In this document: one piece after another, positions 1 through 64,000 of the stretch
How the letters are laid out: every line of letters begins with the position of its first letter
Numbering within the stretch: position 1 is the first letter of the stretch
IMG/VR virus record: IMGVR_UViG_3300027705_000005
Span: 36,536 to 100,535 of that record
DNA length: 64,000 nt
Source of the DNA: a virus
Taxonomy: Duplodnaviria > Caudoviricetes
Reading direction: 5' to 3' (one strand)
Translations under genes and position numbers: made by a program
The notes under the pieces: generated by a model
Database searches by the model: none
Seen by the model: only the letters and a program-made list of their open reading frames with translations
Told to the model about the DNA's origin: nothing

Positions 1-7
1 TAAAACA

Positions 8-505
8 TTGGCACATTTAGAAGGTAAGGAAGCTAACATTAATCATATGAGAGCTGGACTTATGACAGAATTGGGAGAATTAATAGATTGTTTTAAGAAA
101 TGGTATGCTTATGGAAAAGAATTTGATAGAATTAATGCAAAAGAAGAAGTAGGAGACAGTTTTTGGTATATTGGTAATTTGGCTAACATATTGGGATATA
201 AATTAGATGATCTATTAGTTGCACAAAAAGAAGATATTAAATTAGACTTAGATTTTGCTTTTAGGTTATCTATGAATGCAATGGATCAATTATCTCAATT
301 ATTTAACTATCATAATCCAGAAGAATATCAACTAAAGTATATGATTTATTCTTTAGTTAGAATATCAGATTTGTTAAATTTTAAAGTAGAGGAGCTATTA
401 GAGAACAATATTGAAAAACTTAGGGTGAGATATAGTGATAAATTTACTGCTCATGAAGCTTTAAATAGAGATTTAAAAAGTGAATTAGTAGTTCTATCTA
501 AATAA
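8..505 (+). CDS. MazG-like NTP pyrophosphohydrolase (5'-truncated by window edge)
   Basis: TELGELID...KEEVGDSFWY (ExxE...ExxD) and ENNIEKLRVRY motifs; frame stays open to the window start. Confidence 0.8.
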   Translation: MAHLEGKEANINHMRAGLMTELGELIDCFKKWYAYGKEFDRINAKEEVGDSFWYIGNLANILGYKLDDLLVAQKEDIKLDLDFAFRLSMNAMDQLSQLFNYHNPEEYQLKYMIYSLVRISDLLNFKVEELLENNIEKLRVRYSDKFTAHEALNRDLKSELVVLSK

Positions 506-507
506 GT

Positions 508-591
508 ATGAAAAAATTAGATATTGTAGATTATATAATGATTCAGAATTATATATTCATAGAAAAAAATATCCATACAAATAATAATTAA
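508..591 (+). CDS. Possible 27-aa small protein
   Basis: ATG 2 nt after the previous stop; MKKLDIVDYIMIQNYIFIEKNIHTNNN fills the gap before the ligase. Confidence 0.3.
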   Translation: MKKLDIVDYIMIQNYIFIEKNIHTNNN

Positions 592-601
592 AAATAAATA
601 A

Positions 602-1912
602 ATGTTTAGATTAAGTTCAGATTACAATGAAAACTATATAGGACAGATAGTAAAACTAGATACTCCAGAGAAACATAACAATGCTGATTCTCTTCAAATA
701 TTCTATGTTAATAATCATCAGATTATTACTAATATGGATTATAAAAAAGGAGATTTAGTTGCTTTCTTTCCTGTTGGTTCTTGTATAAATAAAGATTTTG
801 TAAAGTCTTTTAATGGTTATTCCAATCCTTTATTAAATGTTGATACAACAATTAAAGGTTATTTTTGTGACAAAGCAAGAGTACGTGCCATATCATTACG
901 TGGCTCAAAAGTTGAAGGATTTGCAATTCCAATAAAAGTATTATTAGATTTCTTAGGTACTTCAGAACCTGTTATTCCAGGAATATTATTTGATAGTTAT
1001 GGAGATATATTATTGGTTGAGAAGTATATTATTAAAACAAGAGAAAAAGGTACTAATTTAGGTAATACTAATAAGAAAGTATCTAATTCCCTTAGAGGTA
1101 GAATGATAGAAAATCAGTTCCAATTTCATATAAGAACTCCAGCACTAAAGAATAATACTACTAAAATATTAGGTTTATCTGATACAGATGTTAATATCTC
1201 TATCACAAATAAAATACATGGAACATCAGCAATTATATCTAATGTGCTTGTAGAGAGCAAATTAAGCTGGTTTCAGAGACTTTTAAGAAGATGTGGAGTT
1301 AACATACCAACTACTGAATATCTACCTGTGTACTCAAGCAGACAAGTTATTAAAGGTAGTATTGATGATGAAAATACTAAAGAGGGATTTTATAAATCAA
1401 ATGTCTGGAAAGAAGTATTTGATGATATAATGTCAAAGAGAGGTATACCAAAAGGTTACAGCATATTTTTTGAGATAGCAGGATTTACATCTACTGGGGA
1501 AGCTATTCAAGGACAATGGGATTATGGGTGTGAACCAAAAGAAAAGAAGATATTTGTATACAGAGTAACCAATACTAATCCAGATGGAAAATGTATTGAA
1601 TTATCCTGGAATCAAATTAAACAATTCTGTAATGATTATAATTTACAACATGTTCCTGAATTATATAATGGTAAATTATATGACTTCTTAAAGAAACATA
1701 AGATTAAGAGTGATAAAGTATTAGTCAATAGATTATCAGATTTATATAATATTGAAGGAGATTGTACTATGTGTAAAAATAAAGTACCAACAGAAGGTAT
1801 TGTGTTAAGAATAGATGATTTAAATGAGTTTAATGTCTTTAAACTTAAAGGACACCGTTTTTTAATAAAGGAATCTTCACTAGAAGAAGCAACAATGGAA
1901 GATGAAAATTAA
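602..1912 (+). CDS. ATP-dependent RNA ligase with N-terminal OB-fold (Rnl2/DRB0094-like)
   Basis: N-terminal HNNADSL...KKGDLVAFFP...LRGSKVEG; ligase motifs I (NKIHGTS), III (FFEIAG), IIIa (FVYRV), IV (EGIVLR), V (FKLK). Confidence 0.85.
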   Translation: MFRLSSDYNENYIGQIVKLDTPEKHNNADSLQIFYVNNHQIITNMDYKKGDLVAFFPVGSCINKDFVKSFNGYSNPLLNVDTTIKGYFCDKARVRAISLRGSKVEGFAIPIKVLLDFLGTSEPVIPGILFDSYGDILLVEKYIIKTREKGTNLGNTNKKVSNSLRGRMIENQFQFHIRTPALKNNTTKILGLSDTDVNISITNKIHGTSAIISNVLVESKLSWFQRLLRRCGVNIPTTEYLPVYSSRQVIKGSIDDENTKEGFYKSNVWKEVFDDIMSKRGIPKGYSIFFEIAGFTSTGEAIQGQWDYGCEPKEKKIFVYRVTNTNPDGKCIELSWNQIKQFCNDYNLQHVPELYNGKLYDFLKKHKIKSDKVLVNRLSDLYNIEGDCTMCKNKVPTEGIVLRIDDLNEFNVFKLKGHRFLIKESSLEEATMEDEN

Positions 1913-1942
1913 GTTTAATAAGTTTAAGTTTAGAATGTTTTT

Positions 1943-1970
1943 AAGAGTGGGTTTTCTCCCACTCTTTTTT
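1943..1970 (+). terminator. Rho-independent terminator
   Basis: AAGAGTGGG-ttttct-CCCACTCTT stem-loop followed by a T run, just after the ligase. Confidence 0.85.
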
Positions 1971-1991
1971 AATTAAAAAAATAAATAATCA

Positions 1992-2546
1992 ATGAAGAAA
2001 GATAGATATTTACAAGATATACCAAATGAATTAACTGATGTGGGAATGCAAAAAGTATTATTAGTCAGAAGAGAAATGATACATTTAAAGCATATTAGAA
2101 AAGAAATATTTATTAATAGAACAATTAATATAGAATCCATATTAGATTCTTTAGGATTATCTTTATTTGAATATACACAATTTATGTCCAATAGAGAAAG
2201 ACAGATATTTAAAATATCAAGAGATTATCAATTGGATGATATTAATAAAGTAGTAAAACTACAAGAAACATATGGTGCTATTAGTAGATTATATAGTTCT
2301 TTAAAAGAAGTTATTTATTTTACAACAGATTTATTAGATACACATAATAATTCATATCTTTATAAAGATAGCACAATACTTGAATTTGATATTAAAAAGA
2401 TATTATCAGCAACACAAAAATATAAAATAGTTATATTATTAAGTTCTGATCCTGAAATATTAACAACAGCTTGGTGTTTTGGTATTAAAACTTTCCTACT
2501 ATCTGATAATGATAAAATTGCTCACTTTAGTTTAAAAACAGAATAA
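1992..2546 (+). CDS. Hypothetical protein
   Basis: 184-aa ORF, TAATG-coupled to the next gene. Confidence 0.7.
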   Translation: MKKDRYLQDIPNELTDVGMQKVLLVRREMIHLKHIRKEIFINRTINIESILDSLGLSLFEYTQFMSNRERQIFKISRDYQLDDINKVVKLQETYGAISRLYSSLKEVIYFTTDLLDTHNNSYLYKDSTILEFDIKKILSATQKYKIVILLSSDPEILTTAWCFGIKTFLLSDNDKIAHFSLKTE

Positions 2547-3256
2547 TGAACATACACATAAATAAAGAAGAACATGAAATTCTTCAAAAGAAAGTTATAG
2601 AACAAGTACTTATTGGATCTCAAATGTATGGCATTGATACACCAAATAGTGATACAGATTATTTATGCTGGATAACATCATGGTATGTTGAAGAGACTAT
2701 AGGATGTCCATCAATACATCAATTTCAATATAAAGATGTTGAGAACAATATTGATTATGTATATACTACAGAATTACAATTTGCTAAGAATTTTATGTCT
2801 GGAGATTCTACTATTAATGTGGATGTAGTTTTATTTCATGCTGATATAGATGATGAAATAAGATTAAAAATGTGTAGAACTTATAAGATCATTAAATCTT
2901 ATCTTGGAATGGCTAGGAGAGATCTTAAACATCTACATAAAGATCCTTCTAAAAGAAGACATATTGTTAGAGGAATATATTGCGCTGGAGAATTATTAGA
3001 TAATAAATTACCAACTATTAAAGGTATTCAAGATGTAATTAAATTAGATGATAATTTAAGTGTAGATATGACAGAGAAAAACTATTTAGTTAATTTCAGT
3101 GTAAATTATGTGTCTATGGAAAAAGAATTAAGACAAATGTGTAATACGATGTATGAAAAAGGAGAATTAGAGAATTATTATATTCCAGAAGTTAATGATC
3201 CTTTATTACAAAAATTATTAAATGCAAATAACATAAGAGAATTTAGATATGAGTAA
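2546..3256 (+). CDS. Pol-beta superfamily nucleotidyltransferase (RlaP/Nuc-transf-like)
   Basis: IGSQMYGIDTPNSDTDY (GSxxYG...SDxD); C-terminal helical part with HIVR. Confidence 0.8.
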   Translation: MNIHINKEEHEILQKKVIEQVLIGSQMYGIDTPNSDTDYLCWITSWYVEETIGCPSIHQFQYKDVENNIDYVYTTELQFAKNFMSGDSTINVDVVLFHADIDDEIRLKMCRTYKIIKSYLGMARRDLKHLHKDPSKRRHIVRGIYCAGELLDNKLPTIKGIQDVIKLDDNLSVDMTEKNYLVNFSVNYVSMEKELRQMCNTMYEKGELENYYIPEVNDPLLQKLLNANNIREFRYE

Positions 3257-3740
3257 AACAATAACAATTCTTGTTGCTAAATCAGGTTCAGGTAAATCAA
3301 CATATGCTAATCGGATTGTAATATCTAATCCATGGACATTTATTATTAATAGAGATTCAATAAGAAGAGCTATTGTAGGAAACTTAGATAATTACTATGA
3401 AAGAGATAACATCAATGGATTAGAAATGATAGTTAATAATATAGAAGATGCATTATTTGAGAATTATGCTGAAAGAAATTATTCTATTATTATTGATAAT
3501 ACAAATCTAAAACAGAAGTTTGTTAAGAAATGGATTGATTTAGCTAGATATTATCATTACAATGTAAGATTTAAGATATTTGATCTTCCTGCTGAAATAT
3601 GTAAGGAAAGAGTAATGGAAAGAGATTTTGCTGGTAGAACAACACCACAATTAGTTGAATATATAGATATTCAAGATAAACAATTTCATTCTATTGTAGA
3701 ATGGATTAATAAAAACTATAAAGATAAAATAATAGAATAA
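3249..3740 (+). CDS. Polynucleotide kinase-like P-loop kinase (AAA_33/PNK kinase domain)
   Basis: AKSGSGKST Walker A, INRDSIR, IIIDNTN, CKERVMER. Confidence 0.85.
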   Translation: MSKTITILVAKSGSGKSTYANRIVISNPWTFIINRDSIRRAIVGNLDNYYERDNINGLEMIVNNIEDALFENYAERNYSIIIDNTNLKQKFVKKWIDLARYYHYNVRFKIFDLPAEICKERVMERDFAGRTTPQLVEYIDIQDKQFHSIVEWINKNYKDKIIE

Positions 3741-4420
3741 TGGAAAAGCAACAAGTGTGGCTGAGTAGTGATTTCCATGGGTATCACAAAAATATTTGTA
3801 AAGGTTCATCTTCTTGGGATAGTAATAGAAATGATAATAATGGTCAATCTTGTAGAGATTTCAAAGATGAATTTGAAATGACAGATGTGTTAATTGATAC
3901 AATTAATAAATATGTTAAAGAAAATGATATTATATATTTTCTGGGAGATTTTACCTTCGGAGGCTTAGATAAAATATATAAATTTAGAAAGAGAATAAAC
4001 TGTAGAACAATACATTTCTTCTATGGCAACCATGACCATCACATTGAAAATAATAGATTTATATTAGATGATAATGGAGATAAGATACAAATAGATAATC
4101 ATGGAAATTTCTTAAGAACTCAAGATCTTTTTGCATCTGTTCAATATGTTGGAGAAATTAAAGTAAATGGAATTACTGTGTTTTGTTCGCACTATGCTCA
4201 TAGATGTTGGAACAAGTCTCACAAAGGCAGACCACATGCATATGGACATTCACATAATTCATTAGAATATGAAGAATGGGGCAAGAGCCTTGACGTAGGA
4301 ATTGATTCTGCTTTTGCTAGATTTGGAGAATATAGACCATTTAATTTTAATGAATTTATGGAAATTGTAAACAAGAGAGATGTTAAAATTATAGATCATC
4401 ATCAGTCACATACAAACTAA
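3740..4420 (+). CDS. Calcineurin-like metallophosphoesterase
   Basis: SDFHGYH, LGDF, GNHD, SHY, GHSH motifs; coupled to the kinase. Confidence 0.9.
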   Translation: MEKQQVWLSSDFHGYHKNICKGSSSWDSNRNDNNGQSCRDFKDEFEMTDVLIDTINKYVKENDIIYFLGDFTFGGLDKIYKFRKRINCRTIHFFYGNHDHHIENNRFILDDNGDKIQIDNHGNFLRTQDLFASVQYVGEIKVNGITVFCSHYAHRCWNKSHKGRPHAYGHSHNSLEYEEWGKSLDVGIDSAFARFGEYRPFNFNEFMEIVNKRDVKIIDHHQSHTN

Positions 4421-4425
4421 ACAAT

Positions 4426-5709
4426 ATGAAAGAATTTAAAGATATAAATGGTAATGAATTAGTAGATGGTAAATGGTATTGTGGAATAGCTGGAATTGAA
4501 TTTACTAAATTTAAAAAGTTAAATTCAGAAGGTACTAATATTCATTTTTATGAATACATAACAAATGGTAGGCATGATAATGGTGATAGTGATAGACATG
4601 GTTCATTTTATGGTACTTTTGATAAAATGTATCCAGCTAACTATGATGATTATTCTAAATATTTACCAGAAGGACATTCTGATTTAAAACCAAAAGAATT
4701 AAAAGATACTTTAAAAGTAGGAACATGGTATTTTCATGGACATTTAGCTCAAGATAAACCAATGTATTTAGGTAAATTTGAAAGAATTGCTGATAAAACA
4801 TTTCATGCATCTGAATATATGTATTATTTAGGAGGAGACATATATTCTGGAATTACATGCAATTTATGGACAACAGGTGGTTGGAGAGAAAATCTAAGAG
4901 AAGCTACTCAAATAGAATTAAATAGATATCTTCCTGAAGGACATAAAGATAGAGATGATAATACTCCTAAATCTAAATTTAAGGTAGGAGATATTGTAGA
5001 TTTAAATGGTGCTTATATGCTCTCTGGTGGAGGAACATCAGAAAGTTATCCTTTAGAAAATGTTTTTGATTTAAAATGTTTAGCTAGAAGTAAAAAAGCT
5101 AAAATACGTAAAGTCTTTTACAATAAAGAACATCAAAGATATTGGTATGATACTGATTATTGCGGTAATCATGTATTAGAAGGACCTGAAATTACACTAC
5201 ATGGAGAAGTTGTTGCATCAGGAACTTTACCAGAATTAACAGAAGATAATATAAGAGATTATCATGGTTATGAAATAGAGTTTGAATATCTTACGAAATA
5301 TACTGGAAAATTAAGTATTGAACAAGGAAGAATATTTCTTTTAGAAAATGAACATGGACATAATAATGGACATAAATTATTTAGAGATGAATATAAATAT
5401 AGTGTTGTACTTGATATATCAAATAGTAATATCAAACAACATAAGATTAAATTAATCAAATTTGATAAATTTATTCCTTCTTATTATACACCAACACCTA
5501 AATTATATTCTGCAATAAAAGATGAAGAGATTAGATTACACAAAGTACCTAATTCAAACATACAGATAAGAACAATTAACATACCAACAGTTGAAATACA
5601 AAGAGTTGATTTAAAACAACAAAATCAATTAAGAATACAAATACCAGAGGTTAAACCTCAAAGCATCCAAAGAGTAATAATTAATAACAAACATTTAAAA
5701 TTAAATTAA
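4426..5709 (+). CDS. Hypothetical protein with two internal repeats
   Basis: Duplicated G.WY...YLPEGH.D units. Confidence 0.75.
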   Translation: MKEFKDINGNELVDGKWYCGIAGIEFTKFKKLNSEGTNIHFYEYITNGRHDNGDSDRHGSFYGTFDKMYPANYDDYSKYLPEGHSDLKPKELKDTLKVGTWYFHGHLAQDKPMYLGKFERIADKTFHASEYMYYLGGDIYSGITCNLWTTGGWRENLREATQIELNRYLPEGHKDRDDNTPKSKFKVGDIVDLNGAYMLSGGGTSESYPLENVFDLKCLARSKKAKIRKVFYNKEHQRYWYDTDYCGNHVLEGPEITLHGEVVASGTLPELTEDNIRDYHGYEIEFEYLTKYTGKLSIEQGRIFLLENEHGHNNGHKLFRDEYKYSVVLDISNSNIKQHKIKLIKFDKFIPSYYTPTPKLYSAIKDEEIRLHKVPNSNIQIRTINIPTVEIQRVDLKQQNQLRIQIPEVKPQSIQRVIINNKHLKLN

Positions 5710-5711
5710 AC

Positions 5712-6089
5712 ATGGCTAAGGCTAAAACAACAAACAACACGTACAGAGGATTAGTAACAAGATCAAAAGAAGAAATTGATAATGATCAATTGGATATTAA
5801 TGTAGCACATGCAGAGAATGATCTGGATATAGGTATTAATAATGTTTATGGTCAAGTAATTACTGCTGAAGGTAATCTTAAAAAGAACAGAAGTAGAATA
5901 GTAAAAGCAGAGCAATTATTAAATGATGCTAAAGCTGCTTTTCCTTTTAATGTTCAGACTATTCTTGATAGAAGAACTGAATTATTACAAGAAAGAGCTA
6001 ATATTACAGCTGAAGAGATAAGACTTGAATCTATCAAAGAAACTCATCAATATCTTTTAGATTTGAAAACAGAGTTATTCCCTTCATAA
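5712..6089 (+). CDS. Hypothetical coiled-coil protein
   Basis: 125 aa, helical heptad pattern, followed by a terminator. Confidence 0.7.
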   Translation: MAKAKTTNNTYRGLVTRSKEEIDNDQLDINVAHAENDLDIGINNVYGQVITAEGNLKKNRSRIVKAEQLLNDAKAAFPFNVQTILDRRTELLQERANITAEEIRLESIKETHQYLLDLKTELFPS

Positions 6090-6116
6090 AAACTTGTTTT
6101 TTATGTTAATAATTGT

Positions 6117-6150
6117 AGAAAGGATACTGTAACAGGTATCCTTTCTTTTT
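6117..6150 (+). terminator. Rho-independent terminator
   Basis: AGAAAGGATAC-tgtaacag-GTATCCTTTCT stem-loop plus TTTT. Confidence 0.85.
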
Positions 6151-6164
6151 AAAAAGAAAATATT

Positions 6165-6380
6165 ATGAATGATAGACATATTTATGAAGGTTGGAAAATT
6201 TCAGATTTTATTGAAGCATTAGAACCACAGTTCAATATGATAAATCAAAACTCCAGTTGGCAGAAAGGATTTGAATCATATGATGATTTAAAGAAATGGT
6301 GTAAGGATAACCAACCTTATTATAAGAAACATATACCAGAAGTATATAACTATTTTAAGAAGAAAGTAAAGTTATTATGA
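6165..6380 (+). CDS. Hypothetical protein
   Basis: 71-aa ORF, ATGA-coupled to the next gene. Confidence 0.7.
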   Translation: MNDRHIYEGWKISDFIEALEPQFNMINQNSSWQKGFESYDDLKKWCKDNQPYYKKHIPEVYNYFKKKVKLL

Positions 6381-7099
6381 GTTATAAAACATACCTTACA
6401 GGAGGTGCGGTAAGGGATCAATTACTAGGATTAAAGTCTAAAGACTTAGATTATGTATTTGTTTTTGATAATCCCAAACAGTTTACATCAGCAGAAGAAG
6501 CATTTCAAGAAATGGAAAGAATAATAATAGCTGATGGAGGAGAGATATATTTATCAACTCCAGATTGTTATACTATTAGATATAAAGATGGTGTTACAGG
6601 AGAAGCTAAAGATGTAGTACTTGCAAGAAAAGAAACTTCTTATATTCCAGGTACAAGAAAACCAGTTGTAGAACTTGGTACATTGTGGGATGATATGAGC
6701 AGGAGAGATGCAACTTTAAATGCTTTAGCTATGGATTCAGAAGGTAATATTATAGATTATTTTGGTGGACAAGAAGATCTTAAATATGGTATTATGAAAA
6801 CTCCTCTTGATCCAAATATAACATTTTCAGACGATAATCTAAGATTGCTAAGGTTTTTTAGATTTTTTATTACAAAGAATTTTAGAACAACTGATGAAAT
6901 ATTAGATATTATTACTAACTTTGACTATGTAAACAACTTTAAGCATGTTTCAGAAGAAAGAATAAGGGAAGAATTATTTAAATGTTTTAGACATGATACT
7001 TATAAAACATTAACATTATTGGCTTCTTTTCCTAAATTAGAAAATTATATATTTACTAAAACAAACCTTTGGTTAATGCCAACATTAAAAGATAAATAA
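6377..7099 (+). CDS. Class II tRNA nucleotidyltransferase (CCA-adding/poly(A) polymerase family), compact
   Basis: GGAVRD...KDLDY, ARKE, RRDATLNALA, DDNLRLLRFFRF, VSEERIREEL motifs. Confidence 0.9.
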   Translation: MSYKTYLTGGAVRDQLLGLKSKDLDYVFVFDNPKQFTSAEEAFQEMERIIIADGGEIYLSTPDCYTIRYKDGVTGEAKDVVLARKETSYIPGTRKPVVELGTLWDDMSRRDATLNALAMDSEGNIIDYFGGQEDLKYGIMKTPLDPNITFSDDNLRLLRFFRFFITKNFRTTDEILDIITNFDYVNNFKHVSEERIREELFKCFRHDTYKTLTLLASFPKLENYIFTKTNLWLMPTLKDK

Positions 7100-7357
7100 A
7101 TGCAAGAAACAGAAGAAATAGAACATGTAGAATTACCAGTAGAAGACTTAAAACCTCCTACAAGAAAAGAAGTAAATGATACTAATAAGTTTAGTAGAAT
7201 GCACTTTAGAGTAAGTAATTATCTATATTTAAACCAAAGATCCTTTCAAGAAGAATATATATTAATATATAATAAAGAAAGTAAATTATCAAGAGTAGAA
7301 AGAGATTATGTAATACATGTAGTTGAACAATCAATGCAGTTAAATGAGGAAGAATGA
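7100..7357 (+). CDS. Hypothetical protein
   Basis: 85-aa ORF in a coupled operon. Confidence 0.65.
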   Translation: MQETEEIEHVELPVEDLKPPTRKEVNDTNKFSRMHFRVSNYLYLNQRSFQEEYILIYNKESKLSRVERDYVIHVVEQSMQLNEEE

Positions 7358-7662
7358 GTTTAGAAGAGTTTTTAAATGGTCTTGAAGTACAAACTTTAAC
7401 CGATGAATTAAAAGAAGAAATATTAGACTATCATAATGATGATTTAGCAGATAAGAAAACAGATTTAGATGATGTAAATTATGAAGTAATAATAGAACAT
7501 ATTATATACAGATATGATAATAAATTACATCTTTATCAAACTGAATTATTAGAGTTGGTAGCAGAATCATATAAAGATTTAGCAAGTAAACAGAAATTTG
7601 AATTTTTAATAACTAAAATAGATGATTATACTTTAGAACAATTAAAAGAAAGATTAGAATGA
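7354..7662 (+). CDS. Hypothetical acidic protein
   Basis: 102-aa ORF with ATGA overlaps at both ends. Confidence 0.65.
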   Translation: MSLEEFLNGLEVQTLTDELKEEILDYHNDDLADKKTDLDDVNYEVIIEHIIYRYDNKLHLYQTELLELVAESYKDLASKQKFEFLITKIDDYTLEQLKERLE

Positions 7663-7931
7663 GTAGAAAATATATAGATGCTAAAACAACTGTCTGGGAA
7701 AGAATATATCTTAAAGATGATGCAGATATGGATATTATTATCAAACAAATAGAAGAAGGTAATATAGAAGATGGTTTTGATGAAAAATATTTTGATGAAT
7801 GTGAAGCATTATATGAAACATCTGAATATATGACAATTGAAGAAAATGCTGGTAATAATACAATAGAAGTGTATGTAGATGATAAATGTATTTGGGATAA
7901 TGTTGATAAACATGAAACAATTGTAGGATGA
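7659..7931 (+). CDS. Hypothetical acidic protein
   Basis: 90-aa ORF with ATGA overlaps. Confidence 0.65.
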   Translation: MSRKYIDAKTTVWERIYLKDDADMDIIIKQIEEGNIEDGFDEKYFDECEALYETSEYMTIEENAGNNTIEVYVDDKCIWDNVDKHETIVG

Positions 7932-7978
7932 TACCTTTATTAAGAACATTAAAAGGAAGCCAGGTTTTGTTTTATTAA
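7928..7978 (+). pseudogene. Orphaned ancestral 5' end of the 8717-9793 nucleotidyltransferase (MIPLLRTLKGSQVLFY*)
   Basis: ATGA-coupled to the upstream gene; 8 of the first 13 residues match MEILLKTLKGSNV at 8717 without gaps. Confidence 0.75.
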
Positions 7979-7997
7979 AATAATTTTGTATCTTTAC
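7967..7997 (+). promoter_or_regulatory. Bacteroidota-type housekeeping sigma promoter in front of the HNH gene
   Basis: TTG (7967-7969), 19-nt spacer, TATCTTTAC (7989-7997); consensus TTG-N19-TAnnTTTG with one mismatch. Confidence 0.7.
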
Positions 7998-8010
7998 ACA
8001 AAAAAATAAT

Positions 8011-8751
8011 ATGTGTGAAAGAAAAGAATACAAAATTGTAGATACTATTGGTGTAACAAGAGTTAAAAAACCAAGTGGTAAGTATCATCATGTTCAATTA
8101 TTTATATTTATGTGTCCTATTTGTAGAAATGTTACAAAAAGTAGGTCTTTTAGCAAAATATATAAGAAATGTAAAAATTGTTGGTCTACAAATTATTTAA
8201 ATTTAGAATTTGATAATGGATCTAAAGTAATAGAGGTGGATGATGAGCATAGAAAATTTAAAATATTGTGTCATTGTGGAAATACTCATCTAATGCAAAG
8301 AATTAATTTATTTCGTAGAATAAAACATAAAGAAGATATAGTTTGTAAAGAATGTGGTAGAATAAAGACAGATAAATCTCATGCAAAAACTGATTATCCA
8401 ACTTTTGTAAAACGTGTTAGTAGACTTATAAAAGTTGGTGCAACAGTAAGAAAATTAGATTTTAATCTATCGTTAATTGAAATAGAGAAATTAATAAATC
8501 AAGATTGTTTTTATTGTGGAAATAAACCAATTTTATATTTTAATCCAAGACAATATACTACTGAATATAAAAGGAATGGAATTGATAGAATTGACAGTAG
8601 TATTGGATACAATATTAATAATTGTGTGTCTTCATGTAAACTATGTAATTCTATGAAATTAGATAGTAGGCAGAAAGAATTTTTAGAACAAGTAAACAAA
8701 ATATATAAATATCAAAATGGAGATATTATTAAAAACATTAAAGGGAAGTAA
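8011..8751 (+). CDS. HNH-family homing endonuclease with Zn-ribbon N-terminus
   Basis: CFYCG...NGIDRIDSSIGYNINNCVSSCKLCNSMK; multiple CxxC/CxC pairs. Confidence 0.85.
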   Translation: MCERKEYKIVDTIGVTRVKKPSGKYHHVQLFIFMCPICRNVTKSRSFSKIYKKCKNCWSTNYLNLEFDNGSKVIEVDDEHRKFKILCHCGNTHLMQRINLFRRIKHKEDIVCKECGRIKTDKSHAKTDYPTFVKRVSRLIKVGATVRKLDFNLSLIEIEKLINQDCFYCGNKPILYFNPRQYTTEYKRNGIDRIDSSIGYNINNCVSSCKLCNSMKLDSRQKEFLEQVNKIYKYQNGDIIKNIKGK

Positions 8752-9793
8752 TGTATATGGTACAAATATTCCTGGATCAGACGAAGATTACTTTGATCTT
8801 TATAAATATTCATTGGATGATTATTTGGGTTTAAATTACTCTAGTCAAATAGATTTAAATAGTGATCATGTGCAAATGGAAATAGGAAGATATTGCAGTC
8901 TTTTACTTAAGGGCAGTCCAGTACAAATAGAAACTCTATTTACACCAGAAAAGTACTTTCTATTTAAAGATAAGTCTTTAGATATATTATTTGATAATAA
9001 GAAAGAGTTTTTAACTAAGAAATTAAAAGCTCCATATATTGGATTTATACATAGTCAGTTATCAAAGAGCCAGAACATTACCAAAAGATTAGACTGGGAA
9101 TCCCAAGCTGTGGAAAGACTAGATATACTTGACTTTGTTACTGTTCTTGGAAGGAATGGTAAGACTAAAAGATTTAAAGAATTAATGAATGGTAATTCAT
9201 ATTGGGCATTTAATGAATTTGTATCTGATAAAACTAAAGTTCCTTCTTTAACTCATATTACAGAACAACATTTAGGTTTAGCTAAAGGAGATGCTAAAGA
9301 TATTTATTCAGTTTATTATTTACAAGATAGGTCTGGAGGTTTAATAGGTGAAGATTCTAATGATGTTCAATTAAGAAGTATTCCTAAAGATGCTCCTTTT
9401 ATGTTTCATATTGTTTGTAATCTTTCAGCATATAGTCAACATTGTAAGAAATATAGAGAATATACTGATTGGCTCCTTAAAAGAAATCCACAAAGATACC
9501 AAGCAATTAAAGACACTGGTTCTATTGTAGATCTTAAATTCTTTTATCATACTATTAGATTACTTAATACTGCAATAGAAATATTTAGAGATGGTGAATT
9601 AGTAGTAGATAGAAGAGGTAGAGATGCTGATTATTTAATTAAAATCAGAGAAGGGAAAGTATCATTAGAAGAATTAAATGAAAAAGCAGAACAAGGATTA
9701 AAACTAATAGATGAATTATATTTAACAAGTACATTAAAAGAAGAGCCAAATTATGACTTTGTGGATAATTTATGTAAAACATTAAGAAAATGA
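8717..9793 (+). CDS. Pol-beta superfamily nucleotidyltransferase (RlaP/Nuc-transf-like)
   Basis: KGSNVYGTNIPGSDEDY, GSPVQIETLF, DLKFFYHTIRLL, YLIKIREG. Confidence 0.85.
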   Translation: MEILLKTLKGSNVYGTNIPGSDEDYFDLYKYSLDDYLGLNYSSQIDLNSDHVQMEIGRYCSLLLKGSPVQIETLFTPEKYFLFKDKSLDILFDNKKEFLTKKLKAPYIGFIHSQLSKSQNITKRLDWESQAVERLDILDFVTVLGRNGKTKRFKELMNGNSYWAFNEFVSDKTKVPSLTHITEQHLGLAKGDAKDIYSVYYLQDRSGGLIGEDSNDVQLRSIPKDAPFMFHIVCNLSAYSQHCKKYREYTDWLLKRNPQRYQAIKDTGSIVDLKFFYHTIRLLNTAIEIFRDGELVVDRRGRDADYLIKIREGKVSLEELNEKAEQGLKLIDELYLTSTLKEEPNYDFVDNLCKTLRK

Positions 9794-10059
9794 TAAAAGG
9801 ATTAAAAAATACAATAATAGATTTTATAGAATCTGAAGAAGATTTAGAAATATCAGTTCCAAGATTAGCTATTGAAGAATATGAATTAATATTTGCAGAG
9901 CTTGGATATGAATTAAATAATGATGATGATGACACTAGTACTAATGGTTGGCAAGTAGATTTTTGGTATTCTTTTATTAATGGTAATAAAGAAATAACAT
10001 TGTCAGGATCATTATGGCATGGTGATGATTATTCATTATCAAAAGATGAAGATGAATGA
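9790..10059 (+). CDS. Hypothetical acidic protein
   Basis: 89 aa, coupled; TNGWQVDFW motif. Confidence 0.65.
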   Translation: MIKGLKNTIIDFIESEEDLEISVPRLAIEEYELIFAELGYELNNDDDDTSTNGWQVDFWYSFINGNKEITLSGSLWHGDDYSLSKDEDE

Positions 10060-10406
10060 TACAAACATTTGAATTAAATAGTAAAGTAATATTAATATCT
10101 AATATAGATCCATTAATAGAATACTTTGTACTTAAATTTGATAAACCAAATAGTTTATGGCATAGAGTAGGTAATGGTGAAATATCCATTACTACTTTAC
10201 CAGAAGGACAATGGAAAATAATAGATAGATTAAGAAACTTAGATATTTCTACAGATGATAAGTTTCATAAAGTAGAAGCATTTAGAAAGAAAGTAAAAGA
10301 ATTAACTAAATTAATGAATGAACCAACAGTAGAAAATGTAATTAAATTTGAAAATCTACTAATAATGGAAAGATATGACAGAATTACAATTGAATCACCA
10401 AAGTAA
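10056..10406 (+). CDS. Hypothetical protein
   Basis: 116-aa coupled ORF. Confidence 0.6.
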   Translation: MIQTFELNSKVILISNIDPLIEYFVLKFDKPNSLWHRVGNGEISITTLPEGQWKIIDRLRNLDISTDDKFHKVEAFRKKVKELTKLMNEPTVENVIKFENLLIMERYDRITIESPK

Positions 10407-10695
10407 TGTTAAAGAAATCTTAGATAAGATTAATGAATTGAGTGGACAAAAAGCTTTAGAATATCAAAGAGAAGGAAATCCTTTTCATAATTTTGAAGCT
10501 GGAGGTAGACAATCAGGAAAAGATCCATTAGAAGTATTAAATGGATTTAAACTCAAACATGATGTATCCTACAAAGATATATGTAATGATTTTATGACTG
10601 ATAAACCAGTTAATATAGAACAATTAAAAGAGAAAACAGTAGATATTATTATTTATCACATTTTAGCTTATTCATTAATAAAAGAAAACATATAA
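10375..10695 (+). CDS. Nucleotide-modification-associated (DUF1599/Nmad1-like, MazG-fold) protein
   Basis: K..EY....PFHNFE...KH...EKTVDIIIY pattern. Confidence 0.55.
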   Translation: MTELQLNHQSNVKEILDKINELSGQKALEYQREGNPFHNFEAGGRQSGKDPLEVLNGFKLKHDVSYKDICNDFMTDKPVNIEQLKEKTVDIIIYHILAYSLIKENI

Positions 10696-11537
10696 TGAAA
10701 TTAGTTAAAATAGTTGAATTAGTTTTCTTCTGTGATGATGCTAATGGTGAATATGGATTAACACATGAAGAAACTGTAGATGAAGGGTTTAATGCTTTTT
10801 ATAATGGAATCCAACTCTGGCATGACATAGCAGAACATTCACATGAATATACTCATAAATATTTTAAAGGAAAATATGCAATGAATGTTGGAGGAGAAAT
10901 GGCAGCTATGGGAGCAATGTGGTATTATTATTATGTTTTAGGTGTTTATAATAGATTAACTCCACGTTGGTACTCAGCAGAAGATATAACAAGATTAGGA
11001 ACACAAGATTTAGTTCAAGAAGCAATAACATATGGATATTGTAACTTTGGACATGAATTAGAATGTAATATTCCTTATCAAAAACCTTCTGAGGATGCTT
11101 CTTTAGAATACATTATTGAAGAATTTAATTCTAAAGTTAAAACATTTAGATTTGAAAAACATAAATATTCTTCTAAAGAAGAAAATGAGTATGCTAATCA
11201 ATATAAAAGATCTGTAACTAAAAGTAAAATAGCAAGATTACATAGGTATGGTTATAATATGGCTAAAAGATTAGTTCCTGATTGTTGGCAAAATACAGAA
11301 ACAATAATTAATTTTATAACATTCTGGAATGAGTTTTGTAAGAATAATCCAGCAGAAGAATTACAACAATTTTATAAAGGTGTTACTTTTAGAATATATA
11401 AAAATAAAGGAATAATACATTGGACAGCTACTTTAATACCTATTTATAGAAATGATATAAAACAAATTAAATTGAATAAAGAATCAAATACACAAACAAT
11501 GGAAATAATGGATTATTACTTAACAAATGAATATTAA
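10695..11537 (+). CDS. Hypothetical protein with possible metal-binding HDxxEH motif
   Basis: WHDIAEHSHE...GEMAAMG. Confidence 0.65.
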   Translation: MKLVKIVELVFFCDDANGEYGLTHEETVDEGFNAFYNGIQLWHDIAEHSHEYTHKYFKGKYAMNVGGEMAAMGAMWYYYYVLGVYNRLTPRWYSAEDITRLGTQDLVQEAITYGYCNFGHELECNIPYQKPSEDASLEYIIEEFNSKVKTFRFEKHKYSSKEENEYANQYKRSVTKSKIARLHRYGYNMAKRLVPDCWQNTETIINFITFWNEFCKNNPAEELQQFYKGVTFRIYKNKGIIHWTATLIPIYRNDIKQIKLNKESNTQTMEIMDYYLTNEY

Positions 11538-11540
11538 ATT

Positions 11541-12140
11541 ATGATTATATCTTATGAAAAATTTGTAGATGATTTTGAACCTTATACTAATACAATGTCT
11601 GATGATAGGGGATATAATAATACAATGTATGAAACATTTTCTCCAGAAATAGATCATGTTAAAGCACAAAATCCAGAATATATATGGACATTAATTGATG
11701 GAGAAAACAATAACTCCTGGATTATTCCTGGATTTCATTTTGTTAATAGACTTGGTTATTTCATAACCAAAAATCCTTGGACAGATGAAGATCTTTTAGT
11801 TAATGATAATGAGTTAATACCTGTTAATAAATGTCCAGAATTAGGATTTGACTTTATAGAAAAAGTTTTAAGTATTAATAGAATAACAATTAAGGACAAT
11901 TGGATGTTATCTATGAAATTTACTGCTTTCTACATGGCTGAATATGCAGAAGATGATGGATGCATGGCATTCTATATTACAGAAAATGATTTTAAAGCAG
12001 TTTTAACAGAGTATATAGAGGATGTATTAGGATTTGAATCTGATACCTTTGATGACTTATTAGCTGATTATCAAATTAATTATGCAGAAAATACTATTAA
12101 TATTAGGACTATTACTCTTAATCCCTCTTCGGGTAAGTAA
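11541..12140 (+). CDS. Hypothetical protein
   Basis: 199-aa ORF; YIWTLIDG...GFHFVNRLGYFIT block. Confidence 0.65.
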   Translation: MIISYEKFVDDFEPYTNTMSDDRGYNNTMYETFSPEIDHVKAQNPEYIWTLIDGENNNSWIIPGFHFVNRLGYFITKNPWTDEDLLVNDNELIPVNKCPELGFDFIEKVLSINRITIKDNWMLSMKFTAFYMAEYAEDDGCMAFYITENDFKAVLTEYIEDVLGFESDTFDDLLADYQINYAENTINIRTITLNPSSGK

Positions 12141-12498
12141 AAGTAATAAGACAATTATAATAACGGAACCATCAAGAGTTGATATAAAGCTCTTAGCAAG
12201 ATTATTAGAATCTGAATGTTCTATCTGTCCAGTATCAGAGAAAAAGCTTGTAGGAGCTACTGTATTGAATAGAATAGGACATTCAGATTTTCCTGATGAT
12301 CTTAAATCTGTTATTAATCAAAAAAATCAATATTATATTACTGATCAAAAACCAAGTAAAGAATCTTTTATTATTGCAAGAGATTTACTTAACTGTGGTA
12401 AAAGAAATCAAAAAATATTGTATTTTTACAAACCAGGAAATGGATTTAAAAGAAAAAATGTAATGTATAAAACAAAATATCATCACTATGCAACTTAA
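12082..12498 (+). CDS. SleB/Hydrolase_2 cell-wall hydrolase with N-terminal signal or anchor
   Basis: LLARLLESE...VGATVLNR...FPDDLKSVINQKNQY; hydrophobic N-terminus. Confidence 0.85.
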   Translation: MQKILLILGLLLLIPLRVSKSNKTIIITEPSRVDIKLLARLLESECSICPVSEKKLVGATVLNRIGHSDFPDDLKSVINQKNQYYITDQKPSKESFIIARDLLNCGKRNQKILYFYKPGNGFKRKNVMYKTKYHHYAT

Positions 12499-12628
12499 AG
12501 AATATTTGAATTTATTTAACCAAATGACTTTAATTGAGAAAATTATACAAATATTAGGTACACAATTTTTAATTGGATTTTTTCTTCTTGGTTTCTACTT
12601 AGTATATAATGTTATAAAAAAGAATTAA
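12488..12628 (+). CDS. Small membrane protein (46 aa)
   Basis: MQLKEYLNLF...QILGTQFLIGFFLLGFYLVYNVIKKN; one TM-like stretch; TAATG-coupled to the next ORF. Confidence 0.55.
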   Translation: MQLKEYLNLFNQMTLIEKIIQILGTQFLIGFFLLGFYLVYNVIKKN

Positions 12629-12772
12629 TGGGAGCTTTACATAAAATATTAACTGAAATGTTAAATAGAATATTATATAATAAAAAAAGCTTCTGATAAC
12701 AGAATATCAAATCTTGAAAAGAGAGTTAAAAATCTGGAAAGAATAGTTAAAAATATTACTAGAACTGAATGA
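12628..12772 (+). pseudogene. Small coiled-coil ORF frameshifted at an A7 run
   Basis: MGALHKILTEMLNRILYNKK continues as ASDNRISNLEKRVKNLERIVKNITRTE* if the A7 at 12682-12688 is read as A6; that stop is ATGA-coupled to the next ORF. Confidence 0.5.
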
Positions 12773-12915
12773 AAGATAACAAACTAAAACATAAAAATAA
12801 GACCAGGATGATGAATCCTAATGGTGGATACAAAAGACAACAGGAAGAACATAAATTAGATAAACATAAAGAAAAGTATAAATTTAATAAAAATAAAATA
12901 GATGAAGAAGAATAA
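12769..12915 (+). CDS. Small basic/charged protein (48 aa)
   Basis: MKDNKLKHKNKTRMMNPNGGYKRQQEEH...DEEE*; overlaps both neighbours. Confidence 0.5.
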   Translation: MKDNKLKHKNKTRMMNPNGGYKRQQEEHKLDKHKEKYKFNKNKIDEEE

Positions 12916-13612
12916 TCTCCTACATGTATCTGACACCCATGCCCAAGAATTATCATTAATTATTCCAGATAATATAGATATTATATGTCATACGGGAGAT
13001 GAAAGTAATTATTGGCAAGTAGCATTAAATGAAAATGAATTTTTTAATTTTATAGATTGGTATTCTAAACTTAATATAAAACATAAATTATTTATTCCAG
13101 GTAATCATTCTTCTTATGTTTATAAATATGAAAAAGAAGCAAGAAGAATTTGTAAAGAAAATAATATTATCTTTTTACATAAAGAGGAAATTACAATAAA
13201 TGGATTAAAATATTATGGTGATGCAACTACTCCTACTTTTGGAGAATGGTTTTATATGTGTAATAGAGGAACAATAGTAAGACATTGGGAACAAATACCT
13301 GATGATACAAATGTACTACTAGTACATGGTCCTGCTAAGAATACATTAGATCTTTCTTTTGATAGAATGAATAACTTAGAATTTTGTGGTTGTAGTGCTT
13401 TAGCTAAAAGAATTAATAATCTTAAAGATATAAAATTAGTGTTAAATGGTCATATTCATAACATGAGATCTTGTAATAATCAAGGAGTATTATATAGAAA
13501 TGGAGTAATATATTCTAATGCTAGTTGTGTTACAGATGGTATAATAGAAAGTGGAGTTACTAGTCATGGTAATTTATTTGAAATTAATAATAAAGAAATA
13601 AAAATAATATGA
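12902..13612 (+). CDS. Calcineurin-like metallophosphoesterase (MPPED-like)
   Basis: SDTH, HTGD, PGNH, VHGP, GHIH motifs. Confidence 0.9.
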   Translation: MKKNNLLHVSDTHAQELSLIIPDNIDIICHTGDESNYWQVALNENEFFNFIDWYSKLNIKHKLFIPGNHSSYVYKYEKEARRICKENNIIFLHKEEITINGLKYYGDATTPTFGEWFYMCNRGTIVRHWEQIPDDTNVLLVHGPAKNTLDLSFDRMNNLEFCGCSALAKRINNLKDIKLVLNGHIHNMRSCNNQGVLYRNGVIYSNASCVTDGIIESGVTSHGNLFEINNKEIKII

Positions 13613-14253
13613 AAGTAGAATTATTATCTCATTTTGGAGATGATTTAATGGTTGCTAATTGTGCAAGAGTTAGCTATGGAAAAAGTAAAATTAAATTAGA
13701 TGATAAAGATTCTAAATTAATTAAATATTTAGTTGAACATAAACATACAGCTCCTTTTAGACATCCACAATTACAATTTAGAATAACTTGTCCTATATAT
13801 GTAGAAAGACAATTATTTAAACATCAAGTAGGAATGTCAGCTAATAGTATTAGTGGAAGATATGTTGATTTTAGTGATAGTTATACTACTATTTCAGAAT
13901 GGAGAAAACAATCCATAAATAGTAAACAAGGAAGTGATGGAGTATTAAATCCTTTTGAACAAGATATGGCTAATAAAATACAAGAGGATGTAATTAATTA
14001 TTGTAAATTTAGATATGATCAATTAATAGAACTTGATGTATCTAAAGAACAAGCTAGATCTGTTTTACCTTTAAACCTAAATACAACATTTATATGGACT
14101 GGGAGTATTTTATCTTTTATTCATTTGTTTAATTTAAGATTAAAACCAGATGCTCAAGCAGAGACAAGAAATGTTGCAATGTTAATGTTAGATTGTATTA
14201 AGTCCATTGAAGGAAATTCATTTAAAAATACATTAAAAGCTTTTGGAATATGA
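13609..14253 (+). CDS. thyX: Flavin-dependent thymidylate synthase
   Basis: ARVSY, HTAPFRH, RQLFKHQVGMSANSISGRY, KEQARSVLP, LRL...AQAET. Confidence 0.93.
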   Translation: MKVELLSHFGDDLMVANCARVSYGKSKIKLDDKDSKLIKYLVEHKHTAPFRHPQLQFRITCPIYVERQLFKHQVGMSANSISGRYVDFSDSYTTISEWRKQSINSKQGSDGVLNPFEQDMANKIQEDVINYCKFRYDQLIELDVSKEQARSVLPLNLNTTFIWTGSILSFIHLFNLRLKPDAQAETRNVAMLMLDCIKSIEGNSFKNTLKAFGI

Positions 14254-14477
14254 ATAATAGAAGTTTAAGCAGAGATGCAGATAATATTAAATCTAGTGTT
14301 GAAGATGTTATAGATAATTTAATATCTGAAATAGAAGATTTAGAAGAACAAGTTAGAAAACTAACAGATGAAATTGAAGAATCAGATAATCAAATAAATA
14401 GATTAGAAGATAAAGTTTTAGAATTACAAGAAGAAATAGATCAAAATTATTCAGATAATTATAGAAGAAATGATTAA
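14250..14477 (+). CDS. Acidic coiled-coil protein
   Basis: Heptad-rich 75 aa, coupled to thyX and to the aaRS-like gene. Confidence 0.65.
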   Translation: MNNRSLSRDADNIKSSVEDVIDNLISEIEDLEEQVRKLTDEIEESDNQINRLEDKVLELQEEIDQNYSDNYRRND

Positions 14478-15030
14478 TTATAAAATTATTAATGATTCAA
14501 TTGCATATTATAATAATTGGGGATTTGAAAGAATAGAAGTTCCTTGGACAGTATCTGAATATGTTGAAAATTTAACTAAACCTAAAGAGGCAGTAAGTTG
14601 TAAATTACAATATAATGATAAATGTTTAGTTGGATCTGGAGAACAATCTTTCTTATATTTGTATCTTAAAGAGTTTTTACCTAAAGGTCAATACCAAGCG
14701 GTTACTCCTTGTTTTAGATTTGAAAATTATGATTACCTTCATAATAAATACTTTATTAAAAATGAGTTAATTAAAACAGATATAGTTAATCATAATGAAT
14801 TAGTACATATTGTAGATCATTGCTTAAAATTCTTTAGAAATTATTTACCAGATTGTGTATCTATAGTTACAGAACAAGGATTTGATATTGAATGGAATGG
14901 TTATGAACTTGGTAGTTATGGTATAAGGAAGAATGAATTTCTTGAATACATTTATGCAACTGGTGTAGCAGAACCAAGATTAAGTAAATTAATAAATATA
15001 AAGAATGGGATATCACATAAAGAAGATTGA
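14470..15030 (+). CDS. Stand-alone class II aminoacyl-tRNA synthetase-like catalytic domain
   Basis: Motif 1 GFERIEVPW, GSGEQ, motif 2 PCFRFE...H..YF.K.EL, ELGSYG, motif 3 TGVAEPRL; no anticodon-binding domain. Confidence 0.78.
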   Translation: MINYKIINDSIAYYNNWGFERIEVPWTVSEYVENLTKPKEAVSCKLQYNDKCLVGSGEQSFLYLYLKEFLPKGQYQAVTPCFRFENYDYLHNKYFIKNELIKTDIVNHNELVHIVDHCLKFFRNYLPDCVSIVTEQGFDIEWNGYELGSYGIRKNEFLEYIYATGVAEPRLSKLINIKNGISHKED

Positions 15031-15250
15031 GAAAGGAGAGTACGGCACATTCTCTAAGATTAAAGAAGAATTTGAAGAGTTTGAAGATGCTGTTAATCAA
15101 CAAGATGCTATTCTACAACTTATAGAACTTAGTGATTTAATTGGAGCAATTGAAGAATATATAAGACCTCAAGGATTTATAATAAAAGATTTAATTGACT
15201 TCTCTGATAAAACTAAATCTGCTTTTGTAGATGGAAGTAGAACAAAATAA
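15005..15250 (+). CDS. Small MazG/HisE-like NTP pyrophosphohydrolase
   Basis: KIKEEFEEF...IELSDLIGAI. Confidence 0.7.
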   Translation: MGYHIKKIEKGEYGTFSKIKEEFEEFEDAVNQQDAILQLIELSDLIGAIEEYIRPQGFIIKDLIDFSDKTKSAFVDGSRTK

Positions 15251-15259
15251 ACAAAAAAT

Positions 15260-15790
15260 ATGGATTTAACAAAAGTAACAAATTTAGAAGAAAGTAAATA
15301 TCTTTCTGAAATGACATTTCCATGTGCAATGGATGCTAAAGCTGGATATTGGATAAATGCATCTAACGGAGAATATGAATTTATAAATTCAGAAGAAGGT
15401 GAAACTGTTCACAAGGAAGGTAGTCTTTGTTGGAGAGATATATCTGACACATATCCTGCATATTATTATAACAAAATATCCAAAGAACCATTAATTAAAT
15501 ATACTAAATCAATTAGATATGGTTATTTATCTAAGAATTTTAATGTTGGAGAAATATATGCTAAATGTTTAGAATCAACCCCAACTAAAACTAAAAAATC
15601 TAAATATATAACGCAAGAATCATACACAATAGATCATCTAACAGTAGAAATATTTAGAGATAACATTCAACCTCTTAGCACACCAAGAATTGAAATTTAT
15701 AAAGATTGGAAATTAATAATTAAAGGAGGAATTATTAGAGATAATGAAGAATGGGGATATGTATTTCAAGAAGATATTCCATTTTTTTAA
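15260..15790 (+). CDS. Hypothetical protein
   Basis: 176-aa ORF. Confidence 0.65.
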   Translation: MDLTKVTNLEESKYLSEMTFPCAMDAKAGYWINASNGEYEFINSEEGETVHKEGSLCWRDISDTYPAYYYNKISKEPLIKYTKSIRYGYLSKNFNVGEIYAKCLESTPTKTKKSKYITQESYTIDHLTVEIFRDNIQPLSTPRIEIYKDWKLIIKGGIIRDNEEWGYVFQEDIPFF

Positions 15791-15853
15791 TATAAAAAAT
15801 AGATAAAATAATATTTTTTAGCAATATTGCAATTACCATGAAAAATAAAGAAA

Positions 15854-16111
15854 ATGGTAACAAGTTTTAACAGAAAGGATCTAGTGTCTTTTGGAAATTA
15901 TTTATTAAGTGAAGAAAGAAGAGAATTATTTAAACAACATCCTGATCTTGGTGAAAATCAATTAGAGGAGAGACTGGCTAATGTTCATCATGCAGATTTT
16001 TCCAATTGGATGTATAAAGTAACAAAAGGAAATACTGATTATTTATTTGAAGATATTAAATATCCTGTATCTACATTTGGTGAAATAATTAAAATAGAAG
16101 TAATCAAATGA
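15854..16111 (+). CDS. Hypothetical protein
   Basis: 85 aa; FN.KDLVSFGNYLLSEER...VHHADFSNW. Confidence 0.65.
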   Translation: MVTSFNRKDLVSFGNYLLSEERRELFKQHPDLGENQLEERLANVHHADFSNWMYKVTKGNTDYLFEDIKYPVSTFGEIIKIEVIK

Positions 16112-16338
16112 CAGTTTATTATGTAATTAAAAAATGTCCTGGAGATATTTATTTTACAGGAGATAATTGGGATTTTGATTTTTGGAATGCTGAAAGATAC
16201 AATTCTTATGATAATGCACAAAGAGTTGTAACTAAAGGATTATATCCAGAAAATACATATGAAACAAATATTTTTCAACAAAAACTAACATTTAGATTAG
16301 CAGTTGAAATAAAGAAAATCTATTCTAACTTATGTTAG
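16108..16338 (+). CDS. Hypothetical protein
   Basis: 76-aa coupled ORF. Confidence 0.6.
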   Translation: MTVYYVIKKCPGDIYFTGDNWDFDFWNAERYNSYDNAQRVVTKGLYPENTYETNIFQQKLTFRLAVEIKKIYSNLC

Positions 16339-16691
16339 TTAAGATTGGAACTAGTAGAATTGTATTTTTAATTAATAAATATGCTATAAAAATAGCAAAT
16401 TTCAGAAATGGTCAACAATTATTTATTTATGGTTGTTATGGAAATATTTCAGAAAGAAAATATTATAAACAACATAGTAAAGTAGATTATAATGACAATA
16501 TGGTAGAATATATAGCACCATCTTTATTTTGTTCTTGGTTTGGATTAATACAAATTCAAATAAGAGCAGAACCATTAACAAGAAAAATGAGTAATAAAGA
16601 ATTTAACTTCTTCAGAAATTTAACTACTGATAATAAAGAAGAAAATTTTGGAATAATTAACAATAAAATTGTTTGTATAGATTATGTATAA
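16332..16691 (+). CDS. Minimal protein-kinase-like protein
   Basis: GTSRIV...AIK, N..E, DNKEENFG (catalytic-loop-like), IDY (DFG-like). Confidence 0.6.
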   Translation: MLVKIGTSRIVFLINKYAIKIANFRNGQQLFIYGCYGNISERKYYKQHSKVDYNDNMVEYIAPSLFCSWFGLIQIQIRAEPLTRKMSNKEFNFFRNLTTDNKEENFGIINNKIVCIDYV

Positions 16692-16695
16692 TTAT

Positions 16696-16730
16696 AAAAA
16701 GGAAAGTAAATAAATTTACTTTCCTTTTTT
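16696..16730. terminator. Bidirectional terminator between the convergent genome arms
   Basis: AAAAAGGAAAGTAAAT-aa-ATTTACTTTCCTTTTT inverted repeat with A/T tails at the strand switch. Confidence 0.9.
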
Positions 16731-16751
16731 ATTGTCTCTTTTTTTTACTAG

Positions 16752-19700
16752 TTATTGTGCATTATAATCTTCATAACTATCTACAGCTGAGTTATATGTA
16801 GAAACCCCAGATCTTGATAATGGTATTGTTTTTGCCCAATTTCTACCCAATCTATTAATATCTTCTTGATCAGTATCATTTATTGGATTCAATACCTCTA
16901 TAGTACTCCAAGCAGCTTTAGAGAAATCTGTCCATACTCTTAATGCAGGAACTGGATTTCTAATAACATCAGATAGTGTACCAGGTAAAGCATAAAAAGA
17001 TATATCAGATCTTAATCTATAAATTAAATTTAAGGCTAATGTAGCACTACCTTTAGAGAATTTATCATCATCATCTAATTCTGCTTTTAACATTTTTAAA
17101 CCTATCATCATTGCCCATAATGATAAAAAGAATACCATCTCTGCTGCTATCTTTCTAATATCAGCCTGATCTGTTTTATCTAAATTAGTAAAAGCATCTT
17201 TCCATCTTTCCATTGTTGAACCAGCACCAGAATTTCTTAAAAAGTTATTATATTCTTTAAACATTCTTGGCATAGCCATATATCTTCCTTGTACTCTAAC
17301 ACCAGTAATTTCATCAGGTCTTGATACACCAAATCTGCTATTTATACCTTCTGTAATCCAAGATAATTTAAATTGTCCTAATAATGCTCCTAATACTTTT
17401 GATTTAATCCATACAGGACTATTGGGATCTGTGTTACCATGTACTTTTTTGACAATAGAATTTAATTTTTGGATCATGTCTATTTGATTTTCAGAACTCC
17501 AATTCTCTATTTCATTTGAATTAATTGTACCATCTGCATTAATTAAGGACCACATAGACTTCTCAGTACCATCTTTCATTTTAACCTTATCATGCATTAA
17601 AGCTGCTACAATAGTTTGTCCTTTCATAAAGAAATCTGAACCTCTCATCCATGTGTACATCATTTCTGTATTAACAATTTGACCCTTACCATAATGTGAT
17701 TCCATCATATCTTTAATCAAGTTATTTTGCTCAAAGAAATTTACTATTTTATTTCTCTTATCACTTGATTTTACTTTACCCATAGAAAAGAAATTTGCCA
17801 TAGTTGATCTCATTTCTCCAAATGCTGCATGTGCTTCTTTTACATTAAAATATAATCCCCCAATAGCTTCCATGTAGTTAGATGCTACACCAAAGTTTAA
17901 GTTGGTAATAGGAGATAATATAGAAAATCCCATTGATTTAGCTTGTGTTAATGCAATAGCTGAATAAGCACCCTTAGTATAACTTGATCTCTTACCACCT
18001 AAAGCTTTATAATCTCTATATAAATTTTTATATGAAGCTATTGTATCTTTTTCATCTTTAGTTAACTTCTCACCAGCTTTCTGTTTTAGCATTGCTGCAT
18101 CAAACATTGGTTCTATTCCTTTAGCTTCTTCTTTAATTTTTCTAGCTTGTTTCTTTTTCTCAGAAGTTAAACCAAATAAATCTTTAAATTCAAATATATT
18201 ATCTGCCCAGAAATCTTCTTTTTGATGTTGATCAGGTTCTGTTCTATATTTACCATAAACTAATGCATCAAATGTATAATTTACAGTTTTTTTAATTAAA
18301 TCTAACCCATCATTTCTATAACCATCATTAGTTATTTCTTTTGCTTGATTAACTATATATCTCTGTAATTCAACTGCATCTGATATATCATCTAAATATT
18401 TATAAGTTTCTACTTCATGAATAATCATCTGCATTGTACTTTGTAGATCAGTTGAAAATCCTTTATTTAATTCTTTTAATTCTTGTTGATATATCTTTCT
18501 TTCAGAATCAGTTATACCTGGTTGTTCAAGTAATCTTTCTACTTCATCTATTCTTGCATCAACATCAAAGAATTTATCAAATCTTACTTTATTTAAAGGA
18601 TTACCTAATTCATCTACTTCATTATCAAATTGATAACTATGATTAACTGAGAACCAATCTGTAGCACCATCTAATCCTTGTACTGGTTTATATCCATTAG
18701 CTTTAAATGCTTCCCATGCTCCAGCTTTAGATCTCATTACAAAATCTGCATTAGTATTACCTCTAATATCTTTAGGTAATCTTTTTACAGCAGCTCTCAT
18801 ATAACTATTTACAAAATCATAAACTGCAAATAGATCCTTATTTGCTAACATCTCCTTAAATTTAGGATTATAATGTTGATCACCCACTGGTGCATATGGA
18901 ACATATCTAAGCTTATCTTTATCTTTGGTTTGATTAATAGCTTCCATGTCTGTATCTTCAGGTAATGCTGAAGGATTATATGTAATATTATAATACAAGA
19001 ATGGATTATGTCTATATTCCCATAACTTCATTTCTTCTTCAGCTAATTCTGGATTATCAATATAAGTATCTTCTAACCAATCTTTATATTGCTCTTGTTC
19101 TTCATAATACTGTTTAATCTTAGCTTGTGCTAAATCAACCATAGACATTGCATAATGTTTGTTTTTCTCTCCTACCTTATTATAAAATTCTTCAATTAAT
19201 CTATCTCTTTCTTCTTCAGTAGTACCTTCAGCAAATGCTATAGGATCAATAGCAATGGTATTATCAACAAACCATTGATTCTTTAATCTTCTTGCCTCTT
19301 TAGATCCTGCATTTAATCCTTGAAAAGTTAATTCATCATTGGTATAAGATGGCTCTTTTCTACCTTCTTCTACAGCTTTAATAACACTATCCAGGATTTC
19401 TTCAGTACTTATTTTATCTTCTATCAATTGCTTTTTAGCTCTATTGGCTTTATCCATATCTCCATCAAGATATAATTTAATATAATCAGATATATCTTCT
19501 TTATCTGATTCTTTATAGAAAGCATCAGCATAACCAGATAATTCTTTTCTTGTACCAATAAATGAATCATCTAATTCATATATTAAATGATTCCATAAAG
19601 TTCTACCAGCAGCATCTGTTTTAAATAATTTTTTATAATCTTCTCTTTTAATTTTAGAAAATAATTCATCAGACTTTTTCCACTTTTCTTTAATAGATAA

Positions 19701-20669
19701 TTCCTTAGCAATATTAACTCTTTCAATAGCTGATCCTAAATATCTGATAAACTTTTGATCACTATTTTTAATATCTAATATATTAAGCATCCACTTACTA
19801 TCTTTCATCATAGTCATGTCATCAACAGTAAGATCAAACTTACTACCTTTAGATGCTTCAAGAATAAAATCAGTTGTTACATTATAAATATCATGCTTTA
19901 TTTGGGAAGCATCAGATTGTATTTTTTCTACTTCTTCATTAAGTTCACTTACTCCTAAAATATCTCTGAAATTAGACCATATATCACCAGTAGCAATAAT
20001 ATCTCTAATCTCTGAAGCATTTAATGAATTAGGATTTTGTAATGCTTCTTTAGCATCTTCTACATCCATTCTTGCTATATTAGTTAATACTTCTAATTTA
20101 TCTTGTATTGTTTCAGATTCTTTATAATCTTCTAATTCTTTATTATAATTATCTATTTTAGATTGTATAAAATATTTATTAACCCCTGGTCTTGTTAATG
20201 TAGATTGTAATCTATTAATCTTAGCTTTGGTTCTTGCTATAATCTGATTATCATCTGCTTCTGCTTTAGATATTTGTTTATTAACACTAATAGAATCACT
20301 TGTAGATAATACATTACCTACTAAGTTTTCTATTGTATCTAAATCTTCATTGTCCCTTTTTTTTACCTGTAACTCATTTAAAGTAGCAGGATTATAACTA
20401 ATAACTAATGACTTACTTGTAGGAGATACATAATTATATCTTACTGGTATTCCTATAGAGTCTTGTACAGCATTCTTAATATCTATCATAAAGTCAGATA
20501 CATCACCTACTTGATCACTGATAACAAAATGTGTTACAGCATAATCATCAGTAATATAATCTGTATAAACATTAGATGTCATACCATTACTTGAAATCAG
20601 TTCTTTTATCTTGTCTGATCTTAATAAAGATTCAATATTCTTTATATTTTGTTTATCACAATGTTGCAT
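16752..20669 (-). CDS. Large virion cargo/ejection protein (last gene of the RNAP block)
   Basis: 1305 aa, helical, C-terminal hydrophobic segment IAAEMVFFLSLWAMMIGL; position typical of crAss-like RNAP-associated proteins. Confidence 0.7.
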   Translation of the reverse strand: MQHCDKQNIKNIESLLRSDKIKELISSNGMTSNVYTDYITDDYAVTHFVISDQVGDVSDFMIDIKNAVQDSIGIPVRYNYVSPTSKSLVISYNPATLNELQVKKRDNEDLDTIENLVGNVLSTSDSISVNKQISKAEADDNQIIARTKAKINRLQSTLTRPGVNKYFIQSKIDNYNKELEDYKESETIQDKLEVLTNIARMDVEDAKEALQNPNSLNASEIRDIIATGDIWSNFRDILGVSELNEEVEKIQSDASQIKHDIYNVTTDFILEASKGSKFDLTVDDMTMMKDSKWMLNILDIKNSDQKFIRYLGSAIERVNIAKELSIKEKWKKSDELFSKIKREDYKKLFKTDAAGRTLWNHLIYELDDSFIGTRKELSGYADAFYKESDKEDISDYIKLYLDGDMDKANRAKKQLIEDKISTEEILDSVIKAVEEGRKEPSYTNDELTFQGLNAGSKEARRLKNQWFVDNTIAIDPIAFAEGTTEEERDRLIEEFYNKVGEKNKHYAMSMVDLAQAKIKQYYEEQEQYKDWLEDTYIDNPELAEEEMKLWEYRHNPFLYYNITYNPSALPEDTDMEAINQTKDKDKLRYVPYAPVGDQHYNPKFKEMLANKDLFAVYDFVNSYMRAAVKRLPKDIRGNTNADFVMRSKAGAWEAFKANGYKPVQGLDGATDWFSVNHSYQFDNEVDELGNPLNKVRFDKFFDVDARIDEVERLLEQPGITDSERKIYQQELKELNKGFSTDLQSTMQMIIHEVETYKYLDDISDAVELQRYIVNQAKEITNDGYRNDGLDLIKKTVNYTFDALVYGKYRTEPDQHQKEDFWADNIFEFKDLFGLTSEKKKQARKIKEEAKGIEPMFDAAMLKQKAGEKLTKDEKDTIASYKNLYRDYKALGGKRSSYTKGAYSAIALTQAKSMGFSILSPITNLNFGVASNYMEAIGGLYFNVKEAHAAFGEMRSTMANFFSMGKVKSSDKRNKIVNFFEQNNLIKDMMESHYGKGQIVNTEMMYTWMRGSDFFMKGQTIVAALMHDKVKMKDGTEKSMWSLINADGTINSNEIENWSSENQIDMIQKLNSIVKKVHGNTDPNSPVWIKSKVLGALLGQFKLSWITEGINSRFGVSRPDEITGVRVQGRYMAMPRMFKEYNNFLRNSGAGSTMERWKDAFTNLDKTDQADIRKIAAEMVFFLSLWAMMIGLKMLKAELDDDDKFSKGSATLALNLIYRLRSDISFYALPGTLSDVIRNPVPALRVWTDFSKAAWSTIEVLNPINDTDQEDINRLGRNWAKTIPLSRSGVSTYNSAVDSYEDYNAQ

Positions 20670-21757
20670 TAGTTTGATTTATTTTTCTCTGACAAATATT
20701 TTGATTGAGCATTATCAGCTCTTAACTTAGCTTCTTTTTCATCCAGCTTTCTAAATTTAATATTATAATCTATTAATCCATCATAAGCATCTGTTATTTG
20801 AGATTTTGGATTTGCATTATTATATTCATCTATACTAGTAAACCAGTCTGCATCTTTACCTCTATCCTCATCAACTCTACCTAGTCCTTTAACCCCAAGT
20901 CTATTATATTTATGATATTGACTATTTATTAAAGGATCTATATTATTTGTCATAAATTCTTTAGTTTTTTGAACTTTTACATCAGGTGATAATTCATCAA
21001 ATGAATTATAGTATATTGAAATATCATCTTCTAACATTTTTCTTCTTTCAATATCACTTTCTGGTAATATTAATGGATTAGTTGTTTCAGATTTTGGATA
21101 ATATCCATCTTTATTAGGAGTTCCTGAATTATAATGATACCCATCTGTTTCAGTCATACCAAAGAATGGAGCATATGCATACTTAGCTATATTCCAATGT
21201 TTATCTCCTTCTGTTTCAACTTCTGGGTAATCTTTAGATATATCTGGATATAATCTTCCTTTTGAATTAGCTTTAACAGAATATCCATCTTGTCCTTTAA
21301 TTATATATGAATCTGTATATGTGGGTTTTCCTTTAGCAAATCTTGATGTTGGTTCTTCATCTTGAGTACCAGCAACAAATGATTCATTATCTCCATTTTT
21401 AAAAATCCATCCTTTTTGAATTTGATCTGGAGTTTTTTCTTGGTGTGCTCCTTTTCCACTGGCATATAATCTATAAAATTCAGATTCAAATCTTGCAGGA
21501 GGATCAGTAAGATCAGTAGGATTATTTTCAGTAATAATTGAATTATTATTAAATTTAGGGATTACTGTTCCATCTTCAGCATAATCTTTAAATTGAGGTA
21601 ATGTATTAACATACTCATCTATATCAGAATGTTTACCTAATAATATTCTATTTTTAACCCAATCTCTTTTATTTGCTGGAACAATAGTGTGATCTCCATG
21701 TGAATTCTTGAGTATTAACTCATTATGTTCCGCATTAATGTCAATCTTATTGTACAT
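20669..21757 (-). CDS. Putative virion cargo protein: short N-terminal module, YAEDG motif, variable domain
   Basis: AEHNELILKN...DYAEDGTVIP...DPP; motif shared with the 665-aa gene. Confidence 0.55.
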   Translation of the reverse strand: MYNKIDINAEHNELILKNSHGDHTIVPANKRDWVKNRILLGKHSDIDEYVNTLPQFKDYAEDGTVIPKFNNNSIITENNPTDLTDPPARFESEFYRLYASGKGAHQEKTPDQIQKGWIFKNGDNESFVAGTQDEEPTSRFAKGKPTYTDSYIIKGQDGYSVKANSKGRLYPDISKDYPEVETEGDKHWNIAKYAYAPFFGMTETDGYHYNSGTPNKDGYYPKSETTNPLILPESDIERRKMLEDDISIYYNSFDELSPDVKVQKTKEFMTNNIDPLINSQYHKYNRLGVKGLGRVDEDRGKDADWFTSIDEYNNANPKSQITDAYDGLIDYNIKFRKLDEKEAKLRADNAQSKYLSEKNKSN

Positions 21758-22472
21758 GTGTATATGATTTATTTGTTTTTATTAAACTAATACAATATTT
21801 AGATACTCCATATTCAATGGCTAATTGAACACCTTTAATTCCACTCTTGAGTTTATCTCTTATTTCTAATATTTGATAGTCTTTTAGTTTAGATTGATTA
21901 TTTCTCTCACCTTTGAAATTATAATTCTGTGATTTTGCTCTTATTCTCTTCATATTTTCACTAGCTAATTCTCTCATTTCATCAGTATAAATTTTATTTT
22001 TCATAGCTTCTCTTGCAGCATTAATTGTATTAATGTGTGGTCTTCTTCCTTTAGCAACTTTACTCATTTTCTTTTTTGTTTCTTCACTAAATCCAACTTC
22101 TTTATGCCATTTTGAAGAGCTTATCGAGTGATTCTTTTTACATTCTTCTGACATTTTAAGACCGTAATTGCTTTGAGCTTGCTTTCTAATATTAAACTCT
22201 GGTTTTAAAGTATCTATAAACCATTGTTCTAATTTGATCAAATATTCTTTTGGACATTCTGCCAAAATTTCAAATGTAAAATATTCATGCCTATTAAACG
22301 ATCTTTGTAAATGGTTATTATTATGTTTATTTTTCAGTAGACTTGATTTATGAGTATGTATTCTATGATATAAGTTACAAGCACTACCTATATAAAATTT
22401 ATTATTTATAACAATCTTATATATTCCAGATTTCTTTTTTAATTCACCTTCAATTTTAATACTTTTAAACAT
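21747..22472 (-). CDS. GIY-YIG homing endonuclease with NUMOD3 repeats and C-terminal HTH
   Basis: SGIYKIVINNKFYIGSA...R...H; LEQWFID; SEETKKKMS; GERNNQSKL...LAIEYGVS. Confidence 0.9.
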   Translation of the reverse strand: MFKSIKIEGELKKKSGIYKIVINNKFYIGSACNLYHRIHTHKSSLLKNKHNNNHLQRSFNRHEYFTFEILAECPKEYLIKLEQWFIDTLKPEFNIRKQAQSNYGLKMSEECKKNHSISSSKWHKEVGFSEETKKKMSKVAKGRRPHINTINAAREAMKNKIYTDEMRELASENMKRIRAKSQNYNFKGERNNQSKLKDYQILEIRDKLKSGIKGVQLAIEYGVSKYCISLIKTNKSYTHVQ

Positions 22473-24469
22473 TATTTCTTTTTTGAATCATTTAAATAAA
22501 TTCTATCATAAATTTCAAAAGGTTTTCCTTGTTCTGGAATAGGAAATTCTAATGACGGATTTAAATTCCATTTATCATAGTAACTAATATACTCTCCCTT
22601 TTCATCCTTACCTTTGCTAATTTTAAAGTTTCTAAATACTAAATTACTAGGTTCTTGTACTTGTTTGCTTTCACCTTGTTTTAATGTAGTTCCTTCTTTT
22701 TTAACAAAATCTACAATTTCAGGATATGATTTACTCACACTTAAATAATTAGCTTTAGGATCTGTTGAAGTACTTGGTTTATGATTAGAAACTTCAAAAG
22801 TATTAAATCTTTGTGGATTTCCAGTATATAATGCCCAAGCATCATCAGCTCTTTTAAAATGAGGTTTTGCTTCTTCTTTATAACGAGCCTGTTCTTTAGC
22901 TGAAAGTTTTCTAAAATCTTCAGGTTTACCTTTATACGTTATTGGTAATGGATTCTCTACATTAATATCTCTATTCTTATCTGTAGTAATTAAACCTTTG
23001 ACACCTTGCATTATTGGAGGCATTATGGAATTATAGGGAGTTACATTTTTATAAATTTTATCTCTCACTACTTTATTAACTCCTAACTGTTCATCTAATA
23101 TTCCAGTTTCCTTTAATTGTTGAGCTGGAGTACCTTTATAATTAGTATTGTATCTATCTCCATTGTATAAAAATTGTTCATCTCCAGACTTACGAGCTTT
23201 AGCATAGGCTGAATTAAAATCTTTTTCATTACTCATATCATTTAATCCTATATTACGAGGATCTAATTTATCTTTAATATTATCTATAATATCTTTTTTA
23301 GGTTTAATAGTTTGATTAAATTCTACTACTGGTTTAACAATATTAGTAGATTCAGAAAACATAGTATTATCTTTAATCATTCTATCTAATCCTGGAATTT
23401 TCTTTTTAGGAGGATTAGTAGGATCTTCTCCATCAGGAACAACCATACCATCAGCAGCCATAGGGATGACTAAACCAAAAGCAGCAGTAATTTGAGTAGT
23501 TCCATTATGCATTTTTACTCCATCTTTTCCTATAGATAGATCAACTCCTCCTTTGGCATGTGTAGGATATCCTTTCAAGTCCTTAACTATTTTCCAAGTT
23601 CCACCTTTAGTAAAACCTTTAGGTTTCATACCATCAGCAGCTTTAAATAAACCTCCTCCAGGTCCACATTTTTTTATTTCAAGATCATTAAATAGATCTG
23701 TTATTGTTTGTTGAATTGGGTTATTTTTATTAACATATTTTTTAAATCCTTCTATATCTTGTTTAGAACCTAATATATGAATTTGTTCTTGACTTGGTAT
23801 AGCATAACTTGTGCTACCTTTATCTTCACTAAGATTTATATATTCAAACCCAATGTTTTTATCTTTAAAAATTTCTTGAAGTTTTTTATTACCTGCTTTT
23901 TCTCCTTCAGGTAAAGCCATCCTATAATTTTCGTGAAAATACGGAGATTCTCGAATAGCTTTATTTTTAGCTTCATTTATACTTTTAACTTCTTCAATAG
24001 TTAAAATATTTCTACCAAGTAATTCTTTTAATAATCCTCCTTCATCTGTACCTAAAAACCACATTCCATCCTTAATGGTTTGTAAGTCTTTAACATTTAA
24101 AAGAACTTGATTTAAAACATCACCTCTTTGTAATGCTGCATTTTTACTACCAAAATGTATTAAAGGTTCTTTTTTAATTTCAAACTGATTTATTTTTTGA
24201 TTACTTCCATGATAAACAATATCCTTTAATTTACTGGTTTTAAAGATTGTAGATAAATACTGCAAATATTGAGCTTTACTACCAATCGAAGCAAGTTCAG
24301 GCGATTGACTAAATACATAATCAATACCTTCCATCTTTCTTTTAAAAGAATCTATTACATTTTTATTTTTAGCAATAGATGTAACAAATTCTTGCTTATT
24401 ATTAATAAAGTATTCTTTGAATTGTTTTTCTGAATACTTTTGACCTTTATATGTTATTATACAACTCAT
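22472..24469 (-). CDS. Modular virion protein with N-terminal ADP-ribosyltransferase-like (ART-PolyVal-like) domain
   Basis: KDIVYHGS...IHFGS..AA...SED...YAIPSQEQI; then AADG repeats, THAKGGV, FNSAYAKAR..G..F.YNG.RY, YISYYDKW modules. Confidence 0.6.
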   Translation of the reverse strand: MSCIITYKGQKYSEKQFKEYFINNKQEFVTSIAKNKNVIDSFKRKMEGIDYVFSQSPELASIGSKAQYLQYLSTIFKTSKLKDIVYHGSNQKINQFEIKKEPLIHFGSKNAALQRGDVLNQVLLNVKDLQTIKDGMWFLGTDEGGLLKELLGRNILTIEEVKSINEAKNKAIRESPYFHENYRMALPEGEKAGNKKLQEIFKDKNIGFEYINLSEDKGSTSYAIPSQEQIHILGSKQDIEGFKKYVNKNNPIQQTITDLFNDLEIKKCGPGGGLFKAADGMKPKGFTKGGTWKIVKDLKGYPTHAKGGVDLSIGKDGVKMHNGTTQITAAFGLVIPMAADGMVVPDGEDPTNPPKKKIPGLDRMIKDNTMFSESTNIVKPVVEFNQTIKPKKDIIDNIKDKLDPRNIGLNDMSNEKDFNSAYAKARKSGDEQFLYNGDRYNTNYKGTPAQQLKETGILDEQLGVNKVVRDKIYKNVTPYNSIMPPIMQGVKGLITTDKNRDINVENPLPITYKGKPEDFRKLSAKEQARYKEEAKPHFKRADDAWALYTGNPQRFNTFEVSNHKPSTSTDPKANYLSVSKSYPEIVDFVKKEGTTLKQGESKQVQEPSNLVFRNFKISKGKDEKGEYISYYDKWNLNPSLEFPIPEQGKPFEIYDRIYLNDSKKK

Positions 24470-25146
24470 ACTTCTTTCCAGATTTTATTATTTTTGATTT
24501 TATAAATTGTCATTTTAGCTACTCCATATATAGAAGATAAATTAACTACAGTATCGTTTGATTTTCTTATAGTTTTAACTATCTCCCAGTTTAATTTAGC
24601 TGAAGGATTGTTTTCACCCAACACTTTATTAGAAAGATTCTTACTTCTTTTTAAAGCAGATTCTTTTAATTTTTGTTTATGCTCTTCTGAAAAAACAATT
24701 CCTTTTTTAGCTTTAGACATTTTTTCTTTAGTCTCTTTAGATTTAGGTTGCGGTTTTCCTAATTTCGATTTGCTTAATAATTGTCTTGTTTCTTCTGAAA
24801 TAATTCTACCCATAAGAGCTTTAGAAATCTTTTTTCTTGTAGATTTTTTAGGGACTCTTCCTTTACTACTATAAGCAAAAGGACTTAGATTTACTGTATT
24901 TTTTGTATTATCAATAAACCATTGTTCAAGTTTAATTAAATATTCTGAAGGACAAGTTGCTACAATTTTATATAAAAAAACATCAACCCCATATTTATTA
25001 TAAGCTCTTTGTAATCTTGAATTAGGATGTGCATTTCTTTTTAGACAATTAAAATGTTCTCTAATTCTTTTCTTTAAATTAGATGAACTCCCTACATAAT
25101 TTTTATTATTGTAGCTGATTATATACACTCCTGAATTTAGTTGCAT
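24466..25146 (-). CDS. GIY-YIG homing endonuclease with NUMOD3 repeats
   Basis: SGVYIISYNNKNYVGSS...R..EH; EYLIKLEQWFID; SEETRQLLS, SKETKEKMS, SEEHKQKL; GENNPSAKL. Confidence 0.9.
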   Translation of the reverse strand: MQLNSGVYIISYNNKNYVGSSSNLKKRIREHFNCLKRNAHPNSRLQRAYNKYGVDVFLYKIVATCPSEYLIKLEQWFIDNTKNTVNLSPFAYSSKGRVPKKSTRKKISKALMGRIISEETRQLLSKSKLGKPQPKSKETKEKMSKAKKGIVFSEEHKQKLKESALKRSKNLSNKVLGENNPSAKLNWEIVKTIRKSNDTVVNLSSIYGVAKMTIYKIKNNKIWKEV

Positions 25147-28100
25147 TTTTTATCTATTACTTTTTCTTGTTTTAATATTTTTTCAACTTGTTCAAAGTCT
25201 TGCAAATATACATCTAAAAACTCAGAAAACATAAAAGCAGCTTGTTGTTTTTGTTGTGGGGTTATTTGATTATTATTAAGTAATACTTCAGCATTAGCCA
25301 ATAAAGCATTTAATACTGTATTTTGCTTAACTCCAAATATATTAGCAATTAATTCTACAAGTTTATCTAAAATAGATTTGTTTCCTGTATATGGAATCTC
25401 TGCAATAGCATTTCTAAATTCTTCATTAGTAAAAGCGTAACTTATAATTTCATGTATAGAATCTGTTCTATACCCTTCTAGAGGATTTACACTTCTCGCA
25501 TATCTTGTTCTATTATTCCAATACTTATCAGAAGCTTCTTTTAATACTTTTCTAATGTTTTCAAGCTCGTTTAATGCTAATGATTCTTTTTCAGAAAGAC
25601 CTTTAGTATTAGTTTCAAAATAAGTTATTTTTCTAAAAGTAGCTGCATGAAGTAATTCATGCATTAACAATTCCTCTAAAGGAATATTTTTTTCACTTTT
25701 ATTTATTCTTATTGTATTATACTTATCTGAATAAACAGCACCAGAATTTGCTAAAATGAATTTATCTACATATTCTATTTTAATATTTTTTATTAGAGGT
25801 CTTATTTTTTCTAATAGTATTTTATTTGATTCTGATAAATTAATTTTATTTAATACTTCTTCCAAATTTGTAATAGAAGGTTTAGTATATTCAGAAACAT
25901 TAAATTTATTACCTATTGATAATTTGTTAAGTTTATCTTTTAATTCTGACAATTCTATATTAATAGAACCATCAAAATTATTTGTTCTAATATTTTGTAA
26001 TTCTTTAGTAATAATTAATTCATCTTTAATATAAAAATCGTCATCTATTGTATTATCAGACTTAACGAAAGCCAATTTTTTATTAAACCCTAAAGCTTCA
26101 TATACAGAATTAGCTAATTCGGGATTAGATTCAAATACAAAATCTATACCATCTGTTATTGTTTCATTTACTTTAATAGATTCAGATGTATTATTAAAAT
26201 CTAATTCTGTTTGTTCTGGAGTATTATTTTGTTGTACATAATAACCTGGTTTACTTTCAATTTGAGCAGAATTAAATATAGTTAATTTATCTGTAGGTCT
26301 TGTATAAGATGTATATAACATTCTAAATGCTTCTATTTGATCCCATTTATTATATGATACAGGATATACATAAGTATTTTTTAATGTTTGCCCTTGTATC
26401 TTATGTGCAGTCATAGCATAAGCATATTCAATAGGAATTATAACTTTATATTTACCATATTCAGCAGCCAACTCTTTATATTTAGGAGTTTTTGTTTCAC
26501 CATTTCTTTTCATTTCTCCAATAGCAGATCCAATAGAATGTAACTTAGCTTGTAGAATTTTATCTGCATTACTACCTCTAATTACCAATGGTATTCTTGC
26601 TGAAGCATCTTTACCTTGTTCATCAATATATGTAATATCTGACATTAAAACCTCTATATTTCCAATTGTTGTTTCACTTGGTTTAGAATTAATTGTTACA
26701 ATAGCACTATTGTTAATTTTGGTATCAAATCTATCTGCATATTTTTTATAAAACATTACTTTTTCATCTTTAACCAAAACATCATTTCCTTGCACAACAC
26801 TATTTCTAATAGTTTTATTAAAATCTTTGACTTCTTCATTAGTTCCAACAACTACAATAGTAGATAATGGATCTTTTTTAAAGTCTTTTATTGCTTCATT
26901 AATAAAATTATCTTTATTATTATCAAATCTAACTCCTATTTGTGTGCTTTGATTAAAATCAGTAAATCTATTAGATGTAATATTACTAAGATCAAATTGT
27001 TTAGTTTTATCATATTTATCTAATTCATTACCTAATATTGTAGCTAACCACAATATTGGATTATCTTTAGCTTGTCTTATAACTTCTGTTAATTCAGATG
27101 ATGTATTATTATCTTCTGTTAATTTAAATATTGTAGAAATACCAGATCCACCAATTGGTTGTATTTGTGCATTATCTCCCATATACAATATTTTAATATT
27201 AGAATACTTGTTTAAATATTGCATTTCATTAGGTCCAATCATTGAACCTTCATCAAATATTAATATTGTTTTTGGAGTATTAAATATTTTTGGATAAACA
27301 TTACTAAATGGATCTTGAATATATTTAATTGTTCCATTTGGTAAATACTCTGGTGTTAATCCAAACATTGAAGCAAAATTATATAATTCTACTTTTTCAA
27401 TCTTCTCTTTTTTAAAGTTCTTAGATAATACACTTAGTGCAGCATCAGATATTGTAGTTGCATAAATACCATATCCTTGTCTTTGAGCTTGTTTTATAAA
27501 CTCAGAAGACACAAATGTTTTACCTGAACCACCTCTTCCTTTTAAAAGAAATTCTTTATTATCAGAAGGTAACCATACATTTAAAGCTTTATCCAAAAAT
27601 TCCTGTTGCCCTGGATTTAAAGTTATATTATTTGATCCTGTCCAATCTGTTCCAAGACTATTGTCAATAGTTTGTTTGTTCTCAACAAATCCACTTGTAT
27701 TACCATTATTAAAGTAATCACTGTTTATTAAATTCATACTATTAGATAAAGTTTCAGCTAAGATACTATTATTATTGATAGTAATACCAAAAGTTTCTAA
27801 GAAAGAAGCTATAAGGTCATTAAATGCACTTACTAATCTATCTATGAATCCTTTACTATCAGTAGTATTAGTTATAATATTATTTAACCTTTCCTGGAAT
27901 TTATTATCAGACCAAGCCATAGTTATAAACTCATTATTGTTTAATAAACCATAATACTTAGCTTTCATCTCTCCAGTAATCTTACCTTTAATAGCAATGG
28001 ATTTATATAACTCTTTAGTTACTCTTTGGTATGTTTTCTTAGCTTGTTCTGCTTGTCTTTCATTCTTAATTGTGGGAATAATTAACTGCATAAACTCTTT

Positions 28101-31100
28101 AAACTCTTTCTTTTCATCAGCAGTTAAAGCATCAACAGCTTCTAATCTTATATTATGTAATCTTAATATAGCTGTTTTTTGTTTCTCAGTTAACTGATCA
28201 ACATTTAATGCTAACATTCCATCAATTAAAGGATGAAATAACTCATGTATTACTGTAGAAGTAAGATCATCTAATCCAGAAGAAGGATTTAATTTATTCT
28301 GATTATTAGGATTAATCTTAATAAGTTTAGAATTATGATTTACTTCACCTGCTCCATCTATTTTTTCATCTATTACAATCTTATAATCTGAATTATTATA
28401 TAATCCTTTTAATACTTTAGCTACTTCTACATGATTATTAGAACCAGTATTAATAATATTATTGATTACTTCTTGGATAGGCATTTGTTTTGTGCTTAAT
28501 CCAAGCTTATTTATAGCAGATATATCATTAGTAGACTTTTTATCTTTCTTATTATTCTTAGTAACAACTGAAGATAATAAATCTTCCGAAGAGTTCATTT
28601 CTTTAAATTCAAAAGAACCTAATGTTGGTATTGCTTTAAATGTATAATATCCTTTTTTCTCTTTAACTGTTTCATAAAGAACCTTATTTTCTATTTCATT
28701 TCCATATTCATCTTCAGTAACAATAGTATTATAAAAGAATTTAGGTACTTCTTTTTCTTCTCCAAATTCAGTAAATATAGGATTGGCTTTAGTTCTAAAA
28801 TAACTTGTTATTAATCTACTTATCTTACCTATCTTATCACCAACAGAAGTCATTTTAGTATCTTGTGTCAAAGCAATTGCCTTTTCTAATTTAATTGCAT
28901 TACTATCATCAGATTTATTAATTTCTTTTAATCCTTCTAATTGATTTACATAATATTTATGTGACTGTATTAAAGTTAATCCTTTACCAAAAGTCTTCAT
29001 TTTAGCAGCCATATCAGGTTTATTCTGTATGTACTGAGTAATAAACCTTTGGTACTGAATAGATCCATCTATAAGGTCTATATTAGCCTGGTTAAGATGT
29101 GGATTAACTAATTTACCAGTAATAATAGAAGCCGGCATGTACATCATAAAGTTATTAGCTGATTGTACAGGATTAGTAATAAAAGAATAAGTTATTAGAT
29201 CATTACCTAATTGTCTTACTTTTTCATCTTTACTGTTTAACATGTAAACTAAAGATTGAGTATTATTAGCTTCATCCACCCTTTGAGTTTTACCAGCAGC
29301 AAATCTTAATCTTCTATGATTATTGCTTTCATTACCTATTTGATCTACTACAATACCATTAAGTAAATAAGATCCTTCAAACTTAGATTGTTTGTATTCA
29401 GTAACCCTATCAAATATATTGTCTTCTCCTACAAATAATCTTTCTCTTTCTGCATTAACTGTGTTTTCATAAATATCATTATTGGCAAATATAAATGATT
29501 TATAATAATTAATTATTTCTCTGTATGCTTTTTCATCTAAAGGTTTACCTTCATTAGCAAAATAATCAGTAACAGTAGTTAATAAATGTTTATATGGAAA
29601 CATAGTTCCAAATACTTTATTAGAAAACTTAACTCCTTGTTCTATTGCATCACCATATTCTGTATTTTGTAGTTTACTTGTGTTATTCATATTAAACTCA
29701 AAATAACTAGAAGTATAATCTCCTTTAACTATTCTTTCATTATACATTCTTTCTTTAAGAAAAGAGTCAATAAATGATTTACCAATACCTCTGGTAGATG
29801 CATCAATAGATTTTTGAATACCAGCTAATAAACTACCTGCCTCATCTAAAGCAAAGAATCCTACTATGGAATTTAATTGCACTTTATTATAATTTAATAC
29901 TTCTTCTTTAGAAGCTGTATTAAGATTTAAATCTCTAGCTTCTTTTAATGCTGTTACAGAAGGTATTACTAACTGTCTAAGAGCAGCATCTTTATAAGAT
30001 TCATTATCTCCAGGACTTTCTAATTTAGCAGCTTTATATAATTCTTCAATTAATTTATCTTTTAATTTACTATCTTCATGTCTGCTATATCTTTCATTAA
30101 ACTGATTAAATTTTCTATTCTTTTCAGTAATATATCTTTTAATAACAGGTTGTGTCATTAATGCTACAGCATGATCATTAGCTACAGCACCTATTTCTGG
30201 TTTAGAAGATAGAGCTTTATTCTTGCTATCATCTCCCATCATTAATAATGCATTAATTGCATTAAATGTATCTTTATTAAAGTTAAGTGCACCTAATCTA
30301 CCATACTTGGCATTATCTACTGCTTCTGATTGTATGTTTTGAATGTTCTTATGTATTCTTCTGCCACCTCCATTATATTCAGAATAAGCATCTAATCCAA
30401 ATGTATTAAGATTAATTTTCTGACCAGATTTAAATTCAATTGGAATAGATAATCTATTATTTTTATAACCAATATTTAAACCTAAACCTTGTATCATAGC
30501 ATTTAAAACAATAGCATTAGCTTCAATAGCTACACCTTCTTTACCTGATCTGTTCTCTAAATAAGATTCTCTATTATATCTTGGACTTAATAATCCATCA
30601 GGTTGTTTATTTGTTTGAAGAGCTTGATGCTCATTAGCTAAATCTGTCATATCCAATGACTCAGCTATTCTTTCAAACATACCTAAGTTAGTTAAAGCTT
30701 CCCAGTGTATATCAAAATATTCATTCTGTAATGTTTTAATATTTTTTTCAATAACCAGATTATCTATTCTTTCTGTAACAGTATTTTGATATTCTGTATA
30801 TAAAGCTCTCTTTCTTTCAAGTAATGCTTTACCTCCATCATAATCATCTAATGTTGTTTTAGTATCTTTAAATTCATTTAGTTGTTCAATCAGTTCTGTT
30901 CTATCTTTCTCAAAACTCTTAATCTTACCTAAAAGATCTTGAATATTAGCATTATCTTCTTCAGTTAATTCTTCTCCCCAATACTCTTCAATTACAAGTT
31001 CTAATAATCTTATATTATCAGCAACATTATCTAATGACTCTCTTGTTGATAATATTTCTTTCTTATTATCTGTAATACCATACTCATTAATAAATGCACC

Positions 31101-34100
31101 TATCTCTTCTTTGATAGCATCTCTTTGAGTCTTATACTTTTTGTATTCTTCATACTTAATTCTTCCTTTAGCACTAGTTTCTTGGTTATACATTCTTAAT
31201 TTACCATTCTTTTCATCATAAGAATAGTTCCACATATAAGCATAAAGTTTATCAACATCAAAGTCACTACCCATTTGTACTACAATCTCTTGTGGTACAA
31301 CTATAACATTACCCATATATTCAGGTAAGAAACCTAATATTTGAATAGGTAACATAGAGTTAGGACCTTGCCCTGGTATTCTACCACCAATTAATCTCAA
31401 TAGTTCATTAGGTACTCTCTTAGGATCTAAATATGTATTACCTTCTTCATCTGTTGTAGTAAAATCTTTAGGATTAAGTTTATTACCTTTATTATCTAAA
31501 AACTGAAAAGGAACATATACACCAGCAGCATTTATTGCTTTTTCTCCTTTAGTAATAAAAGGTAAATCCTGGCTTAAAGAATGTCCTTTAACTAATACTA
31601 TATCATTCTTTTCTTTTTCAGTTAATCCTTCAATAGTTTTAATACCAGAAGAAGATGTTTGAACATATGAATGTCCATGTACTTTTTGTAATACAATCTT
31701 AGAAGCTATAGAAGCCATTAAGGATTCATATTTATTTGCAGCAGCAGTAAAGAAAGGAGGAACTACAAATTTACCATTTTCATCTAATGATAAATATTCT
31801 AAAGCATTATTGGTAAATCCTCTATCTTGAGCTTCTCTTTTTAAGATCTCTACAACTTTAGACATATCATTAAAGCTACCATCTACTTCATTAATATCAA
31901 ATTTCTTGATAAATTCTGCTTTAGCTTCAGCAAACATTTTCTTTTTAATATCTTCCTTTCTTACTCTTAGGTTAGGATCTAATTCATCAAATCCTTCAAG
32001 TAATAACTTATCCATCTGAGACATAATCCTTATCTGATTTTTAGTTTCATCATAAGGTATTTCTTGTTGGATATAAAATCCAGCTCTATCTAATTCTACT
32101 GGAACTATATTATTTAAACCTTCCTGGCTTACTTTACCATCTTTCCATACATTAGCTATATTAATAGCTCCACTCTTAACAGCAGAACTGTAAGCTACTC
32201 TATTAATAGGAGTTTCTCTTTTAATTCTTAATTCTTTACCATTCTTATCTACTTCTTTAGTAAAGAACATTGCTTCTTTAATCTTATTAATTTCTAAACC
32301 ATTAAATACTTGATGTATAATAGGCATAGAAGAAGATTTAATATATACTTCTGCTTGTAATGGATAGTTCATATTAATGTCATTAAATTTAACATTAGTT
32401 ACCTGAACTGGCTTATGCATACCCATTACAAACTTTAACTCACTATCTGTAAGTTCTGCTTCTTTAGGTACTGGTTCATTATCTTTTAATCTATCTTGTA
32501 TATAAGCTTTCTTTAATAATCTTTCATATAACTCATCATTTAATCTACTTTCTCCTTTAGCAAACATTACATGTAAATGCTCTTCAAAAGAAGTATATTC
32601 TAATGCATCAGCTATATCCATACCTTGATACATCTTGGCTAATCTTGGTATTGCCAGGATAGATTTATTAATACTATTCTTTATATTATTATTAATAGTA
32701 GCAAACTGATATGTTGGTTGTTGTGTATATTCCCATCTTTTAGTGTGTTCATTATACTGTTTAATATGGAAATTTGGTTTAGTACCAGCAGCTAAGTTTT
32801 TGGCATTTCTTTTAATAGTTTCTGTAATAGTAGCTTTAACTACTTGTGAAGTTTGTTCAGCAGTTAGATCATTTATTTTATTTGGTTTACCTTTATAAAA
32901 TGATGCAGGATCTCCTGCAATAGATTGATAAAATCCTAAAGCTATATTCTGAGAATAAGATACTGCTTCTCTAGCAGCTATTTGTAATACTGCTTCATCT
33001 GGAATTATATCTTCTGGTCCTTGAACAAATTGATTAAGTTTAGATAACCATTTGTTATCCATTCTATCTATGTCAATACCATTATCTTCCCAGAATTGTA
33101 ACTTAGCTTCTACTTCTTGATTATACTGATCAGCAGCTAATAAAGTAATAAATCCAAGATCATTTAATGGAATAGCAGAATCTACTACTTCTGAATCTAC
33201 ATCATAGTTATTGCTAATAACTGCCTCTACAAATTCATCAATATTTTTAATATCATTTTGTGAAGCTTTTGTACCTTCTTTAGTTGCAAGAAATAATAAA
33301 TGTGTTAAGTCTGGTTTATTTAAAACATCAGCATATGTTCTTGTAATACTAAATTGTTCAAATCCAACAGCATATCTATTATTATATTCTGCACCTAATC
33401 TAGATAATACTTCTTTTAATGCTTTAGGATTTTCTTGTTGCTCTGGAGTTAATAAACCTTGTAATATTTCTTTAATTTTTGATTTAGCAATCTGAATATT
33501 AGCTGAAGGTAATAAATAAAAGAATTTATATCCATTATCTAATTGTGTATTTCCCGTTTTATTTATTTCATCTTGTTCTCTTAATACATATTGTTTATAT
33601 GCATTAATTCTATTTATTTCTGACTGTACACCATTTACTAAAGCAATAGAATTATTAACTATATTAGATCTTGTAAATTCAATACTGTTTCTTAATTGAC
33701 TTATTTGTACTTGTAAATATCTTGTTTTATCAGAATTAGTAGGAGAACTTGCAGTTCTTTTTAGATTACCATTATTTTGTATTCCAGCTAATTCATTTAA
33801 TTCTATTTCTATCTCACTTAATTTCTTAGCTTCTTCAAAGTCACCAGAATCTTCATTCTTTATTGAATCTATTAATACAGCATTAAAATTAGGATCTCCT
33901 ATAAAAGAAGAGTCTTTACCAAAAGCAGATGTATTTGTATCATCAAGAGTTTTATTTCTGATATTAGCTACAGTAGTTGTTAACTGATCAAATATAGAAT
34001 ATAAGTTCTGCATGTTACCATTAGAACCCATAAAAGAATCAGAACTCTGATTACCTCTAATAGAAGATATAAACCTACCTAAATTAGATAAATAATTACC

Positions 34101-37100
34101 ACCAATAGAGAATGGATTATATAATGAGTAAGGAACATACATATCTCTCTTACCTTCAACTTTCATAGCTGTTCCCTTAGGAATATCCAGATTGTTAAAT
34201 AAAACTCCTATAACACCAGCTTTTGGATCAAATAATTCAGCTATTCCATAACCAAAATAATTCTCAGCTATTTTAGAATAATCTTTAGGATTATCTAAGA
34301 TCCACTGCATATCTTCTTCTTTTACATTAACCTTTAATTGATTAAGTAAAGAAGTTAATCTACCAGCAATTGTATCATCATTATTATTTAATTTATAATC
34401 TAAAGCTATATTCTCATAAGCTGATTTAATATCTGCTATCTTATTAGCATTAATTAAAAACTTATGATCTACATCTCCTATAACTAAATTATTATTTTTG
34501 TCATTAACAATATTAAAGAAATCTGATTCCCAGGTTTCTACCATTACCCTACCACCACTATTTCTATCAGCATCTATAAGATTAGCTGAATAAGTACCAT
34601 CTTTAGTATTCCATAATGCTATTTTAGCTGTAGCTTTATATAATTTAAGAACAGTCATAAACTCATTCTTAGCATTATTATCCCAAGTTATAATGTTATC
34701 AGCTATCTGATTTAACATTAATTTATTAGGATTAGATTTATCTCTTAATACTTTTATTGCTTCATCAAAAGTAAGATTAGGTTTATTAGATAATAATCTT
34801 TTAATTGTAATAAAAGCATTTTCTCCATCTACATATTCTGGTAATCCTAAAGTAGTATATTTAGGTACTATTTCTCTACCTGACTTCTGAACCATTTCAA
34901 TAGTAGATAATTTAGATTTTAATCTAAATGAAGCTCTATCATAATCATTCATTTCATAGATAGACTCATCATATCTTTCTCCTTGATGTCCTTGTTCTCC
35001 AGTAGAATCTATTATTTCTGCATCTTCTTGTTGTTCATTAAAAGTAGTTTTATTATTACTTTTAACCCTTAACCCAGAAGCTTGTAATTTAGAATGTATA
35101 AGATCTTTTATCTGATCTATGTATTGAGGCATATTTTTTAATGTCTCGGTTTGTGCATCTTCAATTAAATCTCCTAAGAAGTATTCTTCTACTTGGTTAA
35201 GTATTTTTTCAATAGATTGATTAGGATCAGCATTAAAGGCTTCTAATGCTATATGTGTACCATAAGTAACTAATTGTTCTTGATGATGCCAAGGAATAGC
35301 ATTACCTGAATCATTACTGACTAAAAATTTAGAAGACAAGGCATTAATATCATCAACATCTATTTTGATAGATTGTAATATATTATTATTATCTGTATTA
35401 GTTTTCTTAGGTGTAAACTTCTTTCTTGGTTTTTCTTCTATAGTACTATCTGGATCAGGAACATTTTTTGTTTGAGTGTTATTTAAAGCAAGTAATTCAT
35501 CATCATATTTAGCATTAATTTTATCTTCTAATTTACTAGTAACTTCTTCTGTTTTATAGGGAATTTTATTATCTATATTTAAATCTTCAAGAGCATCCCC
35601 AGCATTAGTATTACTTTCAGTAAAGACAAAAGATTTATTGCCTGCCCTATATGTAGTAGCTGTAATATCATTTCCGTTATTATCTATATAATACTCTTTT
35701 TTTACGGGAATACTTTTAGCTTTTTTATCTAATTCTGTTTTTAATTTTTCTTGTCTTCTGCTTTCTATATCTTCTACAGTAGAAATATCAGGTTTAACCT
35801 GACTTTCTGTATTTGAAATATTATTTTTAAGTTCAATTAGTTTTTCATTAATTCTTGTTACTGGACTTTTACTACCTTTTTCTTGAGTTGTATGATCTGA
35901 AAATATTAATATTTCTCTTTGTGATAAAGGTTGATTTAATGATACTTTATTAGCGATACTGTTAATAACATTATCAGATACAATACCAGCATCTACAAAA
36001 GCATTATATTGCTCATTAGATATTGGTTCAGATACATTTTCTACAGGTTGATCTTCTACTTCAACAGATTGTGGTTTAACATCAGTAGTTAATTGAGTAT
36101 TGATTTCAAATGTAGCTTGTTCATGAAAAATCCATCTATTTGTATAAGGATCTTTAACATATAATACATCTGTTTCTGTATCTTCAATTATTCTATTTTT
36201 ATTAACTTTAGGTGCTAAACCAATAGTACCATTATTATTAACAATAGTTATCTTAGTATTTTTATCTTTTACATTAAGTCTATAAGAAGTTCTTTGTGCA
36301 TTACCAATATAACTATCTATAATTGCTTTATCGGCATCAGATAATTTACCATCAATTAAATTATCAACAGTAATTAATTTAGTTTCTTGACCTTGTTTTT
36401 TAACAGCTATTTGTCTTTGTTTATTCTTACCAAATCCAACATCTAATTTATTAACTTTATTTTTAATGTCTTGTGCCCAAAAGTCATTCATTTGTGCTAA
36501 AACTTCCTTATCTGTTTTAACATTTTTACTAATATTACCTTCATTTAAAAAATCTTCAAGATATAGATATACTAATTCTTTATCAATTGGTTTTGCAATT
36601 AATTTAACATAAGTGAATTCTGGAGTTTTATTATCAGAACTTTTCATTGGTAATTTAAGAGTAGCTATTTGGTTTTTGTCCTTACCTACCATTACTATTT
36701 CCACATTAGTATCATCAATAAGTTTTTTAGTAGGGATAGGTGGTCCTACTCTTCTTGATACATCACCTGGTTTAACTTCAGTAACCTGACTTGAAGGGTT
36801 TTCAGTGTTTAATATATCTTTTCTAAAATCAAATAATTTAATTAATTGATCAGCAATCTTTTTAAAATCAGATTTTTCTGTACCTTCTTCATCACTTCTA
36901 ATTACTACTCTATTAAATGGTCTTGTATCAAAAGTATCTCCTAAGAATATTTTAATTCTATTTGCTATTTTAGTTTTAGATTCTCCATCCATAATAGCAT
37001 TAACAATCTCTTGTCCTTGTGGAGTAAGTATCATCCATCTATTACCTTCATCAGACTTAGATGGATCTGGAGTAGCAAATAGACCTCTTAAATCAGTATC

Positions 37101-40100
37101 TTCAGCATTTTCTGTAGACAATAAACTTGCTAATGTAGGAACATAAGATTTATTTTCAAATGTATTATCTCCTTCAAATATTATTCTTATTGGAGTATGA
37201 TCTATATTACCTATCTCTCCTTCTGTTTCAAGTGTAACATTAGTTCCAACTACATATTTATGTGATGATATAGGAGTAATTACTCTCTCATCAGATTTAT
37301 TTTTTAATGTACCATCATCAGATATTACATATTCTCTGCCTAATCTACTAACAGAAGCATGAGGATTAGTTAATTTATTCTTCTCTCTAAGTTTCTTTTC
37401 TTCTTCTCTAATATTTTGATTAGGAACTTCTGGTATTACTTCTGGTTCTGTTTCTACAATTGGATCTGTTACCACAGGAGTAGTATCAGTTTCTTCTTCA
37501 CCAAATACATCATTAATATTAACTAAACTAGCATCATCAAATTCTTCTGTTTCATCTTGGATAACTTGATTAGTAGGAGGAATAATATTTTCTTCAATTT
37601 GAATTTCCTTTAACTTTTCTTCTTCAATAATAATTTGAGGAATTTCTTCAATTATATTTTGTTCAGTTATTACAGGTTCAACAATATTGGTTATTGGAAT
37701 TTCAATATTTGGAATTGGAGAATTATCAATTGGAATATCATTTATTAATTCATCAATATATCTAAATTGATTGGTTAATGTAGTTAACTTATTTTGTAAT
37801 TCATCTAATCTTTTCTGTTCTTTATTTTTATTTTCCTCAAGAAATTCAAGATCATTTAAATGATCATATAAATTATTTTCTAATTTATTAAATTCATCAG
37901 TAACTTTATTATAATTTGTTACTTGGCTCTTATCTAGAGACTCATTAAGTAAACCAGATAGATCTTTAGATTTAAGATTATTAAATGATTTTTTAATGCT
38001 ATCAACATAAGATTTAATATATTTTATTGATTGAGATAAAGCATCATTTAATATTTTTATTAATTTATCAATAATAGATATCTTATTACTTATTTTATTT
38101 CTTCTATCAATTAATTTTTGAGTTGTTATTTTAGTAATTAAATTATCATTTAACAAACTATTATAATAATTAACTTGATTATTTAAATCTTTTCTAATAG
38201 TTCTTAATTGATAAGCATATTTCTTAAGTTCTTTTATTGAATCAAACAGTTCATTTAATGTTTTAAACTCAGCTCTAATATTTAATTTTAAATCTTCAGC
38301 TCTATTGATTGTGGATAATCCTTTTTTACTATTCTTTTTAGAATTAGAATTAACTATATTTAATAATGTTTGTATTTGCTTTTGAATTTTTTCTACTTCT
38401 ATTCCACTTAATTTAGTTTTAGAAGTCAATTGAGCAGATAAAGATTTAACAACTTTATTAATATCAGAAATATCAGATTGAACATTATTTTGTTCTTCCT
38501 TTAAAAGATCAATTTTATTCTGAATCAATACAGAAATATCATCATTCAATCTCTTTTGTTCTTGTTTAACAATAGGATCAATATCCCACTCTACTACTGG
38601 ACTTGGTAATGGATTAGAACTTCCTATAGCAGCTCCAATAGGATCTTGTAGATTTAAATAAGCATTATAATTATTTGGCGAACTATAATCTAATGCTCCA
38701 GGTTTTTCAGTCTTTTTAACTTCTGGTTCAGTAACAGTTAATGAATCTATATAAGTATCAAATTCTTCTTTAGTAGCATCTACAAAGATACCATCCATGT
38801 AATACTTCTGAAGTTCTTCAAAAGTTAATACTTTAGTTTTTTCACCAGTATTATAAGTAATTGTAGATGTTGGTTCTACTCCTTCTATTGTAGTTATATG
38901 TGCATAACTTATAGTACCATCTGGTTTACTACCACTAAAATAACCAATACCAGCTCTTGCTCTTTCAATAAAAGGAATAAACTTTTCTCTTAATTTATCT
39001 TGTTCTGCTTTTAAATCTGATTTTTCTTTAGCTGCTCTTATTCTTTCTATTCTATGTAAATTAGCATAGATAGATAACATCCTAACTTGTTCTAAAATGT
39101 CATCTTTACCAGCATCATTAATCCTGGATTTTGAATCTACTGAGTTGGTTATCTTATCTAAATCTTCAATTAACTTTTCTACTTTTTCATCTGTGATATT
39201 ATCTACATTCTTAGCTACAAAGTTATCTACTTTATCTTTCATGCTCCTATATTGAGCACTATTTAAATATTCTCTTTCTGTTAATGCTTCTTCTAATCTA
39301 TCTGTGTGATCTTTTAACTTAACTAATTCATCTGTTAAAGTAGGATCATTAATAAACTCTTTAGCTCTTGCTTGATTTCTTTTATTAGATTCTTCTAAAT
39401 CTGATTTGTCTTTTAATAAATTATCTAATTCTGTTTTCTCAGTAGGTTTAATTGTCTTTAACTTACTAAGTTCATTAATCCTTTCTTGTTTTTCAGTATC
39501 AAATTCTACTACAGGGACACCACCTTTAGTTTTAAGTAACACATCTATGTCACTAGTTATATCAGCATGATTAGGATTAACTGCTTTTTGTGCTGCATTG
39601 TAAGCTTCTATATTCTTAGATATTTTGGCTTTAGTTTCATTAACTTTTATAGTTCTTTTATCTACAGCAGTAGTTAATGTTTTTATATTTTCATTAACAA
39701 AGAATTTTCTTTTTCCTAATTGTGGATCATTATGTCTATTCCATTCATTTTCTATTTCTATTAGCTTAGTAGCTAATGATTGAGCTTTAACTTTAATCTC
39801 TGGAGTAATTTCAGTATCAATTAAATTAGATCCTTGTTTAGTACCATTTGCTATTTCTTCAATAGTAGATCTAAAGTTACTTAATGTACCTTTAGAAAGA
39901 TTATCCATAGCTGCCTTAACAAACATGTTTTCCTCTATTGCTTCTTTAGTTATATCATCTCCTTCAAAAACAGCTTGGTCATATGCTTGTTGAGCATCAA
40001 ATAAATTCTCAAATTTAGTTTTTAATATTTCATTATTATTCTTAACTTGATCTTGTTGGTTTTCATAATTTCCTTTTCTTGTATTAAGAATATCTCTTTT

Positions 40101-41633
40101 TAATATTTCAGCTTTAGTTCTTAATGCTTGTTTTTCTTCTTCATTACTTGTTGCTTCAATAGCATCATTTGTTTTAATTAATTCTTCACTAAGAGTTTTA
40201 TACTTCTTATTATCCATTATTTTACCTGGAATATTAGACATAGCATTTTGTACTCCTCCACCAAAAAATCCCATCATACCTTCAAAGATGTTCTGTTCAG
40301 TAAAAGCATAAGATAATACTGCTCCTAATCCACCATTCTTATTAGCTATATCAACATCCAATGGAGTAAAATCAGAATTACCTTCTTGATCTTTATTAAC
40401 AGCATATCTCATTTTATTCATGATATTATCTTGCTGTCCACCTTGAACCATCTCTTCTGCCATCTCTCCCAAAGATAACATTAATGGATTTTTACCACCA
40501 TTCCATGCATCTTTCCATACTTCTTTCCTAAAGATATTTAATTCTGACCAACTTCTAGGTAATAATCTTGACTCATCTGTAAGTTTTTGAATACCAGGAC
40601 TTGCTTTACCAAATATAGTTTTAAATTCCCATGTATCTTTAGCTAACATAGCTAAGTTATCAAACCTAACATCATCAGCTGCTTGAGAAGCTATTTTCTT
40701 TATATAATTTTCATCAGTAATTCCATTTCTTCTTAATTCATCTTCAGTATTTTTATAGGTTTCAAAACCCATAATAGTACCTTCTAATTGATTCTGTATA
40801 ACACCAGCAGGAACATTAGCTGCCCAATCCATTAATGCTACTCTTTTAGCAGGATTGGCTATCATACCTTCAAGTAATGCTGTTACACCTCTTGAAGAAG
40901 ATGCTGCTATTGCTTCTACACCAGCACCTATTACACCTTCAGAAGCCATTATACCTCTTGCTGCCATAGATAACCCTTTACCAGCCATTCCTAAACCTTT
41001 AGAAATTACTCCTCCAGGTATAGCAAACTGTAACCCAGATTCTATTACTCCTTTTGTACCAGACCAAAACATAGAACTATCCCATGATAAAGGATTATTA
41101 GGATCAGAATAAACTGGCATTGCTTCATTAACATCTTGTTGTGCTTGAGCTAAATCTTCTTGTAATGCACTTTTTTCCCAATCTCTTGTAAGAATATTAG
41201 GAATATAAGTTAATGCTTCTATTGCTTTTAACGCACCATTTACAGTACCACCAACAATAGCATTTCCAGCTTGTTGTAAAAATCCTTGTTGTTCAGAAGC
41301 TTGTTGTGCCCAATTACCACCTTGATAAAAAGCAGCATCATCACCTAATCCAGAATAATCTTCATATGGATTAGAACCAAAATCAGTTGTTTGAGTAGCA
41401 TCTACCCTATTACCATATTGAGAATTAAGATATGAATTAATTTCAGCTCCTGATTTACCAATTGGATCAAACTTAGGTTGACCATTAGCATCTAATTCTT
41501 GCTTAACAGATCTTGGTCTTGGAACAAAAGAAGGTTTACTTCCTGGCTCTATTATTATTTGTTTACTACCAGCAGTAGGTGTTACACCTTTACCTTGATT
41601 TTCTGGAGTAATAATTTTTTCTTTATCTGGCAT
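25137..41633 (-). CDS. Giant virion-packaged DNA-dependent RNA polymerase (crAss-like) fused to an SF1B helicase and two zincin-like domains
   Basis: RIPGQG...GSDFDVDKLY (~31248-31265); KNIQNIQSEAVDNAK; helicase GRGGSGKT, DEGSM, GDNAQIQP, EVIRQ, TAHKIQG; HELFH and HELLH. Confidence 0.92.
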   Translation of the reverse strand: MPDKEKIITPENQGKGVTPTAGSKQIIIEPGSKPSFVPRPRSVKQELDANGQPKFDPIGKSGAEINSYLNSQYGNRVDATQTTDFGSNPYEDYSGLGDDAAFYQGGNWAQQASEQQGFLQQAGNAIVGGTVNGALKAIEALTYIPNILTRDWEKSALQEDLAQAQQDVNEAMPVYSDPNNPLSWDSSMFWSGTKGVIESGLQFAIPGGVISKGLGMAGKGLSMAARGIMASEGVIGAGVEAIAASSSRGVTALLEGMIANPAKRVALMDWAANVPAGVIQNQLEGTIMGFETYKNTEDELRRNGITDENYIKKIASQAADDVRFDNLAMLAKDTWEFKTIFGKASPGIQKLTDESRLLPRSWSELNIFRKEVWKDAWNGGKNPLMLSLGEMAEEMVQGGQQDNIMNKMRYAVNKDQEGNSDFTPLDVDIANKNGGLGAVLSYAFTEQNIFEGMMGFFGGGVQNAMSNIPGKIMDNKKYKTLSEELIKTNDAIEATSNEEEKQALRTKAEILKRDILNTRKGNYENQQDQVKNNNEILKTKFENLFDAQQAYDQAVFEGDDITKEAIEENMFVKAAMDNLSKGTLSNFRSTIEEIANGTKQGSNLIDTEITPEIKVKAQSLATKLIEIENEWNRHNDPQLGKRKFFVNENIKTLTTAVDKRTIKVNETKAKISKNIEAYNAAQKAVNPNHADITSDIDVLLKTKGGVPVVEFDTEKQERINELSKLKTIKPTEKTELDNLLKDKSDLEESNKRNQARAKEFINDPTLTDELVKLKDHTDRLEEALTEREYLNSAQYRSMKDKVDNFVAKNVDNITDEKVEKLIEDLDKITNSVDSKSRINDAGKDDILEQVRMLSIYANLHRIERIRAAKEKSDLKAEQDKLREKFIPFIERARAGIGYFSGSKPDGTISYAHITTIEGVEPTSTITYNTGEKTKVLTFEELQKYYMDGIFVDATKEEFDTYIDSLTVTEPEVKKTEKPGALDYSSPNNYNAYLNLQDPIGAAIGSSNPLPSPVVEWDIDPIVKQEQKRLNDDISVLIQNKIDLLKEEQNNVQSDISDINKVVKSLSAQLTSKTKLSGIEVEKIQKQIQTLLNIVNSNSKKNSKKGLSTINRAEDLKLNIRAEFKTLNELFDSIKELKKYAYQLRTIRKDLNNQVNYYNSLLNDNLITKITTQKLIDRRNKISNKISIIDKLIKILNDALSQSIKYIKSYVDSIKKSFNNLKSKDLSGLLNESLDKSQVTNYNKVTDEFNKLENNLYDHLNDLEFLEENKNKEQKRLDELQNKLTTLTNQFRYIDELINDIPIDNSPIPNIEIPITNIVEPVITEQNIIEEIPQIIIEEEKLKEIQIEENIIPPTNQVIQDETEEFDDASLVNINDVFGEEETDTTPVVTDPIVETEPEVIPEVPNQNIREEEKKLREKNKLTNPHASVSRLGREYVISDDGTLKNKSDERVITPISSHKYVVGTNVTLETEGEIGNIDHTPIRIIFEGDNTFENKSYVPTLASLLSTENAEDTDLRGLFATPDPSKSDEGNRWMILTPQGQEIVNAIMDGESKTKIANRIKIFLGDTFDTRPFNRVVIRSDEEGTEKSDFKKIADQLIKLFDFRKDILNTENPSSQVTEVKPGDVSRRVGPPIPTKKLIDDTNVEIVMVGKDKNQIATLKLPMKSSDNKTPEFTYVKLIAKPIDKELVYLYLEDFLNEGNISKNVKTDKEVLAQMNDFWAQDIKNKVNKLDVGFGKNKQRQIAVKKQGQETKLITVDNLIDGKLSDADKAIIDSYIGNAQRTSYRLNVKDKNTKITIVNNNGTIGLAPKVNKNRIIEDTETDVLYVKDPYTNRWIFHEQATFEINTQLTTDVKPQSVEVEDQPVENVSEPISNEQYNAFVDAGIVSDNVINSIANKVSLNQPLSQREILIFSDHTTQEKGSKSPVTRINEKLIELKNNISNTESQVKPDISTVEDIESRRQEKLKTELDKKAKSIPVKKEYYIDNNGNDITATTYRAGNKSFVFTESNTNAGDALEDLNIDNKIPYKTEEVTSKLEDKINAKYDDELLALNNTQTKNVPDPDSTIEEKPRKKFTPKKTNTDNNNILQSIKIDVDDINALSSKFLVSNDSGNAIPWHHQEQLVTYGTHIALEAFNADPNQSIEKILNQVEEYFLGDLIEDAQTETLKNMPQYIDQIKDLIHSKLQASGLRVKSNNKTTFNEQQEDAEIIDSTGEQGHQGERYDESIYEMNDYDRASFRLKSKLSTIEMVQKSGREIVPKYTTLGLPEYVDGENAFITIKRLLSNKPNLTFDEAIKVLRDKSNPNKLMLNQIADNIITWDNNAKNEFMTVLKLYKATAKIALWNTKDGTYSANLIDADRNSGGRVMVETWESDFFNIVNDKNNNLVIGDVDHKFLINANKIADIKSAYENIALDYKLNNNDDTIAGRLTSLLNQLKVNVKEEDMQWILDNPKDYSKIAENYFGYGIAELFDPKAGVIGVLFNNLDIPKGTAMKVEGKRDMYVPYSLYNPFSIGGNYLSNLGRFISSIRGNQSSDSFMGSNGNMQNLYSIFDQLTTTVANIRNKTLDDTNTSAFGKDSSFIGDPNFNAVLIDSIKNEDSGDFEEAKKLSEIEIELNELAGIQNNGNLKRTASSPTNSDKTRYLQVQISQLRNSIEFTRSNIVNNSIALVNGVQSEINRINAYKQYVLREQDEINKTGNTQLDNGYKFFYLLPSANIQIAKSKIKEILQGLLTPEQQENPKALKEVLSRLGAEYNNRYAVGFEQFSITRTYADVLNKPDLTHLLFLATKEGTKASQNDIKNIDEFVEAVISNNYDVDSEVVDSAIPLNDLGFITLLAADQYNQEVEAKLQFWEDNGIDIDRMDNKWLSKLNQFVQGPEDIIPDEAVLQIAAREAVSYSQNIALGFYQSIAGDPASFYKGKPNKINDLTAEQTSQVVKATITETIKRNAKNLAAGTKPNFHIKQYNEHTKRWEYTQQPTYQFATINNNIKNSINKSILAIPRLAKMYQGMDIADALEYTSFEEHLHVMFAKGESRLNDELYERLLKKAYIQDRLKDNEPVPKEAELTDSELKFVMGMHKPVQVTNVKFNDINMNYPLQAEVYIKSSSMPIIHQVFNGLEINKIKEAMFFTKEVDKNGKELRIKRETPINRVAYSSAVKSGAINIANVWKDGKVSQEGLNNIVPVELDRAGFYIQQEIPYDETKNQIRIMSQMDKLLLEGFDELDPNLRVRKEDIKKKMFAEAKAEFIKKFDINEVDGSFNDMSKVVEILKREAQDRGFTNNALEYLSLDENGKFVVPPFFTAAANKYESLMASIASKIVLQKVHGHSYVQTSSSGIKTIEGLTEKEKNDIVLVKGHSLSQDLPFITKGEKAINAAGVYVPFQFLDNKGNKLNPKDFTTTDEEGNTYLDPKRVPNELLRLIGGRIPGQGPNSMLPIQILGFLPEYMGNVIVVPQEIVVQMGSDFDVDKLYAYMWNYSYDEKNGKLRMYNQETSAKGRIKYEEYKKYKTQRDAIKEEIGAFINEYGITDNKKEILSTRESLDNVADNIRLLELVIEEYWGEELTEEDNANIQDLLGKIKSFEKDRTELIEQLNEFKDTKTTLDDYDGGKALLERKRALYTEYQNTVTERIDNLVIEKNIKTLQNEYFDIHWEALTNLGMFERIAESLDMTDLANEHQALQTNKQPDGLLSPRYNRESYLENRSGKEGVAIEANAIVLNAMIQGLGLNIGYKNNRLSIPIEFKSGQKINLNTFGLDAYSEYNGGGRRIHKNIQNIQSEAVDNAKYGRLGALNFNKDTFNAINALLMMGDDSKNKALSSKPEIGAVANDHAVALMTQPVIKRYITEKNRKFNQFNERYSRHEDSKLKDKLIEELYKAAKLESPGDNESYKDAALRQLVIPSVTALKEARDLNLNTASKEEVLNYNKVQLNSIVGFFALDEAGSLLAGIQKSIDASTRGIGKSFIDSFLKERMYNERIVKGDYTSSYFEFNMNNTSKLQNTEYGDAIEQGVKFSNKVFGTMFPYKHLLTTVTDYFANEGKPLDEKAYREIINYYKSFIFANNDIYENTVNAERERLFVGEDNIFDRVTEYKQSKFEGSYLLNGIVVDQIGNESNNHRRLRFAAGKTQRVDEANNTQSLVYMLNSKDEKVRQLGNDLITYSFITNPVQSANNFMMYMPASIITGKLVNPHLNQANIDLIDGSIQYQRFITQYIQNKPDMAAKMKTFGKGLTLIQSHKYYVNQLEGLKEINKSDDSNAIKLEKAIALTQDTKMTSVGDKIGKISRLITSYFRTKANPIFTEFGEEKEVPKFFYNTIVTEDEYGNEIENKVLYETVKEKKGYYTFKAIPTLGSFEFKEMNSSEDLLSSVVTKNNKKDKKSTNDISAINKLGLSTKQMPIQEVINNIINTGSNNHVEVAKVLKGLYNNSDYKIVIDEKIDGAGEVNHNSKLIKINPNNQNKLNPSSGLDDLTSTVIHELFHPLIDGMLALNVDQLTEKQKTAILRLHNIRLEAVDALTADEKKEFKEFMQLIIPTIKNERQAEQAKKTYQRVTKELYKSIAIKGKITGEMKAKYYGLLNNNEFITMAWSDNKFQERLNNIITNTTDSKGFIDRLVSAFNDLIASFLETFGITINNNSILAETLSNSMNLINSDYFNNGNTSGFVENKQTIDNSLGTDWTGSNNITLNPGQQEFLDKALNVWLPSDNKEFLLKGRGGSGKTFVSSEFIKQAQRQGYGIYATTISDAALSVLSKNFKKEKIEKVELYNFASMFGLTPEYLPNGTIKYIQDPFSNVYPKIFNTPKTILIFDEGSMIGPNEMQYLNKYSNIKILYMGDNAQIQPIGGSGISTIFKLTEDNNTSSELTEVIRQAKDNPILWLATILGNELDKYDKTKQFDLSNITSNRFTDFNQSTQIGVRFDNNKDNFINEAIKDFKKDPLSTIVVVGTNEEVKDFNKTIRNSVVQGNDVLVKDEKVMFYKKYADRFDTKINNSAIVTINSKPSETTIGNIEVLMSDITYIDEQGKDASARIPLVIRGSNADKILQAKLHSIGSAIGEMKRNGETKTPKYKELAAEYGKYKVIIPIEYAYAMTAHKIQGQTLKNTYVYPVSYNKWDQIEAFRMLYTSYTRPTDKLTIFNSAQIESKPGYYVQQNNTPEQTELDFNNTSESIKVNETITDGIDFVFESNPELANSVYEALGFNKKLAFVKSDNTIDDDFYIKDELIITKELQNIRTNNFDGSINIELSELKDKLNKLSIGNKFNVSEYTKPSITNLEEVLNKINLSESNKILLEKIRPLIKNIKIEYVDKFILANSGAVYSDKYNTIRINKSEKNIPLEELLMHELLHAATFRKITYFETNTKGLSEKESLALNELENIRKVLKEASDKYWNNRTRYARSVNPLEGYRTDSIHEIISYAFTNEEFRNAIAEIPYTGNKSILDKLVELIANIFGVKQNTVLNALLANAEVLLNNNQITPQQKQQAAFMFSEFLDVYLQDFEQVEKILKQEKVIDKKCN

Positions 41634-41636
41634 TGT

Positions 41637-44600
41637 TTATAGTTGTATGTGTAGGTGGTTTCCTGAACCATCACTATCACCATGATATATAATTTTTAAT
41701 GTCTGTCCTGTATCTTTAATCTTAATAAGAACTGGAGGAATATTATATCCATTTGTTCCTTTTCCTTTTAATAACATATTTCTTGTTTCAGTAGGATTAC
41801 CTGTTAATGCAGCTATTTTATTAATTGCTTCTAATTCCTGAGATTCAGATTTGAATTTAAAATCTACTGCATTTCCATGATCATGATCTGATTTTCCTCC
41901 CCCTTTCCTATGACCTGAAGAGAATTGTGGACCTAATGAATCTAATCCTGATTTAACAATTAGATGTTTAGTACTATCAATTAAAGATGAATTAACTCCT
42001 TTTATAGATTGTCCACTTTGAAATGTAAAGTTATAATTTTTTATTCTATTATTTACATCTTGTGTCTCTTTTTTATTTTCTCCTTGATAAGATGCTGCCC
42101 ATGCTCTTGCTGGATACTTTTGCCAATTACCATCTTGTGCATTACCTATTCCATGATGATGCATAATATCTATTGCTTGTGCTTCATTAATATTTTTACC
42201 ATTTTTTGCATAAGCAGCTATTATTTTATTAACATTAGGAAGATATTGTTTAGGCATTAATACCTTGTCAAAGTATGCATCCTGCATCTCAGGATGATCT
42301 TGTATAGCCATATAGGCTTTAATATCCTCATCTGAATATCCTTTAGCTCCCTCTTTTCTTCCAAGTTCTTTCTTAAAAGCAGCTATTGATTCAGGAGTAT
42401 ATTTACTTAAATCAACCCCAAATTCTCTCCAGTTCTTAGTAACAAAAGGAGTTAGTTTATCAAATTGTGATGAAGGTACTAATCCAAAATATCCAAGAGC
42501 ATTAGTTTCTTTATTTCTTGCTCTTGCAGGATCTTTCTCTCCTCCAGATTCAGCCTGTCTAATACCTTCTTTGATACTAGATGACTGTGACTCCAACTTT
42601 CCCCCATTACCACCTCCACTAGTATTAGTTGTGTTAGTAGTTTGTTCTTTAATACTTTTTAAAGATATATATCTTGCCAACTGAAGTTTATTTTGTATAA
42701 CTTCAGTTTCACCATCTGCTGTTACTGTATATTGTCCATTTCCTATATTGGTAACTTTAAATGATTTACCATTATTATTATATGAAGTAGAAGAACCTTG
42801 TTTTAAATCAACAGATTTTGCTAATTTAACAAATAGTTTTTCAGCAACATTAGCAGCACCAGGAGTATCAATTAAAAAAGAATTTAGTAATTGTCTGTTA
42901 ATATTAGTATCACTTATTATTGCTTCTTTAGGACTACCATCATAAATAACATCTCCTGTAGCTTTATTATATTGGACTTCCCCAGTTTTGTTTTTAGTTG
43001 CCTCACCAATTAATGCTCTTAATCCCCAAGTTCCAGTAATTGGATCATATACAGCCTCTTTAGTTGATATTGTATCATCTTCAGAACCTTTATATTTAGT
43101 ACCATTTACTAATCTAATACCACCTGTAGCACTATTAACTGCTGTTACTCCATTTTGACCTTCATATTTATCAGTTATTGACTTAACATCTGGGTCAGCT
43201 TTATCTAAAGAATATCCTATATTTGCTCCCTTAGCACCTGTGCCTTCTTTTTGAACTCTATTTGCATATTTATCAAATGCTTCATTTTCTCCAGATCTAA
43301 TATATGCAATATAATCATCAAATGGTTTAGTTGATTTTCCTTCTTTAACTGCTTCAACTTTATATTTCTCAATATATTTAATTTTATCTTCTACTTTTTG
43401 TGGAATACCCATAAAGAATTGTTCTCCTCTAAAATATTTATTGAAACCACTCCAAAATCCTTCACCATCTTTACCTAATTGATCTTTTAAATCATCAAGG
43501 TATTTACCTTCTTCTTTAGTAACAAGTCCTAATCCATAAGCAATTTGGTTTCCAATACTTCCACCCTTTTCAGCATATTGTTTAAATTCTCTTGATTTAT
43601 AAAAATCATTATTTTTTAATTCTTTGATATTATTATCTATTGATCTAAGATCTTGAGTAATTGATATTCTTTCATTACCAAGTTCATTATAAGCTGCTTT
43701 TTGTTCAGGTGTCCATTTAGTATCATCTGATCCAAATTGTTTATTTAAAATTGCTTGTTGCTGTTCAAGCTCTTTAGCTCTTGTTGTTAATGCTGTTTTT
43801 TGTTCAGTATTAATTTCCATTTGATTTGCTGGACTTAATAATACTGGATTTAATGTTGTTTGATTTCCACCTAACCAACCATCTCTTGAATTATTAGTTG
43901 CTTCTGGAATATAAGTAAATCCATCAGCACCTACAAATACTGGAGGACCTTCTGGTTTCTTATCTTTAGTTGATTTAGAATCAGATCCATCAGAATCTTT
44001 CATAGAAGCTGCTGTAGGACTTGCTGTAACTCTAACTAAATTACCAGCAACATCTTTTAATGCTCCTCTATAATAATCATTTCTTTTAGATGTCTTCCAA
44101 CTATCATAATCAAATCCTTGTTTGGTTAAAGCTTTCTGATTTAATCCCCAAACTCTATCTAATTCAGCATCTATTGAAGCAGTATCTTTTAGTATTGTTC
44201 CTCTATACTCTCCATCAGAATTAGGTAAATTAATAATAGCATCAGCTTCATCAGTATAAATACCTTTAAGTTGATTATTATACTTATTTTCATCCCAAGG
44301 TTTCATAGCAGCAGGATTAAAAGTATCTAATGGATTAATTTCTCCATTAGCACCACTATAACTATAATAAGCATTGTTAAACTCATCTACTGCATCTGGA
44401 TCTAATCCTGGAAATAACTTCTCAATATTAGTTCTTTTAACTTTATCTTGAATAACTTTTCTAAATCCAGTATTATTATATAATTGCTGTGTTAATTTAC
44501 TTTCTAAATTCAAAACAGCATTCACATCTAAATTAGGATTAGATTGTAATGCAGTTATTTCATTAATAATAGGTTGTGCACCATCATTAATTTCTTTTAA

Positions 44601-44849
44601 TAATGATCTTTGATAATCATTATCTCCTACCATATTTAAAGGACTATCTTTATCAAATTGTAATTTATCTAAATTTCCTTGTAATTTAATTCTATTACTA
44701 ATCTGATCTTGTTTCTTCTTATATGCAGCATTAACTCTTTGTTGTTCAACACTAAATAATGTTTTATAATCTAACTCTTTTTCAACAGTTGGAATATAAT
44801 CTATATAAGAAGCTTGTGGTAATATACCTATAGGACTAACTTGTTCCAT
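41637..44849 (-). CDS. Virion cargo/ejection protein with lysozyme-like and M15/DD-peptidase-like domains
   Basis: IRQAESGG...ARN..TNALGYFGL (~42480-42563); SSGHR...SDHDHGNAVDF...NHLHIQ at the C-terminus. Confidence 0.75.
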   Translation of the reverse strand: MEQVSPIGILPQASYIDYIPTVEKELDYKTLFSVEQQRVNAAYKKKQDQISNRIKLQGNLDKLQFDKDSPLNMVGDNDYQRSLLKEINDGAQPIINEITALQSNPNLDVNAVLNLESKLTQQLYNNTGFRKVIQDKVKRTNIEKLFPGLDPDAVDEFNNAYYSYSGANGEINPLDTFNPAAMKPWDENKYNNQLKGIYTDEADAIINLPNSDGEYRGTILKDTASIDAELDRVWGLNQKALTKQGFDYDSWKTSKRNDYYRGALKDVAGNLVRVTASPTAASMKDSDGSDSKSTKDKKPEGPPVFVGADGFTYIPEATNNSRDGWLGGNQTTLNPVLLSPANQMEINTEQKTALTTRAKELEQQQAILNKQFGSDDTKWTPEQKAAYNELGNERISITQDLRSIDNNIKELKNNDFYKSREFKQYAEKGGSIGNQIAYGLGLVTKEEGKYLDDLKDQLGKDGEGFWSGFNKYFRGEQFFMGIPQKVEDKIKYIEKYKVEAVKEGKSTKPFDDYIAYIRSGENEAFDKYANRVQKEGTGAKGANIGYSLDKADPDVKSITDKYEGQNGVTAVNSATGGIRLVNGTKYKGSEDDTISTKEAVYDPITGTWGLRALIGEATKNKTGEVQYNKATGDVIYDGSPKEAIISDTNINRQLLNSFLIDTPGAANVAEKLFVKLAKSVDLKQGSSTSYNNNGKSFKVTNIGNGQYTVTADGETEVIQNKLQLARYISLKSIKEQTTNTTNTSGGGNGGKLESQSSSIKEGIRQAESGGEKDPARARNKETNALGYFGLVPSSQFDKLTPFVTKNWREFGVDLSKYTPESIAAFKKELGRKEGAKGYSDEDIKAYMAIQDHPEMQDAYFDKVLMPKQYLPNVNKIIAAYAKNGKNINEAQAIDIMHHHGIGNAQDGNWQKYPARAWAASYQGENKKETQDVNNRIKNYNFTFQSGQSIKGVNSSLIDSTKHLIVKSGLDSLGPQFSSGHRKGGGKSDHDHGNAVDFKFKSESQELEAINKIAALTGNPTETRNMLLKGKGTNGYNIPPVLIKIKDTGQTLKIIYHGDSDGSGNHLHIQL

Positions 44850-44866
44850 TTATAATTTTTAATTTG

Positions 44867-46897
44867 TTATTGTGTAGCCGTTGCAGTAGTAGCACCAAAA
44901 GATAATGGCATTCCTTTTTGTAATTGTCTAAGCATCATCATTTGATTTACCAAAGAAGAATATCTACTTGTTTTCTCTGATCTATTCTTAGCATTATAAT
45001 TCATTCTTTGATTGTTTAATGCAGATATATTATTAATTGCATTAGTACCCAAACTAGCTGATTGTCCTACTAAGTTATTAATAAACTTATTAGTTTCATT
45101 CTTAGCTGTGGCATCAATCATTGATTGTTGATTTTGTATTCCATTTTTGGCTTGTTGATATTGTGATTCCAAACCTAAATTCATCTGAGCTGCTTGTGCA
45201 CCTAATTGACTATTAGCATCTACTGCTCTTGCATTAGCTGATCCAATATAATTCATTGCTCTACCATAATCAGAAGTATTAGATAATGCTGCATTAGCAA
45301 CAGTATTAACATTCTTATTGTTTTGGTTAGCAACATAATCAAAATAAGATTTATCCATTTGTCTTGGCATATCAGGTATTCTAAGATTAGGACTTTCTAC
45401 TCTTGGATTCTGTCCTATTAATCCTGCTAAAGCTGTCATAGAACCTCCTAATACTCCACCTAAGTTAGACATAAATGCACTATTGTTATCTCTTGCATTC
45501 CTTCTAAAATCTCCATCTAAACCATCCATTTGACCTTGAGTATATTTAATTAATGAATCATATTCATTATTATCTGATGCTGCATTAGGATTATTTACTG
45601 TTCCTGGGTTAGTTACTGCTTGTACAGGATTACCAGCTTGAGCATTAAATTGTGGTGCAAATCTACTTGTTGGATTAGGCATAGGATTTAATGGAATAGG
45701 AGGTGCATTTAAAGAACCTACTGGTCTTCTATTAGGCATTGTTGCTGTAACAGTAGGACCATTTAACCATGTTGATATAGGAGCTTGGCTCTGCCAAGGA
45801 CTATTAGCTACTGTTTGAGGAATTAAATAATTATTTGGTTGTGCATTAACATAATTTGGATATTGTACATTAGTATTTCCTTGTGCTTGACTTAAGTCAA
45901 ATATATTTAATCCAGGTCCTCCACCATAAGCAAACTGTTCAATATTCATATCTTCTTGTGACTCTTGTTGTTCTGGTTGTTTCTTAGATTTAGGTTTACC
46001 TTCTTCATTAAGTCTTATTAATTCTCCCAAGATCATAGATCTTGCTGCTTTATTTTCTTCTGAAGTTTTCCTTGCATAGATATTGCCTTTTTGTAAATCA
46101 GATAACTCTGTGGGAAATCTTTTTCTTAATGTATCAGTAAGTTCAGATAAAGTTTCTTCATCTTTAGTAAAGTAATCACTAAGTTTAATTTCTTTATATT
46201 TAGACTTATCACCACCTTCTTTATATATTAAAGGATTAAGACCTAAAATAATCTTATCTGCTTTAGCTTTAGATAGTTTTGTTCTATTTGATATGATATA
46301 AGAATCTGAAGGAAAGAGATCTGTAATCTCATTAGAATCCATTTGTTTATGTGTCTTAGTAGCTTTAGTATCAAATATATCTCCTTTATTAGATATTACT
46401 TTTTCTCCTTTTTCTGTTTGAACTGGTTGTGGTAATTGTGATCCTACTATTCCACCCATAGGATATTTCATAGGTTTACCACCATATCTCATATTTTGTA
46501 AACCTCCACCCCTATTAATATCTTGCATAGATTGTATTCCTTGATTTTGGTATTGTAAATAATCTAAAGATTGTTGTTCTGATTGACCCTTCATATTATT
46601 TAACATAGCTCCACCTACTCCCATTAACATACCTCCAAAATTACCAGCCATGTTTGTTAGTCCAGCTATATTTTGTTGCCCTTGCATTTGTCTATTTTGC
46701 ATTTGTTCCATCCTTGTAGGAGAAACATTTTGTAAGGGTTGTGTACCAATATTGGGATTGGCTTGATTGTAAGAAGTTACCCCAGAGCTATTTAAAGTAG
46801 GAATCATTGTGTTAAACTGAGAGTTTAACTGATTACTATTATATCTTTTAGCTTGTTGACCAAGTTGATTTAACTGGTCTATAGATAAATTAAACAT
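44867..46897 (-). CDS. Q/N/G-rich virion cargo protein
   Basis: Low-complexity Q/N/M/G sequence, repeated xYGG/MGG motifs, QTEKGE module; lies between muzzle and RNAP block. Confidence 0.65.
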   Translation of the reverse strand: MFNLSIDQLNQLGQQAKRYNSNQLNSQFNTMIPTLNSSGVTSYNQANPNIGTQPLQNVSPTRMEQMQNRQMQGQQNIAGLTNMAGNFGGMLMGVGGAMLNNMKGQSEQQSLDYLQYQNQGIQSMQDINRGGGLQNMRYGGKPMKYPMGGIVGSQLPQPVQTEKGEKVISNKGDIFDTKATKTHKQMDSNEITDLFPSDSYIISNRTKLSKAKADKIILGLNPLIYKEGGDKSKYKEIKLSDYFTKDEETLSELTDTLRKRFPTELSDLQKGNIYARKTSEENKAARSMILGELIRLNEEGKPKSKKQPEQQESQEDMNIEQFAYGGGPGLNIFDLSQAQGNTNVQYPNYVNAQPNNYLIPQTVANSPWQSQAPISTWLNGPTVTATMPNRRPVGSLNAPPIPLNPMPNPTSRFAPQFNAQAGNPVQAVTNPGTVNNPNAASDNNEYDSLIKYTQGQMDGLDGDFRRNARDNNSAFMSNLGGVLGGSMTALAGLIGQNPRVESPNLRIPDMPRQMDKSYFDYVANQNNKNVNTVANAALSNTSDYGRAMNYIGSANARAVDANSQLGAQAAQMNLGLESQYQQAKNGIQNQQSMIDATAKNETNKFINNLVGQSASLGTNAINNISALNNQRMNYNAKNRSEKTSRYSSLVNQMMMLRQLQKGMPLSFGATTATATQ

Positions 46898-46964
46898 GTA
46901 TTTTTGAATTAAACACTTTATGGTTTAATGTTTAATAAACATAATACCTACATATTTAATTCCC

Positions 46965-49900
46965 TTATAAAGTTTTATCTCCAAAGACAGAGACTGACCT
47001 TTTACATATTAATTCTATGTCTTTTTCATCATCTAAAATAAATCTTGAAACTATATACTTATCATATAGATATTCATTTTTTAATTTATCTTGTAGATTA
47101 AATTCATTTATTTGTATTTGATCTTGTTCATCTTTAATTGTAAGTGGAACAGTAGTATCTTTAGTATAATCTGCTATATCAGAAAATCTCCAATTCTTTT
47201 GCATCTTAGACATTACCATTGTACTAGAGTTCTCTTTAATAGATTTCTTTAAACTTGTTCCAGTTACATTAGGTACAAGATCCATCATCTTAGTGGACTG
47301 ATTAGTATTATGGAAATAAGCTTTATTAAATCCAGTTTCTAAATCTTGAGTATAAGTTCTAGTCTTATTATCTAACTTGTTAGCTTCTGTATCAAGCATT
47401 GTATATTCATGTTGATAAGAATTAAATCCATCTACTACAGAAGAATATTCTATTATGTAAGGGAAATAATCTCCAAAGTAAGTTTGATATTTACCTATAT
47501 TAAATTGATGTATATCTGAATCTTTAGTAGCATAAATATTAAATCTATCAAACATATAAAGATGTGGAGTAAATGAATGGAAAGACAACCATTTCTTTTC
47601 CATAGGATCATAAGATAATGTCCAGGATTTATCAATACATTTTTCACCATTAAATGTTACTTTACCTTGTTCAGAAGGTAAGAAATCTCTTTTAGTTATT
47701 AATAATCTTTCATTCTTATAATCATAACCAATAGCATAACCAATACCTGTATCAGATTTTTGATCTACTTTACCAAAATTAGGATTTGCTTTAAGATATT
47801 CAAACTTAAGATTTTCTTTCATAAATTGTCTAACACCAAAATTAGATATTTCTTCTGGAGCTTGTCCATTAAAAGAATATATTCTACCAGCTTCTTCATC
47901 TATAAAGATATAACCAACAGCAGTATTAATACTACCATTAGGATATTTAATACCAGCATAACCTTCTAATACACCATCAGCAATAGGAATGGCAGCATTG
48001 ATATAATTTCCTTGTCCTAATTCAATATTAACATCACCAAATTCTAATGTATTAGTTCCTACTTGTAAGTCAAGTATCATATCTGTACATGCAGCAAACA
48101 TCTTTTGTCCTCTAATAATCATAGTAGTTATCTTACCATACTTAGAAGTTACATCTAAAATGTTATTGACTTTAAAGTTTCTCCATGCATCATTAGGTGC
48201 ACCTATTAATTGTGGATTAGAATATATTATCTTGTTATTTGGTTCTGCTACACATAAACAAGTATTATAGTTTATTGGCATACCATAAGATAATTCTAAT
48301 TCATTTTGAGAACTATAATTCCAATTATATTTATTATAATTGTCATGGAAATCTTTCTTAAATCCATCTCCTGGTCCTCCTTGTTTATCATTATAACATT
48401 GTTTTATACCTAAGAATTGTAAGAGATATGGACCAGCAAAGGTTTTTAATGCTATATATAAAAGTATAACAAAAATTATTGTAATTAATAATAGTACAAT
48501 TTGTATAATAATAGATAATAAAGCACCTGCTATACCTCCACCACCATGAACATAACCTCCTAATTGAAGTAGTATATATAATGGAAAAATAATCTTAATT
48601 GCAAAGATTACAAATGTCATCCATATCTTTTGATATAAAGAAATTTCTGGATATTCCATATAGAACATATTAAGATACTTATCTTTCCATGCTACATTAC
48701 CATAAAAAGATGAATCTAAATCATATCCTTTAGTATCAAAATAATTAATTTCTTTATCTTCTTCCTTACCTTTTATTCTTAATGGAACTGCAACTTCTGA
48801 TTCTACCCAATAAATAATTTCTGTAGTTTGAAGTCCAGGGAAATATGTTTTTTTATTCTTAGCTGGATTACCATTAAATCCACTTTTACCATCCCAGTAT
48901 CCTCCACCTTCTGCTGCTGAATCTCCATCAGGATCATTATTAAATCCTCTTAACCCATTACCATTTCTTGGATCTACCCTAATTGTTAAACCTGCAACTG
49001 GAATATTAGCACACAAGCCTAATGCCCAAGCTATTTTAGAACCAGTCATATTCTCTATTAACTTTTTAAGTCCTTTAGCTCCACCTTGTGCCTTACCACC
49101 TCTTTTACCTGGTCCTGTTTCTGGTGCAACACTTACTTCATTTGCAGCATCTTGAAAAGTTAAAGGATCTTTTATAAGAACTTCATCACCTACTAAATTG
49201 GATACATAAGTTGATTTAGAAAAAGAATAAGGAGTAATATAAACATCCCCACAAACACCAGTCATAGAACCATTAGAAATGTCTTGCCATGTTCCTGTAA
49301 TACCAGTTTGTATGTAAGAAGCTTTTTCTAACCTTCCATATTGCCTTGCATTAGGTTGATATATACCAACATAATGTGCAGCAGCATTATATATTGGTTG
49401 ATTATGAAACTTAATGTCTCCTAAAAAAGAAGCATCTTTAGTTCTATTACCAGCAGTATTACCTACTCCATTATATTGTCCTCCAGATAAACTATCAATT
49501 GATTTATTTAATCTTAAGAATTTATCAAGTTCTAAATAAACACAAGATTCTGAATCTCTATTTGTAAAAGTTTTAGAGAAGTTTTCCCCAGCTTTCATAG
49601 TTCTGTCAGCACCAACATATGATATATCTTTAATACATCTTGAAGCATCATCTGCTCCTTCTTTATCTATATGTGTATATTTATTTAAGTGTACAGCTCC
49701 TCTATATTTTTTTTGTCCTATCTTAGGAACATTTAATCCATTACCTTTTGTAAGTATTTGTTTAATACCTCCAATATTAGATAATTCAGGAGTACCTGGT
49801 TGATCTCCAGAAGCATATAATCCATGTCTCCAACCTTTACCATAAATTTCTAATTCTGGTATTAGTTTAGATCCTTTAATATAAGGTTTAGCAAATGCAG

Positions 49901-52523
49901 TTGTGGGACTATGAAAAGTATATCCAGCAACTTCAGAAACATATCCCGCATGTACTTTATTGGTAGTTGAGTTAATATGTCTATTAAACATTTCTAAACT
50001 ATTAACTCCATTGTTAGGAAACATTGTTTTATCTCCATAAGAATCTCCCTCAAATGTTCCTAAAAGCAAACCTTTAGCAAGACAAGTCTTATTAGAAGCA
50101 TCCCTTTTAATCATTACTATACTAAATGGTTTAGTACCACATAATGGTTTAGGAGTATTTGTTGGCGGAGTAATATTTTTTAAAGTTAATCCTATTGGAT
50201 GTACATATCCTCTATCTAATTCATCATTTCCTGGTTCTTGTATATTTTGAACACCAGTCATATAAGATATATAATGTGGTATCTTTTCAGCAGATGGAGT
50301 TTTAAAAAATCTTATTCTTTCTCCTGCATCATCACCATAAATAAGTTCTCCATCACAATTTAAAGTAACAGGGTATGTTTCCATTGATTCTGCATATCCA
50401 AATTTACCAGTCATTACAACCATTGGAATACAATCTATTTCAGTACATCCATCTTCAGCATAAACTGGTTGACATGGTACATTAGAATCATGATCATTAT
50501 TACCTGCTCCTGGATCTGTTGGATCATCTTTTTTTGGAACACATATTTTAGGTGGAGTTGTTTCACCATAATTTCTACATCTTCCTGGATGTATATCATC
50601 TGGATATTCTGGGTCTCCCTCTTCTAATTCAATACATATACAAGGTTCTTTACATCCTCCAACTCCAGGCTTACAAAATGTATTACCTGAATCACAAGCC
50701 TTCCAAGTTGGATCATCTATACAATCACAACCTTCTGGACAAATTCCATCTTGACATAATTGTCCTATACATAAAGGATTACTTCTTGTACTTAATCCAA
50801 CTATATCATCTCCTTGTCCACCAGAATTATTAGAACCTTCATATTCAATATCTATTGTTCCTTGATTACCATCTCCATTACCTTTTCCTCCACATGGTGA
50901 ACCTGATGGATCTCCATCTGTTCTAATTGCTATTTCTCCATTTTGAACTACTGTTCCTACAGTAAAACAACCTCCATTAATACATTCACATCCTGCTGGA
51001 CATATAACTCCTGCACATGGATCTGGTGGTTCTGGTTCTCCAGTATTTTCTGTTGAATCAGCTATTGGTCCATCACAACAATCTCCACCAGCTATATCTT
51101 CTAATGTATCATCTTCATCACTAAGATTCTTTTCAGCTATTTTATTTACATCCTTTATTGCTTCTTCAGCTTCATCTTTAGCTTCTTGTCCCCATTCATC
51201 TATTGTTTTAAATGGTTCTTTAGTAGGAACAAAATTAGTATATACTTTTTCTGAAGCACCAGATTCTTGATAAGGATCCCCCCAACTTGAATGTGTAGAT
51301 TCTATAATAGAAGTATCTTTATACTGCCATGCTTCTCTTGAACAATCTGAACAATCATCAGGAGAAATTGCACCATCTGAAGCAGATTTAGGTCTATTAA
51401 TTAAAGGGAATACTACTGATTTTGTACCATCACAATAATTCCATTCTATACCAAACATGTAAGATTCATTTCTTAATAAGGAAGGGTATTTGTGAGCATC
51501 ATCTACTCTAACCCTTCTTACAGAAAATCCTACTTCTATTTCACTTGCTTGTTTTTGATAATCTAAATTCCAATGATTATCTACATCAAATAATATTAAT
51601 CTATTATCTTTTTGAATTAATCCTTTACCATTTATCCAATAATCTTCTTTAACTAAGATTTCAGCTAATGTAAGATCTCTTATCTCATCATTTTGTCCTC
51701 TATATTCTAAGGTTACACCATTTGAATTATAAGGTTGTTTATCATATATTAAATGTACTGTAGTCTTGTAATCAATAGTTTTGATTATAGCTACATCAAT
51801 AAAATTATAATTTTGTGACAAACCATCTAATTTAATAGAAACATATTGATCTGATATTTCTCCAGCTTTATTATCTCCACCAAATATCTTAGTATGTTGT
51901 GATATAGTAAACCAATTGGTATTATTTGAATCTTCATCTGTTAATCTAACAACAGCTTGATAGATACCATTTTGTACTCCATATCCACCATTATCTACAG
52001 TTGATACTTTGACTCTTGGTGCACAATTACATTTAAATAATCTAAACTTATCACAAGTTTTATTATTTTTTAAATCTGGTTCATCAATATTAAGATATCT
52101 ATATGTTCTATTATTAGACCAATATAAGACTACTTCATTACAAGGTTGTATTCTTTTAACTTCAATAGTAATCCATTCTTCATATCCAAATTCTAATTTA
52201 CAAGAATGTTCTGTATCATTAAAATAAGTTTTATATGTACATTCATCTATATTTATTCCACCTATTTCTGAATTAGTACCATTATAAGAAAATACTATAA
52301 ATTCATTTCTTTCAGGTATTTGAGTATACCCTCTTAATTTATAACCATCTGGTAAAGATGTACAAAGTTCTGTACCCTTTTCATTAGAGTATCCATATCT
52401 ATTATATCTATCTGTACTTTTAGTACCATTTAATACATAAGAAAGTGTATTAGGTGGAGCTAAAGAAGGATGTGAATCCATCCATAGATTTTCAAATATA
52501 TTTTGACTTTGTTTCTTTTCCAA
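46965..52523 (-). CDS. Tail stabilisation/muzzle protein (P22 gp10-like, crAss-type) with Cys-rich and hydrophobic insertions
   Basis: N-terminal LSYVLNG...SNEKGT; SLLRNESYMFGIEW; C-terminal GYDYKNERLLITKRD, WTLSY...WLSFHSFTP; TTG start. Confidence 0.75.
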   Translation of the reverse strand: MEKKQSQNIFENLWMDSHPSLAPPNTLSYVLNGTKSTDRYNRYGYSNEKGTELCTSLPDGYKLRGYTQIPERNEFIVFSYNGTNSEIGGINIDECTYKTYFNDTEHSCKLEFGYEEWITIEVKRIQPCNEVVLYWSNNRTYRYLNIDEPDLKNNKTCDKFRLFKCNCAPRVKVSTVDNGGYGVQNGIYQAVVRLTDEDSNNTNWFTISQHTKIFGGDNKAGEISDQYVSIKLDGLSQNYNFIDVAIIKTIDYKTTVHLIYDKQPYNSNGVTLEYRGQNDEIRDLTLAEILVKEDYWINGKGLIQKDNRLILFDVDNHWNLDYQKQASEIEVGFSVRRVRVDDAHKYPSLLRNESYMFGIEWNYCDGTKSVVFPLINRPKSASDGAISPDDCSDCSREAWQYKDTSIIESTHSSWGDPYQESGASEKVYTNFVPTKEPFKTIDEWGQEAKDEAEEAIKDVNKIAEKNLSDEDDTLEDIAGGDCCDGPIADSTENTGEPEPPDPCAGVICPAGCECINGGCFTVGTVVQNGEIAIRTDGDPSGSPCGGKGNGDGNQGTIDIEYEGSNNSGGQGDDIVGLSTRSNPLCIGQLCQDGICPEGCDCIDDPTWKACDSGNTFCKPGVGGCKEPCICIELEEGDPEYPDDIHPGRCRNYGETTPPKICVPKKDDPTDPGAGNNDHDSNVPCQPVYAEDGCTEIDCIPMVVMTGKFGYAESMETYPVTLNCDGELIYGDDAGERIRFFKTPSAEKIPHYISYMTGVQNIQEPGNDELDRGYVHPIGLTLKNITPPTNTPKPLCGTKPFSIVMIKRDASNKTCLAKGLLLGTFEGDSYGDKTMFPNNGVNSLEMFNRHINSTTNKVHAGYVSEVAGYTFHSPTTAFAKPYIKGSKLIPELEIYGKGWRHGLYASGDQPGTPELSNIGGIKQILTKGNGLNVPKIGQKKYRGAVHLNKYTHIDKEGADDASRCIKDISYVGADRTMKAGENFSKTFTNRDSESCVYLELDKFLRLNKSIDSLSGGQYNGVGNTAGNRTKDASFLGDIKFHNQPIYNAAAHYVGIYQPNARQYGRLEKASYIQTGITGTWQDISNGSMTGVCGDVYITPYSFSKSTYVSNLVGDEVLIKDPLTFQDAANEVSVAPETGPGKRGGKAQGGAKGLKKLIENMTGSKIAWALGLCANIPVAGLTIRVDPRNGNGLRGFNNDPDGDSAAEGGGYWDGKSGFNGNPAKNKKTYFPGLQTTEIIYWVESEVAVPLRIKGKEEDKEINYFDTKGYDLDSSFYGNVAWKDKYLNMFYMEYPEISLYQKIWMTFVIFAIKIIFPLYILLQLGGYVHGGGGIAGALLSIIIQIVLLLITIIFVILLYIALKTFAGPYLLQFLGIKQCYNDKQGGPGDGFKKDFHDNYNKYNWNYSSQNELELSYGMPINYNTCLCVAEPNNKIIYSNPQLIGAPNDAWRNFKVNNILDVTSKYGKITTMIIRGQKMFAACTDMILDLQVGTNTLEFGDVNIELGQGNYINAAIPIADGVLEGYAGIKYPNGSINTAVGYIFIDEEAGRIYSFNGQAPEEISNFGVRQFMKENLKFEYLKANPNFGKVDQKSDTGIGYAIGYDYKNERLLITKRDFLPSEQGKVTFNGEKCIDKSWTLSYDPMEKKWLSFHSFTPHLYMFDRFNIYATKDSDIHQFNIGKYQTYFGDYFPYIIEYSSVVDGFNSYQHEYTMLDTEANKLDNKTRTYTQDLETGFNKAYFHNTNQSTKMMDLVPNVTGTSLKKSIKENSSTMVMSKMQKNWRFSDIADYTKDTTVPLTIKDEQDQIQINEFNLQDKLKNEYLYDKYIVSRFILDDEKDIELICKRSVSVFGDKTL

Positions 52524-52528
52524 TTTGC

Positions 52529-53176
52529 TTATAATTTAATCAAAGGATATGATACACCAACACCTATAAAATAATCTATCTTATTAGATGCAAGAACATA
52601 TCCTACTCCTATTTGTGGTCCTATTACTATGTTATATCTCTTAGAAGGTTTCATATATGTTTTTAAAACTCCAATATCTGAATTTGGATTAGATGAATAC
52701 ACATCTACTTCCAATCTTGGTTTAAATATTCCTTTTTCTCTAACTTGCACTACATAATCAGATTTAACATTAATGTCTAATTTAATAGAATCTGGTTGAG
52801 TTCTTGATATAAATCCTTTCATCCAAGCAGTATTAATATATGTACTATCTTTAAAAACACCTTCTAATCTAGTATTAGTATTTATAAAAGTAGCTACTTC
52901 AGTTCTATTATCTACAGCTTTTTGTAAAGCTATTATTCCTGGATCATTACTTTTAATACTCTTAAATGTTTTTAAATCTGTTTCAATTACACCAGTACTA
53001 AAAGTTTTAGTTCCATCCTTATGTACTAAAACAGAAATAGAGTCATTTAAATTAATTAATGACTCTTGATTTAATTTTGTTTCTCTACATTGTTTCAACC
53101 ATAAACTACAAAAGATTAAAACCAATACAATGTATATTACATCCCTGTACTTATACAGTATATGGTTGGTATTCAT
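52529..53176 (-). CDS. Membrane-anchored protein, possible spanin-like lysis accessory
   Basis: N-terminal TM (VIYIVLVLIFCSLWL); C-terminal IGPQIGVGY...FIGVGVSY amphipathic beta-hairpin. Confidence 0.5.
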   Translation of the reverse strand: MNTNHILYKYRDVIYIVLVLIFCSLWLKQCRETKLNQESLINLNDSISVLVHKDGTKTFSTGVIETDLKTFKSIKSNDPGIIALQKAVDNRTEVATFINTNTRLEGVFKDSTYINTAWMKGFISRTQPDSIKLDINVKSDYVVQVREKGIFKPRLEVDVYSSNPNSDIGVLKTYMKPSKRYNIVIGPQIGVGYVLASNKIDYFIGVGVSYPLIKL

Positions 53177-54128
53177 CAGTTTTATATCTATTTAAATTTA
53201 TTTCACTATGATAATTTGGAATTAATTTATTCCAATGATTTTTAATAAAAGCCTCAAACTCATCAGGTGAAGGGAATTCTAATTGTGCTCTTGCAATCTT
53301 GATATCTCTTTCTGCTTGTTGTGACATATCTCCCCAGAATGCTCTATCTCCTTGTGTTTTATTTTTAGTATATTCTTGTAATGCCATTCTTTCTAACATA
53401 TAAGAAGTCACAGCTCTATATGCAATAGGATGATCAGGTATCATAAGATAACCATTTTCATCTACTGGTTCAGATCTATAAGATAGAAGTATTTCTCCTT
53501 TCTTAAAGCTAGTTTCTATTCTACCTCCTTGTATCATATATTCATCTCTATTAGATGTAGAAGGTAATCTACAATCATCATTAGTTTGAGATTTCATTAA
53601 ATGAAAATTATTAGTAGAATATCTTAATATCTGAAATTCAGATATAGATTGTGGACATTTCTTAGTAGCTGTACTAAATTCACCATTATAGTGTCTTGTT
53701 CCTTCATACTGTAATCCAGGATGTGCATCTATCCAATTACCATCAGCTGTTACTATTACTGGTGCAATAGCACAATCACATGGACCATTCATATGGCATT
53801 TAGGACATTCTTTAGTTATCTTTAATTTACAACCAGATCCAAAACATCCCTGTGTCCATTCTATAATTTCTTCTCTTGTACAATGACCTTTAGGTTCTTT
53901 TCTATAAAGAATTTGTTCTACAGCCTTATAACCTTTAGGAAGATTAGCATGAAAGTTTTCTACTTCAAGAACTATAATTCTAAGATCAGCAATAGAACCT
54001 GTAGAGATCCTCTCTATACCATCATTAGCTACAGAAGTTAACATAGTCCTATTGATCTCACCCAGTTGAGGAGCAAGTTTAAGATACTCTGATACAACAG
54101 ATTCTATATTTGCATATTCTATATTCAT
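53151..54128 (-). CDS. Tail ring/tubular protein (P22 gp4-like, crAss-type)
   Basis: YMIQGGRIETSFKKGEILLSY...DENGYLMIPD; upstream of the muzzle gene. Confidence 0.75.
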   Translation of the reverse strand: MNIEYANIESVVSEYLKLAPQLGEINRTMLTSVANDGIERISTGSIADLRIIVLEVENFHANLPKGYKAVEQILYRKEPKGHCTREEIIEWTQGCFGSGCKLKITKECPKCHMNGPCDCAIAPVIVTADGNWIDAHPGLQYEGTRHYNGEFSTATKKCPQSISEFQILRYSTNNFHLMKSQTNDDCRLPSTSNRDEYMIQGGRIETSFKKGEILLSYRSEPVDENGYLMIPDHPIAYRAVTSYMLERMALQEYTKNKTQGDRAFWGDMSQQAERDIKIARAQLEFPSPDEFEAFIKNHWNKLIPNYHSEINLNRYKTDEYQPYTV

Positions 54129-54559
54129 ACAGAGCCAACAGTTTTATAGTCTTTATTGTTCCTTGCACAATCTTTAATCCATTGTGCTAATCCTCTTGAT
54201 CCTATTTCTCTCTTTATTTCATCTCTAATAGGTTTGAAATAATATATATTTTTGTTCTTAAAAATAGCATTTTTCTTAGACCATTTAAAACTAAAACTTT
54301 TATTAAAAGTATGGAAGTTTCTATATGGTTGTTTTATCCCTGTCTTCTTAAATAAACCATAATCTAAACACTTCTTAGATGTTTCTTTCATTCCTATGTA
54401 TATAGTACCTAAAGCATATGGTAATTGACATATATAAGTTTCTCTTATTATTGCCAATGAAAGTTTCCATAAGAATAACTTACAGATATTTTCATATGTA
54501 CTTCTATCACAATGTTCATATTTCTTAGAGAAATCTTTTACAGTTATTGTCCTACTCAT
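54125..54559 (-). CDS. IHF/HU-like DNA-binding protein of the crAss-like tail block
   Basis: QLPYALGTIYI...NFHT....F.FKW; position between ring genes. Confidence 0.65.
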   Translation of the reverse strand: MSRTITVKDFSKKYEHCDRSTYENICKLFLWKLSLAIIRETYICQLPYALGTIYIGMKETSKKCLDYGLFKKTGIKQPYRNFHTFNKSFSFKWSKKNAIFKNKNIYYFKPIRDEIKREIGSRGLAQWIKDCARNNKDYKTVGSV

Positions 54560-55260
54560 TATGGTCTTTTAGATGAATCTGGTTCATTATTATTAAATAA
54601 TTCTGGTTGTGTAGTAGACTTAATTTTGATAAGTTTATCAAATACCATCTCATATAAAATAGGTAATAATTCTTCATCTATTACAAACTCTTTATCTAAA
54701 GGACCACATATATGTATTGATTCACCACAATTAGGAAAAGCTAAAACTTCTAAATTATCTACTGGTATAAGTGTTGCAGATACTATCTCTTTATCATTAT
54801 CTGAATAAATATAAAGATAAGCTAACTCTCCAAATGTTTTAATAGTATAATAAGGTTTAGTTCTTTCAAATGTAAATCTACTTTTTAATCTATCTTCGAA
54901 TTCATCCCATCTTAAATACTCATAAGTTTTATTACCCAGGATTGAAGTTACAGATTGATAAACTCCAGTAACATCATTTGGTATTACTTCTTTAGATCTG
55001 AGGAACTCACAACCACTAGCAGGAATACAAGGACATTCAGACATATCTATCTTCTCTAATTCTATACATTTAAGTGTAGCATAAGAAGATCTTGATATTG
55101 GTAATTTCTTTTGTTTTTTATCCCAAAGTAATCTTGTTCTATAAAGCTTAAGATAGTAATAAATAAGTCTATGTGACCATTCTTTATCTTGAGATATTTC
55201 ACCTTGTCTATCAGATGCCATCTCTATCCATGCATTTATTACCTGTCTATTTGTTCTCAT
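54559..55260 (-). CDS. Tail ring/adaptor protein (crAss-type)
   Basis: RLIYYYL..YR..LL; CIELEKID..EC.C....C..LRSKE.IP; LDKEFVID. Confidence 0.7.
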   Translation of the reverse strand: MRTNRQVINAWIEMASDRQGEISQDKEWSHRLIYYYLKLYRTRLLWDKKQKKLPISRSSYATLKCIELEKIDMSECPCIPASGCEFLRSKEVIPNDVTGVYQSVTSILGNKTYEYLRWDEFEDRLKSRFTFERTKPYYTIKTFGELAYLYIYSDNDKEIVSATLIPVDNLEVLAFPNCGESIHICGPLDKEFVIDEELLPILYEMVFDKLIKIKSTTQPELFNNNEPDSSKRP

Positions 55261-55517
55261 AATACTTGTATAACTTGTTGCTTATCATTAAAAACAAACA
55301 TAATTGCATACTTGTTCCTTATCTCTTGAATAACATAATTAGTATATTCATTAAAAGATATTCCTAATTGAACAAGCTTATGTTGTATCATCATTAAGAA
55401 CTGTTGAAAGTATATATGTGATCTCTTCTCTAAATTAGAATGTTCAAGATACTCCTGAAACAGAATACCTTGAACATTATTATCTTTAAACATTTGAACT
55501 AGTGCATCTCTATTCAA
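55257..55517 (-). CDS. Hypothetical protein
   Basis: 86-aa coupled ORF. Confidence 0.6.
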   Translation of the reverse strand: MNRDALVQMFKDNNVQGILFQEYLEHSNLEKRSHIYFQQFLMMIQHKLVQLGISFNEYTNYVIQEIRNKYAIMFVFNDKQQVIQVL

Positions 55518-56709
55518 AATATACTTCTTTTTTAATTATTTCTCTTTTGTTCTCTTCAATTATATCATAAGATACTCCAGGTCTATTAGGACCAAAGTTA
55601 GTATGTATCCATTCAGTGCCTCCAAAGAAGGATAGAGTTGATTTATATCTTATCTTATATCCTTGTTGATCAGATAGTTGATGTAAATCTCCCTTAACTA
55701 AATGTATAAAGTCTCCTTTAAGTTTCTTAGCATCAATATATCTTTGTAAATATAATTCTGTCTTAGTATCCATAACTAAAGGTAATCCATTCTTCATATG
55801 CTTTTCATCTTTACCATGAGTTAACATGTAAGCATGTCTACCATAAGTAAAATGTGTAATAAAGTCAGCAGTAATATAAGTCTGAATCTCTGGATATTTA
55901 GCATTTAAGTAAATTTCCAAAGCTCTCTGAGCTGTATAACCAAAGCTACCATCATGATTACTATTAGATAATGCAATGAAACTCAAATTATTAGTTATAT
56001 TTAAACTAACTATTGTATCTATAAACTCTTTAAAACATCTGAAATAAACATCAAATTGTTCTCTATTTCCCATGTTTTGATCTAATGTATGTCCTCCTCT
56101 GGTTGTATTTTTATTATAACCATCTAAAGAATCACCCATATCATTGATAACAAGTCTATCAAAAGGACCATATACTTGATAGTCCAACCATAATTCTTGT
56201 ACCAATCTTTGAAATCTTGCTTTGACAACTTCCTCATTATAAACATTTTCTGACATTAATGTTCCTCCTACTGCACCAATATGAATATCAGAGATAGGTA
56301 ACACAATGCATCTCTTAGTATCTAATTGATGTTTCACTAGTGTTAATGTTTGAATGCCAGAAACAGCATTTTTAAAGCTATCTAATAGTTGTTTTTGAGT
56401 ATCTTCTGCTATTACAGAATCATCAACTTCATATGAATGTAGTGTTTCCACAATACCTCCTTTTCTTTGAACTTCCCAGGCTTTCTTTAATTTAAGATTC
56501 TGGTATGGTCCACTAGGTTGTGGTTTAAGTGTTTCTCTTTTCCATAGAGTTCTAATAGTATCACCTAAAGAATTATTGTAATCTTGTGAGTCTTTGGGAT
56601 ACTTAGAATTTACAGAAATTTCAAATCTTTTAGCTAGATCAACCCAAGTTTCAGAATCTAGTTTTCCATTGTTCCTTTTCAAGTGATCAATCAGTTCAGA
56701 TTTACCCAT
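55510..56709 (-). CDS. Calcineurin-like metallophosphoesterase (Mre11/DNA pol small-subunit-like) with N-terminal extension
   Basis: ISDIHIG, MGDSLDG, SNHDG, THGKD, GDLHQ. Confidence 0.8.
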   Translation of the reverse strand: MGKSELIDHLKRNNGKLDSETWVDLAKRFEISVNSKYPKDSQDYNNSLGDTIRTLWKRETLKPQPSGPYQNLKLKKAWEVQRKGGIVETLHSYEVDDSVIAEDTQKQLLDSFKNAVSGIQTLTLVKHQLDTKRCIVLPISDIHIGAVGGTLMSENVYNEEVVKARFQRLVQELWLDYQVYGPFDRLVINDMGDSLDGYNKNTTRGGHTLDQNMGNREQFDVYFRCFKEFIDTIVSLNITNNLSFIALSNSNHDGSFGYTAQRALEIYLNAKYPEIQTYITADFITHFTYGRHAYMLTHGKDEKHMKNGLPLVMDTKTELYLQRYIDAKKLKGDFIHLVKGDLHQLSDQQGYKIRYKSTLSFFGGTEWIHTNFGPNRPGVSYDIIEENKREIIKKEVYFE

Positions 56710-56740
56710 AATATATTTTATTTGATTTATAATAATGTAC

Positions 56741-56760
56741 TGTAATCATATGTGATTACA
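56741..56760. repeat. Perfect inverted repeat (operator or leader hairpin)
   Basis: TGTAATCA-tatg-TGATTACA in the intergenic gap upstream of the phosphoesterase. Confidence 0.6.
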
Positions 56761-56769
56761 TAAAGAAAT

Positions 56770-56796
56770 GTAAAGATAATAATTATTTCTAACAAA
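56770..56796 (-). promoter_or_regulatory. Possible Bacteroidota-type promoter (-7 element)
   Basis: TATCTTTAC on the - strand (56778-56770), identical to the element at 7989; TTTG lies 14 nt upstream, a non-canonical spacing. Confidence 0.45.
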
Positions 56797-56824
56797 ATTG
56801 ATAGAATTTCAATAATTATTTCTT

Positions 56825-57535
56825 TCATCTGGCTTTCAGCTCAGTTATTTCTGCTTTAAGGTTACCAATTTCTCTAGTGGCATTGTTTAATGCTGAAATA
56901 ATCAGAGTATTGGCTTCAGTTTGGTTGTATTCTTCTTTGGTATTACCAGCATCATTGATATCAAAAGTAGAATTAAAATTACCTGTACCTGTACTGTCAA
57001 TAACAACTCTTTTTATAAGTTCTATATTCCCACAAGTAGTAGTTAAAAATACTTTAAATGTTGCTGTAGCTGGAAATCTATCTACTGGAACTGATACACC
57101 ACCTACTTCTTTCTTAGAATCAAGTATATTAACTGGTCCATAAGTTGCTTTACCAACAATAAGGGTATTAACACCAATATTACTAGCAATAGAAGGTAAA
57201 TTTTGTAAGGTTTCATTAAGGTCATAAGTCAGTTCTATACCATTAATACCAGGCTTAATAGAGTATTTAAAGTTTCTATTTACTATTTCTGAAGAGCATG
57301 GAGATACTTTACCTGTAAGATTAAGAAGAGTTCCTGAAACTTTAACTTCATCAGTTGTCTTACCTATATTTTGTACTGGAGTTGTAGCCTTAACTAATTG
57401 TTTAATTAATTGAGTTACAACAGTTTTCATAGAGGTATTATTCTCTATACCAAAATCAGGAAAATCCCCTCCAGTCCACACTGATGCAGAATCTGGAGAG
57501 GGATTAATATTTTTATTACAATCTTTACAATTCAT
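56825..57535 (-). CDS. Putative structural protein
   Basis: MNCKDC start, WTGGDFP..GIE motif, C-terminal coiled coil; in the virion operon. Confidence 0.55.
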   Translation of the reverse strand: MNCKDCNKNINPSPDSASVWTGGDFPDFGIENNTSMKTVVTQLIKQLVKATTPVQNIGKTTDEVKVSGTLLNLTGKVSPCSSEIVNRNFKYSIKPGINGIELTYDLNETLQNLPSIASNIGVNTLIVGKATYGPVNILDSKKEVGGVSVPVDRFPATATFKVFLTTTCGNIELIKRVVIDSTGTGNFNSTFDINDAGNTKEEYNQTEANTLIISALNNATREIGNLKAEITELKAR

Positions 57536-57538
57536 TTA

Positions 57539-60500
57539 TTATGAGTTTATCTCTACAAAACTAGTTACAACTCTACCTGATAGTGTAGTATCTGCATAAC
57601 CAGCTCCACAAGTATCTACATTTCCTAATTCTGCAATTGCTGTTAATTTAAAGCAATAAGGAGCATTATTAAGTTTTAATACTGTTCCTACAGCTGTTAA
57701 AAACATTGAGTTATAAGGAGCTGGCATTGTAGCAAGTCTTAAATTAGCTTGTGTAGCAACATCTGCTAAAGTAGCAAGTATAGTTCTTCCTGCATCTGGT
57801 CCACCAAACACTGTATCTGCAACTATCTGTGCAGCACAACCAGAAGTATTTTTAATGAAATATTCTTGTGTACCATTATAAACAGATCCTGGTGCATAAC
57901 AAGGCATTGTATTAAATGCTCCAGCTGAGTTATTACTCCATATGTTAGCTTTCCTTAAAGTTGGGAAAGAAGGACATCCTGGATTAACACAACCAGTTAT
58001 ATATTCAGTGATTGTTAAATCTGTAAGTAAAGCAAATTCTTTAGATGCATATGATACAATTGGTTGATTCACATCAACTGAATTATATGGTGTGCTTCCA
58101 CAGCATGTACCAGAAGTTAATGTTAATACTAATGTATCTACAGCTGAAGTACAAGGTCCAGCTCCATCATTATCATTAACTGTTAGAGTTAATGTAACAG
58201 AACCAGCAGTAACATCTGAAACAGATGGTGTATATGTAGTAGCTGCAAGTAAAGGATTAGCAAAACTACCTGAACCTGAAGTAGTCCATATTAAACCATT
58301 GGTATCAAATGACACAACACCATTTAAACTAACTGGAGTAATACCATTTGATGTTTGATCTATCCCAGCATTTGCGGTAGGTTGAGTACTACATCCACAA
58401 AACTGTTTAATTATTTGCTTCTGTGTTTCAAAAGGACAACCAAATTCATTTATTCCTGTAGCTTTTACAATTAATCCACTTGTAACATCAGCCATAGTTA
58501 ATGTTATTGCTGGAGTTACAGTTGGGAAAGTTAATCCACCAGAATAGCTTCCTGGATTTATTAATTCCCAAGTCAATTGTCCAGAAGGAAAAACAAAACT
58601 TGAAATTAATGTTAACTGTGTAACACTATTGCAAACAATTAATGTATCTCCAGTATCTGTTATTCCACCTGAGTTAGCTGATATAATTCCAAATGATGTA
58701 GGATTATTTACTTGTACTGTTAATGTGTTAGATAATACTATACAACCTTCAGCATCTGTAATCTCCAAGAAATAATCTCCTGTTTGAGCAGGAATATAAC
58801 CAGGTGTTGTTCCAGTAGTCCAAACTCCAGGGAAAGCTACTTGTTTCCATTTATATTGATATGGAGCTACTCCACCAACTATTACAGCTGATAAAGTCAT
58901 AGATCCTCCAAGACAAACAGAAGAAGGTGAAGCACTAATTGTTACTAATATATCACAACCACATCCATCAACAATTATTGTTTCAGTAAGTGTACATGCT
59001 CCTGTACCATAAGTTACAACAATAGATCCTATTCCAGAAGATACAGACAATGTATTAGTAGGAGATCCACCATTATACACTACATTCTGATTAAATATAA
59101 ATGTTCTTGTTGAAGATGTTCCATTACAATCATCTGTCCAAGTTAATTCTCCAGGTCCAGGAGTAAGTGTAATATTAACAGTTGATGTCTGAGTAGTATT
59201 AGTACAAGTTCCTAAACTAACATCATCTAAATAATAAGATGTATTAGCTGTAGGATTGACTATTAATGTAGAAGGCAAACTAACTTGTTGTAAAAGAACT
59301 CCATTTTGATATAAATTAGCTGTTGCACCATTAGGTCCTCCAAAAGTTAATGTTACTTCTTCTCCACTACAGATAGTATTATCACTAACTGATATTGTAC
59401 CAACTGGCTGACTTATATTTGTTGCAGTTACAGTAGTATTAATAGTTGCTATACAACCATTTAATGCTACAGAAACTAATTTTACTGTCTTGGTAGCAGT
59501 TGTATTTATTACAAATGGACTTCCAAGAACTTTAGTCTTATTCACCCCATCTTCCACATATGTAACTGTTGCACCTTGTGTACCAGTAATTGTTATTTGT
59601 CCTGTTTGACCAGTACAAAAATCACCAGCTGTTATAGATGCTTCTGGATTAATATCACAATTACATTCATTATATGTTTTTTTAGTTTTACAACCATCAG
59701 AGAATATAAATGTAATTTCAGTAGATAATCCTTTAGTTAAATATAAAGTAAACACCCCTCCCACTAAAGTAAATGAATTAGCTCCAGTTACATTTTGTAT
59801 TGTAAATCCACCTTGATTAGCATTAACCTTAACAGTATATTCATTACCTATTAAAGAACAATCAATTGTATCAACAATAGTTCTAGGAGTAAGAGGATTA
59901 ATAGGAATTTTAATATTACATTTATTCCCATGATTCATTCTTATTTCAGCAGTCTTAATCTCTTCATCATTTAATGTAAAGAAGAAGTTATTACTAAACA
60001 TTGGTTCAGTAGTGTATCTGTCATTACCACTAGCTGATGTATCATATACAACCATTCCTCCAACTTGAGCATTATGCACAAAGGATTTGAATAGTTTACC
60101 ATTTATCCATAATTGGTAAATAGTTTGAACTGCATCAGGAATAGTGTATCCTGCTTTTTGATGAGGTCTAATATCCTGATTAACATCACATGGAACAAAA
60201 GGACCTGAAAGCTTAATACCTGTATGACAAGCATTTAATGTAGAACCTATTGTTTTAGGATTACAGAAATAAACATCATCTAAACCTGCATCTTCTACAC
60301 AACCACAATCTGTTTTAACTAACCAATTATATCCAGACCATAATTCTCCTTCCTGTCCAACTAATGGATATTTGCCTTTAGGATTTATTTGATCTAATCC
60401 AAATAAAGTATCAGTATATTTACCTCCTTGTTGTGGAACATATAAACTTCTGAATTTATCAGCTGCATCAAATGCTTGATCTTTAGATTTATACCAAGTT

Positions 60501-62419
60501 AATCTTGGATCTCTTGTGTTAGACGATGTTATTGTTGTTATTTTACTTTTAGGAGTAATATAATCAGCATTATATGCTGTTGTTCCTTCTATTTTATATA
60601 CAGCTATATCTTTAGGTGCTTTATATATACAACCATTAGCAAAAACTAAATCTGAAGTTTGTTTAAATGAAATTTCAAATCCTGTTACAATATCAGTTGT
60701 TTGAGCATTTGAAGATCCAGACAATATATCTCCAATATATCCTAAATTATATGGAATACCATAGTTAAACATAGTCCAATCTTTACCAGCCATATTAACT
60801 GTAGATGTCCATTTTGTTTCACCATTACTAATAAATGTACCAGTTGTTGTATTTACAGTTTTATGCTTTCTTATAAGAATACTTTGAATATTTCCAGACA
60901 ATGGTAAATCATTGTCTGATATATTTGGATTCGTTATATCACCAAGTTTTGGAGAATCAGGCTTATTACCTTTTCTAAGTTCTAATTCTATCTCACCTAT
61001 CGCATATATTTTTTTAATAGTATATATAGATAATACAGGACAAGCACAACCTTCTTTTAAAGTAAGTTCTGCTTTAAGATCACAAGAATCATCTATTTTT
61101 TTAAGTGTAAGAGTATCTTTACAGTCATTATCTGGATCATCTCCACAAGTACCTGAAATACACTTACAACCTGGATGATTAGCACAATCATCACAAGAAT
61201 AATTAGAACAATCTTTACATATACCTTTATCACAAGTACAACCTTGTTGACAATTAGCTGATGTTACACAAGGTTTATCATTACATCCTTCTGATTTAGA
61301 ACATGTATTTCCATTACATTTACATCCTAGTATTTGAGAACATAAACTTGGATTAGTAGCACAGTTAACTGAATTACATGGAACACACTCTCCATTTAAA
61401 CATCCACAACCTGGACCACAATCTCCACCATTTACACAAGTTCCAACACAAGGTTTAGGTTTACAAGTACCATTATCACAATAGCAACCTGGTCCACAAT
61501 CTGTATTTAAAGCACAAGGTCCTGAACATGGAGAACAGTAACATTTACCACCAGAAGTAGGAATACAAGCATTAGCTGTATTACAAGTAGGATTATTACA
61601 ATCACATTCTGGTACACAACTATCTCCTACACAAATATACCCATCAGGACATACTCTAGGAACACATTGACCATTAACACAGTCCATACATTCAGGACAA
61701 GGAGTGTTAGGATCACATGGTGGTTTAGGATCACAATTACCTGTTATTGGATTATATACTGCTGAATCTTTACAACATAAACATTGTCCATCATAACAGC
61801 ATTGATTAGGTCCACAATCTCCATTACCATTACATCCAATACAATCACATGTATTTGGATCTACTACTCCTGAAGCACATATTTTTTGTGCCCAAGATCC
61901 ACCTAAACAAATTAAACATGGATTGTTAGGATTAATATCTCCTACTATACAATCTACACATTTACCTGTTACTGGATCATATTTACCTTGTGGACATTGA
62001 CATTCTCCTTGAATACATATTTGATCTCCAGGACAAGGTACTTCATCATTACATTGTACACAATCTCCTGTAATAGGATCACATGTATCACATAAAGGAA
62101 TACATTCTCCATTAATACAAACATGACATGGAGGACAATCATTTGGTCCTGTACAAAAACACAATGTCTTATCTATGATAGGACAATTGGTACAACCTGG
62201 ACATTCTATTGAATATCTTACACATGGATTACAATTCTCCATGTCATCATCAATAGAAAATTCTACTCCATTTTTTAATGTTTTTCCATCAACTACCTTA
62301 TCTGGTAAATGACAAACAAGTGTAACACAAGGACTTAATATTTCCCATCTTACAATAGCATTACTGCATGGCAATCCATCCTTTAATATTTCTCCTAAAT
62401 AGTACTTTATAGTCCTCAT
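57539..62419 (-). CDS. Large Cys-rich, Ig/PKD-repeat structural protein (fibre or decoration candidate)
   Basis: ~350 aa of CxxxxxCxxGxC-type repeats; later ISVSDNTICSGEEVTLT, PTANAGIDQT, WTTSGSGSF...TYTP Ig-like repeats. Confidence 0.7.
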   Translation of the reverse strand: MRTIKYYLGEILKDGLPCSNAIVRWEILSPCVTLVCHLPDKVVDGKTLKNGVEFSIDDDMENCNPCVRYSIECPGCTNCPIIDKTLCFCTGPNDCPPCHVCINGECIPLCDTCDPITGDCVQCNDEVPCPGDQICIQGECQCPQGKYDPVTGKCVDCIVGDINPNNPCLICLGGSWAQKICASGVVDPNTCDCIGCNGNGDCGPNQCCYDGQCLCCKDSAVYNPITGNCDPKPPCDPNTPCPECMDCVNGQCVPRVCPDGYICVGDSCVPECDCNNPTCNTANACIPTSGGKCYCSPCSGPCALNTDCGPGCYCDNGTCKPKPCVGTCVNGGDCGPGCGCLNGECVPCNSVNCATNPSLCSQILGCKCNGNTCSKSEGCNDKPCVTSANCQQGCTCDKGICKDCSNYSCDDCANHPGCKCISGTCGDDPDNDCKDTLTLKKIDDSCDLKAELTLKEGCACPVLSIYTIKKIYAIGEIELELRKGNKPDSPKLGDITNPNISDNDLPLSGNIQSILIRKHKTVNTTTGTFISNGETKWTSTVNMAGKDWTMFNYGIPYNLGYIGDILSGSSNAQTTDIVTGFEISFKQTSDLVFANGCIYKAPKDIAVYKIEGTTAYNADYITPKSKITTITSSNTRDPRLTWYKSKDQAFDAADKFRSLYVPQQGGKYTDTLFGLDQINPKGKYPLVGQEGELWSGYNWLVKTDCGCVEDAGLDDVYFCNPKTIGSTLNACHTGIKLSGPFVPCDVNQDIRPHQKAGYTIPDAVQTIYQLWINGKLFKSFVHNAQVGGMVVYDTSASGNDRYTTEPMFSNNFFFTLNDEEIKTAEIRMNHGNKCNIKIPINPLTPRTIVDTIDCSLIGNEYTVKVNANQGGFTIQNVTGANSFTLVGGVFTLYLTKGLSTEITFIFSDGCKTKKTYNECNCDINPEASITAGDFCTGQTGQITITGTQGATVTYVEDGVNKTKVLGSPFVINTTATKTVKLVSVALNGCIATINTTVTATNISQPVGTISVSDNTICSGEEVTLTFGGPNGATANLYQNGVLLQQVSLPSTLIVNPTANTSYYLDDVSLGTCTNTTQTSTVNITLTPGPGELTWTDDCNGTSSTRTFIFNQNVVYNGGSPTNTLSVSSGIGSIVVTYGTGACTLTETIIVDGCGCDILVTISASPSSVCLGGSMTLSAVIVGGVAPYQYKWKQVAFPGVWTTGTTPGYIPAQTGDYFLEITDAEGCIVLSNTLTVQVNNPTSFGIISANSGGITDTGDTLIVCNSVTQLTLISSFVFPSGQLTWELINPGSYSGGLTFPTVTPAITLTMADVTSGLIVKATGINEFGCPFETQKQIIKQFCGCSTQPTANAGIDQTSNGITPVSLNGVVSFDTNGLIWTTSGSGSFANPLLAATTYTPSVSDVTAGSVTLTLTVNDNDGAGPCTSAVDTLVLTLTSGTCCGSTPYNSVDVNQPIVSYASKEFALLTDLTITEYITGCVNPGCPSFPTLRKANIWSNNSAGAFNTMPCYAPGSVYNGTQEYFIKNTSGCAAQIVADTVFGGPDAGRTILATLADVATQANLRLATMPAPYNSMFLTAVGTVLKLNNAPYCFKLTAIAELGNVDTCGAGYADTTLSGRVVTSFVEINS

Positions 62420-62423
62420 TAAA

Positions 62424-63146
62424 TTATATTAAATTTATTTCTTTTAAATCATTTATTAGTTCCTCTTGTAATGTTGGATTAAACTTCAAATCACAAACAG
62501 GATAGTTATTATTATTTACTGTCAAGATGCATTTATCTGACTCAATTTTTGGTTCAATAATCATATTACAACCAATTATCTCTTTGATTAGTTCATGTGT
62601 TAAATTACATTGTCTAAGTTCTGAGTATGTATCAAATGTTATATTACATTGAGTTAAACTATCATAGTCTATTCTACTTCCTTCAACTGTTAGTTTATAA
62701 TCAGAAGGTAATTTATATTCCCATTCTGGTAAAGCTGCATGTTCTGGATCAGATAATGCCCAAGCATCATAATTAGAATTATCTATAACTAAAGAAGGTT
62801 CAGAATCTAAAACACATAATGAAATCTGATCTTTAATAGTTTCTATTATCTTATTTAATTCTGCTTTTTTAAGATCTACCTTACCACCATTATTAACTTT
62901 CTCTTTATATCTTTTAAGAAATCTTATATATACATTATTAATTAATGGTATATCCATAGTGAAACAAGACTTAAAATCATACTTAATAGTATCCATCCAT
63001 CCATTAGCATTAATAAGAATATGATACTCTAATTGATCAATTAAAATATCTATTTCTTCTAATGAAAAAACATAACAGTTGGAGCAAAATTCTTTACAGC
63101 AATCTCCACAGTTTCTAGCATGTATTAATTTATTTCTATAATACAT
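62424..63146 (-). CDS. Hypothetical Cys-containing virion-region protein
   Basis: CGDCCKEFCSNC N-terminus; repeated CNI/CNL/CNM/CDL units. Confidence 0.6.
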   Translation of the reverse strand: MYYRNKLIHARNCGDCCKEFCSNCYVFSLEEIDILIDQLEYHILINANGWMDTIKYDFKSCFTMDIPLINNVYIRFLKRYKEKVNNGGKVDLKKAELNKIIETIKDQISLCVLDSEPSLVIDNSNYDAWALSDPEHAALPEWEYKLPSDYKLTVEGSRIDYDSLTQCNITFDTYSELRQCNLTHELIKEIIGCNMIIEPKIESDKCILTVNNNNYPVCDLKFNPTLQEELINDLKEINLI

Positions 63147-64000
63147 TATGTTAATAATTCTTCTGGTATTTCAACATTCTTCCAACTTCTTCTTTTTATT
63201 AAATCAGATATAGTACCTGGATGTACACCAAAATATTCACTAATTTCAACAAATGAATAACCTTCTTTTTTTAATTCAAAAGCTTTAATAACTTTATCTT
63301 TATTCATTATATTAAATTGATTTCTTTTTTGTTTATAATTAATAAGTTCTTCTGGAATTATTACATTTTTCCAAGTTATTCTATTTAAAATAGATTCAAT
63401 AGTAACTCTATTAACTTTATATTTTTTAGATATGTCAGAAATTTTTATATCATTCTTATATAATTTAAAAATTTCAATAATATTTTCATTTTTTATAGTA
63501 CATGTTGTATTAATATGATTTAAATACATTTCTGGTATTTCTATATGTCTCCAAGATTTTCTTTGCAATACAATTTTTATAGCAACCCTTGATATATTAT
63601 ATATTTTTGCTATTTTTCTATGACCTAATCCTTCTTTATTTAAAATAAAAATATTTAATATATCCTCATCCTTCAATTTAGATGCTCCTGAATTTTTTCC
63701 TTTAGGAGCATTCATTAGTCCCATATCATAAGCATGTTTAATATTCATTTGGGCAGTACACCACTCTAAATTAATTATATTATTATTTTTTTTATTACCA
63801 TCTATATGATTAACATAAGGATAATTATTTGGATTAGGTATAAATGCTAAAGCAATGAGTCTATGTATCTTAAAAGTTTTAAGTTTATTATTTTTTGAAA
63901 GTGAAATTTGTTTATATTCTTTATTGTTTTCACTAACAACCATTATTTTACCTTTTTTAAAAGACAACTTATTATTAATTGTTATAAATCTATCTAATGA
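63146..64000 (-). CDS. NUMOD4-HNH homing endonuclease with triple C-terminal HTH repeat (5'-truncated by window edge)
   Basis: IHRLIALAFIPNP...VNHIDGNKKNN...LEWCT..MN..HA; frame open to 64000 (SLDRFITINNKLSFKKGKI); three ...W..V.IPE repeats. Confidence 0.9.
   Translation of the reverse strand, partial: SLDRFITINNKLSFKKGKIMVVSENNKEYKQISLSKNNKLKTFKIHRLIALAFIPNPNNYPYVNHIDGNKKNNNIINLEWCTAQMNIKHAYDMGLMNAPKGKNSGASKLKDEDILNIFILNKEGLGHRKIAKIYNISRVAIKIVLQRKSWRHIEIPEMYLNHINTTCTIKNENIIEIFKLYKNDIKISDISKKYKVNRVTIESILNRITWKNVIIPEELINYKQKRNQFNIMNKDKVIKAFELKKEGYSFVEISEYFGVHPGTISDLIKRRSWKNVEIPEELLT

Follow-up and report, generated by a model that had tools for sequence, protein, structure and literature searches.

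The WHO elements of Torulaspora and Lachancea yeasts home into the FBA1 gene (Coughlan et al. 2020, PMC7282813). In these elements, the endonuclease gene lies beside its target, the end of the target gene is swapped for the donor's divergent version, and the old end is left stranded. No splicing is involved, and the product is a chimeric gene in which divergence shifts sharply at a fixed position. Cleavage and allele specificity were demonstrated for WHO6 (PMC7282813). The mORF gene hybrids of fungal mitochondria, found in atp6 of Allomyces macrogynus and in atp6, atp9, cox2, and nad3 of Glomus (PMC3630166 and its ref. 48), also combine a free-standing endonuclease ORF and a foreign terminal segment inside a protein gene with a relic of the native terminus. 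Given these precedents, the principle of end replacement is already established for yeasts and for the mitochondria of fungi, whereas phages offer hardly any documented element of this type.

Phage T4 provides further points of comparison. Intronless homing by the Seg and Mob endonucleases (PMC2988022) involves genes that lie between or beside conserved genes, are variably present, and have co-converted flanks. One-sided illegitimate double-strand-break repair, established with an engineered td-intron (PMC2988022), only needs homology on one side, the other junction being non-homologous or relying on microhomology. In genes-in-pieces, such as mobE in nrdA of Aeromonas phage Aeh1 or mobA in gene 39/60 of T4 (PMC2988022; Friedrich et al. 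2007), a free-standing HNH gene lies within a coding region, again without splicing; both halves are needed, and two polypeptides assemble.

The locus described here lies in a window of 64,000 nucleotides (the whole stretch of DNA analysed, positions 36,536 to 100,535 of the Caudoviricetes record IMGVR_UViG_3300027705_000005). All features are given in window coordinates and lie on the plus strand, except the right-hand recombination boundary, which has no strand. The resident left flank is a 90-aa ORF with no assigned function (7659-7931), the TGA of which overlaps the next ATG as ATGA. This ATG opens a relic of the resident 5' end of a nucleotidyltransferase (NTase) gene, consisting of codons 1-13 and one base (7928-7968). 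It also opens a mini-ORF of 16 codons (7928-7978) encoding MIPLLRTLKGSQVLFY, i.e., MIPLLRTLKGSQV followed by LFY and a stop, these last three codons and the stop being supplied by the left end of the inserted cassette. The overlap confirms the coupling to the upstream gene reported in the initial annotation of this DNA, and the mini-ORF is probably translated but functionless. The cassette begins with a 42-nt spacer (7969-8010), with TAATTTTG at 7981-7988, and a tandem GTTTT GTTTT (7964-7973) stands at the left junction. A free-standing gene for a 246-aa HNH endonuclease of the PacI-like beta-beta-alpha-metal type (8011-8751) comes next, followed by the working, chimeric NTase gene (8717-9793; 358 aa; RlaP, PF10127, PHROG 388). 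The two ORFs share 35 nt, read in different frames; the last 35 nt of the HNH gene thus do encode the new N-terminus, as had been noticed. Identical HNH-bearing arrangements occur in at least 24 independent contigs (ENA, JGI, and Logan), so an assembly artefact can be set aside.

Alleles without the HNH gene are also available. They were reached through P0100, a match to the 90-aa ORF in a protein-cluster search; searching IMG/VR with the same ORF gave no match. Three such metagenome contigs (L019-L021) have the order 102-aa ORF, 90-aa ORF, and intact NTase gene starting MIPLLRTLKGSKVYG, the last two being ATGA-coupled. Their left flank is 94-97% identical to that of the window (94.1% at the nucleotide level for the 90-aa ORF of L019), and the relic matches the start of their NTase gene at 39 of 40 nt (4270-4309 in L019), the similarity stopping within the GSxVYG motif, after the codon for Val13 and before that for Tyr14. 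The relatives' gene is closer to the relic than to the working start, which only shares 28 of 39 nt with it. The initial annotation had set beforehand, as a check, that HNH-less relatives should have a contiguous NTase gene and should not start with MEILLK; both expectations are borne out, and the contiguous gene is coupled directly to the same upstream ORF. Overall, the HNH gene is present in the window and in L009-L011 and absent from L002-L008 and L019-L021, with flanks that are 94-100% identical; L002-L011 and L019-L021 come from wastewater and gut metagenomes. A deletion between the repeats of the window allele cannot have produced L019, as codons 14-58 of L019 are family-typical and not window-like.

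The HNH protein has a Cys-rich, zinc-finger-like N-terminal half and a nuclease core at residues ~164-218. It matches phage HNH endonucleases in tblastn searches and the PHROG endonuclease VII/HNH family with E=2.7e-14, its family profile matches PacI (3ldy) with E=1.1e-6, and it keeps all 18 residues that are invariant in 15 aligned homologues; no Pfam model reaches threshold for it. The core aligns with that of PacI (PDB 3ldy/3m7k) over CxxC ... G-(I/V)-D-R-x-D-S-x-x-G-Y ... N ... CxxCN..K. Nevertheless, PacI is a 142-aa restriction enzyme, whereas the protein here has an extra Cys-rich N-terminal region of ~130 aa and a homing-type context. The encoded nuclease appears intact and belongs to a known homing family. 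With this nuclease, the presence/absence polymorphism, and a divergent flanking tract, the locus has the apparent traits of a free-standing homing gene.

The NTase ORF is full length. It aligns from residue 1 with 24 relatives, keeps every invariant family residue (G10, S11, Y14, G15, T16, S21, D22, and D24), and scores 30.7 bits against PF10127 (cut-off 23) and E=7e-46 against PHROG 388. The gene had been described as split by the insertion, which does not hold; the 13-codon stub upstream is redundant, since its residues are repeated in the downstream ORF. In this respect the locus departs from genes-in-pieces, and that reading is rejected. For annotation, the short coupled ORF should be treated as a gene relic, and codons 1-58 of the NTase gene as differing in history from its remainder.

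The two junctions of the cassette have different profiles. On the left, the change is abrupt, identity to L019 falling from 97.5% to 16% at 7968/7969 (16% over 7968-8010). The spacer is unique in the window and has no similarity to any relative and no match in IMG/VR viral contigs. On the right, divergence continues through NTase codons 1-58 (8717-~8890), a segment that contains the start as well as the catalytic motif GS..YG..D.D. At the nucleotide level, this segment is 62-74% identical to L019, ~73% to the HNH-less L002 (over 8717-8889), and ~70% to relatives; its part beyond the HNH gene (8752-~8890) is a divergent, co-converted flank, ~70% identical to relatives before identity rises to 100%. 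The boundary itself (8880-8950) is graded, with identity to L019 passing from about 70% to 85%, 96%, and 100%, and identity to L002 is 100% from ~8890 to 9447. At the protein level, residues 1-58 are 65.5% identical to the nearest relative and residues 59-136 are 100% identical (P0002), the N-terminal 58 residues being about equidistant (59-66%) from all close relatives. What had been taken for a recoded start of 13 codons is really a foreign allele of ~58 codons.

Judged by its divergence, the tract from 7969 to ~8890 is foreign in its entirety, spacer, HNH gene, and divergent NTase 5' end included. Divergence is the only sign of this origin, because no donor was found with either this HNH gene or an NTase of the MEILLK type. 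Among 5.8 billion proteins, none outside its own cluster exceeds 42% identity to the HNH protein, and IMG/VR gave one partial match at 42%. The foreign 58-aa N-terminus has no match in IMG/VR or JGI metagenomes, and its best match among 1.84 billion cluster representatives is 62% identical. Among the phages of the INPHARED collection, none is closely related at this locus.

The best explanation, and quite probably the right one, is that the PacI-like HNH gene entered the NTase gene by homing-type double-strand-break repair from a diverged donor phage. In this donor, as yet unsampled, the HNH gene would lie directly upstream of the NTase start and overlap it. The break would have been made by the HNH protein, which is predicted to cut HNH-less alleles somewhere from about nt 41 to nt 174 of the NTase gene. 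Homologous repair on the right side may have been resolved ~174 nt into the gene, in a highly conserved stretch encoding GRY..LLLKGSPVQIE, so that the donor's first ~58 codons would have been co-converted. On the left side, the variable upstream genes would have offered no homology, so that the broken end may have been sealed by non-homologous joining immediately 5' of the HNH gene. In later rounds, the 41-nt relic could instead have served as the pairing partner of the left side, in the manner of WHO elements. The product would be the relic (codons 1-13), the spacer, the HNH gene, and a foreign 5' end fused to the remainder of the resident gene. As a copy of the first ~58 codons would be imported along with the HNH gene, the NTase would be whole without RNA or protein splicing, and the imported 5' end is presumed immune to cleavage.

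The observation made in the initial annotation is thus confirmed, and its interpretation partly supported. An NTase that looks functional without splicing is indeed found, its ORF being intact with no intron or intein. Splicing-free homing fits the locus but is not new in principle, given the WHO elements (PMC7282813) and the mORF hybrids (PMC3630166). With a foreign terminal segment on a full-length gene and a native fragment stranded beyond the endonuclease gene, the locus has what would define an end-replacing element. It differs from the WHO elements in polarity, since these replace the 3' end and the replacement here concerns the 5' end; in nuclease type, intein-derived LAGLIDADG/zinc-finger there and PacI-like HNH here; and in setting, a meiotic diploid with relic clusters as opposed to a phage with a single relic. 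The WHO replacement version is resistant, whereas resistance of the imported end is only predicted here. Identity to a close relative follows the same pattern as in the mORF hybrids, with 91-98% for the native relic and 64-81% for the inserted end in the latter, compared with 97.5% and about 70-72% here. However, mORFs replace the C-terminal segment, not the N-terminal one, their nucleases are of the LAGLIDADG or GIY-YIG type and not HNH, and some of them form in-frame fusions with the host gene, whereas the HNH gene here has its own start in another frame with the 35-nt overlap. The one-sided repair of T4 matches the observed junctions, with a natural free-standing gene in place of an engineered intron. 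Classical Seg and Mob cases, unlike this locus, have homology on both sides and no duplicated gene fragment. If correct, the proposed entry means that the end-replacing, splicing-free strategy operates, in mirror image and with a PacI-like HNH nuclease, in uncultured crAss-like-related (gut-type) phages. It would also constitute a route for homing genes between phages with unrelated neighbouring genes.

The strongest competing account, although rather improbable, treats the HNH gene as a passenger: ordinary module exchange would have brought in the spacer, the HNH gene, and the NTase start together, and the relic would be a by-product of a random crossover. In favour of this account, the interval from the PolyA_pol-like gene to the NTase differs in almost every relative and HNH-less alleles exchange the first 60-240 nt of the NTase gene independently of the remainder. 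Mosaicism is thus concentrated at this 5' end even where the HNH gene is absent, and ordinary recombination could explain part of the pattern. On the other hand, the break falls within conserved catalytic-motif codons and directly adjoins an intact nuclease gene, an abrupt junction paired with a graded one is the footprint expected of one-sided double-strand-break repair, and the other exchanges at the locus leave no relic.

Duplication of the 5' end in place, with fast divergence of one copy and later insertion of the HNH gene between the two, would account for the two direct copies of codons 1-13, which share 27 of 39 nt. Nevertheless, divergence of the working copy amounts to ~30% over 174 nt and gives way, in a step-like manner, to 100% identity with L002 over the next 560 nt; moreover, it is the unselected copy, the relic, that still matches L019 at 39 of 40 nt. 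This scenario is very unlikely. Slightly less credible still is the reading of 7969-~8756 as a self-splicing intron of group I or II, with the relic as exon 1. HNH ORFs are found in group I introns of phages, the relic is in frame with the NTase ORF, and a 7968-8757 join would restore an in-frame ...GSQVYGT..., the relic then continuing as ...YGTNIPGSD. However, no Rfam family matches positions 7600-9100 at E<=10, the 42 non-coding nt are too short for a ribozyme core, no G precedes the would-be 3' splice site, and codons 1-13 are present in full a second time at the end of the interval, ATG included, a duplication for which an intron would have no use. An intein is rejected, the HNH gene having its own ATG in another frame and the relic frame containing 23 stops over 7928-8716.

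Chance likeness of the mini-ORF to the NTase N-terminus, conceivable for a 13-residue match in an AT-rich genome, is already refuted: scored with a position-specific matrix derived from residues 1-13 of 24 relatives, excluding the window's own NTase, the mini-ORF ranks first among the 54,013 stop-free 13-mers of the window in six frames (36.0 bits, against 8.6 for the best unrelated 13-mer), and 39 of the 40 nt compared agree with the start of an intact gene that has the same genomic neighbourhood. On this matrix, the working N-terminus reaches 23.5 bits. The match recognized in the initial annotation is thus real and far above chance, although it comprises 9 of 13 residues and not 8.

Two further proposals were not upheld. 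The supposed host-type promoter amounts to a single TAnnTTTG match in the spacer (7981-7988) with no -33 element at the correct spacing, and this motif occurs at chance frequency (105 in the window, 108.5 expected). A sigma-70 scan was likewise at background level (20 found, 17 expected), and the other intergenic gaps of the operon have terminator-like hairpins and no TAnnTTTG. The silent GTT to GTA change at Val13 is not diagnostic of immunity, because the HNH-less L023 and L025 carry GTA too.

Beyond a single entry, it is possible, if on balance doubtful, that the relic is a working part, and that relic, HNH gene, and resistant 5' end form a self-contained, WHO-like phage homing unit. The 41-nt relic would then serve as left homology arm, allowing homing into NTase alleles whatever their upstream genes, and each round of homing would replace ~60-240 nt at the 5' end of the target. 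Such a unit would account for the evolution of this NTase family's 5' end as a separately exchanged module. The mosaicism of HNH-less alleles is suggestive of repeated homing at most. Only one HNH-bearing haplotype is known, with a single relic, so repeated homing lacks support; neither several relics nor several backgrounds with their own relics were found. Since filled and empty alleles of near-identical sequence are both at hand, the nuclease target and the predicted immunity of the 5' end are directly testable. The right flank of the window is L002-like and its left flank L019-like, and its history thus includes more than one exchange.

The nucleotidyltransferase (NTase) gene is part of a compact operon on the plus strand (6165-12498), in which nearly all genes overlap by ATGA or by a few bases, and of which 7932-8010 is the only gap. 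Two intergenic gaps (1913-1991 and 6090-6164), carrying G+C-rich hairpins followed by T runs that resemble terminators, bound the operon. Around the NTase start, four ORFs follow one another on the plus strand: a 90-aa ORF (7659-7931) terminating in ATGA, a 16-codon mini-ORF that starts at the ATG at 7928 (peptide MIPLLRTLKGSQVLFY, then a stop codon), the 246-aa HNH ORF (8011-8751), and the 358-aa NTase ORF (8717-9793). The NTase belongs to the RlaP-type family PF10127 (30.7 bits, for a cut-off of 23) and matches PHROG 388 (E=7e-46). As initially annotated, the last 35 nt of the HNH gene (8717-8751) also encode the NTase N-terminus in another frame.

The mini-ORF had been interpreted as the original start of the NTase, displaced by a nuclease cassette; the core of this interpretation is confirmed by a search for the contiguous gene in HNH-less relatives, while several details are corrected. 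The similarity between the mini-ORF and the working N-terminus is real, amounting to 9 of 13 residues (instead of the 8 first counted) and 27 of 39 nt. A PSSM covering residues 1-13 of 24 relatives, with the window's own protein excluded, was used to score all stop-free 13-mers in the six frames of the 64-kb window (n=54,013). The mini-ORF ranked first (36.0 bits) and the working N-terminus second (23.5 bits), the best unrelated peptide reaching 8.6 bits; the stub is, therefore, closer to the family type than the start now in use. NTase homologues, whose identity declines gradually from 93% to 27%, all start with M-x-x-L-L-(R/K)-T-x-K-G-S-x-V-Y-G, and, in line with the initial annotation, none of them opens with MEILLK.

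A protein 91% identical to the 90-aa ORF (P0100) is encoded by each of three metagenome contigs (L019-L021, from Logan and NCBI assemblies), with the gene order 102 aa, 90 aa, NTase, and without the HNH gene. There, an ATGA couples the 90-aa ORF to one opening with MIPLLRTLKGSKVYGTIVPTSDDDYF and continuing as a normal NTase until the contig end, which is the predicted contiguous gene with one residue different. Compared with L019, window positions 7928-7967 are identical at 39 of 40 nt and the upstream flank is 94-97% identical, and from 7969 onward identity falls to background (16%). The left junction (7964-7973) reads as a tandem GTTTT GTTTT, versus GGTTTAT in the empty allele, which may be a repair footprint or microhomology.

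On the right, the transition is gradual. Successive segments of 8717-8890 are 72%, 71%, 74%, and 62% identical to L019, followed by 85% (8891-8950), 96% (8951-9050), and 100% (9051-9124). A second HNH-less allele (contigs L002-L008, protein P0002), in which an 82-aa ORF is ATGA-coupled to the NTase, is about 73% identical to the window over 8726-8889, and 100% identical from about 8890 to 9447. At the protein level, identity to P0002 is 65.5% for residues 1-58, 100% for residues 59-136, and 97.3% for the remainder, residues 1-58 being roughly equidistant (59-66%) from all close relatives. This pattern of identity argues that 7969 to about 8890 was imported, comprising the spacer, the HNH gene, and codons 1-58 in a version of foreign origin; of the resident gene, codons 14-58 are gone and codons 1-13 remain. 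The replacement 5' end proposed earlier is a foreign allele of about 58 codons, and not a recoding of 13. Within the NTase, a short divergent patch (9448-9492, ~78-83% identity), between stretches 100% identical to L002, looks like a second, small conversion tract.

The opposite polarity, with L019 as a deletion derivative of the window allele, is rejected because, over codons 14-58, L019 resembles the family and not the window. Nor is the NTase gene split by the HNH gene, as had been claimed: the downstream ORF aligns from Met1 and possesses every invariant residue, including G10, S11, Y14, G15, T16, S21, D22, and D24. An intron is rejected, as a search of 7600-9100 against Rfam gave no match, even at E<=10, the putative intron has only 42 non-coding nt, and it closes with codons 1-13 repeated in full, including an ATG of their own. 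An intein or read-through is rejected as well, since the HNH gene uses a different frame and 23 stops precede 8717 in that of the relic. Finally, an assembly artefact is dismissed because at least 24 contigs (ENA, JGI, and Logan) show the arrangement.

The host-type promoter attributed to the cassette is unsupported. The spacer (7969-8010) contains one TAATTTTG (7981-7988), 22 nt ahead of the HNH start; the nearest TTTG is only 11 nt upstream of it, versus the ~19-21 nt spacing of the Bacteroidota promoter consensus. TAnnTTTG occurs 105 times in the window, for 108.5 expected, and the promoter motif is absent from the gaps 1913-1991 and 6090-6164. The simplest reading is that the HNH gene is transcribed by read-through from the operon.

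An abrupt left junction together with a graded right one is the product expected of one-sided double-strand-break repair. After a break within the 5' part of the NTase gene, the right-hand end would have invaded a diverged donor NTase, with resolution in the best-conserved stretch. The left end would have found no homology, because the genes upstream of the NTase vary between nearly all relatives (82, 127, 74, 144, 150, or 85 aa), and would have been attached immediately ahead of the HNH gene by illegitimate joining. Such events have been demonstrated experimentally for T4 intron homing with one-sided homology (reviewed in PMC2988022). The break was presumably made by the HNH nuclease, the best bound for its cut site being between about nt 41 and 174 of the NTase ORF, and the imported 5' end would be immune to it. 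A silent GTT to GTA change at Val13 was rejected as a diagnostic mark, because GTA is also found in two HNH-less relatives. In a second reading, compatible with one-sided repair and following the WHO model (PMC7282813), an existing relic would provide the left-hand homology for subsequent homing, and the first 41 nt belonging to the recipient would turn into the new relic; both readings fit the data, only a single HNH-bearing haplotype and a single relic being known so far.

The principle of an endonuclease gene carrying a resistant copy of a target-gene end, with the old end stranded and no splicing, is already established. WHO elements replace the 3' end of FBA1, with demonstrated allele-specific cleavage (PMC7282813), and fungal mitochondrial mORFs provide foreign C-termini to atp6, atp9, cox2, and nad3 (PMC3630166). 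In the latter, native relics are 91-98% identical to a close relative and inserted ends 64-81% (PMC3630166), almost equal to the 97.5% and ~70% found here. In contrast to both systems, the 5' end is replaced in the window. What is new is this mirror polarity, the PacI-like HNH nuclease, and the phage setting, which extends end-replacing homing to phages. The phage-homing literature searched describes split genes, co-conversion, and collaborative homing, and yielded no natural relic-plus-replacement case, an argument from absence that is weak. With both alleles in hand, the nuclease target is testable.

The 246-aa HNH protein has no Pfam match. It matches phage HNH endonucleases by tblastn (e.g., crAss-like cr50_1, 33% over residues 5-234) and the PHROG families 'endonuclease VII' and 'HNH endonuclease'. 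A profile of 15 HNH homologues matched the restriction enzyme PacI (3ldy) at E=1.1e-6, with the aligned pattern CxxC ... NGIDRxDS..GY...N...CxxCN..K, and all 18 invariant family positions are present in the window's protein. Like its homologues, it finishes 10-25 residues past a conserved IY, so that the 35 nt shared with the NTase gene are an ordinary gene end used in two frames. Its residues 1-130 (8011-8400) are rich in CxxC pairs, with weak repeated matches to PRDM9 zinc fingers (E ~1e-4), and a KCxCDCG ... KSCGC module is common to the homologues; this Cys-rich N-terminal half is probably the DNA-recognition part. A GIY-YIG/NUMOD-type endonuclease gene lies a few genes downstream of the NTase in a related phage contig (L015, 4168-4893), so nucleases of the homing type appear to be frequent among these phages.

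The 5' end of the NTase gene is a recombination hot spot. In HNH-less relatives too, its first 60-240 nt are swapped independently of the remaining gene: L001 and L018 share 100% identity over about nt 90-850 and 78-85% before, L001 and L002 start with ~60-90 nt at 100% and fall to 67-90% thereafter, and L002 and L019 go from 75-87% until about nt 240 to 100% beyond. The small genes that separate the PolyA_pol-like gene from the NTase, with no functions assigned, vary in number and sequence in nearly every relative (window 7100-7931; L001, L002, L013, L014, L018, L023, L025), with sets of 85+102+90 aa in the window, and 85+82, 85 only, 134+89+74, 99+85+102+127, and others in relatives.

The window, positions 36536-100535 of a 100.5-kb IMG/VR record (linear, CheckV completeness 47), has few matches in the public phage collection. 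Some of these, such as those of the HNH gene and a 1,305-aa ORF, are to uncultured crAss-like phages of human faecal origin, and the window also holds a 5,498-aa ORF; it is, therefore, called a distant crAss-like-related phage. The NTase apparently lies within an RNA-repair neighbourhood, with an RNA ligase (602-1912; PHROG 968, E=2e-49) and a PolyA_pol/CCA-type head-domain protein (6377-7099). L019 carries a HAD_PNKP gene (86-511), and in another relative an ATP-dependent DNA ligase gene (L014, 4245-5288) is located just downstream of the NTase, where the window has an 89-aa ORF.

Follow-up and report, generated by a model that had tools for sequence, protein, structure and literature searches.

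Several paralogs of aminoacyl-tRNA synthetases (aaRSs) have no tRNA function, and AsnA, EpmA, HisZ, and the ligases that join amino acids to carrier proteins (aa:CP ligases) have each brought new chemistry to light. AsnA and EpmA (PoxA/GenX) are class II cores whose acceptor for the activated acyl group is ammonia or a lysine of a protein. In the HisZ-HisG/HisE system, a HisRS-like class II core is a subunit of a nucleotide-metabolizing complex. In phage 2-aminoadenine synthesis (MazZ-PurZ), a MazG-type pyrophosphatase provides the dNMP to which a ligase then couples an amino acid. The aa:CP ligases are arm-less SerRS-like cores. A review describes these ligases as zinc dependent (PMC9437257).

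Here, we investigated a viral locus in which a class II aaRS-like gene overlaps a MazG/HisE-like gene. The window, that is, the whole 64,000-nucleotide stretch of viral DNA that we analyzed, holds four ORFs, all on the + strand of a tightly packed block. The first of the four is thyX, which encodes a flavin-dependent thymidylate synthase homolog (positions 13609–14253; Pfam Thy1 at E 5.8e-42 and PDB ThyX at 3e-35). It overlaps by 4 nt a 75-aa acidic coiled-coil ORF (14250–14477) with generic coiled-coil matches only. This ORF overlaps by 8 nt the gene for a 186-aa SerRS-like class II aaRS core (14470–15030; phrog_4806, PHROG E 2.8e-37). A further overlap of 26 nt leads into the gene for an 81-aa MazG/HisE-like, all-alpha NTP-pyrophosphohydrolase-type protein (15005–15250; phrog_6408, PHROG E 1.4e-27). 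The order and overlaps of these ORFs match exactly, in coordinates, what the initial annotation had described. The block closes at a terminator-like hairpin (16696–16729, + strand), found by consensus scan only, at the point where the + and - strand gene blocks converge. Transcription of the unit carrying the aaRS-like/MazG-like module probably ends at this hairpin.

The 186-residue core

The AlphaFold2 model of the 186-aa protein is a single domain predicted with a pLDDT of 96.7 and a pTM of 0.91, and it has a class II fold, with helices on the sides of an antiparallel beta-sheet core. A Foldseek search with this model returned class II catalytic domains at probability 1.0 and TM scores of 0.64–0.71. 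Using VIA-align, we obtained Z scores of 13–19 against more than 45 class II enzymes. The best structural match is the catalytic domain of human mitochondrial SerRS, with a Z score of 19.4 and an R.M.S.D. of 2.5 Å over 182 residues. HisZ and HisRS-like chains follow at Z scores of 17–18, and the aa:CP ligase Bll0957 (PDB 3mey), which is ~100 residues larger than the phage core, at 16.2. AsnA and EpmA score lower than SerRS, at 13.2–13.5; both derive from class IIb, are larger than the phage core, and lack a MazG partner. The 186-aa protein alone found no match in a single-sequence search of PDB sequences, whereas the family profile did, with SerRS as the top match (3.9e-7).

Conservation across 127 homologs agrees with the fold. 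The signature residues of the three class II motifs, P25 (motif 1), R83 (motif 2, TPCFRxE), and R170 (motif 3, TGxAEPR), are each at least 90% conserved, and together with the predicted fold they uphold the initial annotation of a minimal class II aaRS-like protein with motifs 1–3. The invariant or near-invariant positions of the core are S56, E58, R83, F95, K97, E99, E146, S149, T164, and R170. Among these are the motif 2 and motif 3 arginines (R83 and R170), the adenine-stacking phenylalanine (F95), and the E146-x-x-S149 pair, meaning that the residues of an adenylation site have been kept, as had also been proposed. With SerRS (class IIa), the core shares TPCFRxE, the F-x-K-x-E strand, the E-x-x-S segment, and the G(T/S)GxAxxR motif 3. 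We aligned the core with E. coli SerRS by eye, and we take E146-x-x-S149 to correspond to the EISS metal-binding segment, S56-x-E58 to TAE, E99 of the KxE motif to KVE, and T164 to the NG(S/T)G motif. The core may have a serine pocket, an assignment made from this by-eye alignment and the residue roles described for SerRS.

The core differs from SerRS in what has been lost. It has ~186 residues against ~430 in SerRS, lacks the N-terminal coiled-coil arm and the C-terminal tail, and has a shortened motif 2 loop (by ~7–9 residues in HMM alignments). The chain starts at the motif 1 helix and stops just past motif 3, so that the whole protein is core. The 186-aa protein has no match to the Seryl_tRNA_N arm in Pfam and none to an aaRS equivalog, including serS, in NCBIfam. 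The claim that it has no anticodon or tRNA-binding domain agrees with the model, in which nothing is left beyond the catalytic core. Both members of the module are acidic, with a median pI of 5.3 for the aaRS-like proteins and 5.1 for the MazG-like proteins. As modeled, the 186-aa protein is a class II adenylation core, derived from SerRS and stripped of all tRNA-binding parts.

The MazG/HisE-like partner and its genome context

The closest relative of the 81-aa protein is HisE (PRA-PH), although similarity to this family is low by sequence. The 81-aa protein itself matches Pfam PRA-PH at 19.7 bits, below the cut-off of 21.3, and the partner family matches PDB HisE and MazG-like sequences at E values of 0.1–0.7 only. 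Within the family, 58 of 72 sequences match Pfam PRA-PH at E < 0.1, the best at 1.8e-5, and a structure search of the Atlas gave a TM score of 0.66 to MazG-domain models. Across the 72 sequences, K18, E21, E22, E25, E41, and D44 are invariant. The EExxE...ExxD signature of all-alpha NTP pyrophosphohydrolases is therefore present and invariant in this family, and the 81-aa protein is predicted to be catalytically equipped.

The two genes are strictly coupled. In all 80 viral loci from IMG/VR, the aaRS-like gene has a MazG-like gene on its own strand no more than 2 kb away, and in 62 of them the two are adjacent or fused, with gene order swapped between clades. The partner also adjoins the aaRS-like gene in cultured phages, either upstream or fused, in 10 of the 10 checked; Phab24 has it as the N-terminal portion of an overlapping upstream ORF. 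We found 64 fused proteins, with the aaRS part first in 62 and the MazG part first in 2. Fused genes occur on contigs of 0.6–0.9 Mb. Three copies in bacterial MAGs have no MazG partner. The linkage is not random, since it holds in 80/80 viral loci and is accompanied by many fusions.

A model of a fused protein (pLDDT 96.1, pTM 0.87) shows the MazG part as a predicted bundle of three helices. SerRS chains align to residues 1–213 of this model, so the first MazG helix would take the place of the SerRS C-terminal helix. An obligate MazG-like partner is a further difference from SerRS. The aa:CP ligases differ on the same point, as the partner here is of the NTP-pyrophosphatase type with acidic metal-binding motifs and is not a phosphopantetheinylated carrier. 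Pairing of the core with a HisE-like protein does not correspond to any known histidine-pathway complex either, and unlike the HisZ-HisG system, there is no HisG here and no conserved third gene. When all ORFs of the 80 loci were clustered, no third gene was common to more than 10 of them. The genes found between separated partners are heterogeneous, including an unnamed 190–200-aa family, an unnamed His/Asp-rich protein, and an ADP-ribosylglycohydrolase.

The initial annotation had grouped the four overlapping genes into one operon, an idea that random neighbors in homologs would speak against. The MazG-like gene is not such a random neighbor. The four genes as a functional unit are not supported by thyX, which occurs in 2 of the 80 related loci, or by the coiled-coil ORF, which has no homolog in any of them, including relatives 56–68% identical. 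The conserved unit consists of the aaRS-like and MazG-like genes and is narrower than the four-gene operon. ThyX belongs to the genomic context and is not conserved as a partner, and the coiled-coil ORF, which encodes a product with a net charge of -14 and a pI of 4.1, is a translationally coupled neighbor in this phage only, outside the conserved module.

Beyond the pair, genes of the thymidylate cycle, tRNA genes, and RlaP nucleotidyltransferase genes recur in its vicinity in a loose way. ThyA, ThyX, or DHFR genes lie within 6 kb in 10 of 80 loci and directly adjacent in several, a modest count that has no background rate for comparison. In Morganella phage Rgz1 the module sits between frd and td, in phAPEC8 it sits among nrd genes, and a ThyX/MazG/SerRS cluster is present in phage RXM (PMC8953757). 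Genes for tRNAs lie within 6 kb in 24 of 80 loci, again with no background rate for comparison, and a few modules (L052, L054, and L055) are inside tRNA arrays. The RNA-repair nucleotidyltransferase RlaP is found nearby in 6 of 80 loci and in the cultured phages CR3 and Vibrio 2.275.O, and phage W70 has a CCA-adding enzyme 5 kb from the module. The tRNA genes and RlaP near the module point towards tRNA biology instead of a nucleotide role. A link to defense was also considered, and neither protein had a PADLOC match.

Possible functions of the pair

The reading we favor, though tentatively, is that the core and its partner are a heteromeric adenylate-forming ligase with a Mg-NTP site that acts on a nucleotide rather than on tRNA. 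As part of this reading, and held just as cautiously, the two proteins may be one two-subunit enzyme, which is a single fused chain in other lineages. The core would bind ATP and a small polar amino acid and form an aminoacyl-adenylate. Our best guess for the amino acid is serine-like, because the core positions aligned with the serine-binding residues of SerRS are conserved. The partner would dock at the position of the SerRS C-terminal helix and add a Mg2+/triphosphate-binding site. If that site holds or processes a nucleotide, then the acceptor or co-substrate would be a (d)NTP or (d)NMP and not tRNA. One possible product is an aminoacylated nucleotide, subsequently cut back to the monophosphate; another is a dinucleoside polyphosphate of the Ap4N type. 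We infer the acceptor, the amino acid, and catalysis by the pair; attachment of an amino acid to a non-tRNA acceptor, as the initial annotation had suggested, is plausible. In large phages the module has early or metabolic genes around it, and its role probably lies in nucleotide or precursor metabolism. The likeness to MazZ-PurZ is one of logic only, an analogy, as PurZ is an adenylosuccinate-synthetase homolog and does not have the class II aaRS fold. Furthermore, PurZ and DatZ are absent here, and base replacement has no evidence in its favor.

A more specific version of this proposal is that the Mg-NTP site of the HisE-type partner and the SerRS-derived core come together in one composite active site. 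The pair would then be a new enzyme class of large viruses, with either an Ap4N-type dinucleoside polyphosphate or an aminoacylated nucleotide as its product, and no smaller natural catalyst of the class II aaRS type would be known. We regard this version as somewhat doubtful. If it is true, the product might be a signal or a precursor of RNA caps, a modification of DNA precursors, or a new nucleotide metabolite. The ~186 residues of the core are close in size to the engineered class II “urzymes,” so the core bears on the minimum size of a functional class II active site.

We weighed four other explanations against the nucleotide-directed ligase. A minimal SerRS-type core might still charge a phage or host tRNA (tRNA-Ser, another class II-shaped tRNA, or a repaired 3′ end), with the MazG-like subunit replacing the lost parts or clearing a nucleotide by-product or alarmone. 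Descent from SerRS, the complete adenylation site, and the nearby tRNA genes, RlaP, and CCA-adding enzyme described above are all consistent with such a tRNA enzyme. So is the spread of the family, as large phages, giant viruses, and CPR/DPANN commonly carry tRNAs or aaRS genes. However, the core has neither the N-terminal arm nor an anticodon domain, and its shortened motif 2 loop is the one that contacts the acceptor stem in SerRS. Both subunits are acidic, the conserved basic residues are active-site ones only, and tRNA charging offers no obvious use for the invariant Mg-NTP-type site of the partner. Proximity to tRNA genes lacks a background rate, and the tRNA arrays of large phages are generally found among accessory genes. 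We consider this explanation unlikely. The tRNA-binding arm of SerRS might instead be supplied in trans by the 75-aa coiled coil, an idea from the initial annotation to which we give almost no credence. Its adjacency and translational coupling to the core are seen in this window only, conservation singles out the MazG-like protein as the partner instead, and the lack of any homolog in 80 related loci effectively rules the idea out. The strongly acidic charge of -14 also speaks against it.

The pair could also center on the partner, as a working (d)NTP pyrophosphatase, for instance a house-cleaning enzyme of the dUTP/dCTP type that supplies thymidylate synthesis. The core would then be a ligand-sensing regulator or scaffold, as HisZ is for HisG. 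This fits the invariant NTP-pyrophosphatase signature, the high rank of HisZ and HisRS-like chains among the structural matches, and the thymidylate, DHFR, and RNR genes that recur nearby. Many phages, however, already encode separate dUTPases or MazG proteins, and the partner is smaller and less well conserved than the core. Near-invariance of the arginines of motifs 2 and 3, of the stacking phenylalanine, and of the E-x-x-S pair across more than 120 diverse sequences speaks for a catalytic core. HisZ, unlike the phage core with its retained catalytic Arg, Phe, and Glu, is reported without adenylation activity (PMC9437257). A regulatory core is, in our view, quite improbable. More remote still is aminoacylation of a protein or carrier, as by EpmA on EF-P or by the aa:CP ligases, with the 81-aa helical protein as the acceptor. 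The aa:CP ligases are likewise arm-less SerRS-like cores, as the match to Bll0957 illustrates, and they are reportedly encoded beside small carrier proteins of ~80 aa. The invariant K18 of the partner would also suit an acceptor role. Yet the partner is MazG-like and not ACP-like, and its invariant EExxE/ExxD residues would go unexplained in a passive acceptor. Natural fusions would, in addition, make the enzyme single-turnover. The sole serine at an ACP-like position (ELSD) is an alanine in Caulobacter phage CcrPW and in Microcystis phage MaMV-DC. We rejected the 81-aa protein as a carrier protein because this candidate phosphopantetheinyl-serine is not conserved; the invariant residues are acidic or lysine.

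Family distribution and annotation

The aaRS-like family comprises 1454 clusters at 50% identity (E up to 0.001) and occurs in 276 sequenced phage genomes. It is almost entirely viral, and its hosts are large phages, giant-virus bins, and CPR/DPANN bins. In our scan of viral contigs, the single 186-aa protein found nothing, and the loci were obtained with the profile version. Labels for the family in GenBank and PHROG conflict, naming HisRS, SerRS, PheRS, or AspRS. The tRNA synthetase labels are a consistent mis-annotation. At the least, recognizing the family removes a repeated annotation mistake through which phage-encoded aaRSs are overcounted.

We found no functional study of the aaRS-like/MazG-like phage pair in the literature searched, and the family is not mentioned in a jumbo-phage survey, the phiCbK paper, or a review of aaRS paralogs (PMC9437257). 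NARP3 is unrelated. The strict coupling to a MazG/HisE-type protein, with fusions in both orders, cleanly defines a two-component system that can be directly expressed and assayed, and the family includes laboratory-tractable phages of E. coli, Acinetobacter, and Caulobacter. Longer members of the family were checked for extra domains, and the only one seen, in Caulobacter phage CcrPW, resembles the RNAP alpha-CTD.

Gene block and the aaRS-like core

The window is low in GC (~26%), derives from a large phage with a source assembly of 100.5 kb, and reads cleanly under table 11. Database searches place it nearest to uncultured phages of roughly 635 kb, whose copy of the aaRS-like core is ~53% identical. 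A tightly packed + strand block (12902–16691) encodes, in order, a metallophosphoesterase, ThyX (13609–14253), a 75-aa coiled coil (14250–14477), the 186-aa core (14470–15030), an 81-aa MazG/HisE-like protein (15005–15250), and four small unknown ORFs, and ends at a hairpin (16696–16729). The coordinates and overlaps in the initial annotation were exact when the ORFs were checked. A block on the opposite strand contains a single ORF of 5498 aa (25137–41633, − strand) flanked by more ORFs of 1070–1852 aa; these presumably encode giant proteins of a huge phage that are part of the virion or are injected.

The 186-aa protein matches Pfam weakly (tRNA-synt_2, E 0.012) and was assigned to phrog_4806 (E 2.8e-37). 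An AlphaFold2 model built with 127 diverse homologues has a pLDDT of 96.7 and a pTM of 0.91, and Foldseek assigned probability 1.0 to its matches with class II catalytic domains. An exhaustive VIA-align search ranked SerRS catalytic domains at the top (Z 19.4, rmsd 2.5 Å, 182 residues), then HisRS-like/HisZ (Z 17–18), with PylRS at Z 16.7, the aa:CP ligase Bll0957 at 16.2, and AsnA/EpmA at ~13. SerRS is also the best PDB sequence match of the family profile (3.9e-7). The core fold takes up all 186 residues, and the chain contains no arm, anticodon domain, or C-terminal tail. The initial description of a minimal class II core that lacks an anticodon or tRNA-binding domain is confirmed.

Residues that are invariant in the family or conserved to 90% or more include P25, S56, E58, Q59, T79-P80-C81, R83, H91, F95, K97, E99, D139, E146, S149, R153, T164, and R170. 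In a by-eye alignment with the E. coli SerRS sequence, the conserved residues fall on its TAE, TPCFRSE, HQFDKVE (strand), EISS, and NGSGLAVGR segments. The motif 2 loop of the core is 7–9 residues shorter than that of SerRS. In Caulobacter phage CcrPW, the core (gp140; L005:2743–3597) carries an N-terminal extension of ~85 aa that is RNAP alpha-CTD-like (Pfam RNA_pol_A_CTD, 25.9 bits; cut-off 23.8), which hints at nucleic-acid proximity.

A conserved pair with a MazG-like partner

The 81-aa protein was assigned to phrog_6408 (E 1.4e-27), and its Pfam PRA-PH score falls slightly under threshold. Across its family, 58 of 72 members match PRA-PH and 11 match MazG. G14, K18, E21, E22, E25, E41, D44, G47, and T70 are invariant in the 72 homologues, the acidic positions spelling out EExxE...ExxD, the hallmark of all-alpha NTP pyrophosphohydrolases. 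Outside its own family, its structural neighbors in the Atlas are MazG domains (TM 0.66). In Acinetobacter phages, the partner forms the N-terminal part of a longer protein of 207–246 aa (AbTZA1, L003:2357–2980; Phab24, L108:4259–4999), the C-terminal 125–165 residues of which have no Pfam match.

Using tblastn, we found the 81-aa homologue directly adjoining the core gene in phAPEC8, Vibrio 2.275.O, Acinetobacter AbTZA1, Cronobacter CR3, and Caulobacter CcrPW, and fused to it in Microcystis MaMV-DC; the two genes also adjoin in four more cultured phages. Among 80 IMG/VR loci retrieved by an aaRS-like profile search, every one has the partner within 2 kb on the same strand: adjacent in 59 (33 downstream, 26 upstream), fused in 3, and with one to a few genes in between in 18. 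Large databases yielded 64 proteins with both domains in one chain, 62 in the order aaRS-MazG and two reversed. In CPR and DPANN bins, the fused form is the prevailing one (9 of 18 genome loci); IMG/VR records bearing GVMAG names contain it too, as do records titled "uncultured virus" or "viral metagenome."

The initial annotation had proposed a four-gene operon of thyX, coiled coil, aaRS-like gene, and mazG. When all ORFs of the 80 loci were clustered, no third gene was common to more than 10; none of the loci encodes a homologue of the coiled coil, and two encode ThyX. The conserved unit is therefore the core and its MazG-like partner, here called the module, rather than four genes.

A family of ~190–200 aa (HWFGLGFIQ...HNHRYNFTS motif), with no Pfam match, sits between the module genes in three loci (L029:6527–7099, L037:6512–7123, L045:6515–6745). 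Two bacterial MAGs, one of Pirellulaceae and one of Verrucomicrobiia (L094:1671–3425, L095:2579–4195), have the core gene without a MazG-like neighbor. It lies directly 3′ of a conserved gene whose product has a PRSGTT motif resembling that of sulfotransferases, which may represent another partnership of the core in cellular genomes.

We also modeled P0158, a natural core-partner fusion (pLDDT 96.1, pTM 0.87). SerRS chains align to its residues 1–213, so in the model the first MazG-like helix occupies the position where the SerRS C-terminal helix packs after motif 3.

Possible activities of the module

We favor an enzyme, either heteromeric or fused, whose SerRS-type adenylation site would cooperate with a Mg-NTP site, because both proteins keep their catalytic residues, the two domains are found fused in either order, and there are no tRNA-binding elements. 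A nucleotide-directed reaction is the leading candidate, although still short of an even chance; it could yield an aminoacyl-nucleotide or an Ap4N-type compound. MazZ/PurZ logic and SerRS-catalyzed Ap4A synthesis are precedents.

A residual tRNA-charging role ranks second and is rather unlikely: it would suit the SerRS-like fold and the tRNA genes near some modules, and the missing tRNA-binding elements count against it. The initial annotation had offered the coiled coil as a SerRS arm acting in trans; this was rejected, as the protein is found in this phage only, with no homologue in the 80 loci, and has a net charge of −14. Third, and somewhat less probable than tRNA charging, is a HisZ-like regulatory role of the core, for which the second-ranked structural match speaks and against which the retained catalytic residues stand. 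Aminoacylation of the small partner protein, recalling the lower-ranked carrier-protein ligase match, is very improbable. The module shows no likeness to defense proteins.

PHROGs and GenBank names for the core family contradict one another (histidyl-, seryl-, phenylalanyl-, and aspartyl-tRNA synthetase), and one sequence submitter had already remarked on the MazG-type fold of the neighboring gene. We found no analysis of the core family or its function in the literature searched. Among aaRS-like paralogues, we would class the family as a new variant, set apart by an obligate NTP-PPase partner.

Gene neighborhoods of the module

Two associations recur, both loose: nucleotide precursor genes and tRNA biology. 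The module is flanked by frd and td in Morganella Rgz1, with nrdA/B farther out; it lies amid nrd genes in phAPEC8, near NrdC in AbTZA1, and after thyX in the window phage. As raw counts within 6 kb of the module, ThyA, ThyX, or DHFR occurs in 10 of 80 loci, several directly adjoining, and tRNA genes in 24 of 80, with some modules inside tRNA arrays. A ThyX/MazG/"SerRS" cluster has been described in Citromicrobium phage RXM (PMC8953757).

At residues ~71–73 of the window ThyX, K-H-Q replaces the signature RHR (aligned to R78-H79-R80 of T. maritima), while the downstream SxRY and other conserved arginines are retained. Because the two RHR arginines bind the dUMP phosphate, substrate binding may be altered in this protein.

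RlaP nucleotidyltransferases lie near the module in 6 of 80 loci, plus CR3 and Vibrio 2.275.O. In several unrelated phages, these RNA-repair-associated Pol-beta genes are directly or closely downstream (L043:6820–7719, L058:7136–8038, L004:445–1566, L002:5829–7079). The commonest tRNA isotype is tRNA-Cys, in 12 of 24 tRNA-carrying viral loci, several of them near-duplicates. Relatives of the window phage carry GCA (Cys) tRNAs of 84–88 nt, with a U73 discriminator and the long variable arm of a class II shape, 4–6 kb downstream of the module (L011:11230–11315, L012:8329–8414, L018:9854–9941, L029:12194–12277). Near the module, two viral contigs that are related to each other have CTA-anticodon tRNAs ("tRNA-Pyl," amber suppressor) according to ARAGORN (L044:11013–11087, L045:214–289), which suggests TAG recoding in those phages.
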